From the IMG/VR virus record IMGVR_UViG_3300025924_000017, positions 64,001-128,000 of that record: 64,000 bases of DNA, one strand, 5' to 3'. The translations under genes were made by a program, and so were the position numbers. The notes under the pieces were generated by a model that was given only the letters and a program-made list of their open reading frames with translations, was not told the DNA's origin and ran no database searches. Source of the stretch: a virus. Taxonomy: Duplodnaviria > Caudoviricetes. Positions within the stretch are counted from its first letter, which is position 1. The number at the start of each line of letters is the position of its first letter. Of the stretch, positions 1 through 64,000 are shown piece after piece.

Positions 1-1
1 C

Positions 2-160
2 GATTATGCCCGCGTTCTCGACGTCTCAACGCATGGCAAGCGGACTCCGCTTACGCTCGCCTTGCGCGCCTTTGGTCAAGCCTTGGACAATTTCGCGCGG
101 ACTGATTACGCGGCTGCGCAATCCGACCTTGCCATGACAGAACGTCTCCTGAAACCCTGA
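2..160 (+). CDS. 3' end of hypothetical protein (truncated by window)
   Basis: Open frame DYARVLDV...ERLLKP ending TGA at 160, followed by a terminator-like hairpin. Confidence 0.5.
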   Translation, partial: DYARVLDVSTHGKRTPLTLALRAFGQALDNFARTDYAAAQSDLAMTERLLKP

Positions 161-181
161 GGCGCAAGGCGCGGCACAAAC

Positions 182-212
182 AAGGCGCGGCGATATCGCC
201 GCGCCTTTTTGC
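182..212 (+). terminator. Intrinsic terminator
   Basis: AAGGCGCGGCG-ATAT-CGCCGCGCCTT followed by T run. Confidence 0.7.
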
Positions 213-447
213 TTTAGAGCCGCTAGGAACGTTCCAGAGAGGCGCGCCGCAATCGGCCGCCACGATAGGACGCGCGCCGCTTGCGCCTGTCAGTGACGCG
301 CTAATGAGGCGCGCCGCATGCGATAACCCAACGTTCACTATTCGCGACACTGGCAAAAATAAATGGCACGCGAGTGTTGACAATACAGATTGCGGGTTTA
401 GATTGATGGTCACGCGGCGATTGCCGCGCCAACAAACGGAGTCGCAA

Positions 448-675
448 ATGCAAAAATTCATTCCCGCTAATCCGAATGCAAACGCTTTCGACGCGCGCGA
501 CGTCGCGCGCGAAAATGCGGACTTTGGCGAGTCGATTGATCGCGGGCTCGACGCGATCCGCGCGGGCTTGGTCCGCGCCCAAACGGCAGGCATGGCGCGC
601 CGCTGGGAACTCGCAATGGCAGCGGCCGTAGGTATCGCGGCGTTTGCCCTTCTGTCCCATTACGGGATTGTCTAA
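448..675 (+). CDS. Hypothetical membrane protein
   Basis: GGAG upstream of ATG 448; hydrophobic C-terminus. Confidence 0.55.
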   Translation: MQKFIPANPNANAFDARDVARENADFGESIDRGLDAIRAGLVRAQTAGMARRWELAMAAAVGIAAFALLSHYGIV

Positions 676-902
676 GGGTTAACGCCGTCCCAAAAAGAGA
701 CAACGAGGGGACCCAAGGGGGCACCCCGTTGTCTCATTTTTGGACGGCCGCGTCCGGTGCGTACGGATCGCGCAGTATTTTTGAAATCATCCGCCTACGG
801 ACATTCAGAGCCGACCCGGCAGAAAAAAAAAAACGAGGGCAGGGGACCCGGCCCCACCCCCGTTGTTCGCGTACCCCTCCGAAAAGACACTCTTCGGACG
901 AT

Positions 903-1184
903 TCAATTTTTATCGCGCGGCAGGTCCTCGTTGAAGCTCTGCCCGCGCTCGATCCAGTAGACCAACTTGTCCACCATCGCACCCGAATGCCTGAGCGTCT
1001 TCGCGACGCTGGTGAGCATCCTTTTGTCCATGCGCACAAAGCCGTCCTTCGATCTCGCCACCTCGCCTTCGAGAGAAGCCGCCATGCGGATCAGAAGCGC
1101 CGCACCCTCCATGATCTGGATCGCCGAGACGTTGACGTCGGATACGGCGTCGTTGCGTAGACGCGGTGGAATTCTCTTTTTCAT
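903..1184 (-). CDS. Hypothetical protein
   Basis: MKKRIPPR start overlaps the stop of the upstream minus-strand gene (ATGA coupling). Confidence 0.6.
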   Translation of the reverse strand: MKKRIPPRLRNDAVSDVNVSAIQIMEGAALLIRMAASLEGEVARSKDGFVRMDKRMLTSVAKTLRHSGAMVDKLVYWIERGQSFNEDLPRDKN

Positions 1185-1945
1185 GGCTTGCGGTCCAGAC
1201 GGAAGTCTTCCATCACGGCATCGCCGTCCATGATCACATAGCCGGGCGCGGGCGTGGCCTTGCGGGAGCCGTCGAGCGGGATCGTCGCTCCGCGCTTGAT
1301 GGTGTCGGCGGGATAGACGTAGAGCGGGTGCGGATTGCCCAGCGTACCGACGCTCGCCTCGACCCAGCCCGCGTCGGCCGTGTCGATCAGAAGCGTCGCA
1401 TGCCCGGCCCACGATCCGTCTTCCTTCTTGACCCACATCAACTGGAGCTTCATCTCGGCGCCGTCCTGACCCCGCGCTGCCAGCAACTCGCTCAACGTCA
1501 GCGCGTAGTCCTCGCAGTCACCGCAGACCGTCCAGTTGCGCCAATGGTCTTCGAAACCGGCGGTCGCCCAGTCCGAGCGGTACTTGAACTGGTAGCGCAG
1601 ATAGAAATCGACCTGCCACGCCTCCTCGACCGTCAGCTTCTTGCCGGTCGTATGCCCGGCGCAGATCACCGCCGCCGGTGTTCGCCGACACAGATCGGGG
1701 AACGCATCGAATGCGAGCAGCAGCGGCTCGTGATCCTGCGTGGCGTCCGCTTCGGCTTTTTCGTTGCGCTTGGTCCACTCCACCGGTGGGGCAACTTCGT
1801 TGGGACAGTCGCTAAATCCCCACATCGTCTCGAACGGCAGGTGCAGGGGATTGGTGACGTCGTTGGGTGATGCCGAGGTCGGGACGCCGAGGAGCGTGCC
1901 GCCAATGGTGAGCGCGACGAGCGCGCGGGTGAGCCACGTTGTCAT
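1181..1945 (-). CDS. Secreted transglutaminase-like cysteine proteinase (BTLCP/C93, LapG-like)
   Basis: N-terminal signal peptide; CGDCEDYAL and GHATLL motifs typical of BTLCP. Confidence 0.75.
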   Translation of the reverse strand: MTTWLTRALVALTIGGTLLGVPTSASPNDVTNPLHLPFETMWGFSDCPNEVAPPVEWTKRNEKAEADATQDHEPLLLAFDAFPDLCRRTPAAVICAGHTTGKKLTVEEAWQVDFYLRYQFKYRSDWATAGFEDHWRNWTVCGDCEDYALTLSELLAARGQDGAEMKLQLMWVKKEDGSWAGHATLLIDTADAGWVEASVGTLGNPHPLYVYPADTIKRGATIPLDGSRKATPAPGYVIMDGDAVMEDFRLDRKP

Positions 1946-2007
1946 GATTGTCGTGAATCGTGACACACAATGTCACGATTGACAACAATTAAAGGCGGCG
2001 CAGGACA

Positions 2008-2051
2008 TAAAAGCAAAACCCCGTCTCGGCGGTGTTGACCGGGACGGGGTT
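2008..2051 (-). terminator. Intrinsic terminator on minus strand
   Basis: 13-bp stem AACCCCGTCTCGG/CCGGGACGGGGTT with A-rich run on plus side (U tract on minus). Confidence 0.6.
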
Positions 2052-2307
2052 CGCTACAAGCGCCGCAGGGTTGGGGGAAGAGCGGCGCGGGGTGATACAG
2101 TGAAAAAGTCTTATCTACAGGGAGTTTTTCAAGAGGGGGTCTAGCGGTTCAGGAAGGCACGCTCTCCATCGTTGGGTTGATGTCCGTGTTGATGAGAGGA
2201 CCCTAGGGGCACGTCGGGCGTCGGTCAAGCACAAAGTTATGAATGACGACATAAATCGTCGCTGCGCCGCAATATGTGACTCGCCTCCGCACCCGGTACG
2301 CCGGAAT

Positions 2308-2340
2308 GCCATAATTCTTGACACTTTCCCCGATACATGA
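2308..2340 (+). promoter_or_regulatory. Promoter-like site upstream of portal
   Basis: GCCATAATTCTTGACA, a member of a motif family repeated before many genes. Confidence 0.5.
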
Positions 2341-2458
2341 GATGCCAATGTCTCACGTTGTGCCGTCGCTTTGTTCGTCGCCGCAACGTTCTTTCGTCTG
2401 TGACAACTCCAAGGCGGCGCGCGGTCAAAAACGCGTTCCGCCTCCTTTCCCAAAGCCG

Positions 2459-4276
2459 ATGGCCGGTCAAGTCCCCAACTCCCAGAATATCTCACGCGTT
2501 GGCGTGGGCGCAGCCGACTCCACCACGGTCGCCGTCCATCCCGAATACTATTACTGGCTGAACGAGTGGCAGAAAATCCGCGACGTGATCGCGGGACAGC
2601 GCGAGATCAAGCGCAAAGGGCGCGTCTACCTCAAGGGTCCGCCGAAGATGGACTCGGACGACTACGAGACCTATCTCGAACGCGCCACCTTCTACAACAT
2701 GACCCGTCAGACCGTGAACGGCATGGTCGGTCAGGCGTTCTCCCGCGATCCGCTCATTCTCGGGATGCCGGATGATTTCAAGAATGCCATCCGTCTCAAG
2801 TTCGGCAAGGATGGCTCCGGTCACGTCGTCTTCGCCAAGACCGTCTTCAGCGAACAGGTGAGCATGGGACGCTACGGCGTTCTCGTCGATGCCCCGGAGA
2901 CGGCCTCGACCACACCGACCTCGTTCGCGGTCGGCTATGCCGCCGAGAACATCCTCGACTGGGACATTCAGGACGTCGGCGGCGAATACCAGCCGACGCG
3001 CATCCTGCTCCGCGAGTTCAAGCGCCAGCGCAGTCAGCCGCAGGCGCCCCAGAAGCCCGGCGCCCCCAACAAACGTGGCATGCCGGTCAAGCGCAGCGAT
3101 GCGCTCAGCACCGCACGTTACACCCAGCCCTCCGGCGCCTTCATCGAGAGCTTCACCTATGCGACGGTCTATCGCGACCTCGTGCTTGAAGCGCAGGACG
3201 CCGGACCGCCGGTCTACAAGCAGTACCTCTACAATGAATCGCCCACCGGCACGCCAGTGTCCGAGAGCACACCGCTGTTGCGCGGCCAACCGCTCAACTT
3301 CATCCCCTTCAAGTTCTTCGGCGCCCAGTACAACACCGCCGATGTGGAAGCGCCGCCGGTGCTCGACATCGTCGATCTCAACCTCAGCCACTATCGCACC
3401 TACGCCGAACTGGAGTGGGGCCGGATGTATACCGCGCTGCCGGTCTACTACGCGCCGGTCAGCGACGGCGAAGGCGCGGGCGATTACATCGTCGGACCTT
3501 CGGTCGTCTGGGAAGTCGAGCCGGATCAGGAACCCGGCATCCTCGAATACAAGGGCGACGGCCTGAAGACGCTGGAGTCCGCACTCCAGACCAAGGAACA
3601 GCAGATCGCCGCCATCGGCGGTCGCATGATGCCGGGCCACACCGCCAAGGGCTCCGCCTCGGCCGAAGAAACCGAACGCTCGGCCCAGAGTGAGCAGGCC
3701 CTCATCCTCCACGCCCTGCAAGCCTGCGAAGCCGGTATGACCGACTGCATTCGCTGGTGGCTGATGTGGCGCGACGTCGCGCTCGCCGACTCCGAGGATG
3801 TCGAATACTCCATGAACCGCATCTTCGGTGATGCGAGACTCGACGCACGTGCCATGCGCGTGTTCCAGCAGCTTCACGACGAAGGCAAGCTGCCCATCGA
3901 GATCATCTACAACGCCGTCATCGCCACCGGCTTCATGGACCCGGAGACGACGCTCGAAGAGTTCATCGACTCGCTCAACGATCCTGCGAACTTCCCGAAC
4001 AACCCGGACGTCGTGGCTCGCCAGCAGGGCTTCACCTCACGCCAGCAGCAACTCGATCAGCGCACTGTGGATCGCGAGGCTGGTATGCAGCAGCAGGAAA
4101 TCGATCTGCAAGAACGCGAGGTCGAGCTTATGGAGAACGCGCCGCCGCCGTTGCCACCCAAGACACCGAACCCGGCTGGCGCCGCACTCCCGGCGCGCGC
4201 CGGTGGACCGGTGCCGCCCAAGCCGGGCCGTGGCGGCAACAAGACTTCCAAGCCGAAACCGGGAGCAGGCGGTTGA
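2459..4276 (+). CDS. Portal protein (DUF4055-type)
   Basis: YLERATFYNMTRQTVNGMVG, GRYGVLVD, PPVLDIVDLNLSHYR motifs; ATG 2459 preferred because track start 2318 coincides with TTGACA. Confidence 0.9.
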   Translation: MAGQVPNSQNISRVGVGAADSTTVAVHPEYYYWLNEWQKIRDVIAGQREIKRKGRVYLKGPPKMDSDDYETYLERATFYNMTRQTVNGMVGQAFSRDPLILGMPDDFKNAIRLKFGKDGSGHVVFAKTVFSEQVSMGRYGVLVDAPETASTTPTSFAVGYAAENILDWDIQDVGGEYQPTRILLREFKRQRSQPQAPQKPGAPNKRGMPVKRSDALSTARYTQPSGAFIESFTYATVYRDLVLEAQDAGPPVYKQYLYNESPTGTPVSESTPLLRGQPLNFIPFKFFGAQYNTADVEAPPVLDIVDLNLSHYRTYAELEWGRMYTALPVYYAPVSDGEGAGDYIVGPSVVWEVEPDQEPGILEYKGDGLKTLESALQTKEQQIAAIGGRMMPGHTAKGSASAEETERSAQSEQALILHALQACEAGMTDCIRWWLMWRDVALADSEDVEYSMNRIFGDARLDARAMRVFQQLHDEGKLPIEIIYNAVIATGFMDPETTLEEFIDSLNDPANFPNNPDVVARQQGFTSRQQQLDQRTVDREAGMQQQEIDLQEREVELMENAPPPLPPKTPNPAGAALPARAGGPVPPKPGRGGNKTSKPKPGAGG

Positions 4277-4467
4277 GCGTAGTTCTTGGCTGGTGGTTGA
4301 TGCCATCGTTCATCACGGTTGCCGCATGGGTCTGGGTGTTCACCAGACCGCCGCAACCGCGCAGTGGTTGGTACGATTTTGACATCATGCCTGCCGTCCG
4401 CGCCGTCTGCGCAGTGATCGTGATGCTTGCAAGCTGGCTGATCTACTTCATGGCTCAGGTACTCTGA
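4273..4467 (+). CDS. Small membrane protein
   Basis: Two hydrophobic segments; overlaps portal stop. Confidence 0.6.
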   Translation: MSVVLGWWLMPSFITVAAWVWVFTRPPQPRSGWYDFDIMPAVRAVCAVIVMLASWLIYFMAQVL

Positions 4468-4479
4468 TGCAAGGCGGTC

Positions 4480-4881
4480 ATGGATGGGTCACCAAACGGC
4501 CTGATGGCATGGTCGCGCGCTGCGGCGGACCGAAACTCTGCAAAGAATGTCAGCGCGAAGCAGGTCTACTCAAAGGCCGGGTTCCAGCCACGACGGGCCG
4601 CGTCGAAGACCCCAACCAACTCGATCTTCCCTTCTAACAACACCGACATCAGCACCATGGGCCGCAAGTCACATTACGACAGCCTCGACGATCTCTATGC
4701 AGAACTCGACCACGAGTCGATCTTCGATGAGGATGATCCGGAACCGCTGGACGAATCCGATCTCGCGCTTTTGAACACTCGCGATAGCCAACCGCGTAAC
4801 GTCAAAACCAAGACGCGCAAGCCCCGGACTCCGAAACCGGCGCCCGCCAAGAAGACGCGGCGCCCGGCATCACGAAAATAA
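4480..4881 (+). CDS. Hypothetical protein (start may be 4657)
   Basis: Acidic middle and basic tail; ORF track. Confidence 0.5.
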   Translation: MDGSPNGLMAWSRAAADRNSAKNVSAKQVYSKAGFQPRRAASKTPTNSIFPSNNTDISTMGRKSHYDSLDDLYAELDHESIFDEDDPEPLDESDLALLNTRDSQPRNVKTKTRKPRTPKPAPAKKTRRPASRK

Positions 4882-4969
4882 TTCTGACGCGATCCTTGAC
4901 ACTCTTCCGAGCGTGTGTCACCAATCGCGACATCAACGTCGAAACTCCCCGAAAGGAACCACCCCGACT

Positions 4970-5359
4970 ATGACTTGGAATACCAACACCGCCATCGGAA
5001 TCGCCGGTGTCGTGGCCGCCGCCATTCTGGCGGTTTGGCTCGGCGTCTCGATCCTTACCACCCTCATCGTACTGCTCGTCGTTCTCGCCGTCATCTACTT
5101 CGTCACGCCGGTTCGCACCGTCGTCTTCGGCTGGCTCGGCTGGACCGAGCCTTCTCCGTCCGAACTCTTCGCCACGGCCGTCGCCGACGTCGAAGCCATC
5201 GCGACGAAGTTCGAGAACGCCGCCAAGGGTCTCTACGATGAAGTCACCGGCCATCAGGCCGATGCCGCCGAGGCGACGAAGCTCGCCGACGACAAGCAGA
5301 AGCTTGCCGACCGTGCGACGGCCGCTGCGGCAAATCACAAGGCGCTGATCGGCGCATAA
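4970..5359 (+). CDS. Membrane-anchored coiled-coil protein
   Basis: AAGGA RBS; two TM segments then Ala/Lys-rich helix. Confidence 0.75.
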   Translation: MTWNTNTAIGIAGVVAAAILAVWLGVSILTTLIVLLVVLAVIYFVTPVRTVVFGWLGWTEPSPSELFATAVADVEAIATKFENAAKGLYDEVTGHQADAAEATKLADDKQKLADRATAAAANHKALIGA

Positions 5360-5385
5360 GCGCACCTCCTCATTGATCAGCCTTT

Positions 5386-5430
5386 TACGGCGCGCGGTGT
5401 GGTCATTCTCCGCGCGCCGTTTGCCTTTTT
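5386..5430 (+). terminator. Intrinsic terminator
   Basis: ACGGCGCGCGG...CCGCGCGCCGT stem then T-rich run. Confidence 0.6.
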
Positions 5431-5443
5431 GTAGAGGCACCAT

Positions 5444-5749
5444 GTGACCCACTTCCTCGCCGCCGCGCTTGCAGTCTCCTTCTGGGTGACGACACCTTCC
5501 GTTGGCCCCGCACCGAACTACCATCAGCCGGATGGCCTGATCGCCGAGAGTGTGAACTGCGATCAATGGGAACGCGTAGACAGCGAGACGTGGCGCGCCG
5601 AAGGTAAGGCCGTCGTCAAGTTCTACGACGAACCGGATATCGTCCTGCACCGCATCGACGTGACCCAGACCTTTGCCGACGATCTGTTCTGGACGATAGA
5701 GGATGCCTGCAATGAAGAGGCCTACGGCGCGCTCTATGACGACGAGTAA
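5444..5749 (+). CDS. Hypothetical secreted protein
   Basis: GAGG RBS, signal-peptide-like start. Confidence 0.6.
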   Translation: MTHFLAAALAVSFWVTTPSVGPAPNYHQPDGLIAESVNCDQWERVDSETWRAEGKAVVKFYDEPDIVLHRIDVTQTFADDLFWTIEDACNEEAYGALYDDE

Positions 5750-5990
5750 CCTCCACGAACCGTCGCTGGCGCGCAAGATGCGCGAGCTTGCGCAGAAGAA
5801 AACCGACGCGGGCGATCTCGGATTGGCGTACAGCCTCAACGTCCAAGCCGATATGTTCGAACTGGCTGCTGCGAATTTCCAACTCGGGACCGGCACGGCG
5901 GAAGGTCTGCTCCTGTCGTGGCGCAAAGCGCGCAAGCTCTTCATGGATGCGCAGAAGCCGACCAATGGTCTGCCATCGAGTTGGTCATGA
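5736..5990 (+). CDS. Hypothetical protein
   Basis: Tightly packed operon, phage-like codon use. Confidence 0.55.
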   Translation: MTTSNLHEPSLARKMRELAQKKTDAGDLGLAYSLNVQADMFELAAANFQLGTGTAEGLLLSWRKARKLFMDAQKPTNGLPSSWS

Positions 5991-6193
5991 TGCGCGCGTT
6001 GTGGTCGCGCTGGGTCGGTTGCTGGAAGTGGTTCGATAGTCTTTCCGCGCCCGGCATCGATCCCCATGAGGCCATGATCCAATACCAGTTGATGCAAATC
6101 CGCAAAGCCGACGAAGCCAAGCGGGGCGCCGACAATCCCCTGTACCCACTTTACGCACAGCTTGACGATGGACACTCCAACACCTCCGCATAA
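5987..6193 (+). CDS. Hypothetical protein
   Basis: ATGA coupling to upstream ORF. Confidence 0.55.
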   Translation: MMRALWSRWVGCWKWFDSLSAPGIDPHEAMIQYQLMQIRKADEAKRGADNPLYPLYAQLDDGHSNTSA

Positions 6194-6524
6194 ACTCGCA
6201 CTCGTTCTTCCCAAGACGTGCTTCAAGCAGGACGGCTCGCGCCGCTGGTTCCGCACGATGTTGCGGTTCCTCAACGTCGTCGAACCCGGCCCCGAAGTCG
6301 TACTCTCATGGACCCGCGTCGGCATGGCGCTCGCGATCCTGACGATGACGTTCTCCATCATCTTCCTCACGGTCTTCTCGCCGGGCAATCTCGCCGCGAT
6401 GATCGGTGCGGTCGTCGGCGCGGCGCCCTTCGTCGTCAATTATATTCACCAGCGCCGCTGCGATATGAAAACCGGAGGCAACCCGAACTCGACGGGCGAG
6501 ATCGCGCAAGGCGATTCGCAGTGA
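6168..6524 (+). CDS. Membrane protein (two TM segments)
   Basis: Hydrophobic helices GMALAILTMTFSIIFLTVF and LAAMIGAVVGAAPFVV. Confidence 0.6.
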   Translation: MDTPTPPHKLALVLPKTCFKQDGSRRWFRTMLRFLNVVEPGPEVVLSWTRVGMALAILTMTFSIIFLTVFSPGNLAAMIGAVVGAAPFVVNYIHQRRCDMKTGGNPNSTGEIAQGDSQ

Positions 6525-6781
6525 GCCCCACACGCTACCCCAACCGACCCGACCAAGTTCCACGCGAGCCGCACTTCGCCATCGTCAAAGGCAGCAACCA
6601 TGAGGATGGCTATGGCGGCACGTCCTACCATCTGACCTACGAGGCCTTCTTCAACCGCGCCGACTGGGAAGCCGAGATCAACAGGCTGGAGCAAGAGCGC
6701 AACTTCGCGACGCCTTATGTCGCCCTCGATGTCCGTCCGGCGCGTGTCGAGCGCAAAGTCATCACCACCGTCGCCGAATAG
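6521..6781 (+). CDS. Hypothetical protein
   Basis: GTGA coupling. Confidence 0.6.
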   Translation: MSPTRYPNRPDQVPREPHFAIVKGSNHEDGYGGTSYHLTYEAFFNRADWEAEINRLEQERNFATPYVALDVRPARVERKVITTVAE

Positions 6782-6794
6782 TCTGTTTCTTTTC

Positions 6795-6821
6795 TTGACA
6801 TCATTGTCGTAATTCGCGACA
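6795..6821 (+). promoter_or_regulatory. Promoter-like motif of the same class as the tRNA-leader promoters
   Basis: TTGACA-TCATTGTC-GTAATTCGC-GACA. Confidence 0.5.
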
Positions 6822-6852
6822 GTCACCGCGAACTGAGCACCCCGAGCAACGT

Positions 6853-7695
6853 TTGTCCCTTTATCACCTATACGAATACGACCCCGACCTCCACAAAACC
6901 GCCAACGAAGTAGCTGGCTGCGTGCGTGAGTTCGGTGAGGCCGGTCTGGAATCATCCGCGATCAAGGCACTTGCGGATGCCTACCTCGATCTTCTCGAAA
7001 AGCGCGGACTGCCGCCGAAGCTCTTCATCGAGCCTTCGATCCAGCTTTGCAGCGGGCGCTACTTCAACTTCCTCGACCCCGACGCGACGCCGGTCACACC
7101 GGAAGAGATCGCGCACGCACTCGGCAATGTCGCGCGCTGTGCCGGTCACACCATCTTCGATATGCCGGTCCCGGTAGGCCAGCACTGCGTCCTCGCATCA
7201 CGCGCGGCGCCCGCGCCGTTCAAGTTCGAGGCGTTGATGCACGACGCCGTCGAGGCCTTCACCGGCGATGTCACCACGCCGCTCAAGCAGTGCCTTGCCG
7301 ACTTCAAGCGCATCGAGAAATACTGCGAGCATTCCGTTCGCCGCCAATATCTTCTGCCGCTCGAAATGTCGCCCGAGGTGAAAGCCATCGACGTTCGTAT
7401 GGCCTGCACCGAGAAACGCGACTGCCTGCCGCCCGATCCGCCGGGCGAGGGCTGGGAAATGCTGGAAGGCATCGATCCCTACGAGATCATCATCACGCCG
7501 TGGAGCGCGAAGCAGGCGAAGACGCGTTGGCTCGCGGAGTTCAACGCACTCTGGCCCGAACACATGGCGCGCAACCTCCCGCGTGAGAGCGATCAGCGCG
7601 AAGACGCGGCTTGGCCTTCCTTCTCCATTGAAGCCCGCCGCGAACTGGCGACGCGCCTCGGCCTCTACGACCCCGTCACTCAGGATATTCCATAA
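6853..7695 (+). CDS. HD-domain phosphohydrolase (YfbR/YfdR-like 5'-deoxynucleotidase)
   Basis: IAHALGNVARCAGH, VGQHCVL, LMHDAVEAFTGDVTTPLK motifs. Confidence 0.85.
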   Translation: MSLYHLYEYDPDLHKTANEVAGCVREFGEAGLESSAIKALADAYLDLLEKRGLPPKLFIEPSIQLCSGRYFNFLDPDATPVTPEEIAHALGNVARCAGHTIFDMPVPVGQHCVLASRAAPAPFKFEALMHDAVEAFTGDVTTPLKQCLADFKRIEKYCEHSVRRQYLLPLEMSPEVKAIDVRMACTEKRDCLPPDPPGEGWEMLEGIDPYEIIITPWSAKQAKTRWLAEFNALWPEHMARNLPRESDQREDAAWPSFSIEARRELATRLGLYDPVTQDIP

Positions 7696-8750
7696 TGGAT
7701 CAGAAGAAGCTCGACGAGCTTTCCGCCTATGCGCACCTCGTCGTTGATCGCATGACACCCGCCGAGAAGCAGCGCTTGATCGCCAATGAAGACAAGCCGC
7801 GTCCGGTGTTGGCCGCCAGTGGCGAATGTCAGCTTGGCGATCTGATCCCCGCCGACGAGCCTGTCACATCTTTTCCGCCCACGTGTCATCATCCGATGAC
7901 AGATCGGCCCTGCGTGCTCGATCTGAAGGTCGGCGCCGTGCGCCCGCATTACAACCTGACGATCAAAACACCGAACGCGGATGCGTTCAGAGGCGCCCGG
8001 CGTTTCCCGCCGCCGCGTATGCGCCCACGTGGTCAGCCGGACGCGAACGCGTTCCCGAAGTCCCTCCAGCCGCAAGTCGATGTCGATGACGTGATCGCCG
8101 GACTGGACGCGGGGCTTTCAGCAAACGACGCGATCAAGCAGGCCCGGAAGAAGTTTCGCGATTCCAATGCGAAGCCTCTGTTCGAAGCTTGCCGACACGA
8201 GCGTTCCGGATATGCAGCGGCCTATGATGTTTCGACGGACACGTCCGGCGGCACCGACGAGCCCTCCAAGCCGCTGATCGAACCCAACCGTCACCACCGC
8301 TCCGGCTACTTCACCGGCGGCGTGGTCAAAGCGGCCGATGCGCCGTCATTCTCTTCCGGCGACAAGACCTTCGAGGACTGCAAAGCGCGGTTCACCAACC
8401 TCGCGAACTTTAGCTGTGCTCCGAGTTTCCATGAAATCTCCGAAGCAACCGACGACGGAGTCACTCGCGCCCAGTTCCACCACGCTATGGACGCGCTCTG
8501 GTCTGAGTTCGAATACGTCAACAACCTCCCGCGCCGCACCGCCGACGAGGCGAAGGATGCCGCAGGCTTCGCCACGCTGATCCGGCGCTACCTGCGTCAC
8601 CTCGAAGATCATTGGGCCGACTACCCCGGCGAAGTTCAGCCCGAAGGCAACGTCGCCGTCCCCCAATGCCTGCACGACCTGCGCAAACTCGCTGCCATGG
8701 CCGTGCGCGGAATGATCATCTGCGGAATTCGTCCGCGTCAAACCTCCTAA
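7695..8750 (+). CDS. Hypothetical protein
   Basis: 351 aa ORF coupled to HD gene. Confidence 0.75.
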   Translation: MDQKKLDELSAYAHLVVDRMTPAEKQRLIANEDKPRPVLAASGECQLGDLIPADEPVTSFPPTCHHPMTDRPCVLDLKVGAVRPHYNLTIKTPNADAFRGARRFPPPRMRPRGQPDANAFPKSLQPQVDVDDVIAGLDAGLSANDAIKQARKKFRDSNAKPLFEACRHERSGYAAAYDVSTDTSGGTDEPSKPLIEPNRHHRSGYFTGGVVKAADAPSFSSGDKTFEDCKARFTNLANFSCAPSFHEISEATDDGVTRAQFHHAMDALWSEFEYVNNLPRRTADEAKDAAGFATLIRRYLRHLEDHWADYPGEVQPEGNVAVPQCLHDLRKLAAMAVRGMIICGIRPRQTS

Positions 8751-8759
8751 AGGAACACC

Positions 8760-9116
8760 ATGCTTAGCAAACACCTCGTCGAACAAATCGCCCGCGTCTG
8801 TTACGCCGCTGCCACCACGTGGGACGAATCGCACGGCGCCGACCCCGCCCCGGCGTGGGAAGACGCCGACGAAGCGACCGTCCAGAGTCTCACCAAGCGC
8901 ATCAATGTGACGCTCGCCGATCCGCGCGGCGGCGACGGCACCTACCACAATACGTGGGTCGCCGAGATGCGTGAGAACGGCTGGTGCGCGGGCTCCGACT
9001 ACGACGCCAAGCGAAAGATCGACCCGCAGATGGTGCAGTTCCACATGCTGACGCCCTTTCAGAAAGCCCGCGAGCGCATGTTCCGCTCGATCATCATCGC
9101 ACTGAGCCGGGTCTGA
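8760..9116 (+). CDS. RyR-domain-like protein
   Basis: IARVCY...HNTWVAEMRENGW...K.DPQMVQFHMLTPFQKARERMF resembles RyR repeat. Confidence 0.65.
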   Translation: MLSKHLVEQIARVCYAAATTWDESHGADPAPAWEDADEATVQSLTKRINVTLADPRGGDGTYHNTWVAEMRENGWCAGSDYDAKRKIDPQMVQFHMLTPFQKARERMFRSIIIALSRV

Positions 9117-9310
9117 TGCTGCACGAATTTATTTACGTGGATGGCATCGGCTCTATGAGGGGCACCGTTCGCGTGGAGAAGATCGTTGCCAACAATGAAA
9201 GCCGAGACGGCCTTGCCTGCATCGACATGGGCAGCGGTGCTCGCACCACATCGACCGAATACAAGCCCGCGCTGTTGCTCTGGGCGCAGGCATTGAAAGA
9301 AGCCTCCTGA
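9116..9310 (+). CDS. Hypothetical protein
   Basis: TGATG coupling. Confidence 0.5.
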   Translation: MLHEFIYVDGIGSMRGTVRVEKIVANNESRDGLACIDMGSGARTTSTEYKPALLLWAQALKEAS

Positions 9311-9504
9311 TGATCGTCGTGATCACACACTCCGATACCAAACGTCGCGTGGCCTTCCGTGCCGTAGAAATCCGCACTGTCGAAGAACAAGAGGACGGCA
9401 GTGCTCGCGTCGAGACTTATCGGAATGCCGATGGCTTGATCTCTACGAGCGAGCCCTTCGCAGACGTTCTTCTCACGTGGAAGCAGGGGCTCGAAGGTGG
9501 CTGA
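9310..9504 (+). CDS. Hypothetical protein
   Basis: TGATG coupling. Confidence 0.6.
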   Translation: MIVVITHSDTKRRVAFRAVEIRTVEEQEDGSARVETYRNADGLISTSEPFADVLLTWKQGLEGG

Positions 9505-9940
9505 GCGCAGGAACATCTACGCCTACACGCCGCCGTGGCCCAGCGACAAGCCGGGCAACGTTCCCTATCTCTCGATCAACCGGGAGAAAGACGGCTCGAC
9601 TTCCGTGCATGTGCGCGGCGAGCCGTACCGCACCGGCGAAGTCGCAGCGCCTCATTGTGTGGGCGCGGGTCACACGGTCTACGCCAACAAGGAAGCGACG
9701 ATCACGCTCCCCACCGAGGAGCACCTCCTGATGCTCATGGTCGGTATCAGCGAGCACATCTACGGCGAAGAGATCACGCAGCGGCTTGGGGCATTCATCC
9801 TGTCCGAGACTTTGAGCGCCGCGACCGTGGTTGAAGACGAACAGATGAGTGAAGACCATCCTGATGAAGAAAGCATCGCTCGCGATCTGCCGGGCAGCGG
9901 CTTCGTCCCAACCTCCACACCGGCACCCGTCACCGAATAA
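9497..9940 (+). CDS. Hypothetical protein
   Basis: Overlapping operon ORF. Confidence 0.65.
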   Translation: MAERRNIYAYTPPWPSDKPGNVPYLSINREKDGSTSVHVRGEPYRTGEVAAPHCVGAGHTVYANKEATITLPTEEHLLMLMVGISEHIYGEEITQRLGAFILSETLSAATVVEDEQMSEDHPDEESIARDLPGSGFVPTSTPAPVTE

Positions 9941-10341
9941 TGGAATTCTGCAAACAGCACTGGAACGAGCTTTGTGCGCACGTGCGCATCCAAGGTCTTT
10001 GGGAATGCCAGATCAGCGATCCCGACGAGATCAAGATGTACCTGCGCATGATCCAAGGCGACATCCGTAATGGCGATGACGCCTCGTTGTTCGACGCGCT
10101 GCTCGCCGCCCAGTACTTGGTTTTGCAGAAGTACTACGAACTCTACGGCGTCGCGACCCTTATCGAAGAGGCGCAGGCGGAAATCGAAGAAGGCAAACCC
10201 GCTGCGGCGCCACTCTGTCAGATGTGCGAGCACGAGAAGCTCCATCCCGGCGGACCCGCCCGCTGGATGCTCGACTGTGTGAGCAACGTGCGCCGGTCGG
10301 CGATCAATCACGGCTTCATCAGACCGGACACGATGCAGTGA
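9940..10341 (+). CDS. Hypothetical protein
   Basis: TAATG coupling. Confidence 0.65.
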   Translation: MEFCKQHWNELCAHVRIQGLWECQISDPDEIKMYLRMIQGDIRNGDDASLFDALLAAQYLVLQKYYELYGVATLIEEAQAEIEEGKPAAAPLCQMCEHEKLHPGGPARWMLDCVSNVRRSAINHGFIRPDTMQ

Positions 10342-10607
10342 AGGATAGCGCGTTCGCCATGACACTGTTCTCTGTCCCCATCATCATCGCAGGCCTGCTG
10401 GCGTCCGCGCTGCATGGTTGCGATCAGGCTGTCGAGGCGCGTGTCTCCAAACCGTTGCCGCCGGTGCATCTGCACAAGATCGCGGACGATGAACCGTGTC
10501 CGACGCGTTCGGCCGAAACCTGTCCGCCGATCCCCGATCCGGATGGCCTCGACGACGGTGTGATCCGCGACGACAGCAAACAGCTTCCGAAAACGGAGAA
10601 GGCATGA
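10338..10607 (+). CDS. Putative lipoprotein/secreted protein
   Basis: Hydrophobic N-terminus ending LHGC. Confidence 0.5.
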   Translation: MKDSAFAMTLFSVPIIIAGLLASALHGCDQAVEARVSKPLPPVHLHKIADDEPCPTRSAETCPPIPDPDGLDDGVIRDDSKQLPKTEKA

Positions 10608-11143
10608 CTGAGCGTCCGCATAAACAGTACGGCGACGACCCGAAGTTCAGTTCCGCACAGATCAGGAATATGGTGACACACGGCACGGTTAGCGGGCGCG
10701 TCTCGCACAAGGTGCCCAATCGCTCGGCGTATCCGTCATGCCGTGTTGCGCACGAACACCCCAACCTTTCGCAGATTGCGAAAGGCGAGCGCACCACGCT
10801 GGAAATCGTCGAGGCCATCGCCAAGACGACTGGTCAGAAGCTCACCCGCAAGCAGATGATCGCCCGCGCCGAGAAGGTCGATGCCATTCTCAAAGGCGAG
10901 CAGCGCGTCGAACTCAAACCCACGATCATCCACGTCAATCAGTTGGTGATCCGCTCGAACGCCAAGCACGGCACGAACGAACCGCCGCTGACCTTTCGCA
11001 AAGGTCGTAACGGCCGCAAGTCCACCCGGGCGCACACTGTCACCGGCGAAGGTCCCTTCGAACTCGTCTATTCGCCTCACAACCCGCTCCCATGCGGCGC
11101 GCGTCTCTGGATCGAGACGTACGGGAAGGTGACACACAAGTGA
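10604..11143 (+). CDS. Hypothetical protein
   Basis: ATGA coupling; C-terminal ELVYSPHNPLPCGARLWIET motif. Confidence 0.7.
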   Translation: MTERPHKQYGDDPKFSSAQIRNMVTHGTVSGRVSHKVPNRSAYPSCRVAHEHPNLSQIAKGERTTLEIVEAIAKTTGQKLTRKQMIARAEKVDAILKGEQRVELKPTIIHVNQLVIRSNAKHGTNEPPLTFRKGRNGRKSTRAHTVTGEGPFELVYSPHNPLPCGARLWIETYGKVTHK

Positions 11144-11400
11144 AGTCCTTCTTCTGCCAATGCGTCGGCATCGACTCCGCCGACTACTGGACACCAATCG
11201 AAGCGCGTCATCCCGATGATGCCGCCGAAGAATACATCAAGCGCTGCGAGGAAGGCTCCGGCGGCGAGATGCTCAACGATCCCTTCAAGGATCGCGAGAC
11301 AGTGCGGGTGAAGAACGCGGACGGCCAAGTCGTCAGCTTCGAGATCACGATGGACTGGTCGAAGGACTACTACGTTCATGAAGTGGGAGCAATGAATTGA
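11140..11400 (+). CDS. Hypothetical protein
   Basis: GTGA coupling. Confidence 0.6.
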   Translation: MKSFFCQCVGIDSADYWTPIEARHPDDAAEEYIKRCEEGSGGEMLNDPFKDRETVRVKNADGQVVSFEITMDWSKDYYVHEVGAMN

Positions 11401-11564
11401 AGAGCAAAGCCGCCGAGTGGCTCACCGTATTCGCGGGCATCGTGCTCGTGATCATCATCAGCTACCAGTTGGTCAGCCCGAAAGCACGAGAGTGTCACGC
11501 GTCCGGCGGCGAATACTTCGTCGTCGATGGTTGCATGCATATGAGCGAGGCAGGCGCGGAGTAA
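11397..11564 (+). CDS. Small membrane protein
   Basis: TTG start coupled to upstream stop; TM segment WLTVFAGIVLVIIISY. Confidence 0.5.
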   Translation: MKSKAAEWLTVFAGIVLVIIISYQLVSPKARECHASGGEYFVVDGCMHMSEAGAE

Positions 11565-11806
11565 TGAAACAGCCCGCGAGTTACCGCGTCATCAAATACT
11601 GGAAGAAGGTCGAACTCGCAGGCCTTCCATTCCACACGGTCTACACACTCATCCCCGAGACCAAGGTCCGGTCGGATGAAATGTCCGACCCGCAATTCGA
11701 CGCCATCGTCGTGGCCGTGAAGGAGGCCAAGCTCTCCTACCAACTCTACACCGTTGCGAAGGAGATGGCGGAGACCAGCGACGATCTGAAGGAGAAAGCA
11801 GCGTGA
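11564..11806 (+). CDS. Hypothetical protein
   Basis: TAATG coupling. Confidence 0.6.
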   Translation: MKQPASYRVIKYWKKVELAGLPFHTVYTLIPETKVRSDEMSDPQFDAIVVAVKEAKLSYQLYTVAKEMAETSDDLKEKAA

Positions 11807-11907
11807 GCTATTACTGGCATTGGGGCGAATGGGGCTTGGGGAAATACAAGGGCCTCAAGAGCACGTTCCTTTTCCTCGGCCCACTCACAATTGCGTGGTT
11901 GCACTGA
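11803..11907 (+). CDS. Very small hydrophobic ORF
   Basis: Coupled at both ends (GTGA, TGATG). Confidence 0.35.
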   Translation: MSYYWHWGEWGLGKYKGLKSTFLFLGPLTIAWLH

Positions 11908-12095
11908 TGCCAATCGTCGATCCCGAGATGGACGATCTGATGAAGACGTTCGAGCGCCACGTGCGTGAAACGGAGTCTTGCAAGCCATGTGAAGGCCTCG
12001 GTGTCTTCCTCGGACAGTTGGGCGCCTCTCTACAATCCAAGAAGTGCAGTCCGTGTAAAGGCACGGGCTGGGTCAAGCGAAGAGACCTCAACTGA
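11907..12095 (+). CDS. Small zinc-finger protein
   Basis: CKPCEGLG and CSPCKGTG (CxxCxGxG) motifs. Confidence 0.6.
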   Translation: MPIVDPEMDDLMKTFERHVRETESCKPCEGLGVFLGQLGASLQSKKCSPCKGTGWVKRRDLN

Positions 12096-12395
12096 ATGCC
12101 GTACATTCCCAAGCAAGACCGCGAAGCCGCCGCCGATCTTCCAAACACGGCGGGCGAACTCAACTTCGCCATGACGCTGACAGCCATCACGTATGTTGAA
12201 GGCAAAGGCCTCTCGTATCAGACCATCAACGATGTGATGGGCGCATTCGAAGGCGCCAAGCAGGAATTCTACCGCCGCGTCGCCATCCCTTACGAGAACA
12301 GCAAGATCAGTCAGAACGGCGACGTGTATTCCCCGAGCCTCGCGCCCTTCGATCCATCCACCAACCTCCAGTTGGCACCAACACCAAAAGAATGA
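12096..12395 (+). CDS. Conserved phage protein (DUF6899-like)
   Basis: MPYIPKQDR, GELNFAMT, GAFEGAKQEFYRRVAIPYENSKISQNGDVY. Confidence 0.7.
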   Translation: MPYIPKQDREAAADLPNTAGELNFAMTLTAITYVEGKGLSYQTINDVMGAFEGAKQEFYRRVAIPYENSKISQNGDVYSPSLAPFDPSTNLQLAPTPKE

Positions 12396-12712
12396 CGTCC
12401 CAACAGAAGCCTCATAAGGGTCAGATCAAAGACTGGTTCAAGCTGGCCTTCAATCGTGAGATCACCGAGAAACACTACGGCGAGAGCGCCGGTCTCGGTT
12501 TTGCGATTATCGGCACCTTCATCGACCATCCGCAATTCGGATACTCGCCGGGCGGACGTACATCGTGGATCGTCGCGATGAGTGAGCCCGACGATCAGGG
12601 CAACACCGAAGTCGAGACGCGTAACAGCCGCTACACGCTTGTCGGTCCGGGAGTCGTGTTTTCCGATGCGGAAGCGGCCGTGCAGGAGCAGACCGGAAAG
12701 CTTGCCGACTGA
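12392..12712 (+). CDS. Hypothetical protein
   Basis: ATGA coupling; ETRNSRYTL motif. Confidence 0.65.
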   Translation: MTSQQKPHKGQIKDWFKLAFNREITEKHYGESAGLGFAIIGTFIDHPQFGYSPGGRTSWIVAMSEPDDQGNTEVETRNSRYTLVGPGVVFSDAEAAVQEQTGKLAD

Positions 12713-12731
12713 TGCTCCCGGGAGAATCACT

Positions 12732-12941
12732 GTGATCGGTTGGTGGCGAGAACGACGCATGGCATTGCTCGGTTGGTACTACATCGTGTGCTGGCTGGCG
12801 CTCGCCGTCCTGATCTCCGGCATTGTGGCGGGCTCTGTAGGTTCGCTGCTTGGGTACGGGATAGCCTGCACCATCGTGGCCTTGATGTTCGGCGGCTATT
12901 TGCTTGATGCATACCTTTGGCATCGTTCGTCGAGGGGTTAG
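12732..12941 (+). CDS. Small membrane protein
   Basis: Two TM segments. Confidence 0.55.
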   Translation: MIGWWRERRMALLGWYYIVCWLALAVLISGIVAGSVGSLLGYGIACTIVALMFGGYLLDAYLWHRSSRG

Positions 12942-12949
12942 AGCGTCTG

Positions 12950-13162
12950 ATGGCAACCCGCTACTTCATCGGCGTTGACGATAGCTGCCATTACTATCTC
13001 GTGCCGGTCGAGCATCGCGCCGAGTGGAATGATTGGGCGGACTACCAACTGCCCGACGAATATACGGACGCGCAAGCGAGCTACGCATGGACGACGCCAT
13101 CGTATGCACGACGCATCGACCGGTACTCCTCGATCACCTTCACAGACCCGCAAGAGCACTGA
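12950..13162 (+). CDS. Hypothetical protein
   Basis: Operon ORF. Confidence 0.6.
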   Translation: MATRYFIGVDDSCHYYLVPVEHRAEWNDWADYQLPDEYTDAQASYAWTTPSYARRIDRYSSITFTDPQEH

Positions 13163-13476
13163 TGCGTAAAGCCGACGTAGACCGTGCGCTCGCCCACACC
13201 GGCAAACGCTACGACTATATCTTCATCGACGAATACCAACACCTTGAGAAAGCCCCAATGACTTCCGTTCCTGTCCCTCATGTCTCGACCCCGCTGCCGC
13301 AGATGCATCTCGCGATGAACCTCAAGCAGCATCTCTTTGCCTCCACCATGTTCTCGCCGGTCGGCGTCCTGCTCTATCGCGCATTCGAACGCAAGACCAT
13401 CAGTCACATCAAGACGCTTCAGGCGCTCCACACCGCCCGGCGCCAGCGCGAAGCTGCAAGGGGTCATTGGCTGTGA
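13162..13476 (+). CDS. Hypothetical protein
   Basis: TGATG coupling. Confidence 0.55.
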   Translation: MRKADVDRALAHTGKRYDYIFIDEYQHLEKAPMTSVPVPHVSTPLPQMHLAMNLKQHLFASTMFSPVGVLLYRAFERKTISHIKTLQALHTARRQREAARGHWL

Positions 13477-13835
13477 TCAACTTCGCCGAACACAAACCAG
13501 CGACGCTGGAAGAAGCCATCCAGATCGTCGCACAGTATCTCAACGACGAAGAGATCGCGTACATCGAGACCGAAGGTGCCAACTCCGCACACCACGGCTT
13601 CGGTACGCAAATGCGTAACGAGTGGGGCCTCTGGCACAAGTCGCCTCTCGCCAAACACTTCGAGCAACGTTTCGGTCTCGGTCACGCCGACGACATGAGC
13701 GGACTGATTCTGTCCGGCGTCGAAGCAAAGGTGAAGAAACTACCTTTCGACCCTGCGCCCCTCGTCGAGGACTACAAGAAGTTCTGGCGTCAACAGAGCA
13801 TCGATCCGCTGACGCAAAACGAGATCGCCGCATGA
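13467..13835 (+). CDS. Conserved protein (DUF6794-like)
   Basis: HHGFGTQMRNEWGLW and HADDMSGLIL motifs. Confidence 0.7.
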   Translation: MAVINFAEHKPATLEEAIQIVAQYLNDEEIAYIETEGANSAHHGFGTQMRNEWGLWHKSPLAKHFEQRFGLGHADDMSGLILSGVEAKVKKLPFDPAPLVEDYKKFWRQQSIDPLTQNEIAA

Positions 13836-14296
13836 CGACTATCGCATATCGAGACGGCATCATGGCCGCCGACCGCCGCGTCACCCGTAGCGGTTACGTG
13901 ATCGGTATGAAAACGAAAATCGAGAAGGTTGGACGCCTGTTGATCGGCGGCACGGGGTCCGTGGCCGTTATCGACAGCTTTATGGCTTGGGTCCGGGGCG
14001 GTTGCAACGGTGGCTGCCCGCCAATGGGCCTCAAGAGCGCGACCGACGATGAGTACTCGGGGACCGGATGCATCATCATGCCGAACGGACGCGCCGTCCT
14101 CTTTCATGAAGGCGGTCATGAAGTTCGAGAGGGTCTACAGGATCGTCACGGTCGGGGCTCGTTTTTCGCATTCGGTTCGGGCGTCGATCACGCACTTTCC
14201 GCGATGTGGATGGGAGCATCGGCCGAAGAAGCAGTTCGTGCAGCCTCGGCATTCGATACCGGCACTGGCAACGGCATCGACACGATCCGCCTCTGA
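13832..14296 (+). CDS. HslV/proteasome-beta-like Ntn threonine peptidase
   Basis: MTTIAYRDGIMAADRRVT start, GTGS, AFGSG...ALSAMWMGASAEEAV...FDTGTG. Confidence 0.7.
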   Translation: MTTIAYRDGIMAADRRVTRSGYVIGMKTKIEKVGRLLIGGTGSVAVIDSFMAWVRGGCNGGCPPMGLKSATDDEYSGTGCIIMPNGRAVLFHEGGHEVREGLQDRHGRGSFFAFGSGVDHALSAMWMGASAEEAVRAASAFDTGTGNGIDTIRL

Positions 14297-14394
14297 TGAG
14301 TTGGCGTGATCCCGACATGCTGCTCACCTACGCGATGCTCACCTTCGCATTGCTTCCAGCCGCAATTGCTTTGGTCTCCATCTATCTGTTGTAA
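14296..14394 (+). CDS. Very small membrane peptide
   Basis: TGATG coupling, hydrophobic. Confidence 0.4.
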   Translation: MSWRDPDMLLTYAMLTFALLPAAIALVSIYLL

Positions 14395-14397
14395 TCG

Positions 14398-14628
14398 ATG
14401 TCTTATCGCATGACCGACCGAATGCAGACCGCGCTCGGTTACGACGAATTCGGAAATAATCCGAGCCTGCTCTGCGAGCAGGACCAGATCACGCTCGAAC
14501 ACGGAAACTATCTCCGCGTTTCGGGCGACGCCGAGTGCGGCGTTTGCGGATCACCCTACCGTATTCACCCGGCGGTGCAGGGATGTCTTTGGCTCATTCG
14601 CGGGTGTGATGGTCTCGTGAAACTCTGA
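14398..14628 (+). CDS. Hypothetical protein
   Basis: CGVCG motif; ORF track. Confidence 0.6.
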   Translation: MSYRMTDRMQTALGYDEFGNNPSLLCEQDQITLEHGNYLRVSGDAECGVCGSPYRIHPAVQGCLWLIRGCDGLVKL

Positions 14629-14792
14629 TGTCTGCTATCGCTGCTATCCTCGCCATCTTCCTCTTCGTGCGCCTCCTAGCCGTAATCGATCCCGACGAGA
14701 TCGGGCGTCGAGCGGCTACGGTTTGCTACATCGTAATGTTCGCGGCTATGGCGGTCTTCGGCTTCGCGTTCGCCCATGCGGTGCTGCCATGA
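14628..14792 (+). CDS. Small membrane protein
   Basis: Coupled at both ends; two TM segments. Confidence 0.55.
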   Translation: MSAIAAILAIFLFVRLLAVIDPDEIGRRAATVCYIVMFAAMAVFGFAFAHAVLP

Positions 14793-15058
14793 GCGACTTC
14801 GAGCGCGCCTTGCGTGGCTGGCGCCTGACCACAGCCAAGATTTTCTACTTCATGCCGGACGCACCGCTGGTGGTGAATCCACATTGGTTCCTCTGGCAGA
14901 AGCTCGACAAGGCCCCGAGTTTTCCGATCCTCAACGCGTACCTGCGTTGGTGGGAAGAACACATCGAGGGCAAGCTGCACTCCGTACAGGTCGCGGTGAG
15001 TGGCTTGTTGGCGCCCACAGACCTTCAACTCCGAGACGGTGAGTATCGACTGCAATGA
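14789..15058 (+). CDS. usg: Usg family protein
   Basis: LTTAKIFYFMPD...FLWQ.LD.AP.FP.L..YL.WW...IEGKLHSVQVA...L..DGEYRLQ matches remembered Usg-family pattern. Confidence 0.8.
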   Translation: MSDFERALRGWRLTTAKIFYFMPDAPLVVNPHWFLWQKLDKAPSFPILNAYLRWWEEHIEGKLHSVQVAVSGLLAPTDLQLRDGEYRLQ

Positions 15059-15270
15059 GCTACTGGGAACGTACCAAGATTTTTATGGGACTCACCGACT
15101 GGGTCATGGTCGGCGCTTGTCTGATCGGCGCCGTGTTCTGCTTTACCCAGATTGCGATCACACCTCCGGCGACGCTCGGTGTCTTCGTCCTTCCACTCGT
15201 CGCGCTCGCGATTTGGTGGTGCAATGTCTCACCCTATGACCCGAAGATCGGGCAGGGGCCTGAGGATTGA
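15055..15270 (+). CDS. Small membrane protein
   Basis: Two TM segments. Confidence 0.55.
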   Translation: MSYWERTKIFMGLTDWVMVGACLIGAVFCFTQIAITPPATLGVFVLPLVALAIWWCNVSPYDPKIGQGPED

Positions 15271-15713
15271 GTCATCGCAAGTACCCCGGCCCATTCGGCG
15301 TGCCACCCGCAGCCGGAATGTGCCGGTGGTGCGGACTCTGGATCAAGGACGCGGACGGGAACGTCCTGTCGGAGCAGAAGTTCTGCGGAGCGCCCTGCAA
15401 GACGCATTACCAACTGAGAGCCGATCCGCAGAAGATGCGGCAGCACGTCTTCTTCCGCGACGGCGGTAAGTGTGCGCGTTGCGGCTACGTCCACCCGTAC
15501 CTCGATGGTGACTGGGAAGCGGATCACGTCATCCCGCTCATGATCGGACTGAGCGACCCCGCGCTCTTCGAGCCGGACAATGTGATCGTGATGTGCACGG
15601 CGCCGAACCGCTGCCACTACGACAAGTCGGCCGAGGATCGGCGCACATATCGCAAGAAGTTCCGACGCACGATGCGCGACATTTACGCCGAGATCGCAAA
15701 AGAAATTTCATAA
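15267..15713 (+). CDS. HNH endonuclease
   Basis: VFFRDGGKCARCG...WEADHVIPL...DNVIVMC...CHYDKS. Confidence 0.85.
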   Translation: MSHRKYPGPFGVPPAAGMCRWCGLWIKDADGNVLSEQKFCGAPCKTHYQLRADPQKMRQHVFFRDGGKCARCGYVHPYLDGDWEADHVIPLMIGLSDPALFEPDNVIVMCTAPNRCHYDKSAEDRRTYRKKFRRTMRDIYAEIAKEIS

Positions 15714-15748
15714 TTCATTCGTTGACGAATGACGTCAAAGACGGCACG

Positions 15749-16726
15749 GTGTCGCCATACACGACATCGCCCCGAAAGAACCCCGTGCGCCGCATCCTGC
15801 CTTGTGACGACTTCCGCCCCGATCAGCTTCACGTCATCTCGGTCCTATCGAACCCGATCCGCTACGAGTCGCGCCTCTCGCTGTTTCGCGAGTATGTCGA
15901 GCGCATGACGGCTGCGGGCGTCACGCTCTGGATCGTCGAGGCCACATTTGGCGAGCGCAAGTATCAGGTCACCAACGATGGGAACGTCCATCACATCCAA
16001 CTTCGCTGCGACTCCGAAGTTTGGCTGAAGGAGGCGTTGATAAACGCCGGGCGCCGGTTCCTTCCGCCCGACGCGAAGTATATCGGCTGGCAGGACGCCG
16101 ACATCGCATTCGTGCGTAATGACTGGGCGACGGAGGTCATCCACCATCTCCAGCACTTCCCGGTCGTCCAGCCGTTCAGTCACGCGCAGGACCTCGGCCC
16201 GAACTTCGAACCCATGGGTCAACTCGCGATGGGCTTCGCCTTCATGTATCGCGAGCTTTCGATCACCCCCGACAGCGACTACTACACCAAGATGCACCCC
16301 GGCTACGGCTGGTACTGGCGGCGCGAAAGCTGGGATATGGTCGGCGGGATGATCGACATCGGCATCTTGGGCTCCGGCGACCGGCACATGGCGTGCGCGC
16401 TCGTGGGTCACGCCGAGAAGTCCCTCTATTATGGGCTGCACCCCAATTACCGGCGCTCGGTGTTGAACTGGCAGCACCTCGCCAAGGAAGCGGTCAACGG
16501 GAACATCGGCTATGTCCCGGGCACCATCAATCACTACTTCCACGGCCTGAAGGCCGACCGCAAGTACGGCACGCGCTGGAAAATCCTCGTCGAGCACCAG
16601 TTCGACCCCGAGATCGACATCATCCGCGACGGCGACGGCATGTTCCGTCTGCGCGGAAACAAGCCGAAGATGCGTGACGCGATCCAAAAGTACTTCCGCG
16701 CCCGGTCTGAAGACTACCATCCCTGA
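15749..16726 (+). CDS. GT-A fold glycosyltransferase-like protein (start uncertain)
   Basis: WLKEALIN, YIGWQDADI (DxD), HPGYGW, ILGSGDRHMA motifs. Confidence 0.65.
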   Translation: MSPYTTSPRKNPVRRILPCDDFRPDQLHVISVLSNPIRYESRLSLFREYVERMTAAGVTLWIVEATFGERKYQVTNDGNVHHIQLRCDSEVWLKEALINAGRRFLPPDAKYIGWQDADIAFVRNDWATEVIHHLQHFPVVQPFSHAQDLGPNFEPMGQLAMGFAFMYRELSITPDSDYYTKMHPGYGWYWRRESWDMVGGMIDIGILGSGDRHMACALVGHAEKSLYYGLHPNYRRSVLNWQHLAKEAVNGNIGYVPGTINHYFHGLKADRKYGTRWKILVEHQFDPEIDIIRDGDGMFRLRGNKPKMRDAIQKYFRARSEDYHP

Positions 16727-16837
16727 TTTGCACCCGACTTGACGGAAAAGCCCGTCAAATAAGGGTTTCTTGCGTGTTCTGTCGTGCCGCCGAGGAGGCC
16801 AACCCTCACCGGTAGCACGATACGTCAACACTTGCAA

Positions 16838-16870
16838 GTCGTAAATCTTGACATTGTGAAGAAATTAAAG
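16838..16870 (+). promoter_or_regulatory. Promoter-like site upstream of scaffold gene
   Basis: GTCGTAAATCTTGACA. Confidence 0.5.
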
Positions 16871-16989
16871 TACAAACCTCATCATCCCGATAGACGACGC
16901 CAACCCCCGAGGTCGCCGTCATCTTTCTCCCCAAGAGCACGGGTCGTGCTCCCCACCCTGCGGGTCGCAGGTCTCCAGAGAAAGTGCGT

Positions 16990-17775
16990 ATGCCGAATAT
17001 CTTTTACGAGTCGCTGGACTCTGTTCCAGACGATTTCAAGTCCATCGCCAAGGAAGTCGATGGCAAGTTTGCAATCAACGTCGTGCCCCGTGCATCCGTT
17101 GACGAGTTTCGCGACACGAACATCGCGCTCCGGAAAGAGCGGGACGATCTGGTCGCAAAGGTGACCGCGTACAGCGGCATCGTTGGTGAAGACCTCGACG
17201 GTTTCACCAAGAACCTTGAGGACCTCCGGACCACGAAGCAACGCGTGGTGGACGGTGAACTCAAGGAAGGTCGCCAGATCGAGGAAGCCCTCGGCAAGCG
17301 TACCGAAGAATTGCGTAAGGGCTACGACTCACAGGTCCAAGGCCTCAGCAAAGAGCTTGCAGCGTACAAGGATCGCTATGCAACGCTCGACAACCAGTAC
17401 AAGCGCGGTCTGGTCGCATCGGCGATCAAGGACGCGTGTGTGTCGGCCGATAGCGGTGTGGAACCGCAGGCCATCGAAGACATCATCGCCCACGCCCACG
17501 GTCAGTGGCGGGTCGATGATCACGGCAAGATCGTGGCGTTCGATGGTGAGGCGCAACTTTTCGGCTCGGACGGTGTGAACCCGATGTCGCCGAAGGAATG
17601 GGTCGCGAAGCTGCGGACGGTGAAGCCGTTCTTCTTCAAGCCCACTCAGGGTGGCGGCTCCGGCGGCGACACGACGAAGAAGGTCCACGGCTACAACCGC
17701 GAGGACATCTCGAAGATGACGGCGGCACAACGCCTCGAACTGGCGAACACCCACGCGGGACGCCGTTCGGCCTAA
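16990..17775 (+). CDS. Putative capsid scaffolding protein
   Basis: Coiled-coil, P.FFF...GGGSGG tail, directly before the MCP gene. Confidence 0.75.
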   Translation: MPNIFYESLDSVPDDFKSIAKEVDGKFAINVVPRASVDEFRDTNIALRKERDDLVAKVTAYSGIVGEDLDGFTKNLEDLRTTKQRVVDGELKEGRQIEEALGKRTEELRKGYDSQVQGLSKELAAYKDRYATLDNQYKRGLVASAIKDACVSADSGVEPQAIEDIIAHAHGQWRVDDHGKIVAFDGEAQLFGSDGVNPMSPKEWVAKLRTVKPFFFKPTQGGGSGGDTTKKVHGYNREDISKMTAAQRLELANTHAGRRSA

Positions 17776-17894
17776 CCGGTCCGGAAGGACCTGACAGATC
17801 GGTCGGCGCGAGAGTGAGAAAGCTCTCGCGCCTGACCACCAAACGAAAGCCCGATCAACGGCGCGCTCGCGACGGATCGGCACACGAAATTCGA

Positions 17895-17920
17895 TGTCAC
17901 GAAAATATATTTTCGTGACA
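17895..17920. promoter_or_regulatory. 26-bp perfect palindrome (operator-like)
   Basis: TGTCACGAAAATATATTTTCGTGACA upstream of the MCP gene. Confidence 0.6.
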
Positions 17921-18022
17921 CGCAACGAATTCCCTCGGGGCTGCTGAGCACCCGGGGCGATCCCGAGGCGGGGGCCGTCTCGAAAGCTCGGCAATCAAAA
18001 ACCCAAGGGAAATTGAGTCACC

Positions 18023-18958
18023 ATGACTGCTCTTACGCTTCTCCAAGCCGCTGCACAGGTGCAGGGTCAGGATGAGATCAAGCGCGGCGCGATCATCGAG
18101 ATGTTCGCGGCGCCCGACGTTCTCAAGTACCTGCCGTTCATCAACGTGCCCGGCAGCGCATACACCTACATCGCAGAAGGCCAGCTTTCCGGCGTCGCCT
18201 TCCGTGGTATCAACGAGTCTTACGGCACCTCGACCGGCGTCGTGAACCCGGAAACCGAACGCCTCCGCATCGTCGGCGGCGACCTCGACGTCGATAAGGC
18301 CCTCATCAAGACGCACGGCGCGGGCATCCGCTCGACGCAGGAGCGTATGAAGGTCAAGGCGCTGTCGCTGTACTACGCCTCCAAGATCGTCAACGGCGAC
18401 TCGGAAGCCGATCCGCGTGAATTCGACGGCCTCCGCAAGCGCATCACCGGCACCCAGCTTTTCGCGGCTGGTTCGTCCAGCGGCGGCGACGCCCTGAGCC
18501 TCGCGGTTCTCGACGACGCAATCGATCAGGTCGATGGTCCGACCCATCTGATCATGTCCAAGAAGATGCGCGCCCTGCTCTCGCAGGCTGCGAAGAATCC
18601 GAACGTCGCGGGCTACGTGACGTGGGACAAGAACGAGTTCGGCGAGCGGATCATGTTCTACAACGATCTGCCGATCCTCGTGACGGACTACGACTCGAAC
18701 GGCGTTCAGGTCATCGACTTCAACGAAGCCAACCCCGGTGGTGGCTCCGCAGTCGGCACCTCGATCTACGTGGTGAAGCTCGGCGATGACGGCGTTGTCG
18801 GCATCCAGAACGACATCATGGAGGTCAAGGACCTCGGCGAGATGAACGACAAGCCGGTGCTTCGTACCCGCATCGAGTGGCTGACCTCGCTGGCAGTCAT
18901 GAACGGCCGCAGCGCCGCTCGCGTCTGGGGCATCAAGAAGGCGGCGGTGACGGCCTAA
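18023..18958 (+). CDS. Major capsid protein
   Basis: 311 aa after scaffold; LPFINV...VAFRGINE, IVGGDLDVDKAL, NGDSEADPREFDGL motifs. Confidence 0.9.
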   Translation: MTALTLLQAAAQVQGQDEIKRGAIIEMFAAPDVLKYLPFINVPGSAYTYIAEGQLSGVAFRGINESYGTSTGVVNPETERLRIVGGDLDVDKALIKTHGAGIRSTQERMKVKALSLYYASKIVNGDSEADPREFDGLRKRITGTQLFAAGSSSGGDALSLAVLDDAIDQVDGPTHLIMSKKMRALLSQAAKNPNVAGYVTWDKNEFGERIMFYNDLPILVTDYDSNGVQVIDFNEANPGGGSAVGTSIYVVKLGDDGVVGIQNDIMEVKDLGEMNDKPVLRTRIEWLTSLAVMNGRSAARVWGIKKAAVTA

Positions 18959-19009
18959 TCGGTCGCCACCAACCCTTCCTAACTTTCAGGAACAAGGAAA
19001 ACACCTCAG

Positions 19010-19447
19010 ATGGAATCTCGTATCCGTCACGCATATGACGCCAGCCTCGCGCTTCTCGCGCCGAACTCGGCGGCAAACACTGCGACCTTCACCAGCACGA
19101 AGGTTGACATCAATCGCATCGTCAACTCCGTCCGTGGCGCCCTCAACGGCAAGTACGGCGAGCGCAACTTCTCCGTTGTGTTCGTTGTCACCGCCCTCGA
19201 CCACACCACGGGTGACGAGACCTACTCGTACGCGTTCACCACGTGGGATGCCAACGGTGCCAACCCGGTGACGCAGCGCACCGAAGTCTTCACGACCGCC
19301 GATATCGGCGCCGTGTACGTCTACGACTTCGATACCGGTTCGCTCGCGAACCGCGACAACGACGCCGCACTGTTCGGCTTCGTGGCGACCCTCGCGGGTA
19401 CCACGCCGTCCGTGCAGGGCTTCTCGTACGTCGCACCGACCGCCTAA
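19010..19447 (+). CDS. Minor capsid/decoration protein (putative)
   Basis: Beta-rich 145 aa ORF after MCP, high-expression codon use, followed by terminator. Confidence 0.65.
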   Translation: MESRIRHAYDASLALLAPNSAANTATFTSTKVDINRIVNSVRGALNGKYGERNFSVVFVVTALDHTTGDETYSYAFTTWDANGANPVTQRTEVFTTADIGAVYVYDFDTGSLANRDNDAALFGFVATLAGTTPSVQGFSYVAPTA

Positions 19448-19472
19448 CCCGCGCTCGGGACAACCCTCCGAA

Positions 19473-19508
19473 AAGGGGCGGGGCTTGCGCCTCGCCCCTT
19501 TTTCTTTT
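19473..19508 (+). terminator. Intrinsic terminator
   Basis: AAGGGGCGGGGC-TTGC-GCCTCGCCCCTT then T run. Confidence 0.8.
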
Positions 19509-19531
19509 GCTCGCATTACAGGATTTTCAAA

Positions 19532-20125
19532 GTGGCTCGTCGTCAACGTACACGCTCCAATGGCCCTCGCATGAGCAGCGGAGCCGGTGGTTTTTCCTAT
19601 CCGGTCTTCAGCCTCACCCTCGATAACGCCGAGTTCCCCGAGGCCTCGCCGCCGGGCACGCTCATCGGCAATTTCGCCTCCACGCCTCTCGATGGGCGCA
19701 TTCACCTGATCGACAATGCCGGTGGCAAGGTTGCCATGGGCGACAATCAGCGTTCTCTCGTCGTCGGCGCGACCGAAGACGATACCGTCGAAGCTTTCTC
19801 GGTCACCGCACGCCTGTCTTGGGCAGGTGCTTTCTCGGACTTCGAGTTCACCATCAACTCGGACGCCGCAACGCTGAGCGTCGGCGGCAGCACGAGCTTC
19901 GTCCACAACGCGGCGACCAACACGGTTCTCGGCGCGATCTCTTCGGTTCCAAGCGGCGCCTCCTACTCCATCGTTTCTCAGGATGTCGCGAGCGGCCTTG
20001 CGATCAGCGCTGGCAACCTTGTGAAGGGAAGTGGGACGATCACCGCCGGTGCGTACCACTTCACGCTTCGTGCCACGAAGGGCTCGTTCCACTGGGATCA
20101 GGCTTTCACCTACACCGCAACGTAA
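19532..20125 (+). CDS. Putative virion protein with cadherin/Ig-like folds
   Basis: EASPPGTLIG...; beta-rich Ser/Thr/Gly composition. Confidence 0.55.
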   Translation: MARRQRTRSNGPRMSSGAGGFSYPVFSLTLDNAEFPEASPPGTLIGNFASTPLDGRIHLIDNAGGKVAMGDNQRSLVVGATEDDTVEAFSVTARLSWAGAFSDFEFTINSDAATLSVGGSTSFVHNAATNTVLGAISSVPSGASYSIVSQDVASGLAISAGNLVKGSGTITAGAYHFTLRATKGSFHWDQAFTYTAT

Positions 20126-20135
20126 GCGCTCCCCT

Positions 20136-20525
20136 TTGGAATCCCCGGACCACTTCATCACCCGCGACGGTGTGACGTTCGCGGGGTCTCACCTGATCAT
20201 CGACTTTTGGGGCGCGAAGCATCTTGCAGATCGCGACGCGCTCGAACTGGCACTGATCGCGGCTGTGAAGGCCGCTGGCGCCACGCTGCTTCACATACAT
20301 CTGCATACCTTCGGAGACGGCGGCGGCGTCAGCGGCGTCGCTGTGCTCGCTGAGAGCCACATCAGCGTCCACACGTGGCCTGAGCGTGGCTATGCCGCCT
20401 TCGACATCTTCATGTGCGGCGACGCGCGCCCCGAACGCGCCCTCACTGTCCTCACAGAATCCCTGAACCCCGAAAGAACCGTCTCCGCAAATCACAAGAG
20501 GGGTATCACCCACGATGACACGTAA
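20136..20525 (+). CDS. speD: S-adenosylmethionine decarboxylase proenzyme family (class 1b)
   Basis: G.HLIIDFWG, GGGVSGVAVLAESHISVHTWPERGYAAFDIFMCG with ESH autocleavage motif; TTG start inferred. Confidence 0.9.
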   Translation: MESPDHFITRDGVTFAGSHLIIDFWGAKHLADRDALELALIAAVKAAGATLLHIHLHTFGDGGGVSGVAVLAESHISVHTWPERGYAAFDIFMCGDARPERALTVLTESLNPERTVSANHKRGITHDDT

Positions 20526-21294
20526 AATTCAGCGCTATGGCTGGAAGCGCGACAATCCTGACCACCGCGATCTCAAATTTGCCGCCGTCCACCGCGTCGA
20601 AGCCCTGAGCGTTCCGCCTGCCTACAGCCTCAAGCCGACCATCAAGTTCGTCTTCGATCAGGGCGATCTCGGTTCCTGTACCGCGAACTCCACGATGCTG
20701 ATGTGGGAAATGACCCACGGCCCGGCGCCGGATGGCGGCCACTGGTCGCGCATGTTCACCTACATCGAGAGCCTCATCTACGAACGTTCGTATCCGCAGG
20801 ACGCGGGCGCCGAGCTTCGCGACGTGATGAAGGTCCTCGCGACCAAGGGCACGCCGCCGGACAGCGAGTTCCCGTACGTCGTCAAGAACTTCCCGCACAA
20901 GCCGAGCCATGGCGTGATCGTCGATGCGCGCAAGGACAAGATCGTCACCTACTCCCGCCTCACGGAGCGCGCGGACTTCCTGAACTGTCTGGCGAGCGGC
21001 CATCCGTTCGTCTTTGGCTTCACGGTCTACGAGAGCTTCGAAAGCGATGAGGTCGCCAAGACTGGCGTCGTTCCGATGCCGGGCAAGAACGAGAAGGAGA
21101 TGGGCGGGCACGCCGTCTGTTGCGTCGGCTACGACCAGAACTTCCAAGGCACCGGCGAACTTTATTACCTCGTGCAGAACTCGTGGGGCGAGGACTGGGG
21201 CGACCCGAAGAACCCGGGCTGCTTCTGGATTCCTGCCGCCTACCTCGAAAATCCGGACTTGGCATCCGATTACTGGACCTGCCGGAACAGCTAA
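20515..21294 (+). CDS. Papain-like C1 cysteine peptidase
   Basis: DQGDLGSCTAN, GGHAVCCVGY, VQNSWGEDWG (Q, C, H, N catalytic set). Confidence 0.9.
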   Translation: MTRKIQRYGWKRDNPDHRDLKFAAVHRVEALSVPPAYSLKPTIKFVFDQGDLGSCTANSTMLMWEMTHGPAPDGGHWSRMFTYIESLIYERSYPQDAGAELRDVMKVLATKGTPPDSEFPYVVKNFPHKPSHGVIVDARKDKIVTYSRLTERADFLNCLASGHPFVFGFTVYESFESDEVAKTGVVPMPGKNEKEMGGHAVCCVGYDQNFQGTGELYYLVQNSWGEDWGDPKNPGCFWIPAAYLENPDLASDYWTCRNS

Positions 21295-21307
21295 AGGCTG
21301 ACGCGGT

Positions 21308-21344
21308 GTCAAGAAGTGCGGCAGTAACGCCGCATTTCTTGACA
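21308..21344. promoter_or_regulatory. Inverted repeat containing TTCTTGACA motif
   Basis: GTCAAGAAGTGCGGC-N6-GCCGCATTTCTTGAC. Confidence 0.55.
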
Positions 21345-21429
21345 GACGCCGCCTTTCATGACATCACAAAGCTCCCGAACGCCCGGCGCCAGACGCGTGG
21401 GCCACTCTCCCCGACAATCAGGAATTTCA

Positions 21430-21894
21430 ATGGCAAAGAAGCTTAGCGTCCCTTCGCATATGGCGGTCTATTCGCCCGATGGCGTGAAGGAGATGCACAC
21501 CCGCGCGAACGCGCGCGATCTCGTTCAGAACGCGGACTATTCATGGGAACCGCGCCGACCGGTCAGCCCGGTCGCGAAAGCGCCGTTCGCGCTCCCGCAG
21601 AACGCCAAGTTCAAGACCTCGAAGGCCCAAGAGGTTCTCGACCGCGCAGGCCTGAAGGCTGGCGAGGACGAGAGCGACGGCGATGAGGAATTCGACACGG
21701 TCGTGGACGAAGGCGCTGGCAACGGCACCTTCGCGCTGCCGACCGATGCCGAGGACGCGGAAGCCGACGCCGAACTCGACCCCGATAGCGTCGAGGAAGA
21801 AGCCCCCGCACCGCGCGCGCCCCGCAAGCCCCGCGCAAAGAAAACCAAGCAGCCGGTCGAAGACGAAGAAGTCGAGATCGTCGAGGAAGAATAA
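21430..21894 (+). CDS. Hypothetical protein with acidic C-terminus
   Basis: AGGA RBS, ATG 21430. Confidence 0.7.
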   Translation: MAKKLSVPSHMAVYSPDGVKEMHTRANARDLVQNADYSWEPRRPVSPVAKAPFALPQNAKFKTSKAQEVLDRAGLKAGEDESDGDEEFDTVVDEGAGNGTFALPTDAEDAEADAELDPDSVEEEAPAPRAPRKPRAKKTKQPVEDEEVEIVEEE

Positions 21895-22185
21895 GTGACC
21901 ATTCGCGCTGGACATTTCGAGAAAACCGTCAGCTTCGACGTGACCGCCACGTCCGGGTCCTATCAGGTCCCGGGCGCGAACGACGCACGGGTCGCGCTGC
22001 TCGTGCAGTCCGACCGGACAATCCATATCGACCGCTCCGGCGAAGACGCGACTGTTTCGGCGTCGCTTCGTATCCCGGCGGATACACCGGTTCTGGTGAA
22101 CGCCTTCGCTGGCGACACGATCACCTACGTCACAGGGACCGGCGAGTCGGATGGCACCATCTGGTTCACCAAGGTCGATCACTAA
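21895..22185 (+). CDS. Hypothetical virion protein
   Basis: Abuts upstream stop; beta-rich. Confidence 0.65.
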   Translation: MTIRAGHFEKTVSFDVTATSGSYQVPGANDARVALLVQSDRTIHIDRSGEDATVSASLRIPADTPVLVNAFAGDTITYVTGTGESDGTIWFTKVDH

Positions 22186-22599
22186 ATGACCGTCCAAGTC
22201 GCGTTTGCTGGGGCAGTCCAGATCGACGTCCTCGGCTGGATCGCGGGCACGGACATGCCCGCCGCCCCGTCTTCGGTCAAGTTCGGATTGCTCACAGCGA
22301 TCCCGACGCACGACGGCGTCACGCTGCATGAGTTGAGCGGCAACGGCTATGCGCGACAGACTGTGACGTTCGGATCGGTGTCAACCGATAATACGAACCG
22401 CATCTCATCCATGTCCAACACGAACGCCATCATCTTCGGCCCGTCCACGGCCGACTGGGCGGCCGTCACGTATGGCGCATACTTCGACGGCACGACCGGC
22501 GACATGCTCGCCTACGGCGCGCTCGCCACGCCGCGCACCGCGCCAAACGGCGACACGATTTCTTTCGGCGCAGGCGCTCTGCAACTCCGCCTCCAATAA
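22186..22599 (+). CDS. Tail fibre-associated protein
   Basis: ELSGNGYARQTVTF...NTNAIIFGP.TADW..VTYGAYFD pattern common to phage tail-fibre proteins. Confidence 0.75.
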   Translation: MTVQVAFAGAVQIDVLGWIAGTDMPAAPSSVKFGLLTAIPTHDGVTLHELSGNGYARQTVTFGSVSTDNTNRISSMSNTNAIIFGPSTADWAAVTYGAYFDGTTGDMLAYGALATPRTAPNGDTISFGAGALQLRLQ

Positions 22600-22614
22600 T
22601 CTTCGAGGACCGCT

Positions 22615-25600
22615 GTGGACCATAAAGCCCGCTGCGGTATGACCATGCGGGGGACGGTGATTGCCGTCCCGTCGCAAAAACATGAGTCTTCGCTGGCGAT
22701 CACCGCCGCGAGCGACGCGACCTTTGACGGTTACGTTGGCAAGTCCGCATCTGCGACCATCACAGCCGTCGCCGTTGGCCTCGACGATACGAAGCCCTTC
22801 CCAAATCCTAAGGCCATCGCCTATGCGACCGATCCGGTCGGTGACCTCGTCATCACCGGCGCCGCCGTTCCGAACGCTTACACCGGCGCCCTGACGACGG
22901 CTCTTGAGTTCGACCGGGGCGATGGTACTGGTGGCGGTGGCGGCGGGTCTGGCGTCGCGGGCGAATGGCTGGGCGCTTGGTCGAACACCACGTCGTATGT
23001 TGCGACCAACCTCGTCCAGCGCAGCGGTTCTTCGTATATCGCACTCGTCGATAACTCCGGCGTCGATCCGGCGACGGACGATGGAACACACTGGGACCTC
23101 GTAGCGCAAAAAGGTAGCACGGGCGCGACCGGTGCTACCGGTGCCACAGGCCCGCAAGGACCCGCCGGTGCAGACGGCGCGGACGGCGCAGGCTTTGTGT
23201 GGCAGGACGCGTGGTCGTCCGGCACCACCTATCACGAGAACGACATCGTCTCCTCCGGCGGCTCGTCTTATATCTGCATCGACACGACGAGCATCAGCGA
23301 CCCCCCCGCGTCTTCGCCCTTGAAGTGGAGCTTGCTCGCGCAGAAGGGTTCCAAAGGCGATACGGGGAACACCGGTGCGACTGGTCCGGCGGGTGCAGAC
23401 GGCCCCGCAGGTGCGGACGGAAAGACCATCCGCAGCGGCTCTGGCGCACCGTCCTCCGGACTGGGAGTCGATGGCGACTTCTACATCGATTCAAGCGCGC
23501 ATGCGATCTACGGCCCCAAAGCTTCAGGCTCATGGGGTGCATCGACTCCCCTCATAGGCGCAACAGGCGCCACCGGCTCCGCAGGAACGGACGGCAAGAC
23601 GATCCGTAGTGGATCGGGTGTGCCTTCTTCGGGCTTCGGCGTCGATGGCGACTTCTACATCGACACCGCCGCGACCGCGATCTACGGCCCGAAGACATCG
23701 GGCGCGTGGGGTTCGTCTACGCCACTCATTGGCCCCACCGGCCCTACCGGAGCCACGGGCGCGACCGGACCGGCAGGCACCGATGGTAAGACGATCCGCA
23801 GTGGTTCCGGTGTGCCATCTTCAGGCCTCGGCGTCGATGGCGACTTTTATATCGACACGACTGCCAATGCGCTCTACGGGCCAAAGACCTCCGGCGCGTG
23901 GGGATCGTCCACATCGCTAATCGGCCCAGCGGGAGCAACCGGCGCCACCGGAGCCACGGGCGCGACCGGAGCCGCCGGTGCTGATGGAAAAACCATCCGC
24001 AGCGGTTCTGGCGTTCCATCATCAGGCCTCGGCGTCGATGGTGACTTCTATGTCGATACGACCGCGCACGCGATCTATGGTCCGAAAACTTCAGGTGCTT
24101 GGGGGTCGTCAACTTCACTGATTGGACCGACCGGAGCCACTGGCGCAACCGGATCGGCGGGCGCAGCCGGTGCGGACGGTAAGACAGTTCGCAGTGGTTC
24201 GGGTGCTCCGTCGTCAGGGCTGGGCGTCGATGGCGACTTCTACATCGATACAACCGCCGACGCGATCTACGGCCCCAAGACTGCGGGCGCGTGGGGATCG
24301 GGCACATCGCTTGTTGGAGCCACTGGCGCGACCGGAGCCACAGGCGCGACCGGAGCGACGGGAGCCGCAGGCCAAGGCTTCACAAATCGCGGCGCATGGA
24401 TCACGGGCACGACATACGCTGCCTACGATGTCGTGACCGATGGTGGTCAGACCTTTCTCTGCACGACCGGCCTGACGAGTTCGACAGCCCCCGCGTCCGA
24501 TCCGACTCACTTCCTCCTCTGGGCGCAAAAAGGTGCGGCGGGAACCAATGGCACCAACGGTACCAATGGTACCAACGGTCAGGGCTTCACGAATCGTGGG
24601 GCGTGGGTCACAGGCACGACCTATTCCGCTTATGATGTGGTGACTGACGGCGGTCAGACATTCCTCTGTACGACCGGCCTGACGAGTTCGACAGCGCCCG
24701 CTTCCGATCCGACTCACTTTCTCCTCTGGGCGCAAGCCGGTGCGACCGGAGCCACAGGTGCGACCGGATCGACTGGTGCAACCGGCGCGACCGGACCCGG
24801 TGTCGCGACAGGCGGCTCGGCGAACCAAGCACTCACGAAAATCGACGGAACGAATTTCAATACCCAGTGGGGTGGCGTGATTGCGTTGCCCTCCGGACTC
24901 GTGAATGCGCCATCGATCTATTGGAATACAAACGATGGACTTTACTCTCCGGTTACGGGCGCATTCAGCGGGGCAATCGGAGGCGCCGAGCGTCTTCGTC
25001 TGACGAATACCGCGCTCCAACTGAACTCCATCCAAACAACGCCGACATCGACCTCCCAATCCACCACATTGTTTGCCCCGTTCCTTCAAGTGAACGGCAC
25101 GACCAATGCCTCAGCTTCAGAACTCATTGCGCGGTGGAGCGCCAATGCCGTTCCTCCGGGATTGTACTTTGCAAAATCTCGCGGCGCGGCTGTCGGCACA
25201 CACGCTCAGGTTTCGCTTGCCGATCCTTGCGGCTATCTCGCTTTTGCTGGCTCTGACGGAACGAACTTCGTCGATCTTGGGCATGTTGGTGTTGAAGTTT
25301 CCGGTGTCCCCACTTCTGGCGCGGGCTCTGGACGTTTCTTCGTCGAACTCTCGAATGCCTCGGGCACGCCCTCTCGTGTTTTCTCGGTCGAAGCAGACAG
25401 CACGATCAAACTTAACAACCAAGTTCGTTTCCGCCCCAACACCACGGCGCAAATCCTGCTCGGCAAGCTCGCGTCTACGCCTTCGACTGCGCTGACCACA
25501 CTTGTCACGGGCGTGTACGACCAACTCAGCGCCGCTGGCCTCCTTTCGAAACTTCTCGGCCTCTGGGTTCACGCACTCCCCGCGCAGGCGGACGCACTGC

Positions 25601-26604
25601 TCGATTGGATCGGGACCCATAATCTCACGATCACCGGAACACCGGTCTTCACCGCGAACAAGGGTTTCACGGGAGACGGATCGACGGCACTCCTCAATTG
25701 TCCTGTGAGCTTGATCGCCCTTGGATCGTTGCAGGACAGTACGTCTGCGGGCACGTATGTCTTGACGGCTTCCGCTTCCGCTGCGGCCGTTATTGGCATG
25801 AACAATGCGCAGACGCGTCGTACCTATTTGCAGTCAGCGACGAGCGGTGCGCTCGCAGTGCGGTGTAACGACCAGACGGCAGGTGATACGTTCACGCCGA
25901 CGCGTTACACCGGCATGTTCTGCATCACGCGTAACGCGAGTACCGGTTTCACAGCAGGCGTCGATGACATCGCTGCCGCTACCATCACCCGCGCGAGCCT
26001 TGCACAGAACGCCATCCCTTGCTTCCTCGGTACCACTGATTCCACCGGCAGCGAATTCTCTACGGCTCAGATCGCCTTCTCGTTCCTCGGCTTGGGCTTG
26101 AGTTCGACCGACATCGCAAACCTGCGCGCGATCATGGTGGACTATTTCCTCGTGGGTGTCGGCGCGATCACACCGACCGTAGTGAACTTGCCGCCCGCAC
26201 TGAATTTCAAGGCGCAGACCTTTTACGTCGGCGATCTCGGCGGTGGTGGCGCACTGATCCAGTCCGATGGCGTGAGTTGGTCACGCGTCGGATCGAGTTA
26301 CGAGGAGCAAACGGCCGACGCGGACAAGACACTCGTGAGTCTCACGAACGCCGAACATCAGAACTTTACCGCAACCATCACGGCAAATCGCACTGTCACG
26401 CTCCAGACCACGGACGCCAAAGGCACGACCGTCAAGAAAGGCGCGCGCTTCGTCATCCGGAACAGCGGATCGGGTGCCTTCACCTTCACGATCAAAGACG
26501 GCAGTGGTGGTACTCTACTGACGGTTCCAGTCTCGACGGCAAAATCCGCGCTCTGTGTGTTCAACGGAACGGCGTGGGCCTTGATGCAGGACGGCGCGAT
26601 CTAA
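22615..26604 (+). CDS. Long tail fibre protein with collagen-like repeats and repeated beta modules
   Basis: GAT/GPT triplets, five GKTIRSGSG...GDFYID...YGPK modules, CBM-like W-rich modules; start uncertain. Confidence 0.85.
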   Translation: MDHKARCGMTMRGTVIAVPSQKHESSLAITAASDATFDGYVGKSASATITAVAVGLDDTKPFPNPKAIAYATDPVGDLVITGAAVPNAYTGALTTALEFDRGDGTGGGGGGSGVAGEWLGAWSNTTSYVATNLVQRSGSSYIALVDNSGVDPATDDGTHWDLVAQKGSTGATGATGATGPQGPAGADGADGAGFVWQDAWSSGTTYHENDIVSSGGSSYICIDTTSISDPPASSPLKWSLLAQKGSKGDTGNTGATGPAGADGPAGADGKTIRSGSGAPSSGLGVDGDFYIDSSAHAIYGPKASGSWGASTPLIGATGATGSAGTDGKTIRSGSGVPSSGFGVDGDFYIDTAATAIYGPKTSGAWGSSTPLIGPTGPTGATGATGPAGTDGKTIRSGSGVPSSGLGVDGDFYIDTTANALYGPKTSGAWGSSTSLIGPAGATGATGATGATGAAGADGKTIRSGSGVPSSGLGVDGDFYVDTTAHAIYGPKTSGAWGSSTSLIGPTGATGATGSAGAAGADGKTVRSGSGAPSSGLGVDGDFYIDTTADAIYGPKTAGAWGSGTSLVGATGATGATGATGATGAAGQGFTNRGAWITGTTYAAYDVVTDGGQTFLCTTGLTSSTAPASDPTHFLLWAQKGAAGTNGTNGTNGTNGQGFTNRGAWVTGTTYSAYDVVTDGGQTFLCTTGLTSSTAPASDPTHFLLWAQAGATGATGATGSTGATGATGPGVATGGSANQALTKIDGTNFNTQWGGVIALPSGLVNAPSIYWNTNDGLYSPVTGAFSGAIGGAERLRLTNTALQLNSIQTTPTSTSQSTTLFAPFLQVNGTTNASASELIARWSANAVPPGLYFAKSRGAAVGTHAQVSLADPCGYLAFAGSDGTNFVDLGHVGVEVSGVPTSGAGSGRFFVELSNASGTPSRVFSVEADSTIKLNNQVRFRPNTTAQILLGKLASTPSTALTTLVTGVYDQLSAAGLLSKLLGLWVHALPAQADALLDWIGTHNLTITGTPVFTANKGFTGDGSTALLNCPVSLIALGSLQDSTSAGTYVLTASASAAAVIGMNNAQTRRTYLQSATSGALAVRCNDQTAGDTFTPTRYTGMFCITRNASTGFTAGVDDIAAATITRASLAQNAIPCFLGTTDSTGSEFSTAQIAFSFLGLGLSSTDIANLRAIMVDYFLVGVGAITPTVVNLPPALNFKAQTFYVGDLGGGGALIQSDGVSWSRVGSSYEEQTADADKTLVSLTNAEHQNFTATITANRTVTLQTTDAKGTTVKKGARFVIRNSGSGAFTFTIKDGSGGTLLTVPVSTAKSALCVFNGTAWALMQDGAI
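23410..24318 (+). repeat. Five copies of a ~50-aa module separated by collagen linkers
   Basis: G(A/T)DGKT(I/V)RSGSG(A/V)PSSG(L/F)GVDGDFY(I/V)D..A.A(I/L)YGPK..G.WG..T.L(I/V)G x5. Confidence 0.9.
24373..24733 (+). repeat. Two near-identical ~52-aa modules
   Basis: QGFTNRGAW.TGTTY.AYDVVTDGGQTFLCTTGLTSSTAPASDPTHFLLWAQ x2, near-identical at DNA level. Confidence 0.9.
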
Positions 26605-26838
26605 CATTTGTGTGTCCTCGTTTGGGACGCCAATTATTAAAACGTAACACATATCGCTAAAAAGTCGCAGTGTACGACACACTGCCTTGACTTGCCGGAT
26701 TTCCCGGAGTAACTGTCATTCGTTGTATGGCAACTCAGAGGAGATTCCACGATATTCGCCCGGCGATCAGTCCTTTCAGGCATCCTCGCGCTCCCAGCGC
26801 TCCGTGCAAACGCCAAACACCTACGCGGCAAGAACCGA

Positions 26839-28242
26839 ATGGGTAACGGCTATCGCGTGCACGCCTACGCGGGCCAGTCCAATGAGGTTGGCTACGGGCT
26901 CGGGAATGCGAGCTTAAGCAGCGTCGCGTGCGACTCGCGCATCGTCCAGATCGGACGCGGCAGCAGCGACATGCAAATCATCGGCATCACGAATGAGCTT
27001 GAGTACTGGCCTTCGGTCGGTCAAGCACATGGATGCAATCCTTCGGTTGCGCGGTATTGGGCCGCAAACTATCTCGCAGATGGAGATACGCTCGGCATCG
27101 TCCCGGCGGCACATGGCGAGACTTCAATCCTTCAATGGCTTCAACTTGTTCCGGATGGCCTCAACCTCTACGACGATATGGCGGCGCGGATACGCGTCTA
27201 CCTCTCGCAGCCCGGTAACAATACCGTTGACCTGCTGACGATGCAGTTGGGCGAGTTGGATTGCACGATCATCGGCGATCCAACGCACAAGTGGAATTAT
27301 TTGCTCCCGGATGTCGATACGTGGCATGCCCGCATGCTGGATTTCATCGACAAGTTTCGGGCCGACTTCGGGGTCGTGCCCTTCGTTCTCTCGAAGCTTT
27401 CGCCGCTCTGGAATCCACCCGCGAAGGCTGGCATCGAAGCGGCGATGGATACGATCCAGACCGAGCGCGCTTTCGTCCAAACGGTAACGACGAAGTATTC
27501 GCTCCTGAATGGGTCCGTCGCCACAGGCAAAGGCTTTGCTCATTTCGCCGCGCAGGGTCAAGAGATGCAGGCGATGCGCCGCATTCTGGCGGCGTCTACG
27601 CTAATCAACGGCACCCCATACTTCTCACCGAACGGTCTGGTCAACGGCGCTTTCGATGCGTGGAGTAACGGTACGTGCTTTCCTCTCGCACCGTCTACGC
27701 CGACACCCATCGCGGACTATTGGGTCGCCTGCCGCAACAATGCAGGGAACGCCACGATATCACGTCAGGCCGGATTCAACGGCTCGGCCTATTGTACTCG
27801 CATCCAACGCAATCAAGGCACGGCGGATAGCCAGACCATAAGTATCTTCCAGCGTATCCCGGACAGCGTGGCGGCGTCGTGGGCAGGCAAGACCGTAACG
27901 ATTGCCTACGACATGCGTCTCGGCGCAAACTTCTCCGGTTATGCTGGGCGATTCCGCTCGGCGATATGCACGGCAGGCGGCAGTGGCGAATCGTTCAACT
28001 ACCTGACCCGCTCGTTTCAATCCGCCACGGCGATCAGTCAGCAATATGCGAATGTGCCGTATTCGACTCCTGCGCGCTGGTTCAACACATTCGATGTACC
28101 GGTCGGTTGCGGGGAATTGGCGCTCCAGTTGAACTGGGCGCCCGATCCGTCGTTGGGTGCGGCCGGTGCAGCGGATTACGCCGATCTCGGTGCGGTCTGG
28201 TTTGCGCAAGGCGTCGTTCCGATGGGGCTGAGCACGTCATAA
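26839..28242 (+). CDS. SGNH carbohydrate esterase (SASA/CE6 sialate O-acetylesterase-like) with C-terminal beta-sandwich domain
   Basis: AGQSNEVG block I motif; AAHGETSI, MQLGE and AHF blocks. Confidence 0.7.
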   Translation: MGNGYRVHAYAGQSNEVGYGLGNASLSSVACDSRIVQIGRGSSDMQIIGITNELEYWPSVGQAHGCNPSVARYWAANYLADGDTLGIVPAAHGETSILQWLQLVPDGLNLYDDMAARIRVYLSQPGNNTVDLLTMQLGELDCTIIGDPTHKWNYLLPDVDTWHARMLDFIDKFRADFGVVPFVLSKLSPLWNPPAKAGIEAAMDTIQTERAFVQTVTTKYSLLNGSVATGKGFAHFAAQGQEMQAMRRILAASTLINGTPYFSPNGLVNGAFDAWSNGTCFPLAPSTPTPIADYWVACRNNAGNATISRQAGFNGSAYCTRIQRNQGTADSQTISIFQRIPDSVAASWAGKTVTIAYDMRLGANFSGYAGRFRSAICTAGGSGESFNYLTRSFQSATAISQQYANVPYSTPARWFNTFDVPVGCGELALQLNWAPDPSLGAAGAADYADLGAVWFAQGVVPMGLSTS

Positions 28243-28285
28243 AGCATGCGGCGGCCTCCTATTTGCCGCAATCCACGGCCGGATA

Positions 28286-28325
28286 GTCGTAAATCTTGAC
28301 ACACGTTTCCGGACGCGTTAGGGTC
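28286..28325 (+). promoter_or_regulatory. Promoter-like site
   Basis: GTCGTAAATCTTGACA, identical to the 16 bp at 16838. Confidence 0.55.
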
Positions 28326-28347
28326 CCCTCCTGAAATCGAGGACCCC

Positions 28348-28611
28348 ATGACCGAACGCAAGCGCGTTTACGACCCGGACGGCCAACCTTTCGACGTACC
28401 CGTCGCGAAGGCAGCCGATCTCGTGTTGTATCATGGCTGGAGCCAAACGCCCCTCGATCCGGACGCCGTCCCGGCTGTGACGACCGTCGAGCCCGAACGA
28501 GGTACGCGCACCATTGACGAGAATTCGTCGATGGAAGATTGGCGTTACTCCGAAGTCGGGCGCGAAGAGGTCGATGAGCCGGGTCCCCGGCGTCGGAAAT
28601 CCAAGACCTAA
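28348..28611 (+). CDS. Hypothetical protein
   Basis: GAGG RBS; N-terminus resembles that of ORF 21430 (VY.PDG...A.DLV....WS). Confidence 0.7.
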   Translation: MTERKRVYDPDGQPFDVPVAKAADLVLYHGWSQTPLDPDAVPAVTTVEPERGTRTIDENSSMEDWRYSEVGREEVDEPGPRRRKSKT

Positions 28612-28617
28612 GGTTAC

Positions 28618-29145
28618 ATGCCCCGAACTCTGATCGTGAACGCGCTGGCAGGCCCCGGCGCGGGCAAGAGCACTTTGGCTTACGGCCTGATCGCTATGCT
28701 CAAGAGCAAGGGACATCGCGCCGAGTATGTCCCGGAGTTCGCGAAGGAGCTTACCTATCAGCGGGACTTCGTAGCCCTCGCCAATCAGCATGAGGTTACG
28801 AAGGAGCAGGACAGACGCCTGCGCGATCTACTGGGGCAAGTGGATATCGTCGTACACGACACTGCTTTGCCGTTGGCCCTTGTTTATTGCTCCGTGTCAT
28901 ATCGGCAGCCGTGGTTCGAACGCAGGGTGTGGGAGTTGTTCGACAGCTACCGCAATTTCAACGTCTTCGTGACGCGGAAGAAGCAATATCAGACGTACGG
29001 ACGTAAAGAGTCCGAAGCGGAAGCACATGAATTGGATGATCGCATCCTGCAACTGTTCGAAGGTCGTATCGATCTCACAGTGGAAGGGAACGATCAAGCA
29101 GTGGAGAGAGTTTACGCAGCGCTCATGGCGCTGCCGAAAGAGTAA
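28618..29145 (+). CDS. P-loop NTPase/nucleotide kinase (AAA_28/NadR-like)
   Basis: Walker A GPGAGKST, AEYVPEFAKEL, VVHDTALPL. Confidence 0.8.
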   Translation: MPRTLIVNALAGPGAGKSTLAYGLIAMLKSKGHRAEYVPEFAKELTYQRDFVALANQHEVTKEQDRRLRDLLGQVDIVVHDTALPLALVYCSVSYRQPWFERRVWELFDSYRNFNVFVTRKKQYQTYGRKESEAEAHELDDRILQLFEGRIDLTVEGNDQAVERVYAALMALPKE

Positions 29146-29148
29146 AGT

Positions 29149-29224
29149 ACCGGTTTAGCTCAGCGGTAGAGCGGTGGTCTCCAAAACCACGTCTGCGGAG
29201 GTTCGATCCCTTCAACCGGTGCCA
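29149..29224 (+). tRNA. tRNA-Trp(CCA)
   Basis: Full cloverleaf, loop CTCCAAA, encoded CCA. Confidence 0.9.
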
Positions 29225-29339
29225 GATTGCGAGTGTGTGGGGACGCACAGAGTCGTGCCTCGCCGGGACGACGGCCAGAAATGGATCACGAGTGCACGAG
29301 CGGGCTGATACCGCCACGTTGCTCCGGCCTCGCAAAGCT

Positions 29340-29414
29340 ATCGGTGTAGCTCAGTGGTAGAGCGGCGGCTTCCAATCCCGCGCGTCGGTGGTTCGATTCC
29401 ATCCACCTTTGCCA
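29340..29414 (+). tRNA. tRNA-Trp(CCA)-like with defective acceptor stem
   Basis: Normal D, anticodon (TTCCAAT) and T arms; two acceptor mismatches; CCA end. Confidence 0.55.
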
Positions 29415-29502
29415 ACTTGACGGCCCGTGAAAACGGTGACCGCCGCCCCGGGGGCAACCCCTCGAAGTACAAGAGACACGTATAGTCTCCGGGGAGAAAT
29501 AC

Positions 29503-29576
29503 GCGGGTCTGGTCTAGTGGCTGGGCCTCGGAGTGCCACTCCGATGAAGTCGGTTCGATCCCGGCGACCCGCACCA
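29503..29576 (+). tRNA. tRNA-Gly(GCC)
   Basis: Cloverleaf, loop GTGCCAC, CCA. Confidence 0.85.
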
Positions 29577-29580
29577 AATT

Positions 29581-29657
29581 GCGGCTGTCATTGATAATAG
29601 GCAGTCAGCCAGCCTTCCAAGCTGGAAGTACCGGATCGTCCCCGGTCAGCCGCTCCA
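29581..29657 (+). tRNA. tRNA-Gly(TCC)
   Basis: Loop CTTCCAA, T loop ATCGTCC, CCA. Confidence 0.8.
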
Positions 29658-29856
29658 TTGTGTGCCGGTGTCTCTTGCTTCGGCGCGTGCGGTCTAGCCG
29701 ATCTGCACGGCCCTATGTTACGCACCGCTCCCTGCCCATCCACGCTCCGCAAGGCTTTACGGCGGTCGGTGTGGAATGGGTTCGCTGGAGGGGAGGCGCT
29801 GGACGGCCCAGCAGGGGAGGCGTGGGCAACGTCAGCCGCAAAATCTTCGAGGATCG

Positions 29857-30495
29857 ATGTCACACTACCCCAACTTCGGTATTCCTGCCGTCTACGTCGA
29901 TCCAAGCATCGTCAGCTTCACGGCGACACCGGCGCTCGCCGAGTTGGGCAGCACCGTCGATAGCGTTGTCCTCCGCTGGGACATCGCGAAGCAGCCGCTC
30001 TCGCTAATCGTTGACGGCGCAACGCTACCGCTGAACACACTACTCGTCACCAAAGAAGGCCCATTCACGACCAACCAGTCTTGGTCGATGAAAGCAGGCG
30101 ACGCCGAAGAGACGTTGACCGCGAAGACGACTCTTCAATTCGTCAACAAGCTCTACTCCGGTTTTGTCACCAGCGCGCCGACCAACAGCGCCGGTATTCT
30201 TGCGCTCGAAAACAGCACACTCAGCACCACACGCCAGTCGTCCGCGCAGATTGGCGCGCCAGCCGGTAAAGTTTGGTGCTACGCATATCCGAAGCGTCTC
30301 GGCACTGTGAAGATCGCGCGCGAAATTCCGAGCGGCGTGTGGGTGCCGACGACGTTGACCCAGAGCATGGTGTCCGGTACCGACTACACTGTCAGCGTCG
30401 TGTCATTCACGAATGCCTCCGGTTATACCGAGGATTATAACGTCGTGACCTTCAGCAATCCGCAGCCTGACAACACCGTGCTGACCTTCGGTTAG
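29857..30495 (+). CDS. Virion-like beta protein inside tRNA region
   Basis: ATG 29857; C-terminal half resembles C-terminus of ORF 54285. Confidence 0.7.
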   Translation: MSHYPNFGIPAVYVDPSIVSFTATPALAELGSTVDSVVLRWDIAKQPLSLIVDGATLPLNTLLVTKEGPFTTNQSWSMKAGDAEETLTAKTTLQFVNKLYSGFVTSAPTNSAGILALENSTLSTTRQSSAQIGAPAGKVWCYAYPKRLGTVKIAREIPSGVWVPTTLTQSMVSGTDYTVSVVSFTNASGYTEDYNVVTFSNPQPDNTVLTFG

Positions 30496-30505
30496 CACAT
30501 AATCG

Positions 30506-30532
30506 TTGACAATACCGCCGCGATGTGCGACA
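30506..30532 (+). promoter_or_regulatory. Promoter-like motif before leader 1
   Basis: TTGACAATACCGCCGCGATGTGCGACA. Confidence 0.6.
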
Positions 30533-30540
30533 ACCCCAAT

Positions 30541-30627
30541 ATGACGACTGTTCTTACCACGTCTGTCCTTCTTTCTCCCCGTGAGCTTGAACGCTCGACG
30601 GGTCGAGATATGCACGTCGTCGCCTAA
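30541..30627 (+). CDS. Putative leader peptide 1 (MTTVLTTSVLLSPRELERSTGRDMHVVA)
   Basis: 28-aa ORF between promoter motif and Glu/Asp tRNAs; stop lies in loop of a long hairpin. Confidence 0.55.
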   Translation: MTTVLTTSVLLSPRELERSTGRDMHVVA

Positions 30628-30669
30628 ACGGCACGACGTAAACTCCGCCCGTCCGAACTCAGCTTCTAT

Positions 30670-30745
30670 CCGGGCATCTTACTATCAGCGAAGTGGACGG
30701 GCTTTCAACCCGTAGAGCCGGGGGCAGCACCCGGTGTCCGGACCA
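30670..30745 (+). tRNA. tRNA-Glu(TTC)
   Basis: Loop CTTTCAA; T loop GGCAGCA; CCA. Confidence 0.8.
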
Positions 30746-30746
30746 T

Positions 30747-30822
30747 GCAAGATTCGTCTAGCGGTCTAGGATACTGGAACCTCACTCCAGTGACATCGGT
30801 TCAAATCCGTTATCTTGCGCCA
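30747..30822 (+). tRNA. tRNA-Glu(CTC)
   Basis: Loop ACCTCAC; TTCAAAT T loop; CCA. Confidence 0.8.
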
Positions 30823-30863
30823 AGCTGATCTCGATCCACCATCATCCGTACACTGAATAACTC

Positions 30864-30940
30864 GGGCGTGTAGCCGTCTGGTTGACGGCACCGGCTTGTC
30901 AAGCCGCCAGAGGCGAGTTCAATTCTCGTCACGCCCGCCA
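30864..30940 (+). tRNA. tRNA-Asp(GTC)
   Basis: Loop TTGTCAA; G73; CCA. Confidence 0.85.
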
Positions 30941-30941
30941 C

Positions 30942-31016
30942 GGTCTGTTCGTCTACCAGCTAGGATACTCGCCTGTCACGCGGGAGGAACGGGGGCAGCA
31001 CCCGTACAGATCGCCA
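30942..31016 (+). tRNA. tRNA-Asp(GTC)
   Basis: Loop CTGTCAC; T loop GGCAGCA; CCA. Confidence 0.85.
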
Positions 31017-31018
31017 CC

Positions 31019-31044
31019 TGTCATGGAAATTATGTTTCATGACA
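31019..31044. promoter_or_regulatory. 26-bp imperfect palindrome (operator-like)
   Basis: TGTCATGGAAATTATGTTTCATGACA. Confidence 0.5.
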
Positions 31045-31128
31045 CGGCCGTAACGTCGCAATTCTTGACTATGATGTCGCAAAGCGCGACAATTCTTGCT
31101 TCCCACAAATTTCCATCGGACTACGACA

Positions 31129-31332
31129 GTGGCGCAAGGCAAGAAGAACTTCATCCAAAAGGCGATCCCCAAGTCCCATCGCGGCGACCTTCACAAGGCG
31201 CTGGGCATTCCCAAGGGCAACATCATCCCGCACGACGTGCTTGAGGCAGCGGCGAAGCGGAAGGGCAAGGTCGGCGAGGAAGCGCGGTTAGCGCTCACCC
31301 TCGAAGGCATGCACCCCAGCGCGAAGAAGTAA
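31129..31332 (+). CDS. Small basic phage protein
   Basis: KNFIQKAI...GDLHKALGIP.G..IP...LEAAAKRKGKVGEEARLALTL pattern. Confidence 0.7.
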   Translation: MAQGKKNFIQKAIPKSHRGDLHKALGIPKGNIIPHDVLEAAAKRKGKVGEEARLALTLEGMHPSAKK

Positions 31333-31335
31333 GCT

Positions 31336-31509
31336 GTGAAGCACCAGAAGACCAAGGCGCCATCGCAGCGCCACCCGCAGGCCAAGAGCCTTCAGAATCT
31401 CCACGGCGCCAACGCGCCCGGCGCCGCATCGGCACAGATGCTTGTCGGCGGCCAGCAGGTTTCCCCAACCGATCCCGGCGTACAGGCGTGCGCAATGACC
31501 GGTAACTGA
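31336..31509 (+). CDS. Small hypothetical protein
   Basis: GTG start after upstream stop. Confidence 0.4.
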   Translation: MKHQKTKAPSQRHPQAKSLQNLHGANAPGAASAQMLVGGQQVSPTDPGVQACAMTGN

Positions 31510-31597
31510 ACATACCTTTCACAGAGGGCATGAGTGTAGGGCCGAAGCAGCGATGCTTCGGCCCTAAACTTTTTCTTGACCACTTTGTTTTGAATTG

Positions 31598-31624
31598 TTG
31601 ACTCGTTGTTCGTAATATGAGACA
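31598..31624 (+). promoter_or_regulatory. Promoter-like motif before leader 2
   Basis: TTGACTCGTTGTTCGTAATATGAGACA. Confidence 0.6.
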
Positions 31625-31669
31625 TACATCCCACACGGTGCTCATTCCGAGCGCCACGAAGGTTTGAAA

Positions 31670-31765
31670 ATGTTCGCAGTGCTTAAATCCAAGCCGAGTA
31701 CACATCTGGCATCCGCCAGCGTGCTGTCGCTCGCCTTGTCGCCTGCGACCACGCCAGCTATCTAA
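31670..31765 (+). CDS. Putative leader peptide 2 (MFAVLKSKPSTHLASASVLSLALSPATTPAI)
   Basis: 31-aa ORF; 26 of 30 post-Met codons are Pro/Thr/Lys/Leu/His/Ala/Ser, the amino acids of the downstream tRNAs. Confidence 0.75.
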   Translation: MFAVLKSKPSTHLASASVLSLALSPATTPAI

Positions 31766-31866
31766 AGCCGCGTCCGCGCGGCTCACGAGCCGCGCTCCAC
31801 CTTCTGAACTCCCCACACCCAGATCAGATCGCAGAGTTCGGCTCCTAAACAGGAGAACGAATACGT

Positions 31867-31942
31867 CTGCGTATAGCTTAGCTTGGTAGAGTACGACCCT
31901 CGGACGGTTGGGGCGGAGGTTCAAATCCTCCTACGCAGACCA
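31867..31942 (+). tRNA. tRNA-Pro(CGG)
   Basis: Loop CTCGGAC; CCA. Confidence 0.9.
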
Positions 31943-32010
31943 AGTTTACGGATCACGTGCGGAGGTTCAAATCCTCCTACGCAGACCAAGTTTACGGATC
32001 ACGTGCGGAG
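31913..32010 (+). repeat. 46-bp tandem duplication of tRNA-Pro 3' end
   Basis: GCGGAGGTTCAAATCCTCCTACGCAGACCAAGTTTACGGATCACGT x2 plus GCGGAG. Confidence 0.9.
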
Positions 32011-32034
32011 ATTCGCACTGAGACGATCTGAATT

Positions 32035-32123
32035 CAGAGTGTCGGGTAGCTTGGCTGATCTCGCCCGGTTTGGGGCCGGGAGTCGAAAGACACACGTTGG
32101 TTCGAATCCAACCACTCTGACCA
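32035..32123 (+). tRNA. tRNA-Pro(TGG), long variable arm
   Basis: Loop TTTGGGG; variable arm with GTC-GAAA-GAC; CCA. Confidence 0.85.
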
Positions 32124-32131
32124 TTTTTAAT

Positions 32132-32206
32132 CAGGCTTTAGCTCAGCAGGAGAGCGCCCGCTCGGGAAGCGGGAGGACGCTGTGGCAGTGACAGCAAGCC
32201 TGACCA
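32132..32206 (+). tRNA. tRNA-Pro(GGG)
   Basis: Loop TCGGGAA; T loop GGCAGTG; CCA. Confidence 0.85.
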
Positions 32207-32281
32207 GTTTCGTGCGGTGTCTGAGCGCTACAAATATCGGGAGACAGAAAAGCGAGACTTCCCGAGCCGCACTTCGAATTC

Positions 32282-32363
32282 GCCGGTTTGGCTCAGCAGC
32301 GACAGCAGCAGTTTTGTAAACTGCCATTCCACATCGGGGGTGCGAGTCCCTCAACCGGCACCA
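32282..32363 (+). tRNA. tRNA-Thr(TGT)
   Basis: Loop TTTGTAA; T loop TGCGAGT; CCA. Confidence 0.8.
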
Positions 32364-32370
32364 TCATCAT

Positions 32371-32445
32371 GCCCTCGAATAAGAGAAAGCGCTTTGCGTC
32401 ATTGGTAGTGACGAGAGGAACGGGCAGGTCGTTCCGGGGGCACCA
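32371..32445 (+). tRNA. tRNA-Thr(GGT)
   Basis: Loop TTGGTAG; T loop GGCAGGT; weak D arm; CCA. Confidence 0.7.
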
Positions 32446-32452
32446 ACAACAC

Positions 32453-32527
32453 GCCGACTAAATTGAGATAGCGTAAGACCGGACTCGTAATCTGGTAGGG
32501 GTGGCGCAAGTCCACCAGTCGGCACCA
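32453..32527 (+). tRNA. tRNA-Thr(CGT)
   Basis: Loop CTCGTAA; CCA. Confidence 0.8.
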
Positions 32528-32542
32528 AATCAAATCGAATAT

Positions 32543-32632
32543 GCGCTGGTGACCCGAGTAGCGAAGGGCTGAGACTCTTAATCTCATGATCTAAAAAATC
32601 CATCGCGGGTGCGAGTCCCGCCCAGCACACCA
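32543..32632 (+). tRNA. tRNA-Lys(CTT), long variable region
   Basis: Loop CTCTTAA; CCA. Confidence 0.8.
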
Positions 32633-32637
32633 ATTGA

Positions 32638-32731
32638 GCGCCGGTGACCCGAGAAGCGAAGGGCCGGGACTTTTAATCCTGTTTGGTGTTCAACACCATC
32701 GTCGTGGGTGCGAGTCCCACTCGGCACACCA
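32638..32731 (+). tRNA. tRNA-Lys(TTT), long variable arm
   Basis: Loop CTTTTAA; TGGTG-TTCAA-CACCA arm; CCA. Confidence 0.8.
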
Positions 32732-32741
32732 GTTTCAGTTT

Positions 32742-32825
32742 GGCCCTATGGCGTAATAGTAGGCGCGCTGGCTTCAGATACCAGTGTCTTTGGACGTGGG
32801 GGTGCAAGTCCCTCTAGGGCTACCA
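32742..32825 (+). tRNA. tRNA-Leu(CAG)
   Basis: Loop TTCAGAT; type II; A73. Confidence 0.85.
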
Positions 32826-32830
32826 AATTT

Positions 32831-32915
32831 GCTCCCGTGGCGGAACGGTAGACGCGCTCCCCTTAAAGCGGAGTGACCTCGTGTCGTGGGAGTTCGATTC
32901 TCTCCGGGAGTACCA
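32831..32915 (+). tRNA. tRNA-Leu(TAA)
   Basis: Loop CTTAAAG; type II. Confidence 0.85.
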
Positions 32916-32924
32916 GAAGAATTT

Positions 32925-33011
32925 GTCCGGCTGATCGGAATCAGTAGACGTGCTCGGCTCAAACCCGAGTGCCCTTGTGGCGTAGAGGTGCAAGTCCTCT
33001 GCCGGACACCA
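32925..33011 (+). tRNA. tRNA-Leu(CAA)
   Basis: Loop CTCAAAC; type II. Confidence 0.9.
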
Positions 33012-33015
33012 GTTT

Positions 33016-33099
33016 GCTCTTGTGGCGTAAAGGTAGGCGCGTTGGTTCGAGAAGCCAATGGGTAAAACCGTGGGGGTTCAAGTCCCTCCAAGAGCACCA
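33016..33099 (+). tRNA. tRNA-Leu(GAG)
   Basis: Loop TCGAGAA; type II. Confidence 0.9.
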
Positions 33100-33219
33100 A
33101 GTTGAGTGATCGCAAGCGTTAGGACCCTGTGCTGCTCCACGATGCACTGACAAGGTCTCACGGCGATTGAGAGAGGGCATCTCACGGCGGGTCCGCTCCG
33201 CACCACTCAAACAAAACAT

Positions 33220-33295
33220 GCTGACGTAGGACCTGAGGCTGGGTCGCCTGATTGTGAGTCAGGAGTGAGTGGTTCGATTCCGCACGTCAGTACCA
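33220..33295 (+). tRNA. tRNA-His(GTG), A73 and no G-1
   Basis: Loop TTGTGAG; ends CGTCAGT-A-CCA. Confidence 0.85.
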
Positions 33296-33304
33296 ATTCA
33301 ATTC

Positions 33305-33377
33305 GGGGTGTCCGCGAGGTCCGGACTTGATCTTTGCAAGATCGAAGCGGTGGGTGCGAGACCCACACACTCCGCCA
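33305..33377 (+). tRNA. tRNA-Ala(TGC), short D arm
   Basis: Loop TTTGCAA; G3:U70. Confidence 0.75.
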
Positions 33378-33384
33378 AGTATAT

Positions 33385-33460
33385 GGGCCTGTAGCTCAGT
33401 TGGGAGAGCGCCTGATTTGCACTCAGGATGTCGGGGGTTCAAATCCTCTCAGGTCCACCA
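33385..33460 (+). tRNA. tRNA-Ala(TGC)
   Basis: Canonical cloverleaf; G3:U70. Confidence 0.95.
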
Positions 33461-33466
33461 ACATAC

Positions 33467-33553
33467 GGATGCTGAACCCGGCGCGGGCTGGGACTCGCCT
33501 CGAAAGCGATGGGAGCCTCACGGCTTGGAGATCGAGCCTTCCGGCATCCGCCA
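33467..33553 (+). tRNA. tRNA-Ser(CGA)
   Basis: Loop CTCGAAA; long variable arm; G73. Confidence 0.85.
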
Positions 33554-33569
33554 ATCAAATGCGAAGAAG

Positions 33570-33863
33570 ATGAAGAAGATCGGAAAGAGATATCTGGAGC
33601 GAGCGCAATACTACCGACGTCTCGCGCACGCTACGTGTCCGACCTTGGACTTCTCCGATGAGGCGCTGCGCCGCTGCTACGAATGGGAGAGCCACGGTGT
33701 GCGCTGTAGCGATCCAGACAACGGATACATGACAGGCAAGTCGCTCGTGAACCTGAATGTCGCAATGTGGAAGGAAGACATCGTTCGCGGAACGCTTTTT
33801 CTGTTCGAGTTGCGTGAGGACCCTGACATTCCAGAATGGGTCTTGAAGAATTTCGGAGAGTGA
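33570..33863 (+). CDS. Hypothetical protein inside tRNA array
   Basis: MKKIGKRY...; stop overlaps 5' end of next tRNA. Confidence 0.6.
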   Translation: MKKIGKRYLERAQYYRRLAHATCPTLDFSDEALRRCYEWESHGVRCSDPDNGYMTGKSLVNLNVAMWKEDIVRGTLFLFELREDPDIPEWVLKNFGE

Positions 33864-33946
33864 ACCGAGCAGGGATGCCGGGCGCGTTTGCTAAACGATG
33901 CGGAGGCCGAAAGGCTTTTTCGGATCAAGACCGACGCTCTCCTCCA
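33855..33946 (+). tRNA. tRNA-Ser(GCT)
   Basis: Loop TTGCTAA; long variable arm; CCA. Confidence 0.8.
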
Positions 33947-33951
33947 GTCAT

Positions 33952-34043
33952 GGATGCTTGGCCGAGTGGCTTAAGGCGGCGGATTTGAAATCCGCAGGAC
34001 CTCACGCGAGGTTCCGTCCGTTCAAATCGGACAGCATCCTCCA
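33952..34043 (+). tRNA. tRNA-Ser(TGA)
   Basis: Loop TTTGAAA; long variable arm. Confidence 0.9.
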
Positions 34044-34113
34044 ATCTAGGGCCTAGCGCAGCGCAACGTCGCGGGAAGGGTGAGAGGGTAGCGTCGCGGC
34101 TACCCGCGTAATT

Positions 34114-34205
34114 GGAGAGTGAACCGGACACGCGTGCCGGGCCTGCTTGGAAAGCAACGCGGACGGTGCAAGCCGTTTGGGGCGCAAGTCCTCCGCTCTC
34201 CGCCA
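34114..34205 (+). tRNA. tRNA-Ser(GGA)
   Basis: Loop TTGGAAA; long variable arm. Confidence 0.8.
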
Positions 34206-34283
34206 AATCGCTTGACACGATCCACGTCAGTGTGCCATAGAATGCGACATCGCGCTTCTGCACCGGCGCGTCGGCCTAACGGC

Positions 34284-34383
34284 TAGGCCGGAGGGTTCGT
34301 CGAAGGGCGGAGAGGAGCAGGCTACGAGCCTGCGACCACATTGGTCTGAAAATCCGCCGCCCTGCGATCAACCCTCCGGCTAT
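34284..34383 (+). ncRNA. Candidate structured ncRNA
   Basis: 11-bp closing stem GCCGGAGGGTT/AACCCTCCGGC enclosing three further helices; TTGACA at 34212. Confidence 0.45.
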
Positions 34384-34398
34384 CAATTTTGGAAGTCG

Positions 34399-34611
34399 AT
34401 GTCACCTGAAGCTCTCACTCTGATCGCTAAGCTCCACGAAGCCCGCGACAAGCAAAACGCACCCCACGCGATCTACGCAACCGATAGGCCTGAGATGCTG
34501 GCGCTCGTTGCCGAACTCGTTGAACACGGTTATCTCGTCAAGCGTGTGCGTCGGGAAGTCGATCCTTTCGATTCCTACATGACAACTGACAAGAGCCTCC
34601 CAAACGCATGA
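34399..34611 (+). CDS. Hypothetical protein
   Basis: ORF track. Confidence 0.6.
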   Translation: MSPEALTLIAKLHEARDKQNAPHAIYATDRPEMLALVAELVEHGYLVKRVRREVDPFDSYMTTDKSLPNA

Positions 34612-34805
34612 GGCGGCGCAAGTCTTTTCCAGAACTCGAAGCGCGCGAGCGCGCGATCCGTGACAGCGACCACGCGCGGATAGCTCGGGGTTTGGAGCCG
34701 ATCCGCTGCCCACGATGCGGAGAGAACGCTTCGCACTTCTTCCCACCCTGTTTCGGCGACCCCGGCTTTTGGACGTGCGTCGGTGTCATGGTACCAGCCA
34801 CATGA
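34608..34805 (+). CDS. Small zinc-finger-like protein
   Basis: CPRCG...CFG...WTC; ATGA coupling. Confidence 0.55.
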   Translation: MRRRKSFPELEARERAIRDSDHARIARGLEPIRCPRCGENASHFFPPCFGDPGFWTCVGVMVPAT

Positions 34806-35023
34806 CGTGCAGCACCGCCAGACGCTACCAATACCTGAACGTCATCACCGACACCGGCGAGCGCAAGGTCTTGCGTGTCTCCGACGCCACCATGCGCCGC
34901 ATCACCGAAGCCGCCCACAAGGCTAAGAACCCGACGATCTGGCAGCGGATCGTGCGGGCGTTTAAGCGCGTCTTCGCATCTGTCGCGGATCGTGTCACAG
35001 CAGGGTTGACAAAACGACGCTGA
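34802..35023 (+). CDS. Hypothetical protein
   Basis: ATGA coupling. Confidence 0.55.
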   Translation: MTCSTARRYQYLNVITDTGERKVLRVSDATMRRITEAAHKAKNPTIWQRIVRAFKRVFASVADRVTAGLTKRR

Positions 35024-35062
35024 GCGGATATGCCGGGTCTTCGCCATGTGAAGGACCCGACA

Positions 35063-36904
35063 ATGCTTGACGCCCAGACCCTCGACCTCTTCAAGGTCAT
35101 TGTTCTCGACGAGTTTGCTGTGCCGCCGGAAGGGCTGAGCGCAAAGCCGTATCTGGAAGACCTCCAGCAGGGCTTCGTCACCAATTTCATCCCGACGCCC
35201 CTTCAGAGGGCCGCACTCTGCAAGGCGTTCAAGCCGCTTCCGCTGGTGACGCTGTTTTCGGTCGCCGAGCGCCGGGCGCCCGACATCACTCCGATGTCGC
35301 TGATCATGACGCAGCTTCTCCACTACATCGAGGTCTACGGCCTCGACCAGCCGGGCTTGTTCAATCTCGAAGTCAAGCAGGGTAGCGTCGTGGTTGTCGC
35401 CAACGTTCGCGGCGTGACGGTCGAGGAACTTGGCGACATGGTCCGCGCCCTGATCTACGCGAACGCGCCGGTCCGCAAGATCGAGGACGTGATCGAACTG
35501 ATCAAGTTCCACAACATTCCTTATGACCTCGCACTCGTGAAGAACAACGAAGCGCGCATCCGCTTGTACCGGGACGGCGATCAGTTTGCGTCCGGAGACG
35601 ACGCTGTCCGCTACATCGTCTTCAAGACGACCGGCGACTCGCTCCTGATCAAGTCCCCGGAAGTCGTCGCAGCCGTGAAGTCCGGCGAGCGACAGGTTTC
35701 GTTGCACTTCCTGATGGCGCACGAGACGGTCTTGGCGCAGGTGTTCAATCGCCACAAGCGCATCATCATGGCGTTGAAGAACCGGCGCACGGCACAGGCG
35801 ATCAACCGCATTTCGCGCTTCTCGAAGACGAAGCACGTCCCGCTCCGTCCGGCGCTCAACAAGACTTTCATCGCCCGCGCGCTCGGCGATCTGCCGTTCG
35901 ACTACGAGGACGCGCTGGAGGTCATCTCCCTGCGCGACAAGTTCAAGTACCTGAACCTGCTCGAATGGCGCCGCTTGCAGAATACCGATGACGTGTTCAT
36001 CATCCGCAACGGCCGCGCGCATTTGGAGCCGGATCGTAAGGTCTACCCCACCAAAGACATCACGGCGCTCATTATGAGTGTTGCGGACTCGATTGAGGCT
36101 GATCTGCGACATCTGCAAGGCAAGTCGATCCTGCTCGATCCCAATGTCGATTATGGTCTGCCGACCTCCCAGAAGCAGATGCTCGGCAGCCTGCCGTTCG
36201 GCACCACGATCTCGGTCGGTAACGGGAACATCTCGTCCGGCATCTATTGGGAGAACCGTTGGGGCGCGACCGATCTCGATCTGGCAGCCATCGACGAGTG
36301 GGGCGAACGCACCGGCTGGGGCGAGTTGTCCGGATTCGACAATAACAATCCGATCCTCTTCTCCGGCGACATCACGTCGGCACCTGAAGGCGCCATGGAG
36401 TTCATGACCTCGGCGACGACGGATTGTGAGCGCGTCTACGGACTGCTGGTGAACATCTTCAACGGGGGTAACGAGGCCGAATGCGAACTGCTCGTCGGCT
36501 CCCAGTTCGAAGGCAAGAACGGTCAGACGCGTTCCGGGCGATCCGCGAAGTGGATCAAGTCGCCGGTGATCCGGGAGAAGGTGAAGCTCACCTCTCGCGA
36601 GACGATCCTCGGCTTCGTACGGAACGGGAAGTTCGTCGTGTTCGCCCCGCGCCTGTCGAACCGCCGTGTGTCCGGCGGCGAGATCACGCGCCGTTTGATC
36701 GCGAAGGGCATGGCGCCGGTCTGGACGATCAGCAAGCTGCTCGCCGTTGCGGGAATCAAGTACGACACGACACCCGTTGACGGTGTTGTCTACGATTACG
36801 ATCTCTCGTACGCGTCGTTTTGTGTTGACAAAATGGAGCGCATGTTGTTCAATCCTCAGCAGGTTACGCCGCAAAAGACGTTCCTTACAGAAACAGCGGC
36901 CTAA
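35063..36904 (+). CDS. TerD-domain-containing stress/RNA-associated protein (putative)
   Basis: QLLHYIEVYG N-terminal motif; GIYWEN...DLDLAA...W...ILFSGDITSAPEGAMEF resembles TerD fold; AAGGA RBS. Confidence 0.6.
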   Translation: MLDAQTLDLFKVIVLDEFAVPPEGLSAKPYLEDLQQGFVTNFIPTPLQRAALCKAFKPLPLVTLFSVAERRAPDITPMSLIMTQLLHYIEVYGLDQPGLFNLEVKQGSVVVVANVRGVTVEELGDMVRALIYANAPVRKIEDVIELIKFHNIPYDLALVKNNEARIRLYRDGDQFASGDDAVRYIVFKTTGDSLLIKSPEVVAAVKSGERQVSLHFLMAHETVLAQVFNRHKRIIMALKNRRTAQAINRISRFSKTKHVPLRPALNKTFIARALGDLPFDYEDALEVISLRDKFKYLNLLEWRRLQNTDDVFIIRNGRAHLEPDRKVYPTKDITALIMSVADSIEADLRHLQGKSILLDPNVDYGLPTSQKQMLGSLPFGTTISVGNGNISSGIYWENRWGATDLDLAAIDEWGERTGWGELSGFDNNNPILFSGDITSAPEGAMEFMTSATTDCERVYGLLVNIFNGGNEAECELLVGSQFEGKNGQTRSGRSAKWIKSPVIREKVKLTSRETILGFVRNGKFVVFAPRLSNRRVSGGEITRRLIAKGMAPVWTISKLLAVAGIKYDTTPVDGVVYDYDLSYASFCVDKMERMLFNPQQVTPQKTFLTETAA

Positions 36905-36995
36905 AAAGCCGCTCCTAAAATACGTCTCGCGGTTTTCGATTTTGTTGCAAAGGGTGTTCCTTAAAAACCCTTCTATGGCAAACACACCCCGCAAC
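36869..36995 (+). ncRNA. Tandem pair of similar multi-branch RNA structures
   Basis: AGACGT/ACGTCT and GGGTGT/ACACCC stems each enclosing a TCCTTA..AAAC loop plus hairpin. Confidence 0.45.
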
Positions 36996-37007
36996 GCTCT
37001 CTGCGAG

Positions 37008-37040
37008 AGGCCATCCGAAAGGATGGCCTTTTGCATTTTG
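37008..37040 (+). terminator. Intrinsic terminator
   Basis: AGGCCATCC-GAAA-GGATGGCCT then T-rich run. Confidence 0.85.
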
Positions 37041-37044
37041 TTTC

Positions 37045-37071
37045 TTGACACGACTGCCGTGATATGAGACA
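37045..37071 (+). promoter_or_regulatory. Promoter-like motif before leader 3
   Basis: TTGACACGACTGCCGTGATATGAGACA. Confidence 0.6.
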
Positions 37072-37080
37072 ACCTTCTCC

Positions 37081-37179
37081 ATGAGCAAGACCTTTACCAA
37101 CGTGCAGCAAGTCGTCCGCCGGAATCGCTATATTCCGGGCGGGGCTTTCGCGCGTGTGGAGAAGGATCACGGGTTCTAA
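37081..37179 (+). CDS. Putative leader peptide 3 (MSKTFTNVQQVVRRNRYIPGGAFARVEKDHGF)
   Basis: 32-aa ORF; codons 7-18 all match downstream tRNAs; overlaps antiterminator strand. Confidence 0.8.
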   Translation: MSKTFTNVQQVVRRNRYIPGGAFARVEKDHGF

Positions 37180-37247
37180 ACCCAAAAGCTCTCCAAAGTT
37201 CTGCGAAAGGCCCGCCCGGTAAGCTCCGAGCGGGCCTTTTGCTTTTT
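37137..37247 (+). promoter_or_regulatory. Transcription attenuator (antiterminator/terminator)
   Basis: 37137-37151 GGGCGGGGCTTTCGC pairs (14/15) with 37203-37217, overlapping terminator AAAGGCCCGC/GCGGGCCTTT + T run. Confidence 0.8.
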
Positions 37248-37256
37248 GCCTTTCAC

Positions 37257-37342
37257 GCGGATGCGAACGAGAGGCGAGCGATTGACGGTCTGTAAAACCG
37301 TTGCCTATGGCTGAATGGGTTCAATTCCCATCATCCGCACCA
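37257..37342 (+). tRNA. tRNA-Tyr(GTA)
   Basis: Loop CTGTAAA; long variable arm. Confidence 0.9.
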
Positions 37343-37378
37343 AGGCAAAAACGAGAAGGTACGCAAGGAGAAGAATTT

Positions 37379-37455
37379 GCTTCGGTAGCTCAGTTGGTAA
37401 GAGCGCTGGCTTGAAATCCCAGAGGTCGATGCGTCGAGTGCATCCCGGAGCACCA
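37379..37455 (+). tRNA. tRNA-Phe(GAA)
   Basis: Loop TTGAAAT; T loop GTCGAGT. Confidence 0.85.
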
Positions 37456-37460
37456 TACAC

Positions 37461-37536
37461 AGTCCGTTAGCTCATTCAGGAGAGCGCTGGTGTCACATAC
37501 CAGAGGCGCACGGGGCAGAGCCGTGACGGACTACCA
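37461..37536 (+). tRNA. tRNA-Val(CAC)
   Basis: Loop GTCACAT; T loop GGCAGAG. Confidence 0.85.
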
Positions 37537-37540
37537 GCTT

Positions 37541-37616
37541 CCACCCGAGGCTGACTAGTGAGGCGGGCACCTGATTAGTGCCGTCAAGGTGAGTGCGATC
37601 CTCACCGGGTGGTCCA
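37541..37616 (+). tRNA. tRNA-Ile(GAT)
   Basis: Loop CTGATTA; T loop TGCGATC; atypical T37 and T73. Confidence 0.7.
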
Positions 37617-37654
37617 GTTTTCAGATCAGCGATGGAGATTCGTCGCTGGTTTTT

Positions 37655-37730
37655 AGTCCGATAGCTCATTCAGGAGAGCGCCGCTGTGACATGGCGGAGG
37701 TGCGCGGGGCAGAACCGCGTCGGACTACCA
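37655..37730 (+). tRNA. tRNA-Val(GAC)
   Basis: Loop GTGACAT; T loop GGCAGAA. Confidence 0.85.
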
Positions 37731-37736
37731 AATCAT

Positions 37737-37813
37737 TCTCCGTTAGCTGGTCGGTCTGGCCGCTGGGCTCTGAACCCGGAAAGAAGAACGTTCGAATCGT
37801 TCGCGGAGAGCCA
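37737..37813 (+). tRNA. tRNA-Gln(CTG)
   Basis: Loop CTCTGAA; U1:A72, G73. Confidence 0.85.
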
Positions 37814-37818
37814 AACAT

Positions 37819-37894
37819 TGCCCGTTAATTGCTAGGTGCGGTCGCCGGGTTTTGACCCCGGTAGGAAAAGGTTCGAATCCTTTGCGGGCATCCA
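37819..37894 (+). tRNA. tRNA-Gln(TTG)
   Basis: Loop TTTTGAC. Confidence 0.85.
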
Positions 37895-37900
37895 GAACAT

Positions 37901-37985
37901 TCCCTTCTGGCGGAACGAGTAGACGCGCTGCACTGTTAATGCAGTATCGAAAGATGTGCAGGGGCGGAGCCTGCGGAGGGAGCCA
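37901..37985 (+). tRNA. tRNA-Asn(GTT), type II-like body
   Basis: Loop CTGTTAA; Leu-like D arm GGCGGAACGAGTAGACGC; long variable arm; T loop GGCGGAG. Confidence 0.8.
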
Positions 37986-37994
37986 ATCAAATTT

Positions 37995-38070
37995 TGGTGT
38001 GTAGCTCAGTCGGCAGAGCGGCGGATTGTTAATCCGAAGGTCGCAGGATCGTACCCTGCCACGCCAGCCA
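37995..38070 (+). tRNA. tRNA-Asn(GTT)
   Basis: Loop TTGTTAA; G73. Confidence 0.85.
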
Positions 38071-38076
38071 AATTAT

Positions 38077-38158
38077 AGTCGCGAAGTGCTGAATGGAACG
38101 GAGGCAACGCACTACGAATGCGTAAACCCTGTGGGTTCGAGTCCCACCGCGACTACCA
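38077..38158 (+). tRNA. tRNA-Arg(ACG)
   Basis: Loop CTACGAA. Confidence 0.8.
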
Positions 38159-38165
38159 GTTTTGA

Positions 38166-38241
38166 CGTGCCGTCGCCTAAAGGTAAGGCCCTTCGCTCAT
38201 AACGACAGTGTATGTGAGTTCGATTCTCACCGGCACCACCA
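38166..38241 (+). tRNA. tRNA-Met(CAT)
   Basis: Loop CTCATAA; C1:C72 mismatch; weak anticodon stem. Confidence 0.7.
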
Positions 38242-38244
38242 AAT

Positions 38245-38327
38245 GGCCCCGTAGCTCAGCGGACAGAGCGCCGGTCTTCTAAGCCGGGAAATCAACGTCG
38301 GGGGTTCGACTCCCTCCGGGGCTTCCA
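38245..38327 (+). tRNA. tRNA-Arg(TCT)
   Basis: Loop CTTCTAA. Confidence 0.9.
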
Positions 38328-38333
38328 GATCAC

Positions 38334-38408
38334 AGCCGCGTAGCTCAACGGAAAGAGCGCCAGTTTCCGAAACTGAGGATCGGTGTTCGATTCACCGCGC
38401 GGCTACCA
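38334..38408 (+). tRNA. tRNA-Arg(CCG)
   Basis: Loop TTCCGAA. Confidence 0.9.
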
Positions 38409-38576
38409 GTTCCGCCCTGTCATCTTTCTTGTCGATAATGTCGTCGTTCTTGACGAATACTCACCTCTATCATAAAATGCGGCCCATCAAACATCGCTAC
38501 GTGCCGGGGGCTCGAATGCGGATCGTCAGGGCGCATTTTGTCGCGCCCCGAAGTCAAAGCACCAGAGGGTTGCGTA

Positions 38577-38906
38577 GTGGATATCAGCGACATCGAAACC
38601 GATACCGCCGACCGGCGGCGCGCTCGCGGCAAGAAGCCGTCGATCTTCAACTGGGAGATCAATTTCGGGCACGTGGCTATCGTGCTCTCACTTTTTCTGT
38701 CCGCAGCAGGCCTTTACGCGCACGATGAGGCGCGTATCTCGGTCATCGAGAGCCGGGTCGATGACCTGACCTCCCAAAATCTCCCGCCGCGCATGGCTGC
38801 CGCCGAGACGCAACTCCACGACATTCACGACAGCATGAAGGAGGTCACGAACCTCCTTGGTCAGATTCACAACGACCTGTCTCAGAAAGCGGATAAGCCA
38901 AAATAA
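38577..38906 (+). CDS. Single-TM coiled-coil protein
   Basis: EINFGHVAIVLSLFLSAAGLY TM then coiled coil; GTG start inferred. Confidence 0.65.
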   Translation: MDISDIETDTADRRRARGKKPSIFNWEINFGHVAIVLSLFLSAAGLYAHDEARISVIESRVDDLTSQNLPPRMAAAETQLHDIHDSMKEVTNLLGQIHNDLSQKADKPK

Positions 38907-39131
38907 TTACTTCATAACCGGCGTCATAAACTCCCGGCGTCCTGTTCATTCCGTGTTCATAATGTTGGAGATCAAGGCATTCGCGGACGAAAAGTCCGGA
39001 AAATAACATCCACTGTCGCCAAATTGGATATTGCACTTTACGGCGAATCCATGTCAGCAAGACGTTAAGCGGCAGAGCGGGACCAATGGGGTCGTTAGCC
39101 TGCGCGCCTTGTTCAGACGAGGAAAGCAAGA

Positions 39132-39347
39132 GTGCGTACAAGGAACGTTGAAGGGGAAAAGAAGGTTGCACCGGCCGCGAATTATTTTGCAGTCGATGAA
39201 ATTCATAAACGGCTCATTAGCCGTGCACACGAACTAGCGGAACTTTCGCTTCAACCTCTCACGCCGGAACTCGTCGGCGAAATGGAAGAAGCTTCCAAGC
39301 ACTTCAACACCGACCTCGCGGAACTCCGTTCGCGGCGCATCGTATAG
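39132..39347 (+). CDS. Hypothetical protein
   Basis: GAGG RBS, GTG start. Confidence 0.55.
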   Translation: MRTRNVEGEKKVAPAANYFAVDEIHKRLISRAHELAELSLQPLTPELVGEMEEASKHFNTDLAELRSRRIV

Positions 39348-39373
39348 CGAGGTTTCACATCAGGGGAGAGTAG

Positions 39374-40180
39374 GTGGATCAGCCTAACGAGTTTTTCGAG
39401 CAAGCATCTCCGCCACCCCGTCTCACCAAATCGCAAGCAAGAGCAGCGCGCCGGGCCGAAAAGGCTTCTACGGGTGGTTCCGGCGCGCCTCTTACAGCCA
39501 AGACCGACAATCAGCGCCGGTATATCGACCGCCTCAAGCGCGGCCAGAGTTTGTTCGCTATCGGACCAGCGGGAACCGGCAAAACCTACCTCCCTGCGCG
39601 GATCGCGGCGCGCAAGCTCCTCGACAAGCAACTCGACAAGTTCATCATCGTGCGCGCCACCGTGGAACCCAACAAGCGCCACGCGCTCGGTTTCAAACCC
39701 GGCAAGCAGGACGACAAGCTGGCGCCGTGGATGATCCCGGTGCTGGACGGCCTGCGCGCGGAGATGAGCGGCGTCGTCCTCGACAAGCTCAAGAACGAGA
39801 AGCGGATCGAGTTCGCGCCTTTCGAAAGTATGCGAGGCCGCACGTTCAACAACGCGATCCTTCTGATCGATGAGGCCCAGAATCTCACGACCGCCGACCT
39901 CAAACTGGTTTTGACGCGTATCGGCGAGGACTGTCAGGTGATCGTCACCGGGGATACCGAACAGACCGATATCCCGGATTCCGGCCTTGCGCGCGTCGTC
40001 GCGATGACGCGCCGTCACCAGATCGAGATGCCTGTGGTCGTCTTTGACGAGGATGATGTGGTGCGCAGCGCCATGACCAAGGCATGGGTCAAGGCATTTG
40101 CCGCAGAATTTGGCAGTACTGCCGCATTTCTTGACGACCCTCCGGCGTTCCTGCAAAATGGCCGCTTAGTTCCCCAGTAA
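39374..40180 (+). CDS. phoH: PhoH family ATPase
   Basis: KTDNQ, GPAGTGKT, GFKPG, MRGRTF, LIDEAQN, TGDTEQTD, DVVRS motifs. Confidence 0.95.
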   Translation: MDQPNEFFEQASPPPRLTKSQARAARRAEKASTGGSGAPLTAKTDNQRRYIDRLKRGQSLFAIGPAGTGKTYLPARIAARKLLDKQLDKFIIVRATVEPNKRHALGFKPGKQDDKLAPWMIPVLDGLRAEMSGVVLDKLKNEKRIEFAPFESMRGRTFNNAILLIDEAQNLTTADLKLVLTRIGEDCQVIVTGDTEQTDIPDSGLARVVAMTRRHQIEMPVVVFDEDDVVRSAMTKAWVKAFAAEFGSTAAFLDDPPAFLQNGRLVPQ

Positions 40181-40198
40181 AAGCGACCTCCCACAGCC

Positions 40199-40726
40199 AT
40201 GACCTTTGCCTTTGTGGTCGAGACCGGCAACGCCGATCCCGATGCAAACTCCTACGCAGCCGTTGACTTCGCGGACGATTATATCTCCACGAACGCCTTT
40301 GTTGCCGACCTCTGGGCGACCCAGACGACGGATGAAAAGGAAAAATACCTCGTCCGCGCGTCCAAATACATCGACCGGACGATCCAGTGGAACGGCACCC
40401 GCGTGGACGACGAGTCGGGCCTGCGCTGGCCGCGCTCCGGCGTGTACGACGCGGATAGCTTCGAGATTCCCGATGACGTGATCCCGGAAGTCTTGCAGGA
40501 AGCCGTCTGCGAAGTGGCGTCACTCCTCGCCACCGGCACCGACTGGACACAGCCGCAAGACGGCCGAGGGATCAAGGACCTCAAGGCCGATGTCGTCGAG
40601 ATTTCGTTCAACTCGACGCAGGCGATGCGCGCGTCGCTCCCTGACTACGTCATCAACATGCTGTCCGATCTGGGTTCTGTCCGGGGAGGCACGCGCCCGT
40701 CGTTCAAGAAGATCACGCGGGCTTAA
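40199..40726 (+). CDS. Head-tail adaptor (DnaT-like domain family)
   Basis: VVETG...ANSYA.V..AD.Y, L.WPR, IP..L.EA.CE.A motifs; position. Confidence 0.8.
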   Translation: MTFAFVVETGNADPDANSYAAVDFADDYISTNAFVADLWATQTTDEKEKYLVRASKYIDRTIQWNGTRVDDESGLRWPRSGVYDADSFEIPDDVIPEVLQEAVCEVASLLATGTDWTQPQDGRGIKDLKADVVEISFNSTQAMRASLPDYVINMLSDLGSVRGGTRPSFKKITRA

Positions 40727-40729
40727 GCC

Positions 40730-41113
40730 ATGAGCTTGCGCAATCTTGTCCGGCAGCAGGTCGCCAACGGCTTCAAAGCGTTCGGCGACATCCCGCGCCC
40801 GGCCGATTATTACCAGATGACCGGCGAGGTCACCCGCGATCTTGTCGCCGGTACGTCCGTCCCGGTGACAAACCACTACCCCCTCAAGGGCGTCATCTTC
40901 GCGAAGTTCGAGGAGAAGGAAAACGATAAGGACGTTTCACGCCTCACCGACGAGAAGGCGATCTTCCCGGCGCTCTATCTGCCGATCACGCCCAGCACCT
41001 CCGACACCATCGTCGATGAAAATGGCGTCGTTTGGGAGGTTGTGGACCGCCTGAGCGATCCGGCGTCCGCCGTTGTGGTCCTCCATATGCGGACCTCGCG
41101 CACCACGACCTGA
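40730..41113 (+). CDS. Head closure protein (putative)
   Basis: Position and size; ITPS..DTIVD.NG..WEVV. Confidence 0.7.
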   Translation: MSLRNLVRQQVANGFKAFGDIPRPADYYQMTGEVTRDLVAGTSVPVTNHYPLKGVIFAKFEEKENDKDVSRLTDEKAIFPALYLPITPSTSDTIVDENGVVWEVVDRLSDPASAVVVLHMRTSRTTT

Positions 41114-41114
41114 T

Positions 41115-41594
41115 ATGGCGAAATTCACAGTCACCCGGCAAGGAAACTTGCAGGCCGCGCTCACGAACTTCTTCCAAAAGGTGGAAGACGCGTATGTCCG
41201 GAACGAAGATAACCTTCTGATCCAGTTGAACGAGCGCATTCTGGCGCTCACGCCGGTCTGGGAAGGCGATGCGATCATCAACTGGCGCTGGTCTACGCGG
41301 GCGCCGCTGACGGGCCACATCGATCCGGTCGAGACCCCGGAAGACCCCGGACACACGAACGAAATGGCGCTCGGCGAGGAACCACGCCGCGCCGCCAATG
41401 AAACACGGCCGAGACAGTCGCTCATGGCGGCACTGCGCGCCAAGGAACCTCAGGATATTTTTCTCACCAACAACTCTGACCACATCGTCGATCTCGAATA
41501 CGGACTTCTGCCGACGCGCGAGCGCTCTCGTGTCGATGGCGCGCAGGGCATCGTTCGGCTGGCGATCAAGGAAGTCATGGGAAGCCTTCACTAA
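41115..41594 (+). CDS. Neck/tail completion protein (HK97 gp10-like)
   Basis: TPVWEG....NW and IFLTNN..HIVDLEYG motifs. Confidence 0.7.
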   Translation: MAKFTVTRQGNLQAALTNFFQKVEDAYVRNEDNLLIQLNERILALTPVWEGDAIINWRWSTRAPLTGHIDPVETPEDPGHTNEMALGEEPRRAANETRPRQSLMAALRAKEPQDIFLTNNSDHIVDLEYGLLPTRERSRVDGAQGIVRLAIKEVMGSLH

Positions 41595-42037
41595 TGCTTG
41601 AAACGGATATGCTCCGCCAAGTCCTGTACCAGCAGGCGATCACGGCGGTCCAAAACAATGGGAACTTTCCCTGCAAGATCGGCAACGAGCCATTCAAGAA
41701 GCCCTCGGACGGCTCGATCTACGGCGAGTTCTGGTTCAAGACCGGCAAGACGACCCAGATGGAGCTTGGCTCCCGGCGCGGCTTCGAATGTACGGCGGGG
41801 GTTGCGCAATTCGCGCTCTTCTCGCCGGAGAAGGATGGCGAGGGTGCCGTCCAACGGTTGGCCGACAATCTGCGGAAAGTGTTCAATCGCAAACAATACA
41901 CGGTGCCGCCGGACGGCTACCTGAACATGGACCCTTGGTCCGTTCAGACTGTCCCGGGCACTCGAAACGGCTACATCGTCGTCATCGTGGACGGAAGCTT
42001 CGACTTCTACCACCGCGATCCTTCGGCGACGCCTTAA
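41594..42037 (+). CDS. Tail terminator protein (DUF4128-like)
   Basis: Position before tail tube; G.....FSP...G.....LAD.L...F. Confidence 0.7.
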   Translation: MLETDMLRQVLYQQAITAVQNNGNFPCKIGNEPFKKPSDGSIYGEFWFKTGKTTQMELGSRRGFECTAGVAQFALFSPEKDGEGAVQRLADNLRKVFNRKQYTVPPDGYLNMDPWSVQTVPGTRNGYIVVIVDGSFDFYHRDPSATP

Positions 42038-42498
42038 CGCGCGCCGTAAGCCATCGCAGCGCTGAAATCCCGGTCGGCATATTCGGTGTGCGCGAATTGG
42101 GGCATGGCGTCGGTGCAATTTGCGATCTGCATCTTGATGTTGGTCGCGAAGTCGTAAGGACCGGTACCGTTCAGGATCACAGCGAGTCCGGCCTCAGTCG
42201 GGACGACAACGAAGTGATCCCAGCCGGTATAGCCACCCGCGCCGGTCTTGGCGTTCACCTCGCCGCAGAGATACCAGTAGGCGGGCAGTCCCCGCGCCGG
42301 ATCGGGATGCATGAAATAGGGGTGGACGTTCCGGAAGCGCGCGCTGGGATAGTCTCGAAGTTCCATCTGCCACGCGGCATGACTGCCGGTCGCAAGTCCG
42401 GCGCCCTGCCGTTGGGCAGCTTCGCGCAGATCGTCGGCACCGGCGGCACCCACCACCAGCACCGCAAAAGCGCACGTTACGGCCGTCAATCCACGCAT
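42034..42498 (-). CDS. Exported protein on opposite strand
   Basis: Signal peptide; SARFRNV...CGEVNAK...GGYTG motif. Confidence 0.65.
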   Translation of the reverse strand: MRGLTAVTCAFAVLVVGAAGADDLREAAQRQGAGLATGSHAAWQMELRDYPSARFRNVHPYFMHPDPARGLPAYWYLCGEVNAKTGAGGYTGWDHFVVVPTEAGLAVILNGTGPYDFATNIKMQIANCTDAMPQFAHTEYADRDFSAAMAYGAR

Positions 42499-42643
42499 TT
42501 CTCGCTCACACATAGTTGCGCCCGAGCCCTAGCACAACCGTCGAAAATGTCAACTGACGCGTGACGAAACTGGGGGTTTTGGTTACCAGACCGTAAAATC
42601 CCCGGGCTCTTGACAGCCTTGCAAAATGTCGTATAGAACGGCA

Positions 42644-42695
42644 GACTGCCGCAATTCTTGACATTTTCTTCCGGCTGCTATAGCTTCTCAAGCAT
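42644..42695 (+). promoter_or_regulatory. Promoter of tail operon (putative)
   Basis: GACTGCCGCAATTCTTGACA, identical to 61649-61668; GCTATAGC downstream. Confidence 0.6.
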
Positions 42696-42765
42696 CGCGC
42701 CGGACCGAGGGTCGGCACTCGCGCGCCTCCCCAAATCCAGAGAATTTCAAGGAACGCAAGCCGTC

Positions 42766-44613
42766 ATGGTCGTTTTGTTTGCCGACTCCAATCGCGCGCG
42801 GATTCGTTACATCAAGGAATCCGACAGCAATTGGGGCTCGACGCCCAATTCCGGCGTTACGCGCGAGCTTCGGTACACCGGCTCGACGCTCAACGTCCAA
42901 AAAGATACCACCACCTCGCAGGAAATCCGCTCGGACCGCATGGTCTCGGACATCGTCGAGACCGCAATGCGGTCCTCGGGCGATCTCAGCGTGGAGTTCT
43001 CCGCCGGTTCGCATGACGACTTCATGGAAGGCTTCATGTACGGCGCGTGGACGCGCCCGATGGGCTTTGACTTCGTCAAGGGCCTGACCGTTTCGTGGGG
43101 TGCGACAAACAAGCTGTATCTGTCCGGCGCCGACTGGACCACCTACTTCACCGTGGGTCACCGCGTGAAGACCTCCGGGTTCGTCAACCCGGCGAACAAC
43201 TCTTATTTCGAGATCAGCGCGCTGACCTTCAACTCCGGCGCCAACCGGACCGAAATCACGATGACGGCCTCAACCGCCGTGATTGAATCCGGCACCGCCT
43301 ACACGCAGGTCATCGACGCGAACGACGTGTTCGTCTTGAACAACACGCACGTTCGTTCCGGCACCGCAGGCGCCTCGACGTTCGACTCGAACAGCAACAA
43401 CGCGTTCGCGTCGGCCATCGCCGCCGGTCAGCTTAAGGTCGGCCAGAAAATCTTCGTCGAAGGTCTTGGCTACGAGCGCGGCTCCGTTGCGTTCGCTGAC
43501 TACGGCACCGAGACGATTGCTGCGGGCGCGACCGTCACCGTCACCGATGGCACCAACTCCGCAACCTTCCAGTTCGGCGGTTCGCTGATCCCCGGCAATA
43601 TCGCCGTCAGCATCGGCGCGGCCAACACCGACGCGGCGACCAACCTCGCAGCAGCGATCAACGCGCTTCGCCCGAGCGGCAAGCTCAACGTCGCAGCGAC
43701 CGTCGCCACGGCAACGGTCAACCTGAAGAACGTCAATCAGGTCGGCGGTTCGATCTCCAAGGCTGGCGACACCAACGCGAACATGACGGTCACGAACTAC
43801 AGCGGTGGCCTCACCAGCGTTCGTGGCGTGTTCACCGTGACCTCCGCAACGGACGACGTCATTGGCGTCAGCCCGGCTCCGGCAACGCTCAACAACTCGA
43901 CCGTCGCGGTCTCGATCAAGGGCTCGATGCTGCGCAATCCGTCGCAAGCAAGCGACATCGTTCCGCACTCCTTCTCGTTCGAAGAAGAGTTCGAGGACGT
44001 GGGTCTCTTCCGCATCGCGGACGGCCAGCGCATCTCGACGATGGCGTACAGCATCTCCTCCGGCAACATCCTGACCGGCTCGTTCGGCCTGATGGGTCGC
44101 GAGATCAAGAAGCTGCTCGCAACGAAGCTGGGCGACACCGGTTCCTACACCGTGCTCGACACCACGGCGACCGTCGTCACCAACGCGACCGTCAACGTCG
44201 GTACGATCTCGATGAACGGCACCGCGCTTTCGACGGCCCTCAAGACCATCACGGTCAACGGCAACAACAACCTGCGCGAACAGCAGGCGGTCGGCAACAA
44301 GTTCCCGGTCGGTATCGGCGCAGGCCGCATCGAGTTCACCGGCAGCGTCGAGGCGTACTTCGCCAACGACGATATGTGGGATCAGTTCATCAACCACCTC
44401 ACCGTTTCGCTCGGCTGGTCGGTTGAGGACACGGACGGCAACCACTACGAGTTCACGGTTCCGGCGTGCGTGTTCACCACCGACACCGAGAACCCGGCGG
44501 GTGGCAACCAAGATATCATGGAGACCATGGACTGGTCTGCGAAGCGCGATCCGGTCACGGAATGCTCGTTCCAGATCGACCGTTTCTCCAGCGTTCAGCC
44601 CATCGCGGCTTAA
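42766..44613 (+). CDS. Major tail tube protein with inserted domains
   Basis: LRYTGSTL...SQEIRSDRMV...SSGDLSVEFS; GRIEFTGSVEAYF; AKRDPVT. Confidence 0.9.
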   Translation: MVVLFADSNRARIRYIKESDSNWGSTPNSGVTRELRYTGSTLNVQKDTTTSQEIRSDRMVSDIVETAMRSSGDLSVEFSAGSHDDFMEGFMYGAWTRPMGFDFVKGLTVSWGATNKLYLSGADWTTYFTVGHRVKTSGFVNPANNSYFEISALTFNSGANRTEITMTASTAVIESGTAYTQVIDANDVFVLNNTHVRSGTAGASTFDSNSNNAFASAIAAGQLKVGQKIFVEGLGYERGSVAFADYGTETIAAGATVTVTDGTNSATFQFGGSLIPGNIAVSIGAANTDAATNLAAAINALRPSGKLNVAATVATATVNLKNVNQVGGSISKAGDTNANMTVTNYSGGLTSVRGVFTVTSATDDVIGVSPAPATLNNSTVAVSIKGSMLRNPSQASDIVPHSFSFEEEFEDVGLFRIADGQRISTMAYSISSGNILTGSFGLMGREIKKLLATKLGDTGSYTVLDTTATVVTNATVNVGTISMNGTALSTALKTITVNGNNNLREQQAVGNKFPVGIGAGRIEFTGSVEAYFANDDMWDQFINHLTVSLGWSVEDTDGNHYEFTVPACVFTTDTENPAGGNQDIMETMDWSAKRDPVTECSFQIDRFSSVQPIAA

Positions 44614-44620
44614 GGTCCTC

Positions 44621-44646
44621 TGTCACGAAACTGAAGTTTCGTGACA
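44621..44646. promoter_or_regulatory. 26-bp inverted repeat (operator-like or hairpin)
   Basis: TGTCACGAAAC-TGAA-GTTTCGTGACA. Confidence 0.55.
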
Positions 44647-45007
44647 TCGATCTCGCCGAGGGTGATGAGGCGAGGTCATTGATTGCGAGCCGCGTTCACC
44701 GCCTCTGCGCGGCTCGCCTCTAATCCCCGCCGCGATTACGGATCGCGGCACCCCTTTGCTTCTGGGCTTAGGGACTTTTCCCCCGCCATCGGTTTACCGA
44801 TGGCCCCCTCCGGCTTCCGTGCCGGAGGACCTGCTTACCCCCGACGTTCGGCGTAACCGAATGCTTCCGGAAGCAGAGAGTCGCGGGTCTTCGGGGTCTC
44901 GCGGCTCTCACCTCTCTCCCAAATTCAAAATTCGCGCGCCTCGTCACCTGCATTCCAGCGGGCGCCGGATCAATCCCGAACGGAATGCATAATCCCGAAA
45001 GAGTACA

Positions 45008-45451
45008 ATGAGCGAAAACAAGGCCCTCGACCTTTTCGATACCTTCAACAGCAACAAGGAAGCCGAAGAAAACGGCGTGTGGCTCGGTCTGCACCCGGTC
45101 ACCGACTTCAAGGTCCGCGCGTACGGCGCCAAAGCCGTCGTCGATCTGCGTAACCGGCTGACGAAGCCGTTTGCGATGATGATCCGCAACGGCATCGAAA
45201 TCCCCGAAGAGAAGAACGAGGAAATCGGCCTGAAGGTCATGGCGGAAGCCGTGATTGCGGACTGGAAGGGCGTCAAGGACTGGCGCGTCGAAGTCAAAGA
45301 GGGTGAGGAAGCTCCCGATCTTCCGTATTCCCCGGCTAACGCCTACGCGCTGTGTCAGCATCTTCCCCGTCTCGCCAATCAGTTGGCAGCGGCGTCGATG
45401 GACGCGTCGAACTACAAGGACGCCAAGCGCGAGGACGACGCAAAAAACTAA
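45008..45451 (+). CDS. Tail assembly chaperone (gpG-like)
   Basis: Between tube and tape measure; EAVIADWKGV...PYSPANA motif. Confidence 0.85.
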   Translation: MSENKALDLFDTFNSNKEAEENGVWLGLHPVTDFKVRAYGAKAVVDLRNRLTKPFAMMIRNGIEIPEEKNEEIGLKVMAEAVIADWKGVKDWRVEVKEGEEAPDLPYSPANAYALCQHLPRLANQLAAASMDASNYKDAKREDDAKN

Positions 45452-45846
45452 CAGAGGCGCTGGAATACACGCTCCGAAATCCAAAGGACAAGGACGCGGC
45501 GTGGAAGGCTGAAATCCGAAAGCTCCAAGGGTTGCCAGAGGCACCCAAGGAGCTTCGGAAGGAAGTCCAACCCTATCCCGATCTTCTCTGGGCGTGGTCC
45601 GGCTTCTGGCGTCTCTCCAACTCCCGACCAGTGGGTTTCAACGGTGTCCTCCGTATCCCGCTGAGCGAGATCGAAGCGTATTCCCGACTGCAACGCTTCG
45701 ATCCCGAACAAGCGCAGGACTTCCTCGTGTTCGTCGAACGCATGGACAACAAGTTCATGGAGTACGTCGAGAAGCAGCGCGAGATCGAAGAACTCAAATC
45801 CCAGAATAAGTCGAAAGAAAAAGGACGCTCGCGCAGGCGGCGTTAG
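45442..45846 (+). CDS. -1 frameshift extension of tail chaperone (gpGT-like)
   Basis: Slippery A AAA AAC at 45442-45448 before TAA; -1 frame open to 45846 (WSGFWRLSNSRP.GF...IPLSEIEAY). Confidence 0.8.
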   Translation, partial: KKLTEALEYTLRNPKDKDAAWKAEIRKLQGLPEAPKELRKEVQPYPDLLWAWSGFWRLSNSRPVGFNGVLRIPLSEIEAYSRLQRFDPEQAQDFLVFVERMDNKFMEYVEKQREIEELKSQNKSKEKGRSRRRR

Positions 45847-45851
45847 GTTGG

Positions 45852-48800
45852 GTGGATCAGAATCTTTCAGTCAAGTTTGACTCTTCGCAGTCGCGCGCCG
45901 ATCTCGACGCGCTCTCGAAGTCGCTTGACAAGACTTCGACCGCCGCCGACCGCTTCGACAAGTCTGTCTCCAAGGCGACCACCAATGTCAACGCCAGCCT
46001 CACAAAGGCTGCGCAATCCATGGAGAAGTATGCGCAGGTCGCCGCGCTGCTCTCCAAGATCAAGACCGTTGGAAATCCGGCGGGACAGATCATCGAACTC
46101 GGCAAGGCGCTCGATGCGCTCGGCCGCGCGCGCGCGATGCCTGCGACGAAGGTCCAGTCGATCCGCGATCTGACACGCGCCCTCAACACCCTCGGTAGTT
46201 TGCGCGCTCCCAGCGTCGCCACCATCGACCGCTTCGAGCGTCTGCTTGGCGTGCTTTCCAGCGCCAAAGAGATGCCGGGTGCCGCGCGCATTGCTGCACA
46301 ACTTGACACGATCACCGCCTCGGCGACACGCGCCGCACACGCGCTCGCGGCAATGCCCGGCGGCGGTCGCAACCTTTTCTCCGCTGGCGGCGGACCCCGG
46401 GGCGGTGGTGGCCCCGGGGCTGGTTCCATTACGCGCATCGCGTCCGAAACTGAGAACGCCGCGCGGCGCTCGAAGGCAAGCTTCTCCATCATGGGCAGCG
46501 GCCTCGACAACCTGACGGGCCGGTTCCGCCTGAACTATCAGGCATACACCCTGTTCTCGACGATGTTCGCGTCGTTCACGATGGGCCAGTTCGTTCGCTC
46601 GCTCTACGACGCGAACATCCAACTCCTTAAGCTCCAGAAGGCACTCCTTTTCGCGACCGGTACGTTCTCCGGCGCCGAAGAAGCCACAAGTGCGTTCATC
46701 GGCATCTCTCAGAAGCTCGGCCTGTCGATCAAAGACAACATCGACACGTACGGCCGCTTCGTGATCTCGGCGACCGCATCCGGTCTGAAGATCAAGCAGA
46801 CCAACGACATCTATGAAGACCTCGCCACCGCGCTGACCGTCGTTGGTTCCAGCGCGCAGCAGCAGCAGCTTGCCTTCTACGGCCTGACCGAGATGATGCA
46901 GAAGGGCGTCGTCTACTCCAAGGAATTCAACCGCCAGATCGGCGCGCAGCTTCCCGGTAACGCCATCATCGGCGCGCAGGCGCTCAGCCGCCTCGAAGGT
47001 CACTTCGTGTCGGTGTCCGAGTTCTTCAAGCAGATGCACTCGGGCACGTTGCTTTCCGCCCAGTTCATCCCGGAATGGGCGAAGGCCGTGCGCGAAATGT
47101 ACGGCCCGTTGCTGGCGCTCGCTCAACAGCGTCCTGACGTGGCGATCCAGCGCCTCAAGAATTCGTTCTTCATCTTCGCGCGCGAAGTCGGCGGCGGCAA
47201 GTTCATGTCGTCCATCGGTAGCGAGATGAAGAAGCTGACCGACATGATCATCACAGGTGACGGCGCCAACGCCCACCTGACCAAGAGCTTCCAGCACTTG
47301 GCCGACACTCTCGGCCAAGGCCTCGGCACAGCGATCCACGGCCTCGGCATGGGTCTCGAATTCATCATCAAGAACTTCGACACGCTCTTCATGGTGATGA
47401 AGGGCTTCTTCGCGTTCAAGCTCGCCGAGTATTTCGTCTCGATCTCGAACAATGTGACGAAGGCAGCGGGGAGCATGTTCAAATTCTCGTCGGCCGCCCA
47501 GACCGCCGCAGCTTCGGAAGCTGCCGTGGCTTCGGAAGCGCGCGCCGTCGCGACTCAGACCGCTGTGGCATCGGTGGCGTCTCCGGCGGCGAATGAAGCC
47601 GCAGCGCTCAATGTTCTGAGCTTCGGCCGTCGTGCTCCGGCTTCGACGTTCCAGCAGGCTCGTCCGAACGCGCCGCGTGCGTTCGGCCTCAATTCCGTGA
47701 ACGACCTTCCGCTCTTCAACTGGGCGAACCAACAGGAAGCCGCCGCTGCGCGCCGCCGGACGTTTACGTCCTCTGGATCGAGCGTTTCGGGCGTGGCACT
47801 CCGTCAGCAACTCTTCCCTGCGGCTGCGGAGGCCGCCGGTCCCAGCCTCATTGGCCGTGTGGGCTCGGGCGCGCTCGCGGGCGTCTCGACCGTTCTGAGC
47901 AACCTTGGGCCTATTGCCATCACCGCCGCTACGGCGCTTGCGCTGGTCAGCGATAAGCTGGCGGGCATCGCGACCAACAAGGGCAATCAGGTGACGTATG
48001 GCGATGTCGCCAGCGGCGCGCTTAAGAGCGTCGGGGATTCCGTGGAAGGCTTGCTTGCGAGCCTCGGAAACACGTTCGGCATGTTCGGCGCGAACTCCCT
48101 CACGCTGGGCAAGACGATCCTTGGCCTCGCGGCTGTCATCAAAGCGACGTTCAGTCTGATCTTCGATCTCGCGCACGCTATCGGCACTGTCCTCGGAGTT
48201 GCCATCGGCGGCTTTATCGCGGAAGTGATTTCGTGGGGCAAGATCATCAACGATGTCATCCACGGCAACATCACCGGCGCAATGAAGGACTACGCCGCCG
48301 GTAAGCAGCAGCAGCACGGCCTTACGGGAGCACTGGTCAACGGCGTCAATAACGACATTGGCCGCATCTTCACCAGCGACAGCATCCCGGCGATCTACCG
48401 TCAGATGTTGGCGAACACGCAAGGCTTTGCCGACGAGCACGGCGGCAAGCATGTCGATGCGGCGTCGCAGAAGCAAATCGAAGCGGCTGTTCAGCAGCAG
48501 GCCGCAGCGCAGGCGAACATGCGCGCCGCTACGCTCATGGAAGATGCCATGGCGCAGTTCAACAAGGACTCCCAGAAGCTCGACTACGGCGATCTGCGCA
48601 AGCAAATCGTCTCACTGATCGACGGTACATACGCGCGCCAGACGTTGCCGCGTGGTTCGGTCGGCGGACCTCTGGGACCGCCCCCGGCTCTCCGTGGTGT
48701 CGTGGATAGTGGCGCGCCCGTCAGCTTCGCTCCGAGCGGCGCAGGCTCCGACAATTCCAACGTGATGGTTGGTACCGGCCGTGCGCTCTACATGACCGCT

Positions 48801-51428
48801 TACGGTCACCTCGGCGAAAACGAGTCCAGCGACAAGAACACACTCGAAGGTTTGTTCAAGGTCGGCGGCATCCACATCGATCCGCAGAAGGTCGCGTGGT
48901 GTGCGGCGTTCGTGAACGCGGTTCTCGCTTCAAACGGTGTCGCCACGACCGGCAAGCTCAACGCGTCGTCGTTCCAGAATTATGGTGAAGCCGTCAAGTC
49001 GCCGCATCAGGGTGACATTGTTGTCCTAAAGCCGCAGGTGGCGGGCGACACCGGTCACGTCGGCTTCTTCTCCGGCTTCAATGGCGACGGCTCCGTCAAC
49101 GTTCTTGGCGGTAATCAGAACGACAGCGTCTCGATCAAGAACTTCGCAGCCAATCAGGTTGTGGGTTATCGCCGACCGAACCAGATCGGCGTCGCAGGCT
49201 CGCAAGCGGCTTTGATGAATGCGCAAGGATCGCTCAGCGACCAAAGTCAGGATGAGACGGCGCCCGGCGGCATCGGTGCGCAGCCTACCGAGTCTGACGC
49301 CGACAAGATCGCGCGCATGCGCCTCATGGAATACAAGCAGATCGAGTCGTTCGCAGCAGGTGCGAGCCCGGCTGCGGGTGCGCTGGCGCAGGATCAAGAA
49401 CGCCTCTCGAACATCGCCAAAATCATTCAGGCCGAGCAGGACAACATCAAGAAGTTCGGTGGCGAGTACAAGACCGTGTTTGCCGGTACGCTGGGCGACC
49501 TTGATGCCGCCGAAGTGAAGTATCAGCGCGACCTTAAGGATGCCGTCGATCCTATCGGCAAGGTGAACCGTCTGGCGTCTCAGGCGAACGACATCACCGC
49601 GCTCCGCGTGAAGGGTCTGACTGACGAAGCGGATTGGCAGGAAAAGCTCAACGCTCTCATTGAGGAGGGCTACGACCGTCGCAAGGTCGATACCGCCGCC
49701 GCAAAGGCACAGTTCTTGGCGGAGAAAGATCGCACCGACACGTTGAAGGCGCAGATCGAACTCCAGAAGACCTTGAATGATGCGGAAGCTGCACGTTCTG
49801 CGCGCACTTCCAACAACGCGGTCGCCAACCTCGTCAATGCACAAATTCTTGCACACGCCCAGCCCGGTGAGACGCTGGCGCAGGCACGGGAGGCTCAGGC
49901 CAACCAGATTCCGTACTACACGCGGGGTGCACAGGCACAGTTCAATGAAAATCGCTCAGCCTCTATCCAAGGTCTGGGTGAGGAACTGGATGTTCTCGGT
50001 CAGGGCCAAGGTCTGAACCCGACGCAACGTGCCTATCAGGACAGCTACATCAAGGCCCTGCAAGGCATGACAGGCCTCAGCACGTCGTCACTGGCGCGCT
50101 TGAGCACCGCCGCGTCAGACGCCGACAAGAAAATCGCTGCGAGCTACGCGCAATTGAAGCAGGAGCTTGAGAACCCGCCGGGCTTCCAGCGCTGGGTTGA
50201 CAGCCTTGAGCCGATCTCCAAGCGCATGGAAGACATCAAGGCGAACTTTGCCGAGGGTCTTTCGAGCACGCTGACCGACATCGCGGTTGGCGATGCGAAG
50301 CCCGGCGCTGCGTTCAAGCAGCTTTTCGACGACATCCGCAAGCAGGTCGTCAAGGCGCAGATGGATAACGTGCTGGGTAGCCTGTTCAAGGGCCTCGGCC
50401 TCGCACAATCGCCGGAGCAGACGCAGGCGCAAGCGGCGACGACCTTCTCGTCCGCATCTGACACGTTCCAGACCTCGGTCTCGGTGTTCGCACAGAGCGT
50501 TGGCGCGCTCGGCGGCGCGGCAGGTGTTCCGACAGGAGCGCTCGCGGGCGCGACGTCGGGTATCGAACCCGTGAACGTGACACCGCAGACGATCCTCGGC
50601 TCTGGCCTTGGCTCCGGTACCAGCGACTCCGGGCTGGAGTCCGTGAACGTCACGCCGAACATCTTCGGTCAGTATTCGAACGGGCTCACAACGCCGCCGG
50701 TCGCGACGAACGACAACAACCAAGGCTTCTTCGGTAGCATCGGCTCGATGTTGGGTCTTTCGGGCAGCGGCAACCAGACCGGCGGTATCGGCAACTGGCT
50801 GCTGGGCGGCCTCGGTATCGCCGGTGGCCTTCTCGACAAGCTGTTTAGTCCGGCGGCGAAGCCGACGTACCACAATCCGAACGGCATCATCGGCACGATG
50901 TCCACGAACACGGTCAACGCCGTGCATCAGGATGGGCAGGCCAATATCCTCGGCTCGATCCTGAATCTGTTCGCACAATCGGCGATTGGCAAGAGCGGGC
51001 AGAGCGGCGGCTTCCTCAACAACCTGTTGAGCGGGACCGGCGGCGGCGCAGGCTCGACTTCATCCTCGATCCTGAGCTTCCTCTCAGGCATCTTCAAAGA
51101 GGGCGGTTATTCGACCCAGCCGGTCATGAGCCAAATGGTGAGCGCCCGCACGTTCCGCGACGCGCCGCACTTCTCCGAAGGCGGCATCACGAGCGGTATC
51201 CCGATCATCGCGCACCCGAACGAAGCCGTGATCCCGCTCAGCCGTGGCCGCAAGATTCCGGTCGAGATGAACGACAACATGGCGCCGTCCTTCAACGTGT
51301 CCTCGAACATCACCGTCATCGCCCCCGACCCCGATGCGTTCCGCAAGTCGCGCAACTCCATCCAGCGTCAGCAGAACCGCGACATGAAGCGGGCTGCGAC
51401 CCGGAACCTGATCACTTCGACCCGGTAA
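45852..51428 (+). CDS. Tape measure protein with internal NlpC/P60-like (TIGR02594-type) domain
   Basis: 1858 aa Ala-rich; KGVVYSKEFNRQIG tape-measure motif; AWCAAFVN...GDIVV...GHVGF...LGGNQ; EAVIPL C-terminus. Confidence 0.95.
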   Translation: MDQNLSVKFDSSQSRADLDALSKSLDKTSTAADRFDKSVSKATTNVNASLTKAAQSMEKYAQVAALLSKIKTVGNPAGQIIELGKALDALGRARAMPATKVQSIRDLTRALNTLGSLRAPSVATIDRFERLLGVLSSAKEMPGAARIAAQLDTITASATRAAHALAAMPGGGRNLFSAGGGPRGGGGPGAGSITRIASETENAARRSKASFSIMGSGLDNLTGRFRLNYQAYTLFSTMFASFTMGQFVRSLYDANIQLLKLQKALLFATGTFSGAEEATSAFIGISQKLGLSIKDNIDTYGRFVISATASGLKIKQTNDIYEDLATALTVVGSSAQQQQLAFYGLTEMMQKGVVYSKEFNRQIGAQLPGNAIIGAQALSRLEGHFVSVSEFFKQMHSGTLLSAQFIPEWAKAVREMYGPLLALAQQRPDVAIQRLKNSFFIFAREVGGGKFMSSIGSEMKKLTDMIITGDGANAHLTKSFQHLADTLGQGLGTAIHGLGMGLEFIIKNFDTLFMVMKGFFAFKLAEYFVSISNNVTKAAGSMFKFSSAAQTAAASEAAVASEARAVATQTAVASVASPAANEAAALNVLSFGRRAPASTFQQARPNAPRAFGLNSVNDLPLFNWANQQEAAAARRRTFTSSGSSVSGVALRQQLFPAAAEAAGPSLIGRVGSGALAGVSTVLSNLGPIAITAATALALVSDKLAGIATNKGNQVTYGDVASGALKSVGDSVEGLLASLGNTFGMFGANSLTLGKTILGLAAVIKATFSLIFDLAHAIGTVLGVAIGGFIAEVISWGKIINDVIHGNITGAMKDYAAGKQQQHGLTGALVNGVNNDIGRIFTSDSIPAIYRQMLANTQGFADEHGGKHVDAASQKQIEAAVQQQAAAQANMRAATLMEDAMAQFNKDSQKLDYGDLRKQIVSLIDGTYARQTLPRGSVGGPLGPPPALRGVVDSGAPVSFAPSGAGSDNSNVMVGTGRALYMTAYGHLGENESSDKNTLEGLFKVGGIHIDPQKVAWCAAFVNAVLASNGVATTGKLNASSFQNYGEAVKSPHQGDIVVLKPQVAGDTGHVGFFSGFNGDGSVNVLGGNQNDSVSIKNFAANQVVGYRRPNQIGVAGSQAALMNAQGSLSDQSQDETAPGGIGAQPTESDADKIARMRLMEYKQIESFAAGASPAAGALAQDQERLSNIAKIIQAEQDNIKKFGGEYKTVFAGTLGDLDAAEVKYQRDLKDAVDPIGKVNRLASQANDITALRVKGLTDEADWQEKLNALIEEGYDRRKVDTAAAKAQFLAEKDRTDTLKAQIELQKTLNDAEAARSARTSNNAVANLVNAQILAHAQPGETLAQAREAQANQIPYYTRGAQAQFNENRSASIQGLGEELDVLGQGQGLNPTQRAYQDSYIKALQGMTGLSTSSLARLSTAASDADKKIAASYAQLKQELENPPGFQRWVDSLEPISKRMEDIKANFAEGLSSTLTDIAVGDAKPGAAFKQLFDDIRKQVVKAQMDNVLGSLFKGLGLAQSPEQTQAQAATTFSSASDTFQTSVSVFAQSVGALGGAAGVPTGALAGATSGIEPVNVTPQTILGSGLGSGTSDSGLESVNVTPNIFGQYSNGLTTPPVATNDNNQGFFGSIGSMLGLSGSGNQTGGIGNWLLGGLGIAGGLLDKLFSPAAKPTYHNPNGIIGTMSTNTVNAVHQDGQANILGSILNLFAQSAIGKSGQSGGFLNNLLSGTGGGAGSTSSSILSFLSGIFKEGGYSTQPVMSQMVSARTFRDAPHFSEGGITSGIPIIAHPNEAVIPLSRGRKIPVEMNDNMAPSFNVSSNITVIAPDPDAFRKSRNSIQRQQNRDMKRAATRNLITSTR

Positions 51429-51463
51429 GTCAAGAATTACGACCAAATGTCGTAATTCTTGAC
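51429..51463. promoter_or_regulatory. Perfect 15-bp inverted repeat
   Basis: GTCAAGAATTACGAC-CAAAT-GTCGTAATTCTTGAC. Confidence 0.6.
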
Positions 51464-51587
51464 GATCTCGGGAATTCGTGAGATCACGGCTGCACCTCGG
51501 CTTCCGTGCGGTTCTGGCGCGCTGAAATCCCCTCATTTCCGACCTCATCCGTGAAAACCGCTAACCCGGGCTGAAAAACGATTCCCT

Positions 51588-52238
51588 ATGGCTGCCTTCC
51601 ACGAAATCTTGTTCCCGGTGGACATCTCGTACAATTCGAGTGGTGGTCCCCGCTTCAAGACCACAATCTTCACCGCTGACTCCGGCTACGAACAGCGCAA
51701 TATCGACTGGGCCAACCAGAAGGCCGAGTACGACGTTAGCCACGGCATCAAGAATCAGGAGCAGATGGATGCGCTGACGGCGTTCTTCTACGCCCGGCGA
51801 GCGCGCGCGTACGGTTTTCGCTATCTGGACTACAACGATTTCAACATCACAAGCCAGCAGATTGCGGTCGGTGACGGCGCGACCCTGTCCTTCCAGATCA
51901 TCAAAACTTACGTCTCGACGCAGGCGGAGTCAGGGGAGACCTACACCTACGGCCGCAAGCTGACGAAGATCGCGTGGAACACCATCGCGGGAGTCACGGT
52001 CAACGGCGTCGTGAAGACGTCGCCTACGGATTACACCGTCAACTACAATACCGGAGTCATCACGTTCGTTGTGGCACCGCCCACCGGTCAGTCCATCGTG
52101 ATCGGCGCCGGTCAGTTTCACGTTCCGGTCCGCTTCGACACCGATCATCTCGACGTCGTTCAGGAGTTCTGGAACACGTCGTCGTGGAACAGCATTCCGC
52201 TTGTTGAGGTGCGCGACTGGGGTGAGGCGCTCACCTAA
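51588..52238 (+). CDS. Distal tail protein, GTA-like (DUF2460/TIGR02217)
   Basis: FHEILFP.DISY.SSGGP.F.T.I...SGYEQRN..W; F.VPVRFDTD.L. Confidence 0.9.
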   Translation: MAAFHEILFPVDISYNSSGGPRFKTTIFTADSGYEQRNIDWANQKAEYDVSHGIKNQEQMDALTAFFYARRARAYGFRYLDYNDFNITSQQIAVGDGATLSFQIIKTYVSTQAESGETYTYGRKLTKIAWNTIAGVTVNGVVKTSPTDYTVNYNTGVITFVVAPPTGQSIVIGAGQFHVPVRFDTDHLDVVQEFWNTSSWNSIPLVEVRDWGEALT

Positions 52239-53858
52239 ATGAAGTCCATCAGCGACACCTTCAAAACCCATATTCAGGGTGAAGTCACCACTGTCTGCAC
52301 GTGCGTCAATATCATCCGCAGGGATGGCGCATCGTTCGGTCTGACCGATCACGATGATGTCGTGACGGTGAACGGTGTCCGCTATCTACCGTTCAACTCG
52401 TATGCGCGGTCGTCCGTTCAGACCACTTCCACGATGGAAGTGGACTCGATGGAAATCAACGGCATTTTGAACTCCGACGCTTTTGCGCGCACCGACATCG
52501 GCGGCGGTCTGTTCGATTTCGCTGAAGTGCACGTCTTCATCGTCAATTACAATGACCCCGACTCCGGTCAGTTGAATCTTCGCACCGGCTGGATCGGCGA
52601 GATCGAGCAGAACGAGGACAACTCTTTTCACGCGGAAATTCGAGGCCTTTCTCAGGTCTTCTCTTATCGCCTCGGCGAGCCTTACGCCCCCGAGTGCGCG
52701 GCCGACCTCGGCGACAACCGCTGCAAGATCGCCCTCGACCCGCCGTGGTGGAAGGCGCTTTGCCCGTTTCGCGCCGGTGACGTGGTCATTGGTCACATCA
52801 CGTCGGCCACCGATTATGTGAACGCCGATTCCAGCAACAACGACTTCTCGTCTCAGAGCGATGGCACTTCCGCGCGTCTCCCCGACGACTGGGTCACCTA
52901 CGGAAGCCCGGACGGCCAGTGGTTCTTCTCGTCCAGCTTTCACGGCCTGACATCGCCGCCCGGCGGTTCGTTGTTTGCCGCGATCACCGATCAGTTCGGC
53001 ACGAACGACACCGAATACCTCGGCATGTATCAGGACGTCGATCTTGTGGCATCCGGTCTTGTCACGGCCGACATCGACACCGGACTTTGCCGCATCGTCT
53101 TCAAGGGCTGGGTGGGCCTGAACGACTCTCAGGGGTTGGCCCAACTACGCCTCTTTGCGGTCGATGCGGGCGGCGTCCTGACGAACGTCTGGGACACCGG
53201 CATCCACGCGTATGCGCAGGACCGCTGGATCACGCTTTCCACCGACTCGACTCTGATCCCAGCAGGGACTCGGAAAATCCGCGTCGATTTCATGGGGAAG
53301 AAGCACGACCATCTCGGATATGGCGCCGCGTTTGGCGGCTACCAGATGGCGTTCAACGATCCTGACGGGACGTTCAATTCCGACGATCAGGCATCGGGCG
53401 TGATGTTTCAGGCCCAGAACGGCGGCGTCACCGGAGGTACGGAGCCAGCATTCTCGGCACTCCTTGGGGCCACCTACACGGACGGCACGATCACGTGGAA
53501 GTGCATCAAGTCGTTCAAGGATGTGACCACAGTTACGTCCCCGACATCCGGTCAGGCCTTCACAGCCACGCTCCCGCATCCCGATGGCTACTACGACGGC
53601 GGACTGCTGATCTGGGAAACGGGTTTGAACACCGGCCGCAACATGCAAGTGCGGACGTGGCTCTCGGGAACCGTCACGCTATTTGAGCGGACGTTCTTCG
53701 AGATCACCGCAGGTGACCGGTTCGTGATCCATCCGGGCTGCGACAAACGCCGCGAAACGTGCATCGGCACGTTCAACAATCTTCTCAACATTCGTGCCTT
53801 CCCCGATGTGCCGGGTCAGGACGCGTACATGCAAACACCGAACGCACCATCCAACTAA
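52239..53858 (+). CDS. Baseplate hub, GTA-like (DUF2163/BR0599) with large insertion
   Basis: GLTDHD, C.ADLGDNRC, GCDKRRETC...FNN..N.RAFPDVPG. Confidence 0.9.
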   Translation: MKSISDTFKTHIQGEVTTVCTCVNIIRRDGASFGLTDHDDVVTVNGVRYLPFNSYARSSVQTTSTMEVDSMEINGILNSDAFARTDIGGGLFDFAEVHVFIVNYNDPDSGQLNLRTGWIGEIEQNEDNSFHAEIRGLSQVFSYRLGEPYAPECAADLGDNRCKIALDPPWWKALCPFRAGDVVIGHITSATDYVNADSSNNDFSSQSDGTSARLPDDWVTYGSPDGQWFFSSSFHGLTSPPGGSLFAAITDQFGTNDTEYLGMYQDVDLVASGLVTADIDTGLCRIVFKGWVGLNDSQGLAQLRLFAVDAGGVLTNVWDTGIHAYAQDRWITLSTDSTLIPAGTRKIRVDFMGKKHDHLGYGAAFGGYQMAFNDPDGTFNSDDQASGVMFQAQNGGVTGGTEPAFSALLGATYTDGTITWKCIKSFKDVTTVTSPTSGQAFTATLPHPDGYYDGGLLIWETGLNTGRNMQVRTWLSGTVTLFERTFFEITAGDRFVIHPGCDKRRETCIGTFNNLLNIRAFPDVPGQDAYMQTPNAPSN

Positions 53859-53859
53859 A

Positions 53860-54285
53860 ATGAAACGTTCCGAAATCGTCGAAGAAGCACGCAAACACGT
53901 CGCTGCGAAAGCACGTTGGCGCAAGATGGGCCGCCGCCCGAACGGCATGGACTGTTATGGTCTGGTCGTTCTCGTGCGCGCCGCGTTTGGACTCAAATCA
54001 GAGGACTGGGAACGCTACACGAATTATCCGGATGCCGATCTCTTCATGGAACCCGGCAAGCGGATGTTCACGCAGGTTCACCCGCCGCTGAAAGACGGTC
54101 AACTGATCATCTTTCAGAACGGCAATCGGCCGTGCCATCTCGGCATCACTGCGACCGATCACTATGGACGCCGCTCGATCATCCATTGCGCTGCCAACAA
54201 CAAGTGGGCGCTCGAAGAAGCCTATGAGCCGACACTGAGCAAGCACTTCCGCGCGGTCTTCGATTTCCCCGGAGTTGAAGACTAA
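53860..54285 (+). CDS. Tail NlpC/P60 peptidase (TIGR02219-like)
   Basis: GMDCYGLV and HLGI motifs in GTA-like position. Confidence 0.85.
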   Translation: MKRSEIVEEARKHVAAKARWRKMGRRPNGMDCYGLVVLVRAAFGLKSEDWERYTNYPDADLFMEPGKRMFTQVHPPLKDGQLIIFQNGNRPCHLGITATDHYGRRSIIHCAANNKWALEEAYEPTLSKHFRAVFDFPGVED

Positions 54286-57200
54286 TGATGGGTGATCCCT
54301 TCTCGATGCTGGCGATGTTCGCGATCTCAACGGTCGCGAGCGGCATCATTTCATATCTGTTCCCGGCCGAAGGTCCGCGTCTCAAGGACCTCAGCGTTTC
54401 GGCATCCACTTACGGTAACCCGGTTCCGGAAGTGTGGGGAACCGTGCGCGTTGGCGGCAACATGATCTGGTCCGGTGGCATCATCGAGAACAAGCACAAA
54501 GCCAAGGCCGGTATCGGTCAATACTACAATCAGTACACCTACACGGCGAACTTCGCGATGGCCTTCTGCAAAGGGCCTGTGCAATCGCTTCGCCGCATCT
54601 GGGCAAACGGCAAGTTGATCTACGACGCGACGGGAAATTCCCGAAACGTCAACAATGGCAAATATGCCATCACGTTCTATCAGGGCACAGAAGATCAGAT
54701 GCCCGATCCGATCATCGAGGCGAAGGTCGGAAGCACAAACACGCCCGCCTATCGCGGCACCTGCTATATTCTCTTCCGCGATTTTCTCCTGACCGATTTC
54801 GGTAACCAGATTCCGCAGATCGCGGCAGAAATTTATGCCGGTCCAGCGGCGGGTGTTCCTTCGACTCCGTGGACCGTCGATGGAACGGTGCCGTTCACCG
54901 ACATCGAAGACGCCAGCAGCGGTATGGCCGTCGATTATGTGCGTGGATTTTTCTACGTCGTGCGCGACGACAATGCACTTGTGCGCATGCGTCTCTCTGA
55001 TGGAGAGATCGACGGCTTTGGCTACCCCGTAAGCGCAATCGATAACGATTGGACTTCCGGTAAGGTCTTCACTGCGGTTGGTATCGCCTATGATGGTTCA
55101 GTCACTTGCCAGTTCGGCGGCCTGACCAACTACACGCAATTCGGGCAAGTCGATCCGATCACGTTTTCAACCCTGAACAACATGGGTAAAGCCGTACCGT
55201 TCGACACCCTGTTCCCGAGTTATCTCAAATTCCCGCTGTGCGCAGACGTCGTCATGGACGTTACCGGAACGTCGTATCTCGGTCTCGGCTCATTCGGAGA
55301 AGTTATTTACATCTGGGACTGGACAAAGCCGCTTGTTACCGACCCCGGCGGCACTACCTATCCGCCAATCGGCAATTACTACACGTCCAAATGCGCTTGC
55401 GCGGGAGCGGAAGCCAATCAGTTTTACGTGGCGGCATGTAACCACGAAGGAACGATCACTTCTACGTCGTTCACCGTCTATTTTATGAACAATGGCGCAC
55501 CTGTTCCGTTTGTGACGTTTGCCGATCCGGACATCGGCAGCGGCTCAACAGACTTCAGTATCAAAGCAGTCGCGTACGATGCGGCCACCAACAGCCTCAT
55601 CATGATGTACGCCTCCTCCCTGCACAATTACGTTTCGAAGTTTTCGCTCGATACGAATTCGGCTGTGTGGGTGACGAAAGTTCCGTGGCTCCCGACCCAT
55701 GGATGGCGCGGTCAGAACTTCAACGGCAATCAGATCGCATGGACTGCGAACGGCTCGCTCTGGCTCATCGATATGAACACCGGCTTGTTCATCAATCGCT
55801 CTCCGGATCAGGCCGCCTATACTGATAACAACTGGCTGAATCACTCCGACGTAGACTACAGTAACCCGGGCGAAAATGGCTACGTCATCCTCACGCTGCC
55901 CGCAATCGCAGGTGAGGGCCATCAGGTTTATGACGGAACGAGTGGCGCGCTTGTCGTACTGCGTGCAGGAACGAGCGGTGTCTCGCTTGTCATCAGCGCA
56001 AATGCCTACGGGAGTACGGCGGTCACGCTGGCCGACATCCTGACGTCACTTATGCTTTCCGCCGGACTCAGTTACGACCAATTCGACGTGTCGGCTGGCA
56101 TCTCTATTGCTGTGTCCGGTTACGGTTTTGCCGAACAGACTGATATCAAGGGCATCATCTCCCAGCTTCAGTCGATCTATCTCTTCGACTTCTTTGAGCG
56201 TGACGGAAAGCTTGTGCTCGTGATGCGCGGCGGTGACACGTCGGTCGAGACCATCAGCTACAAGGCTCTCGGCTCGCCCGGCGGCAGCAGCGCGGATACC
56301 TCCGATTTCTGGAAAGAGTCCAGACTTTCGGAAGCAGACATCCCGGCGTCGATGAGTTTGAAGTATCTGAATATCGATCAGGACTTCGAGGAGAACACCG
56401 CAACATCAAAGCGTATCCTTGCGCCGGTTCCGACTGTGTTTTCGCGCCAGCAGGACACTGTTGAGGCGAACCTCGTTCTCGACGCCACGGAAGCCAAGAA
56501 TCGCGTCAACGCGATGCTCTACACGACATGGGCAGAGCGCACCAAGCACGCCACGCGGCTGCCGTTGGCATACGCTTATCTCGAACCTTCCGATCTGATC
56601 ACGGTCAATCTCGCTGATGGCCGTTCGTATTTCGAGCGTATCGAGCGCACGGAAATGGGCGCGGATTACACGACCGAGGCGGATACGCTGGGGCAGGACT
56701 CCGGCACATACACTTTCAACCTCACGGGCGACGGCGGTAACGGGCAGGGTCAAACGCTTCAGCCCCCTTTGCCTGCACGCGCCTTCATCTTCAATACTCC
56801 GTACCTCCGCGACATCGACAACGTCGGCGATGGCAATTTCTCCATCTACTACACGGGTGTCGGCAATCTGGCCCCGAGTGGCTACAACGGTACGACCTTG
56901 TTCGTATCGCTGGACGCGAACAGCTATTCCATTTTGCAGGTATTCCCCCGCGATATGGAATGGGGAAGAGTCACGACCGCAACGCCCGATGCCGCCAACG
57001 GGTGCTACGCGCTCGATTGGAAGACGCAGATCATCATCTACCCGGCGATTACGTCTTTCGATCTTCAGTCCGTCACCGATGACGAACTCATGCTCGGCGC
57101 GAATATGTTCATTCTCGGTGACGAGGTGATGCAGTTCCGCGATGCGGTGCAAAACAGCGACGGCACGTGGACGATCTCGAATCTGCTGCGCGGCCGTCGT

Positions 57201-58058
57201 GGCACCGAGTGGGCGTGCGCAACGCACCAAGCAAATGAATCCTTTGTGTTCCTCTCGACCGACACGATGGCGGTCTCGCAGAATGGCCTCGACGCCGGAA
57301 ACAAGAACTATTGGTACAAAGCAGTCGGAACCGGCATGGATGTCGGGACGGCAATCGTTACCCAGATCACTTACGAGCCCCGCGATCTGATGCCCTATGC
57401 ACCGTGCCAGTTGGACGCGGCGTGGAGTGGCGCGGACATTCGCCTGACCTTCCAGCGGCGCACGCGTTACGGCGGCGAAATGATGGATGGTACAGGCACA
57501 GTACCGCTCAATGAGACCAAGGAAGCGTATGAGATCGACATCTACGATCCTGACACCGGTGATGTGGTTCGCACGCTTTCCGTCGATAATGGTACGACGC
57601 CCGTCGATTTCCCGTATGTGATCTATTCAGCGGCCGATGTCGCTGCCGACTTCACCTCGGAACTTACTGAGATCACCTTCGAGGTTTATCAGTTGGGTAT
57701 CACGGGGCGTGGTTTTGGAACGAAGAAGACGATCACGATTTCCGGCACGCCTTCGCCGACTGCCCGTTACTGGGGCGCCTCGGCTCTCGCGTCGTTGGCC
57801 GAATCCGACATTCTCGCGCTGAGCGATACCGATCTCGCAACAACCTTCGACAATACCGTCACGTACAATTGTTCGGGTAGCAAGTATTTCTATTTCTGCT
57901 ACCCGGCGACGTTCGGGACGCCCGACCACGTCGTCGTGAATGGCTTGCCGTTCTCTGCCTTCAGCGTGACGACGGTCAGTGTCGGTGGGACCTCCTACAA
58001 CGTTCTGCGCTCGGACACGCTTCAGTCCGGCGCCTCAATTCCGGTGACTTGGGCCTAA
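54285..58058 (+). CDS. Central tail tip/host specificity protein (GTA gp15-like)
   Basis: STYG.PVPEVWGTVRVGGNMIW, PAYRG.CY, LLRGRRGTE motifs. Confidence 0.9.
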   Translation: MMGDPFSMLAMFAISTVASGIISYLFPAEGPRLKDLSVSASTYGNPVPEVWGTVRVGGNMIWSGGIIENKHKAKAGIGQYYNQYTYTANFAMAFCKGPVQSLRRIWANGKLIYDATGNSRNVNNGKYAITFYQGTEDQMPDPIIEAKVGSTNTPAYRGTCYILFRDFLLTDFGNQIPQIAAEIYAGPAAGVPSTPWTVDGTVPFTDIEDASSGMAVDYVRGFFYVVRDDNALVRMRLSDGEIDGFGYPVSAIDNDWTSGKVFTAVGIAYDGSVTCQFGGLTNYTQFGQVDPITFSTLNNMGKAVPFDTLFPSYLKFPLCADVVMDVTGTSYLGLGSFGEVIYIWDWTKPLVTDPGGTTYPPIGNYYTSKCACAGAEANQFYVAACNHEGTITSTSFTVYFMNNGAPVPFVTFADPDIGSGSTDFSIKAVAYDAATNSLIMMYASSLHNYVSKFSLDTNSAVWVTKVPWLPTHGWRGQNFNGNQIAWTANGSLWLIDMNTGLFINRSPDQAAYTDNNWLNHSDVDYSNPGENGYVILTLPAIAGEGHQVYDGTSGALVVLRAGTSGVSLVISANAYGSTAVTLADILTSLMLSAGLSYDQFDVSAGISIAVSGYGFAEQTDIKGIISQLQSIYLFDFFERDGKLVLVMRGGDTSVETISYKALGSPGGSSADTSDFWKESRLSEADIPASMSLKYLNIDQDFEENTATSKRILAPVPTVFSRQQDTVEANLVLDATEAKNRVNAMLYTTWAERTKHATRLPLAYAYLEPSDLITVNLADGRSYFERIERTEMGADYTTEADTLGQDSGTYTFNLTGDGGNGQGQTLQPPLPARAFIFNTPYLRDIDNVGDGNFSIYYTGVGNLAPSGYNGTTLFVSLDANSYSILQVFPRDMEWGRVTTATPDAANGCYALDWKTQIIIYPAITSFDLQSVTDDELMLGANMFILGDEVMQFRDAVQNSDGTWTISNLLRGRRGTEWACATHQANESFVFLSTDTMAVSQNGLDAGNKNYWYKAVGTGMDVGTAIVTQITYEPRDLMPYAPCQLDAAWSGADIRLTFQRRTRYGGEMMDGTGTVPLNETKEAYEIDIYDPDTGDVVRTLSVDNGTTPVDFPYVIYSAADVAADFTSELTEITFEVYQLGITGRGFGTKKTITISGTPSPTARYWGASALASLAESDILALSDTDLATTFDNTVTYNCSGSKYFYFCYPATFGTPDHVVVNGLPFSAFSVTTVSVGGTSYNVLRSDTLQSGASIPVTWA

Positions 58059-58640
58059 ATGTCAGCAGTTAAAGGTACAAACGTCGCGGCGCCGGTGGTG
58101 CCGTTCGATACGGACGATATCTATCCCACCCATGACGAGCAGTACGGCAAGGGAGGCTTTCGCGCGGTCGCGGATACAACCGCACGCGACGCGATCCCTG
58201 ATGAACGCCGCACTGAGGGCATGCTTGTTTACGTCGTCGCGGACGCAACCACGTATCAACTCGAAGCCGATCTCACGACGTGGGATACCTACTCACCCGG
58301 CAGCACGACCCATTACGACATCGGCTTCTTCTGGCCCGGACAGCCCGACGACGGCGAATTCATTCTCGAATTTGAAATGGTGCGGGCCGTCACGTTTGCA
58401 TCCGGCCTGACAAACAGCAAATTCAAGATCAAGACCAACCCCACCGCGACGATGACGTTCGCCCTCAGCAAGAATGGCTCCTCTATTGGCAGCGTCGCAT
58501 TCAGCACTTCCGGTACCCCAACCGTCACGTTCGCCTCATCTGTGACGTTCGCAGCGGGCGATACCTTCGGCATCCAAGCGCCGTCCCCGCAAGACACCAC
58601 CGGCGCTGACATCTCCTTCACCTTCGTTGGAACGCTTTAA
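58059..58640 (+). CDS. Tail tip/fibre adaptor protein
   Basis: GTNVAAPVVPFDT.D.YPTH...GKGG motif; C-terminal beta domain shared with ORF 61719. Confidence 0.7.
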   Translation: MSAVKGTNVAAPVVPFDTDDIYPTHDEQYGKGGFRAVADTTARDAIPDERRTEGMLVYVVADATTYQLEADLTTWDTYSPGSTTHYDIGFFWPGQPDDGEFILEFEMVRAVTFASGLTNSKFKIKTNPTATMTFALSKNGSSIGSVAFSTSGTPTVTFASSVTFAAGDTFGIQAPSPQDTTGADISFTFVGTL

Positions 58641-60160
58641 TGTCTCTTATCCATCGCGACTCATTCGATTTCGCGGCCACGCCCGCCGATCTGGCCCTCA
58701 ATCATTGGGACATCGCCGACACGACGCAAATGTCGCTCAGCACGGCCACGCCGTTCGGCGTCGGCCAATGCGTCGCGTTCGGAACCGGCTCCGGCTCGGG
58801 TCAGGTTCAACTTTCCAAGAGTTTCGGTTCGAACGAGACGACTGTCTATATCGGCGGTCGCCATATCTATCCGGCCTCATTCGGCGGCACGTCGGAATTC
58901 GTCGCTTATCGCCTCTACGATGGTGCGACGGTTCAATGCTCGATCAGTTTCAAATCCAACGGCGATATTCTGTTCTATCGCGGCGACCGCTCGACACTGC
59001 TCGGCACATATACGGTGGGGTGGTCCCAAAATACATGGACTCACTTCCAATTCAAGGTGGTGATCGACGGCACCAACGGCGAATTTCATGTGCGCAAGAA
59101 CGGCGCGACTTCCGACGACTACTCGTTGACGACTGTCAACAACAAGTCGTCCTCAAACGCTTATGCGAACAAATGGGATGCCTACAAGACGGTCGCATCG
59201 CCTACTGCAAATCTGCGCATCGACGATTTTGCCCTCTGGTCCGGTTCCGGCTCGGGTAATTGGAGTAGCTGGATGGGTGACTTCCGCGCCGTGCAGATCA
59301 TGCCGAACGCGGATACGGCGCAGAAGCAGTTCACACCCGCCACATCCACTGTGACGGTCGGTCAAGCCTTGACAGGCAACACGCGTAGCTTGTCGGCGAA
59401 CAACCAGTACGCACTCCAAAAGATCGCAAATACGATCCCCGGAACGATCAGCAAAGTCACGCTGAACTTCAACGCGTCGATGACGGGCCATATCGTCATG
59501 GGTATTTACGACGACACAGGCACGTCCGGGTCTCCGGGGGCTCTGATTACAAACGGCACGTCGAATGTGGTGACAAATCCCGCGACGGGCTTGGTGGACT
59601 TTACGTTCAGCACGCCGCCTTCGGTCTTAGCCAACAAGAATTATTGGGTTGTCGTCCTCGCCGACGCTGCGTTCACGATCAAATCGGACAACGGTTTGTG
59701 GAACGTGTGGCTTGAGAGCCGCAGCTATTCGTCGGGCCTCGATAGTCCGATGGCGCCGACAGCGAACAACAACGTGCCGCTCGCTTACGTCGCCATGGCA
59801 ATCACGCCGAGCGGTAACTTCGCCTATGTGCAGGAGCTTATCGAAGACGGTGTGGTGAGCTATCTGCAAGACTCGACAGCCGGTGATTACGATCTCTATT
59901 CCAATCCGGGTCTCGCAACGACGCCATCTGCTATCCTCGGCGTGTCGATCCGCGCGTTCTTGGGTAAGTCGGACGCCGGTGCGCGTACCGGAACCGTCCG
60001 CATCAAGTCGGGCGCGACTTCGGTCGATGGAACGACGCTGACACTGTCCACGGCGATGCAGAACCTCGTGATGTATCAAGATACCGACCCTGCAACGAGT
60101 GCCGCTTGGACAGCAACCGGCGTCGCCAATCTTGAGTTTGGTCCCAAAGTCGTCAGCTAA
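58640..60160 (+). CDS. Putative tail/receptor-binding protein
   Basis: TAATG coupling; beta-rich; MGDFRAVQIMPNAD motif. Confidence 0.7.
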   Translation: MSLIHRDSFDFAATPADLALNHWDIADTTQMSLSTATPFGVGQCVAFGTGSGSGQVQLSKSFGSNETTVYIGGRHIYPASFGGTSEFVAYRLYDGATVQCSISFKSNGDILFYRGDRSTLLGTYTVGWSQNTWTHFQFKVVIDGTNGEFHVRKNGATSDDYSLTTVNNKSSSNAYANKWDAYKTVASPTANLRIDDFALWSGSGSGNWSSWMGDFRAVQIMPNADTAQKQFTPATSTVTVGQALTGNTRSLSANNQYALQKIANTIPGTISKVTLNFNASMTGHIVMGIYDDTGTSGSPGALITNGTSNVVTNPATGLVDFTFSTPPSVLANKNYWVVVLADAAFTIKSDNGLWNVWLESRSYSSGLDSPMAPTANNNVPLAYVAMAITPSGNFAYVQELIEDGVVSYLQDSTAGDYDLYSNPGLATTPSAILGVSIRAFLGKSDAGARTGTVRIKSGATSVDGTTLTLSTAMQNLVMYQDTDPATSAAWTATGVANLEFGPKVVS

Positions 60161-60163
60161 TCC

Positions 60164-61633
60164 ATGACACTCGCAGTCGTCCAACACGCAACTGGGCATG
60201 GCGCGAACAACGGCGCGCCTATGGGTTCGATCACGCTCGGCTCGACGCCGACTGTGGGGAACCTGCTGATTGCATTTGTCGGATGTAACATCGCACGCAA
60301 CAGCGTGACACTTGCCAATGGCTGGAAGTCGTTTGCGATCAGCGAATCTGAGACCGAGGGTGCAGTCGAGTGGGGTCTCTATCGCTATGTGCAGTCCGGC
60401 GATACCACCGCACTCCCATCTTTCGCATCCGCCGGTAACACGTATTGGGGCGGCTCCGTTCAAGAGATCAGCGGCGTCACGGGAACATGGGCCACCGACT
60501 GCCACAGCGTGAGCATGCGCTACTCAAGCGGCGCTTCGAGTCTGGCAACACCGACAATGCGGACCGACGTGGCGAACGCGCTCGTTCTGGTCGGCTTCGC
60601 ACAATACAATGGCAACGGCACCTCGACGTTTTCGAGCGGCTGGACGAGTGACGAAAGTACGTCCAACAACGCGACCTATGGTGCCTATGGCTGCGCCCAT
60701 CAAGCGGTCGCAACAGCAGGGACGACACTCAACTGCACGGTCACGTTTCCGGGATCGAGTGGACCGGCTGGCGTCATTCAACTCGTGCTCGCCGGGTCTC
60801 AACCGACGCACTACACGATCCGTCAGTCGAAGATCAAAGCAGCGAGCGGCACGCCGGGCTCCATCAATCTCGACATGGACCCGCTGCCGGGCAATTTGAT
60901 CGTTGCATTCCTGAGTTGGGGGAATGGTAGTTCGACGAACCCGACGATTGGTACAAGTTGGACCGATCAGGATGATGTGAGCGGCACGACCAAGCAAATG
61001 CTGCTCCTCTATCGGTACGCAGTGTCCGGCGACACACTCGCGCTGCCCGCACTCGCGACAGCGGGAAGTGCGTTCTGGTGCGTCACGATTCACGAGATCA
61101 GCGGCACGACAGGCGCGTGGTCCACGGACTCATTCAGCATCACCCACGTTCGTCAAGCGAGCGGCACGACTCTTACATCGTCTTCGGATGCTGTGCCTGC
61201 CAATGCCCTCGTGCTGTCCAGCTTCTCGAATTACGACGGCAGTAGTCTGCTGTCGTTCTCGAACGGCGATGTCGTTTTGCCCGGCGTTGATTTCGGCGAT
61301 TACGGGTCGTGGGCCACGGTCCAGAAGTTCTTTTCTACGTCAGGAACGTTCTCCTCAATCTGCACGATGTCCTCCTCGGGAAATCCGCAGGCCAACATCC
61401 AGTTGATCCTCGGCTCCGGTGCGACCGGTCCGACGAACATGAATGTGACGCAGATCGGCTTGGAGGTTTGGGATACCACCACTCCTTCGGCGCAGTTCAC
61501 GCAGATCGGCCTTGAAGTCTGGCGTTCCACCGACGACGGAACGACCGTCATGGTTGCCACGCAGATCGGTGCCGAACTCTGGATCGCACATAGTTCCAAG
61601 AAACGACGCGGCGTCTTGATCATCATGTGTTAG
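60164..61633 (+). CDS. Putative tail/receptor-binding protein with internal duplication
   Basis: Two GNL(L/I).AF...YRY..SGDT.ALP domains; TQIG(L/A)E(V/L)W x3 at C-terminus. Confidence 0.7.
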   Translation: MTLAVVQHATGHGANNGAPMGSITLGSTPTVGNLLIAFVGCNIARNSVTLANGWKSFAISESETEGAVEWGLYRYVQSGDTTALPSFASAGNTYWGGSVQEISGVTGTWATDCHSVSMRYSSGASSLATPTMRTDVANALVLVGFAQYNGNGTSTFSSGWTSDESTSNNATYGAYGCAHQAVATAGTTLNCTVTFPGSSGPAGVIQLVLAGSQPTHYTIRQSKIKAASGTPGSINLDMDPLPGNLIVAFLSWGNGSSTNPTIGTSWTDQDDVSGTTKQMLLLYRYAVSGDTLALPALATAGSAFWCVTIHEISGTTGAWSTDSFSITHVRQASGTTLTSSSDAVPANALVLSSFSNYDGSSLLSFSNGDVVLPGVDFGDYGSWATVQKFFSTSGTFSSICTMSSSGNPQANIQLILGSGATGPTNMNVTQIGLEVWDTTTPSAQFTQIGLEVWRSTDDGTTVMVATQIGAELWIAHSSKKRRGVLIIMC

Positions 61634-61648
61634 CCCGGAATGGCGACG

Positions 61649-61690
61649 GACTGCCGCAATTCTTGACAATCCATGATTTCCCTTTAGTTT
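61649..61690 (+). promoter_or_regulatory. Promoter-like site
   Basis: GACTGCCGCAATTCTTGACA identical to 42644. Confidence 0.6.
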
Positions 61691-61718
61691 CAACCCCCTC
61701 TCACAGAGTACGAGTTTT

Positions 61719-62579
61719 ATGACTGACTACACACCCATCCTCAACATCGCCGAAGTGGCTTCCAACCAGAATCAGAAGGAAGTGACGATCAATACGGCGG
61801 TCGCGATCTTGGAGGCGGCTTCGAACGACGGCCTCCCCATCAGTCTGGCGAGCGCAGATCACTCGTTGACAATCGACGAGTTCACGAAGAACTTCATTTT
61901 CATTCTCTCCGGCAACACTGCCGCCCGCAACCTGAACACACCGGCGGCGTCAGGCTCCTTCACCGGCAAACGCGCCTTCCTCGTGTCGAATACCGGAAGC
62001 CACGCCGTCACGGTCAAACCCGGCGGCTCCGGCACCGGCGATGCAACTGTTACGGCGGGGCAGGCGGCGTTTCTTTATTGCGACGGCACCACGATCACGG
62101 TTCTCTCCAGCGGTGCGGCGCCGGTCGCGGGCGCGTCATTCACGTCGCTGAGCGATGTTCCAAGCAGCTACTCAACGGACGGCCTTAAAGGCGTTCGCGT
62201 CAAGACGACAGAAGACGGGTTGGAGTTCTTTGTGATCCCCGCAAGTCTCGGGTTCTCGATCTCCGGAAAACCTGACGCTTCGCAGGTGATCAACCTTGGC
62301 GTCACACAGTCTTGGAAACTGTCCATCGGTCTTCCCGGAAGTGTGTTCTTTACCGGGACCGATCCGGCAGCCACGACCGTCTACAATTTCAACAAGATCA
62401 GTGGCGGCACCATCACTTCCATCGGCTCGGTGTCCATCGCGAACACCGGCATCGCAACTGTGACGTTCGCATCCGCTGTGACGTTCGCAGCGGGCGATAT
62501 CCTCCAGATCGTATGCCCGTCATCGCAAGACTCGGCGTGCGCGAATGTCAGCATGACGTTCAAGGGTACCTTGCAGTAA
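61719..62579 (+). CDS. Tail fibre adaptor protein
   Basis: TP.L....VA.NQ.QKEVTIN.A...LE N-terminus; C-terminal domain paralogous to ORF 58059. Confidence 0.7.
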   Translation: MTDYTPILNIAEVASNQNQKEVTINTAVAILEAASNDGLPISLASADHSLTIDEFTKNFIFILSGNTAARNLNTPAASGSFTGKRAFLVSNTGSHAVTVKPGGSGTGDATVTAGQAAFLYCDGTTITVLSSGAAPVAGASFTSLSDVPSSYSTDGLKGVRVKTTEDGLEFFVIPASLGFSISGKPDASQVINLGVTQSWKLSIGLPGSVFFTGTDPAATTVYNFNKISGGTITSIGSVSIANTGIATVTFASAVTFAAGDILQIVCPSSQDSACANVSMTFKGTLQ

Positions 62580-63217
62580 TGTCTCTCGCTGTCGTTCAGA
62601 CCTGCTATAAGAAGACGATCTTCGTCAACCACGACGTGACGTTCTCGTCGCCGGTCACGGCTGGCAATCTGCTGATCCTGTTCATCAACAACCTCGCGAC
62701 CGCCCAACTGTCGGCTGATTGGCAGCCTCTCGACGACACAGGCAACTTTCTGATTGCAGGCCGCATCGCTCTGTCAGGCGACGGGACAACGCCTCCGCCT
62801 TACTGGGTCGAGACGAGTAACATCGCAAGCGCGATCTGCGTTGAGGTGAGCGGATTCACGGGTACGATCACCAGCGCTTTCGAAGGGCTCACCACATCGA
62901 CCGCGCCCAACTTCAATGGTCCGGCGACCGCCAACAACAACGATCTCGCCTTCTGCGCGTGGGTTCAAGGCTCAGGTTTCGGAACTTACACGCCCGGTTC
63001 CGGCTGGACGAACCTACACTACAGCGGTAACGAGAGCATGGGAGTGGATTACCAGATCGTGCCCACCGCCGGGACTGTCCCGATTGACAACTCCAACAAC
63101 AGCGTTGGCGGAAACGCCGGTAAGTGGTCTTTGCCTATTTTTGGCCTCGGAAGTGGTGGTGGCGGAGGCGGCGGCTCCGGCAAGAACCGTCTGGTGACGG
63201 CCTCTATGGGTTTCTAG
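62579..63217 (+). CDS. Putative tail/receptor-binding protein
   Basis: TAATG coupling; N-terminus paralogous to ORF 60164. Confidence 0.65.
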   Translation: MSLAVVQTCYKKTIFVNHDVTFSSPVTAGNLLILFINNLATAQLSADWQPLDDTGNFLIAGRIALSGDGTTPPPYWVETSNIASAICVEVSGFTGTITSAFEGLTTSTAPNFNGPATANNNDLAFCAWVQGSGFGTYTPGSGWTNLHYSGNESMGVDYQIVPTAGTVPIDNSNNSVGGNAGKWSLPIFGLGSGGGGGGGSGKNRLVTASMGF

Positions 63218-63294
63218 TCCTGTGTGGACAGATTTCTTGACATTGTCGCCGAACGCGGCATAGTCGTCAATATCCAAGACAATCAGGTTATCCT

Positions 63295-63906
63295 TTGCAG
63301 CCATCTGCCAACGGCGTAGCTCTCATCAAGCTGTTCGAGAGCTTCCGCGCCTATCCGTATCTCGACGGCAATAAAATCTGGACTATCGCGTGGGGTCACG
63401 TACTGACAACACCGGACGGCCGCCAGATAAGCGAAAAAGTTTTCGGCGTGTCCGAAGCGGCGCGACTTTGTCAGGAAGCCATGCAGCGTCTCTTCGGCGC
63501 CCCGTCCTGCACACGGGAGCAAGGCGACGCTCTCTTCGTCGCCGATTGCAATCCCCGCGCGGCTGCATTGTCCACCCGCGTCGCGCCGGACACGACGCAG
63601 ACGCAGTTCGACGCACTTCTGTGTTTCGACTACAACGTCGGCCTAGGCGGTTTCGACAATTCGTCCGTGAAGCGCCTCCACAATTCCGGGCGCCGTGACG
63701 TTGGCGAGATTTCGATCCACGACCTGTGGACCAAGCTCCAGCAGATGCCGACACCCACCACGATCCCGGTCGCGTTCGTCGAATGGGCACACGTCGGCGG
63801 CAAACCCTCACTCGGTCTGTTCCGGCGCTGTGTCGCCGAGGTTCTTGTCTATTCCGGATGGGACGCGCAGCGGGCCTACGACACCGTCTATCAGTTCCAA
63901 GGCTAA
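63295..63906 (+). CDS. Endolysin, GH24 lysozyme
   Basis: LIKLFESFRAYPYLD....WTIAWGH (E-D-T triad), QFDALLCFDYNVG, GLFRR. Confidence 0.9.
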   Translation: MQPSANGVALIKLFESFRAYPYLDGNKIWTIAWGHVLTTPDGRQISEKVFGVSEAARLCQEAMQRLFGAPSCTREQGDALFVADCNPRAAALSTRVAPDTTQTQFDALLCFDYNVGLGGFDNSSVKRLHNSGRRDVGEISIHDLWTKLQQMPTPTTIPVAFVEWAHVGGKPSLGLFRRCVAEVLVYSGWDAQRAYDTVYQFQG

Positions 63907-63915
63907 AGGATCGCC

Positions 63916-63999
63916 ATGACTTTTCTCACCTTCCTCGGCATGTTCCTCAACCTGCCCATGTTGATTTTCGTCATCGTCCTCGCGGCCATCGCCACCGCG
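63916..63999 (+). CDS. 5' end of membrane protein (spanin/holin candidate), truncated
   Basis: AAGGA RBS, hydrophobic MTFLTFLGMFLNLPMLIFVIVLAAIATA after endolysin. Confidence 0.5.
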   Translation, partial: MTFLTFLGMFLNLPMLIFVIVLAAIATA

Positions 64000-64000
64000 A

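Follow-up and report, generated by a model that had tools for sequence, protein, structure and literature searches.

We propose that the short leader in front of a large tRNA gene block in this phage genome is a multivalent leader-peptide attenuator, in which the speed at which a ribosome decodes a small ORF (leader 2) would gate transcription of the tRNA genes, and we give this reading a probability of about 0.65. Part of it is shown, namely an ORF of extreme composition with its statistics, the way in which the ORF is conserved, competing RNA helices predicted behind it and the canonical terminators that related phages carry in their homologous leaders; translation, ribosome stalling and termination are inferred. 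The window, meaning the whole stretch of 64,000 nucleotides that was analysed, is part of a single contig of 225,611 bp with 59% G+C.

The features of the region are collected in Table 1. An intrinsic terminator at the end of the upstream genes sets the leader transcription unit apart, and as part of the attenuator reading the region from 31598 onward is taken as a unit transcribed from a sigma-70-type promoter, the translation of its leader peptide being an inference. The promoter belongs to a 27-bp motif, TTGAC-N13-15-TRTGNGACA, of which only three sites exist in the 225.6-kb genome (window positions 30506, 31598 and 37045), each of them preceding a tRNA sub-array, and the TTGACA/-10 layout is kept in relatives ahead of all three leaders. 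From the promoter geometry a transcription start at about 31633 is predicted, which places the ATG 37 nt downstream. Elements resembling a Shine-Dalgarno sequence also precede the homologous leader 2 ORFs of relatives, and within the leader no other plus-strand ORF of at least 20 aa is found.

Table 1: Features of the leader 2 region and of the two sister leaders (window coordinates).
Feature	Position	Strand	Description	Basis
Intrinsic terminator	31537..31575	+	13-bp stem 31537-31566, T run, tail AACTTTTTCT	terminator call and sequence
Promoter	31598..31626	+	-35 TTGACT 31598-31603, 17-nt spacer, -10-like GACATA 31621-31626	
5' untranslated leader	31627..31669	+	Shine-Dalgarno-like GAAGG 31658-31662, 7 nt upstream of ATG 31670	
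Leader 2 ORF	31670..31765	+	ATG 31670, 31 codons and TAA (31763-31765)	ORF list, composition tests, homologues in 14 phages
Predicted switch segments	31766..31795	+	segments 1 (31766-31772), 2 (31776-31783) and 3 (31787-31795)	folding
C-rich, G-poor spacer	31796..31835	+	contains CTGAACTCCCC	loop of 3:4 helix; composition; C-rich spacer in all lineages
Hairpin D	31836..31862	+	segments 4 and 5, GTTCG-G-CTCCT / AAAC / AGGAG-AA-CGAAT	alignment, folds
tRNA block, putatively regulated	31867..34043	+	Pro x3, Thr x2-3, Lys x2, Leu x4, His, Ala x2, Ser x1-4	
Leader 1 ORF	30541-30627		precedes tRNA-Glu/Asp	conserved across subfamily
Leader 3 ORF	37081-37179		precedes Tyr/Phe/Val/Ile/Gln/Asn/Arg array	conserved across subfamily

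The tRNA block opens with tRNA-Pro(CGG). The original prediction had counted 19 tRNAs in it, and for 15 of the 19 this is supported by programs: 13 were detected by ARAGORN with default settings, and Pro(GGG) at 32132-32203 and Thr(CGT) at 32453-32524 by Rfam. Detection of Ser(GCT) at 33855-33946 required a relaxed ARAGORN threshold, and for Thr(GGT), Ser(GGA) and Ser(CGA) the only evidence is a tRNA-like appearance to the eye, without Rfam support; the set of seven amino acids is left unchanged by these uncertainties. A search of 28500-39500 with cmscan (E ≤ 1) matched no curated cis-regulatory RNA, T-box included, in the leader, and all matches fall in the tRNA arrays, being tRNAs and weak, sub-threshold hits to YrlA, tmRNA and Plastid-ycf2. 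The block also contains an embedded ORF of 95 codons (33576-33863).

These seven amino acids, Pro, Thr, Lys, Leu, His, Ala and Ser, make up almost the entire leader peptide. A recount agrees with the original prediction that 26 of the 30 codons after the start match the amino acids of the block, only F, V, V and I lying outside the set, and the codon list and the peptide that it had given (AAA/AAG, CCG/CCT/CCA, ACA/ACC/ACG, CAT, five Leu, six Ser and six Ala codons) are correct throughout. The enrichment was compared with the genome's own small ORFs, a test that had been set beforehand, and turned out to be significant: over its six frames the 225,611-bp genome has 940 ORFs that are 25-40 codons long, with a mean in-set fraction of 0.49 (sd 0.11), and leader 2 ranks first of them all (binomial P = 1.8e-5); at least 26 in-set codons occur in only 62 of 232,993 stop-free 30-codon windows of the genome (2.7e-4). 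Little multiple testing is involved, as the leader offers a single ORF and the downstream genes dictate the residue set. The choice of codons points the same way when the peptide is held fixed and synonymous codons are drawn from the phage's own usage, since 16 of the 18 anticodons of the block are touched by leader codons against 12.8 ± 1.3 expected (P = 0.017), and the three Pro, three Thr and two Lys codons each address different isoacceptors (P = 0.010). An enrichment of rare codons in the leader 2 ORF was not significant (P = 0.12). Low-complexity ORFs rich in A, S, T, P, L and K are the commonest kind in DNA of 59% GC, the runners-up in this genome reaching an in-set fraction of 0.80.

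The tRNA arrays of the window are syntenic with those of the Dolichocephalovirinae, and a homologue of the leader 2 ORF is present in all 14 phages of this subfamily that were examined, namely the eight Brevundimonas phages Gurke, Kikimora, Bajun, Bambus, Marchewka, Domovoi, Kabachok and Papperlapapp, together with phiCbK, CcrRogue, CcrColossus, CcrPW, CcrBL9 and CcrSC; Bertelyvirus is among the lineages covered. In these 14 phages the ORF ends 101-119 nt upstream of the first tRNA-Pro and is 84-95% in-set, with a length of 39-45 codons compared to 31 in the window. The peptides can be aligned over a core like LSHKLS...ALS.LA.AP.T, and the start MFA is common to the window and phiCbK. Five records list the ORF as a hypothetical protein, those of phiCbK and Rogue (gp083 in both), Bajun (02440), CcrBL9 (gp149) and CcrSC (gp144), and it is unannotated in Colossus, CcrPW, Gurke, Kikimora, Bambus, Marchewka, Domovoi, Kabachok and Papperlapapp. 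The phiCbK protein gp083 (JX100813 49540-49677) matches PHROG 12742, a family of unknown function, at 4.8e-28; the window and Gurke peptides gave no match in the PHROG search and the window peptide none in Pfam, and the homology of the window ORF to gp083 is based on synteny, position and peptide alignment and not on an HMM. Searches for closer relatives did not extend the set: a DNA search with the leader sequence gave no match, a neighbouring 624-aa protein as query led to one IMG/VR contig without tRNAs, and an AAA_28 kinase-like neighbour, searched against IMG/VR, GTDB genomes and metagenomes, found only distant loci with unrelated tRNA layouts.

Conservation in relatives had been named in the original prediction as a check, and the outcome is the one expected for a leader peptide, with frame, position and composition kept while the sequence drifts. 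Pairwise pN/pS values of the homologues lie between 0.5 and 1.2, leaving the amino-acid sequence almost unconstrained, and 49 of 66 replacements remain within the seven-residue set, the fraction expected from single-base neighbours being 0.47 (P = 6e-6, with pairs that are not fully independent). Six divergent lineages with a mean column identity of 49% all preserve the frame and a start codon, with ORF lengths of 31-45 codons. Selection on leader 2 acts on composition, frame and position and not on the protein sequence. A co-variation between leader and tRNA content is weak: Bertelyvirus has a Trp codon in the leader core and a tRNA-Trp moved into the block, and Bambus and Marchewka provide a counter-example with a Trp codon in the leader tail and no tRNA-Trp in the block. 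A test of co-variation on the reported lack of Thr, His and Ala tRNAs in phiCbK had to be discarded as unusable, unannotated genes filling the gaps (by ARAGORN, an Ala gene in those of phiCbK and Thr, His and Ala genes in those of Rogue).

Behind the stop codon the RNA of the window offers a chain of alternative pairings. The two mutually exclusive hairpins that had been predicted there are present as described, AGCCGCG (31766-31772) pairing with CGCGGCT (31777-31783) in helix 1:2 and GCGCGGCT (31776-31783) with AGCCGCGC (31788-31795) in helix 2:3, and they prove to be part of a longer chain that affects the formation of hairpin D, as GAGCCG (31787-31792) can also pair with CGGCTC (31839-31844), the 5' side of D, to give helix 3:4. 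Segment 1 starts at the base right after the TAA, hence a terminating ribosome would cover it. In computed folds of the RNA downstream of the ORF the two states are close in energy, with -34.6 kcal/mol for 1:2 plus 3:4 and -33.0 kcal/mol for 2:3 plus D, and the fold of the full leader prefers 2:3 plus D; compared with shuffled sequences both the part after the ORF (z = -3.2) and the whole leader (z = -4.9) are far more stable. In the alignment D is the counterpart of the terminator stem of the phiCbK leader, its stem base being weaker (TTCG/CGAA versus GGCG/CGCC in phiCbK). Two further statements of the original prediction hold, that no U-tailed terminator lies in the leader ahead of the tRNA and that a C-rich, G-poor tract follows the hairpins. 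Neither hairpin D, which is followed by ACGTCTGCG, nor helix 2:3, followed by UCCACCUUCU and thus at best by a poor U tract, carries a proper U tract, and no terminator was called in 31575-31866. The tract 31796-31840 has 18 C and 7 G in 45 nt and is shorter than typical rut sites; the spacer is a possible Rho entry site, with the reservations that it is short and that an involvement of Rho is untested. Without a U tract a defining part of a classical attenuator is missing in the window phage, and the off step would have to be a weak or non-canonical intrinsic stop or a factor-dependent one (Rho/NusG) on the C-rich spacer, or it has possibly been lost. The view taken in the original prediction, that for want of a U tail any control would be Rho-dependent or structural, is likewise an inference.

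Under the attenuator model a ribosome would reach the TAA and cover segment 1 as long as all seven kinds of aminoacyl-tRNA are plentiful, upon which 2:3 would pair and hairpin D (4:5) would form just upstream of tRNA-Pro, the off state. If any of the seven becomes scarce the ribosome would stall within the ORF, 1:2 and then 3:4 would form, D would be precluded and RNA polymerase would enter the tRNA genes, the on state. The outcome would be a negative feedback on the phage's own tRNA supply.

Such a switch is supported by the relatives, whose leader 2 resembles that of the window in position, composition, TTGAC promoter, the layout of hairpin, C-rich spacer and hairpin, and the order of the tRNAs. 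From the ORF to tRNA-Pro, their first hairpin carries the stop codon in its loop or close to it and is followed by a long hairpin B, the C-rich spacer and the last hairpin D. Unlike in the window phage, D is a canonical terminator with a GC-rich stem and a U tract in phiCbK, Rogue and all Brevundimonas homologues; in the leader 2 homologues of Colossus and Bertelyvirus the U tract is weak or absent and the whole architecture is kept. In every lineage B contains a complement to the 5' arm of D, with sequences that differ between lineages, pairing GGAGCCGC with GCGGCTCC in phiCbK, GGGGCC with GGCCCC in the Brevundimonas phages and GCACCCG with CGGGTGC in CcrBL9, and in Colossus the 3' arm of B pairs with CAGCAGACGCGG. 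Using constrained MFE folding, in which a ribosome footprint of 30 nt was forced to be single-stranded, a ribosome at the stop codon yielded the terminator in phiCbK and Domovoi, and one stalled in the ORF, or none at all, the antiterminator. The same procedure gave no clean switch for Gurke, Bambus and Rogue, and when transcripts cut short before the 3' arm were folded at equilibrium, the ribosome positions could not be told apart. Covariation of the helices within the Brevundimonas group amounts to 1 compensatory pair in 25, the sequences being too similar. On the strength of these predicted structures the attenuation logic is well supported in the phiCbK-type homologues, and for leader 2 of the window it is inferred by homology.

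The most serious competitor of the attenuator is a relic, with an ORF and helices inherited from a functional ancestor like that of phiCbK, in which the terminator has lost its U tract, the block is read through constitutively and the leader is translated but no longer regulatory. The missing U tract and the weaker base of a stem that still aligns with the phiCbK terminator speak for such a history, and no terminator-like site is called at D. We nevertheless regard a relic as unlikely, as the extreme composition (26/30) and the spread over isoacceptors have been retained, the balance of energies between the two states is preserved, which would be unexpected after a loss of function, and Colossus and Bertelyvirus keep the complete architecture in spite of a weak or absent U tract, which suggests a working non-canonical stop. 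The folds might also act after transcription and control processing or stability rather than termination, by exposing or hiding an RNase E/P site or the 5' acceptor strand of the first tRNA. The MFE structure does pair CGCAGA (31830-31835) with TCTGCG, which takes in the nucleotide just ahead of tRNA-Pro and the first five of the tRNA itself, similar pairings are found in Colossus and CcrPW, and D ends only 4 nt from the tRNA; however, mainly the first tRNA and not a block of 15-19 genes would be affected in this way, and relatives have bona fide terminators at the homologous place, which makes a purely post-transcriptional switch very unlikely.

Two other explanations concern the ORF itself. 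A small protein with a function of its own, whose composition is just ordinary low complexity, could be supposed from the CDS annotation in five records and from the membership of phiCbK gp083 in PHROG 12742, yet a pN/pS near 1, replacements confined to the seven-residue set and the lack of a Pfam or PHROG match for the window peptide do not fit it, nor do the constant distance to the tRNA, the terminators in between and the two sister ORFs that mirror two other tRNA sets, and we consider it highly improbable. We see the least reason to believe in a chance ORF within an ordinary structured 5' leader of a tRNA operon, where the RNA and not the reading frame would be conserved. GC-rich DNA does give many open frames rich in A, S, L, P and T, and a minus-strand frame of 209 codons is open over the same DNA, such an ORF even being annotated in Kabachok and Papperlapapp; against this stand the first rank among 940 ORFs, the fact that the minus-strand frame traverses a tRNA gene, and the frame, start and length of 31-45 codons kept in six lineages that can barely be aligned in nucleotides.

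The two sister leaders follow the same principle with different amino acids. Leader 1 retains a motif E-x-E...G.D, mirroring its Glu and Asp tRNAs, and the core of leader 3, such as YRQNVQNIRVVRF, consists of 12-15 consecutive Y/F/V/I/Q/N/R codons, all of them from its own tRNA set; the run of 12 in leader 3 of the window is unique among 339,662 genome windows. Pooled over the lineages, leader 2 is 89% set 2 and leader 3 is 63% set 3, and the share of Glu and Asp is 14% in leader 1, 1% in leader 2 and 5% in leader 3. In leaders 1 and 3 the ATG lies 35-39 nt after the start of the TTGAC and thus at the predicted +1, so that these mRNAs would be leaderless; leader 2 has an untranslated region of 37-93 nt with Shine-Dalgarno-like sequences. 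Leader 3 of the window possesses a U-tailed terminator (37208-37250), and in the GenBank record of phiCbK each of the three leader ORFs is separated from its tRNAs by rho-independent terminators annotated with TransTermHP. We lean, if only slightly, towards an extended reading in which phages of the phiCbK family carry a three-channel sensor of aminoacyl-tRNA supply, each leader gating the sub-array of tRNAs that decode it, and within which leader 2 of the window would be the seven-valent channel, lacking a canonical intrinsic terminator. If true, the tRNA set whose decoding is slowed would be switched on, for instance after host shut-off, a mismatch in codon usage or cleavage of host tRNAs by anticodon-nuclease defences.

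Phage tRNA genes are usually viewed as constitutive cargo that offsets codon bias or a loss of host tRNAs. Should the leader-peptide switch exist, the phage would instead gauge decoding speed and make tRNAs on demand, block by block, and ribosome-mediated attenuation would extend from amino-acid and synthetase genes to tRNA genes. The homologous leaders would also give a new meaning to several proteins annotated as hypothetical, phiCbK gp083 and CcrBL9 gp149 among them, and to the puzzling terminators that the phiCbK record places upstream of tRNA genes. With homologues in phiCbK and in other cultured Caulobacter and Brevundimonas phages, the idea can be tested in C. crescentus, a standard genetic model. 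We found no publication on the control of tRNA genes by leader peptides or attenuation, in phages or in cells. No regulatory role for the homologous leaders is described in their records or in the phiCbK genome paper, which mentions neither leaders nor attenuation and in which Rfam found tRNAs only (Gill et al. 2012, PMC3556154).

Among the known systems, three features of leader-peptide attenuators are present in the window, namely a short ORF behind a promoter, enriched codons and, by computation only, mutually exclusive helices. The U-tailed intrinsic terminator is absent there; it is present in the phiCbK, Rogue and Brevundimonas homologues and in leader 3 of the window. T-box riboswitches bind one uncharged tRNA directly and do not need translation. 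Like them, leader 2 is proposed to be a cis-acting leader RNA that senses tRNA charging by a switch between terminator and antiterminator; unlike them, it matches no Rfam cis-regulatory family and the model requires translation. With tnaC, which stalls at its own stop codon on free tryptophan and blocks an adjacent rut site so that Rho-dependent termination is controlled, it has in common a short leader ORF behind which there is a C-rich, G-poor spacer but no intrinsic terminator, whereas its composition points to the sensing of seven aminoacyl-tRNAs and its C-rich tract has only about 40 nt.

The closest parallels are the leader-peptide attenuators of enterobacteria (trpL, hisL, leuL, pheL), some of which are multivalent as well, like those of ilvGMEDA (Ile/Leu/Val) and thr (Thr/Ile). 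The promoter-proximal short ORF enriched in cognate codons and the mutually exclusive helices, the first of which can be covered by a ribosome, are common to both; a terminator hairpin stands before the regulated genes in the enterobacterial systems, and the corresponding hairpin of leader 2 in the window has no U tract. In contrast to them, phage tRNA genes and not biosynthetic enzymes would be regulated, seven amino acids would be sensed and not one to three, by spread single codons in place of tandem runs, and folding suggests five segments rather than four, so that an untranslated leader would give read-through. The E. coli tRNA-Phe gene pheV has no such leader, its tRNA beginning about 8 nt after the -10 element. 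For the translation apparatus the cellular precedent is pheM, the leader of pheST (phenylalanyl-tRNA synthetase), with leader-peptide attenuation by a single amino acid. As in pheM-pheST, attenuation in leader 2 would act on a component of the translation apparatus and charged tRNA would be sensed via the speed of decoding, but the target would be tRNA genes rather than a synthetase, the signal seven amino acids rather than one, and the system viral.

The AAA_28 P-loop kinase-like gene upstream of the tRNA region is annotated in relatives as NadR-like or as thymidylate kinase, and its position directly 5' of the tRNA region is kept in Brevundimonas and Bertelyvirus phages. The Trp/Gly sub-array that follows it lacks both a promoter motif and a leader of its own. 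In leaders 1 and 3, the ORFs ahead of tRNA-Glu/Asp and of the Tyr to Arg array, the predicted transcription start coincides with the ATG in the window phage and all relatives, and if the prediction holds both would be leaderless mRNAs throughout. A canonical U-tailed terminator lies 3' of leader 3 (37208-37250) and none was seen at leader 1 of the window, where the distance from the leader end to tRNA-Glu is 119 nt, compared to 28-34 nt in the relatives.

Coordinates of features in the window and in loci of related phages (L-handles, locus coordinates)
Feature	Location	Strand	Remark
AAA_28 P-loop kinase-like gene	window 28618-29145		immediately precedes first tRNA (Trp)
Leader 1	window 30506-30746
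Long-armed tRNA genes (Lys, Pro(TGG))	window 32035-32123, 32543-32731
95-codon ORF	window 33576-33863		inside tRNA block, between tRNA-Ala and Ser tRNAs
Leader 3	window 37045-37256
Annotated 'hypothetical protein' across leader-2 ORF	L008 (Kabachok) 1451-1603; L009 (Papperlapapp) 1451-1603	minus
Conserved GC-rich stretch	L010 (CcrColossus) 1700-2100; L011 (CcrPW) 1950-2180
Long-armed tRNA-Lys, relatives	L014 (phiCbK) 10140-10324; L012 4027-4113

Around leader 2, the Colossusvirus genomes CcrColossus and CcrPW share a conserved, apparently non-coding GC-rich stretch of ~200 nt upstream of the promoter, which carries a TTGACT promoter-like site of its own and may be a structured RNA. The 'hypothetical protein' of Kabachok and Papperlapapp probably represents an erroneous gene call on the strand antisense to leader 2. 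Within the downstream tRNA block of the window, a 46-bp tandem duplication (31917-31962 and 31963-32008, exact copies spanning 31917-32008), whose unit comprises the 3' part of tRNA-Pro(CGG) and the spacer after it, has left the interval from tRNA-Pro(CGG) to tRNA-Pro(TGG) with a partial tRNA 3' half. The 95-codon ORF gave no Pfam or PHROG match and, as it is placed within the block, would be expected to be co-transcribed with the tRNAs; small CDS occupy the equivalent place in Gurke (7223-7408) and Bambus (8798-8986, both locus coordinates).

With ARAGORN and Rfam, several tRNAs of the window phage score low or receive no score. Its tRNA-Lys genes and Pro(TGG) possess a long extra arm (gene length 87-94 nt), which for tRNA-Lys is common to phiCbK, Rogue, Colossus and Bertelyvirus. 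In phiCbK a Tyr(GTA)-like tRNA is located within 100 nt upstream of tRNA-Phe. Furthermore, ARAGORN detected tRNA genes that are unannotated in the GenBank records, namely Ala(TGC) in phiCbK (within L014 7000-14000) and Thr(GGT), His(GTG) and Ala(TGC) in CcrRogue (locus L015). The published claim that phiCbK and CcrRogue lack those tRNA species may need to be revised.

Follow-up and report, generated by a model that had tools for sequence, protein, structure and literature searches.

The window analysed, a 64,000-nt stretch of the 225.6-kb genome of a phiCbK-like phage, carries at 37045–37249 a short leader in front of a block of tRNA genes; all features described here lie on the plus strand. 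Upstream, a consensus scan located an intrinsic terminator at 37002–37035 (15-bp stem, 8 GC pairs and a T run), which may insulate the tRNA unit from the preceding 624-aa gene. The promoter-like motif TTGACA-N17-GACAAC was read in the sequence at 37045–37073, and we take it to fit the alphaproteobacterial sigma-70 consensus. The ATG of an open reading frame of 32 codons and a stop (37081–37179) lies 7 nt past the second hexamer of this motif, and translation of the frame gives the 32-aa peptide quoted in an earlier note on this DNA. That note had placed the ATG close to the promoter motif with no Shine-Dalgarno sequence, as was found, and from this arrangement the leader mRNA is probably leaderless. 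A small hairpin at 37171–37183, present in both folds of the leader, holds the stop codon TAA in its loop; similar hairpins at the stop codon were judged by eye to be present in phiCbK and in the related loci L033 and L050.

The regulated block starts 10 nt past the T tract of the leader's own terminator and comprises 13 tRNA genes (37257–38408), located by a combination of ARAGORN, Rfam, sequence reading and a cloverleaf scan. Their order is Tyr, Phe, Val CAC, Ile GAT, Val GAC, Gln CTG, Gln TTG, two Asn, Arg ACG, Met, Arg TCT and Arg CCG. The genes for tRNA-Tyr GTA (37257–37339), Phe GAA, Gln CTG, Gln TTG, both Asn GTT, Arg ACG, Met CAT, Arg TCT and Arg CCG were called by both ARAGORN and Rfam. 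The remaining three were missed by Rfam and by ARAGORN at default settings; Val CAC (37461–37534) and Val GAC (37655–37729) were identified by sequence reading and a custom cloverleaf scan, and Ile GAT (37541–37616) by sequence reading and relaxed ARAGORN. Sequence reading and a consensus scan found no promoter-like site between the terminator and the first tRNA gene.

Nearly all of codons 4–18 of the leader are codons of tRNAs encoded just downstream. In the sensing run, codons 7–18 (N V Q Q V V R R N R Y I; 37099–37134), all 12 consecutive codons were matched to anticodons of the block under standard wobble in a codon/anticodon table, as the earlier note had claimed. Codons for Phe (TTT/TTC) and ATG were likewise found in the leader, and the absence of AGA held, with TCT (AGA/AGG) the only one of the 12 distinct anticodons without a leader codon. 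A run of at least 12 amino acids of the block occurs in one of the 2196 ORFs of 20–60 aa in the six frames of the genome, namely the leader at 37081–37179. The sensing run is unique among these small ORFs and is therefore not a product of chance. For most of the sensed tRNAs the run offers no more than one to three codons, and a stall at any one of them may be weak.

Downstream of the sensing run, repeat searches and folds identified three further elements. Region 2 (37135–37151), the 5' strand of the antiterminator, lies within codons 19–24; region 3 (37203–37219) is a shared strand that pairs either with region 2 or with region 4; and region 4 (37226–37249) comprises the 3' arm of the terminator (37226–37242) and a T-rich tract. 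The 14/15 complementarity described earlier between 37137–37151 and 37203–37217 lies within a longer match of two 17-nt arms, 37135–37151 and 37203–37219, in which 16 of 17 positions pair (94% complementary). As had also been proposed, the antiterminator strand overlaps the 5' arm of a U-tailed terminator, with arms at 37203–37219 and 37226–37242. The terminator hairpin (37203–37242) has a folding energy of −31.9 kcal/mol (z = −5.2) and the whole leader −78.8 kcal/mol (z = −5.0), a value as good as which was reached by none of 200 shuffles. The minimum free energy fold of the full leader contains one more hairpin, missed in the earlier note; its 5' arm consists of the sensing codons, which pair with the 5' strand of the antiterminator (hairpin 1:2; 37089–37168, with an apex stem of 37116–37125 and 37132–37147). 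Helices 1:2, 2:3 and 3:4 are mutually exclusive in the folds, and with hairpin 1:2 the predicted structure becomes that of a classical four-region attenuator.

The leader was compared with its homologues in a set of 19 leaders, made up of the leader itself, seven metagenomic or IMG/VR relatives, ten from known Dolichocephalovirinae including phiCbK, and one second copy; Brevundimonas phages are among the homologues. The published-phage leaders are those of phiCbK (NC_019405.1, 51341–51502), Rogue, Colossus, CcrSC, CcrPW, CcrBL9, BL57, Gurke, Kikimora and Bambus, and their loci share the promoter-to-ATG spacing (where read), the class of the sensing run, the position of the terminator and the tRNA block. 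The records of these published phages give no annotation for the pieces of the locus other than 'predicted rho-independent terminator' or 'hypothetical protein'. In phiCbK the terminator of this leader lies at 51465–51502, and the other two terminators at 48120–48166 and 49745–49769. The leader frame, for which translation is predicted, is open at 31–34 codons in all 19 despite the variation in sequence, and the indels among leaders are multiples of three. The motif TTGAC[A/T]-N17-hexamer followed 6–8 nt later by an ATG was present in all 17 leaders read upstream, Bambus and BL57 being left out of this comparison as the flank printed for them was that of a longer upstream ORF. All homologues have a terminator at the corresponding position, with energies of −21 to −33 kcal/mol. 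The reading of the earlier note as a ribosome-mediated attenuator is supported, its structural predictions agreeing with the sequence and being conserved in the 19 leaders.

Across the 19 leaders 271 of 277 residues in the sensing columns (97.8%) belong to the set Y, F, V, I, Q, N, R and M, compared with 27.6% in the tail. Individual sensing columns hold up to five different residues, yet 49 of 55 column states are in the set, while only 25% of single-nucleotide nonsynonymous neighbours would stay within it (binomial, 3e-14). The exchanges are between chemically unlike residues (N/R, V/F/I/Q/R) that remain in the set. These comparisons show that the sensing run is under selection for the amino-acid class of the block and not for particular residues. 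The length of the peptide is conserved, and its tail is barely conserved beyond the demands of the RNA helices. The amino-acid set of the block is itself nearly constant across the family, so the mirror could be partly inherited rather than re-tuned; re-tuning is indicated only by the second leader of locus L048, described below, and by a few GTA/ATA codons.

The switch helices were examined in the same alignment. The 2:3 helix, which is also the RNAalifold consensus, was 83% paired compared with 31–58% for slid controls, 8 of its 17 pairs showed compensatory changes, and its covariation score was reached by none of 500 shuffles. Cognate 2:3 duplexes had a mean energy of −32.4 kcal/mol and non-cognate duplexes −27.3 kcal/mol (permutation P = 1.5e-4). 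The apex of hairpin 1:2 was 71% paired across the 19 sequences, with compensatory changes at four pairs, and its lower part was poorly conserved (36% paired). A profile of the leader matched in all loci extending to the 5' end of a Tyr-to-Arg block, and gave no match in L029, L032, L043 and L044, four relatives without tRNA genes at this site. These four, of three types (L029, L032 and L043/L044) by their relative of the 624-aa gene, served as negative controls. L048 carries a second leader inside its tRNA block (11739–11893), with a run of 15 residues consisting of R, N, Q and V only, precisely the four amino acids served by the tRNAs downstream of that leader.

When JGI metagenome contigs were scanned at the DNA level for the conserved region-2 motif, nine matches came up, all by chance and in unrelated genes; the exact motif was absent from IMG/VR and a gapped version recovered one true relative, L050. 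With the 32-aa leader as a tblastn query no match was found in 50,697 phage records, the query being too short, and the homologues in known phages were recovered when the phiCbK leader was used as a DNA query. Among 1.84 billion protein representatives searched with a profile, two leader peptides only were recovered and no wider family, which indicates that the leader is rarely called by gene callers. The 624-aa and PhoH neighbours used as anchors in IMG/VR gave distant loci only, in none of which a tRNA block adjoined the match. Among Rfam leader and riboswitch families, T-box included, none passed threshold and tRNA models alone did so; among leader-type families Thr_leader came closest, with scores of 21.1 and 16.3 bits, short of its gathering score of 55 (E ≥ 0.49). 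Identity with a T-box or another known RNA family was rejected on these grounds. An origin of the leader from a degenerate tRNA was rejected, as no tRNA model matched 37081–37250, and so was the proposal that the leader ORF is a shadow of long minus-strand ORFs, the latter being artefacts of a kind common opposite real genes in GC-rich DNA.

The leader from the window was folded with simulated ribosome footprints, a check suggested in the earlier note. The probability of the terminator was ∼0 with the A site on codons 1–15 and 0.96 with the A site on codons 16–28; stalls on codons 16–18 would favour termination and not read-through. Placing the ribosome at the stop codon re-exposed region 2 and lowered the probability to 0.2. 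In full-length RNA at equilibrium many homologues (phiCbK, Colossus, L050, L051 and L056) kept the terminator at any ribosome position, from which it follows that the switch must be kinetic. Footprint folding of full-length RNA was non-discriminating in these homologues and was rejected as a test in favour of truncated transcripts. In transcripts cut before region 4, region 3 was sequestered unless a ribosome occupied region 2, in all ten homologues folded. The free RNA cut at this point preferred 2:3 over 1:2 at equilibrium. Together with the re-exposure of region 2 at the stop codon, this makes the OFF state a matter of timing, of steric exclusion or of a 1:2 apex that re-forms quickly.

We consider it likely that 37045–37249 is a ribosome-mediated (leader-peptide) transcription attenuator that controls the phage tRNA operon. 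The reading builds on the anatomy of the locus, its conservation, the codon-class selection, the covariation in the switch and the linkage to the presence of tRNA genes; we infer where transcription starts, that the frame is translated, that the terminator is used and in which direction the switch responds. Transcription would start at or next to the A of the leader ATG, giving a leaderless mRNA, and a ribosome would trail the polymerase through the 32-codon frame. When charged tRNAs of the block are scarce the ribosome would linger on the sensing run (region 1), leaving region 2 free to pair with region 3; the terminator would then be blocked and the polymerase would enter the 13 tRNA genes. 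When decoding is fast, region 2 would be covered by the ribosome, or re-paired with region 1 behind it, region 3 would pair with region 4 and transcription would end 10 nt before tRNA-Tyr. The predicted outcome is a negative feedback by which phage tRNA output would follow the demands of decoding for eight amino acids simultaneously. The best reading is of a trp/ilv-type attenuator turned into feedback on tRNA supply, with the phage probably making these tRNAs only when ribosomes decode the codons of the block slowly.

The same arrangement could be read in other ways. The translated frame might gate the terminator and yet report general translation capacity, or the coupling of transcription to translation, rather than specific tRNAs, so that any slowing of the ribosome or failure of initiation would set the switch. 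The geometry of the switch is by itself silent on which codons matter, leaderless initiation could be the regulated step, and the first of the leaders in this genome, before Glu/Asp, has only three matching codons. We nevertheless regard a general sensor as unlikely, as it leaves unexplained the 97.8% of in-set residues at variable sensing positions, the restriction of the internal leader of L048 to R, N, Q and V, and a second family of leaders which mirrors a different set. The terminator could otherwise be a fixed partial 'dimmer' or insulator, or the sign of the response the opposite, with the frame kept, for example, for ribosomes that protect or process the leader RNA. The persistence of the terminator at any ribosome position in the equilibrium folds of many full-length homologues would agree with this, as would the phiCbK annotation, in which only 'rho-independent terminators' were marked at the locus; but a fixed terminator would have no use for a 2:3 helix that is conserved and covaries, the codon-class selection goes unexplained, and such a function appears decidedly unlikely.

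Two further readings we hold to be highly improbable. The 32-aa product might act as a micro-protein, such as a peptide with many R, N, Q, V, F, Y and I residues that binds RNA or the ribosome, and its resemblance to the tRNA set would then be incidental. The frame is indeed annotated as a 32-aa gene in L048 and L051 and as 'hypothetical protein' in S2L, RBC57 and Brevundimonas phages, and the conserved length of the peptide would suit a protein. Against this, unlike residues interchange while staying in the set, the tail is hardly conserved apart from the RNA helices, the profile search of 1.84 billion proteins recovered only two such peptides, and no reason is given for the terminator switch or for a second leader family of different composition. 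Alternatively the element might act purely as RNA, as a non-coding structured leader that possibly binds tRNA or protein, in which the open frame is a GC-rich accident. Strong structure (z = −5.0) and conserved helices would exist without translation, but a frame that stays open in 19 of 19 diverged leaders, has its ATG at a fixed 6–8 nt past the −10 hexamer in every leader read upstream, changes length by multiples of three and is under selection for amino-acid class is not accounted for, and no Rfam family, T-box included, was matched at threshold.

The tRNA-sensing attenuator, which we prefer, is one of three differently composed leader versions in the phage, one for each tRNA sub-array. 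The leader before the Pro-to-Ala block of the same genome mirrors a different set, with 26 of 30 residues matching, and its counterparts in L048, L056 and phiCbK (gp335, before the Pro block) likewise mirror theirs; they form an independent family. Mirror frames were also seen ahead of tRNA blocks in other IMG/VR phages. In L025 a leaderless-type promoter, a frame whose in-set run is 11 residues long and a strong terminator precede tRNAs for N, M, V, I, K, R and R; in L007, L018 and L021 a run of 12 residues precedes K, K, G, G, D, E, R, E, R, F and R; and L011 likewise has such a run ahead of S, Y, L, L, W, C, S, S and S. These frames ranked top or sole by run length among 3821 small ORFs in 24 loci, copies in sister loci aside. 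They look analogous, and not homologous, to the phiCbK-type leader. It is conceivable, and we offer this tentatively, that tRNA-mirroring leader attenuators are a general modular device of tRNA-rich phages, in which a sub-array is turned on only when its class of tRNA is short; this might serve, for example, as an inducible counter-defence against host anticodon nucleases or other tRNA-targeting defences as well as for the regulation of supply.

Among known systems the closest are the multivalent leader-peptide attenuators of enterobacteria, the ilvGMEDA leader (Leu/Val/Ile) and the thr leader (Thr/Ile). The phage leader has in common with them a frame of ∼32 codons with regulatory codons for several amino acids, predicted overlapping 1:2, 2:3 and 3:4 helices with a GC hairpin and U tract just before the regulated genes, and, in the proposed mechanism, a ribosome whose position decides the helix. 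The enterobacterial leaders regulate biosynthetic enzymes and sense two or three amino acids, whereas the phage leader would regulate tRNA genes, so that the sensed molecules would be the products themselves, and would sense seven or eight; it is also phage-borne, apparently leaderless and present in three differently composed versions. In trpL, hisL, leuL and pheL stalling at regulatory codons similarly selects antiterminator over terminator, and hisL has many consecutive regulatory codons, but each reads one codon type and the amino-acid supply of one pathway, while the run of the phage leader is mixed and its variable is likely to be tRNA supply. The phage leader would work like the classical attenuators of amino-acid operons (trp, his, leu, thr, ilv and phe) but is no member of them, because 13 tRNA genes, and not biosynthesis genes, lie downstream. 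T-box riboswitches also tie read-through to the state of a specific tRNA through a choice of terminator or antiterminator; they differ in binding uncharged tRNA directly by a specifier codon, with no translated frame, and in controlling synthetase and amino-acid genes. A single-amino-acid attenuator from an alphaproteobacterium is trpL of Sinorhizobium (PMC6614838), and a theory of attenuator sensitivity in relation to the number of regulatory codons is available (PMC1183508).

No publication describing leader-peptide attenuation of tRNA genes was found in literature searches. The genome paper on the published phages does not mention attenuation or a leader, and the RNA-seq paper on phage infection does not mention attenuation, a leader or tRNA. 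Why phages carry tRNA genes has been discussed for fifty years, codon compensation being among the explanations, and to our knowledge the control of their expression has received almost no attention. A more recent explanation is that phage tRNAs provide escape from tRNA-cleaving defences (PMC10264068, PMC11555353).

If the proposed mechanism is correct, this would be the first case known to us of leader-peptide attenuation controlling tRNA genes, the most multivalent attenuator known and a ready-made compact sensor of specific tRNA supply. It would be directly testable in phiCbK and Caulobacter crescentus, for which genetics, ribosome profiling and infection RNA-seq exist, public RNA-seq data on phiCbK infection having been produced in one study (PMC10688885), and the terminators and small 'hypothetical proteins' beside tRNA arrays in published genomes merit re-reading. 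A subfamily of large phages, the model phage phiCbK included, would then measure decoding speed for defined codon classes and feed the measurement back on transcription of exactly the matching tRNAs, with three sensors for three sub-arrays.

The source virus record was complete at 225,611 bp. The window had a G+C content of ~60% and carried long tail genes, including one for a tape-measure protein of 1858 aa, and a tail protein encoded there was ~40% identical to its counterparts in Caulobacter phage phiCbK and relatives (subfamily Dolichocephalovirinae). Four groups on the plus strand, from 29149 to 38408, contained most of the tRNA genes of the genome. Ten of the 13 tRNA genes in the block behind the leader (Tyr to Arg, from 37257) were detected by ARAGORN and Rfam. 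The three missed by both, all on the plus strand, were found by sequence reading, combined with our own cloverleaf scan for Val CAC (37461-37534) and Val GAC (37655-37729) and with relaxed ARAGORN settings for Ile GAT (37541-37616; missed by ARAGORN at default).

Several tRNA-like genes carried a non-canonical T loop (GGCAGAG, GGCAGAA, GGCAGCA or GGCGGAG) instead of TTCRANY, and most of these escape standard tRNA finders. Those in the window (37461-37534, 37655-37729, 37901-37985, ~30661-30736 and ~30944-31018) retained acceptor stems, anticodon loops and an encoded CCA; the related locus L048 likewise had one, an Ile GAT at 11374. Other tRNAs (window 32035-32123, 32543-32731 and others) were unusually long for their type, with Pro of 89 nt, Lys of 90 and 94 nt, Asn of 85 nt and Arg of 82-83 nt, and overlong tRNAs were also found in relatives and phiCbK (Lys 88-91 nt), which suggests insertions or long variable regions.

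The leader follows a strong terminator on the plus strand (37002-37035). TTGACA (37045-37050) is positioned 17 nt before GACAAC (37068-37073), itself 7 nt before the ATG (37081) of a frame of 32 codons ending with TAA at 37177-37179. The earlier note, made from sequence alone, had described a run of codons matching the downstream tRNAs, an antiterminator and a U-tailed terminator, and these observations were confirmed. All 12 of codons 7-18 (37099-37134) are decoded by tRNAs of the block under standard wobble and, among the 12 distinct anticodons, Arg TCT alone has no codon in the leader, in agreement with the earlier note. A repeat search gave 37135-37151 against 37203-37219 (17 nt, 94% complementary), and placed the terminator arms at 37203-37219 and 37226-37242 with a T-rich tract behind. 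The terminator hairpin alone folded at -31.9 kcal/mol (z = -5.2) and the 170-nt leader at -78.8 kcal/mol (z = -5.0), a value equalled by none of 200 shuffles. A six-frame list for the complete genome contained 2196 ORFs of 20-60 aa; of these, only the leader had a run of at least 12 residues from the set of the block (Y, F, V, I, Q, N, R, M), and just two reached a run of 10.

Relatives were collected through contigs bearing homologues of the upstream 624-aa protein and the downstream PhoH, and one IMG/VR contig was added by motif scan. The loci found through the two proteins had the same gene order as the window. Homologous leaders preceded a Tyr-to-Arg block at L033:2875-2970, L045:7958-8062, L048:10576-10674, L050:3916-4082 (minus strand; from the ATG through the U tract) and L051:2199-2297, and in L054 and L056 with starts at 2310 and 4852. 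A DNA search with the phiCbK leader matched 48 published phage records, ten of which were examined (phiCbK, Rogue, BL57, CcrSC, CcrBL9, CcrPW, Colossus, Gurke, Kikimora and Bambus). In all 19 leaders, counting the window's own and a second copy in L048, a frame of 31-34 codons was followed by a U-tailed GC hairpin (-21 to -33 kcal/mol) and then by the tRNA block, and all 17 with upstream sequence read (Bambus and BL57 left out) had TTGAC[A/T]-N17-hexamer with the ATG 6-8 nt further on. A profile built from eight leaders detected the element once in the window's own genome and in each locus extending as far as the 5' end of the tRNA block; it had no match in L029, L032, L043 and L044, loci which keep the 624-aa gene with no adjacent tRNAs.

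Directly 3' of the 624-aa gene (36870-37000) were two conserved stem-loop units, each with the motif GTTCCTTA(A/C)A. Such units were also present at L029:10670-10830, L032:11800-11960, L043:3860-4000, L044:5970-6100, L033:2630-2760 and L002:7740-7920, and persist even in relatives with neither tRNAs nor leader at this site; a small RNA, a protein-binding site and a 3' UTR element are possible candidates.

In phiCbK, parts of the leader are annotated just as 'predicted rho-independent terminator' (51465-51502). Four tRNAs absent from that annotation, Tyr GTA, Asn GTT, Arg ACG and Arg CCG, are apparently encoded at NC_019405.1 ~51543-51627, 52232-52306, 52333-52415 and 52423-52505 (L058:21544-21628, 22233-22307, 22334-22416 and 22424-22506), and therefore the Arg and Asn codons of the phiCbK leader are matched too. 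The phiCbK genome paper places Tyr tRNAs in none of these phages, Asn in Colossus only and no Arg tRNA in phiCbK.

The 19 leader peptides aligned well. In the sensing columns (5-21), 271 of 277 residues belonged to the block set (97.8%; distinct column states 49 in and 6 out), compared with 70 of 254 (27.6%; 25 in and 50 out) from column 22 to the end. Up to five different residues occurred per sensing column, still within the set, and of the nonsynonymous codons one nucleotide away from sensing codons, only 25% are in-set. With one state per column taken as ancestral, 32 of 38 derived states were in-set (binomial probability 3e-14). Exchanges like N/R, V/F/I/Q/R and T-to-R(AGA) count as non-conservative in a protein; to a sensor of the tRNA group of the block they are neutral. 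In eight loci the block was scanned in full, and there nearly all sensing codons were served by a tRNA of the same locus's block. ATA occurred only in L045 and L048, both of which carry Ile TAT, and GTA was confined to the two leaders of L048, a locus that has Val TAC; the cases are few, so this tracking of tRNAs by codons is anecdotal. Throughout the family the block has almost the same amino-acid set, so inheritance could account for most of the mirror.

The second, diverged leader of L048 (11739-11893) is situated within the block and has a TTGACA-N17-hexamer-6-nt-ATG of its own. Over 15 residues its sensing run uses no amino acids but R, N, Q and V, and a single F comes next; tRNAs for Val, Gln (two), Asn (two) and Arg (five) lie behind this leader, and those for Tyr, Phe, Ile and Met ahead of it. 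The window has a short hairpin with GTTTTT behind it at the corresponding position (37618-37654, between the Ile GAT and Val GAC genes); termination inside the block, RNA processing or descent from a second leader may explain it.

The minimum-energy fold of the leader had two elements, the terminator and a long hairpin (37089-37168) with the sensing codons as its 5' arm and an apex stem pairing 37116-37125 with 37132-37147. When the RNA was cut before the 3' arm of the terminator, 37135-37151 paired with 37203-37219 instead. The leader can therefore be divided like a classical attenuator, with three helices that overlap and four regions, namely the sensing run (region 1), codons 19-24 (region 2) and the two terminator arms (regions 3 and 4). 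Cognate region 2/region 3 duplexes from eight homologues averaged -32.4 kcal/mol versus -27.3 for non-cognate ones (permutation p = 1.5e-4), and the consensus structure from RNAalifold on a plain MAFFT alignment was the 2:3 helix. In the 19-sequence alignment 83.3% of its cells were paired, versus 31-58% with the partners slid by 1-3 columns; both sides had changed at 8 of 17 pairs, and the observed covariation was matched by none of 500 shuffles. The 1:2 apex was 71% paired with both-side changes at four pairs, and by eye its stems interchange between homologues (CCGG/CCGG, CCAG/CUGG, CCGA/UCGG); the lower part of 1:2 was unconserved (36% paired).

Folding with simulated ribosome footprints, a check proposed with the original observation, was performed on the window's leader codon by codon with 28 nt kept unpaired. 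The terminator probability was 0.89 with no ribosome, ~0 with the A site on codons 1-14, 0.05 on codon 15 and 0.96 on codons 16-28; it was 0.81, 0.0, 0.73 and 0.82 on codons 29-32 and dropped to 0.2 on the stop codon, because region 2 is exposed behind the ribosome. In this model, ribosomes stalled at codons 16-18, the end of the sensing run, would promote termination rather than read-through. In transcripts cut before region 4, region 3 was sequestered by upstream sequence unless a ribosome covered region 2, in all ten homologues folded. Full-length equilibrium folds of several homologues retained the terminator at every ribosome position, so kinetics must decide between 2:3 and 3:4, as they do in the trp leader. 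The free cut RNA favoured 2:3 over 1:2 and, with region 2 exposed at the stop codon, the OFF state must rest on one of three options: region 2 may lie under the ribosome during transcription of regions 3 and 4, the 1:2 apex may re-form locally and fast, or closing of the helix around the ribosome may be sterically hindered.

These sequence comparisons and folding models suggest that the leader is quite probably a ribosome-mediated attenuator used as feedback on tRNA supply. The attenuator interpretation of the earlier note is supported by the anatomy, the homologues, the selection on codon class and the 2:3 covariation. A shortage of any charged tRNA encoded by the block would slow decoding of the sensing run, leaving region 2 free to capture region 3, and polymerase would enter the tRNA genes; if decoding is fast, the terminator would close, 10 nt short of tRNA-Tyr. 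A run this long and mixed would register the combined supply of seven or eight tRNA classes; in theory, attenuator sensitivity rises with the number of regulatory codons (PMC1183508). Less probably, the leader could sense translation in general, or its terminator could act as a fixed dimmer, but both leave the class-specific selection unexplained; the same selection is left without explanation if the peptide is a functional micro-protein or if the element is non-coding.

Frames mirroring the following tRNA block were also found elsewhere. The ORF of leader 2 (31670-31765, region 31598-31866), before the Pro-to-Ala block, has 26 of 30 residues from the set of that block (P, T, K, L, H, A, S) and is one of only three small ORFs of the genome with at least 85% of residues from it. 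Its counterparts have in-set runs of 32 (L048:1182-1298) and 30 (L056, near 212-325), and that of phiCbK is the annotated 45-aa hypothetical protein gp335 (NC_019405.1 49540-49677), before the Pro block, with an annotated terminator behind. In the window, two mutually exclusive hairpins and a C-rich tract, with no U-tailed hairpin, are located 3' of the leader 2 stop. A scan of 24 unrelated IMG/VR tRNA loci gave analogous frames in L025 (before the tRNA at 5202, minus strand), L007 (6574-6672, with copies in L018 and L021), L011 (before 4873), L009 and L004. These phages are tRNA-rich (0.50-0.56 G+C), and the frames lie just upstream of tRNA blocks and are built from the amino acids of the block. 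Among 3821 pooled small ORFs those of L025, L007, L011 and L004 were each top or sole by run length (own copies aside); that of L009 was first only by in-set fraction, its run being equalled by nine ORFs. In L025 a promoter-like motif precedes the ATG of the frame by 8 nt, and a strong U-tailed hairpin is also present.

Leader 1 (ORF 30541-30627, region 30496-30745) precedes the Glu/Asp tRNAs. TTGACA-N17-GACAAC lies 6 nt ahead of its ORF, whose only block-matching codons are two Glu and one Asp near the end. Directly 3' is an apparent tRNA-Glu(TTC) with an odd T loop (~30661-30736), missed by ARAGORN and Rfam. A similar phiCbK frame (L058:18083-18145) has an annotated terminator behind.

The design works like that of the multivalent ilv and thr leaders and of trpL/hisL, but the leader is not a member of these families because the regulated genes are tRNAs, and an Rfam search matched it to no family. 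No description of leader-peptide control of tRNA genes was found in the full-text literature searched, mostly from outside subscription journals, and such absence is not proof. Term searches of two papers found neither 'attenuat' nor 'leader' in that on the phiCbK genome, and neither term nor any mention of tRNA in that on RNA-seq of phiCbK infection. The attenuator model is directly testable in phiCbK.
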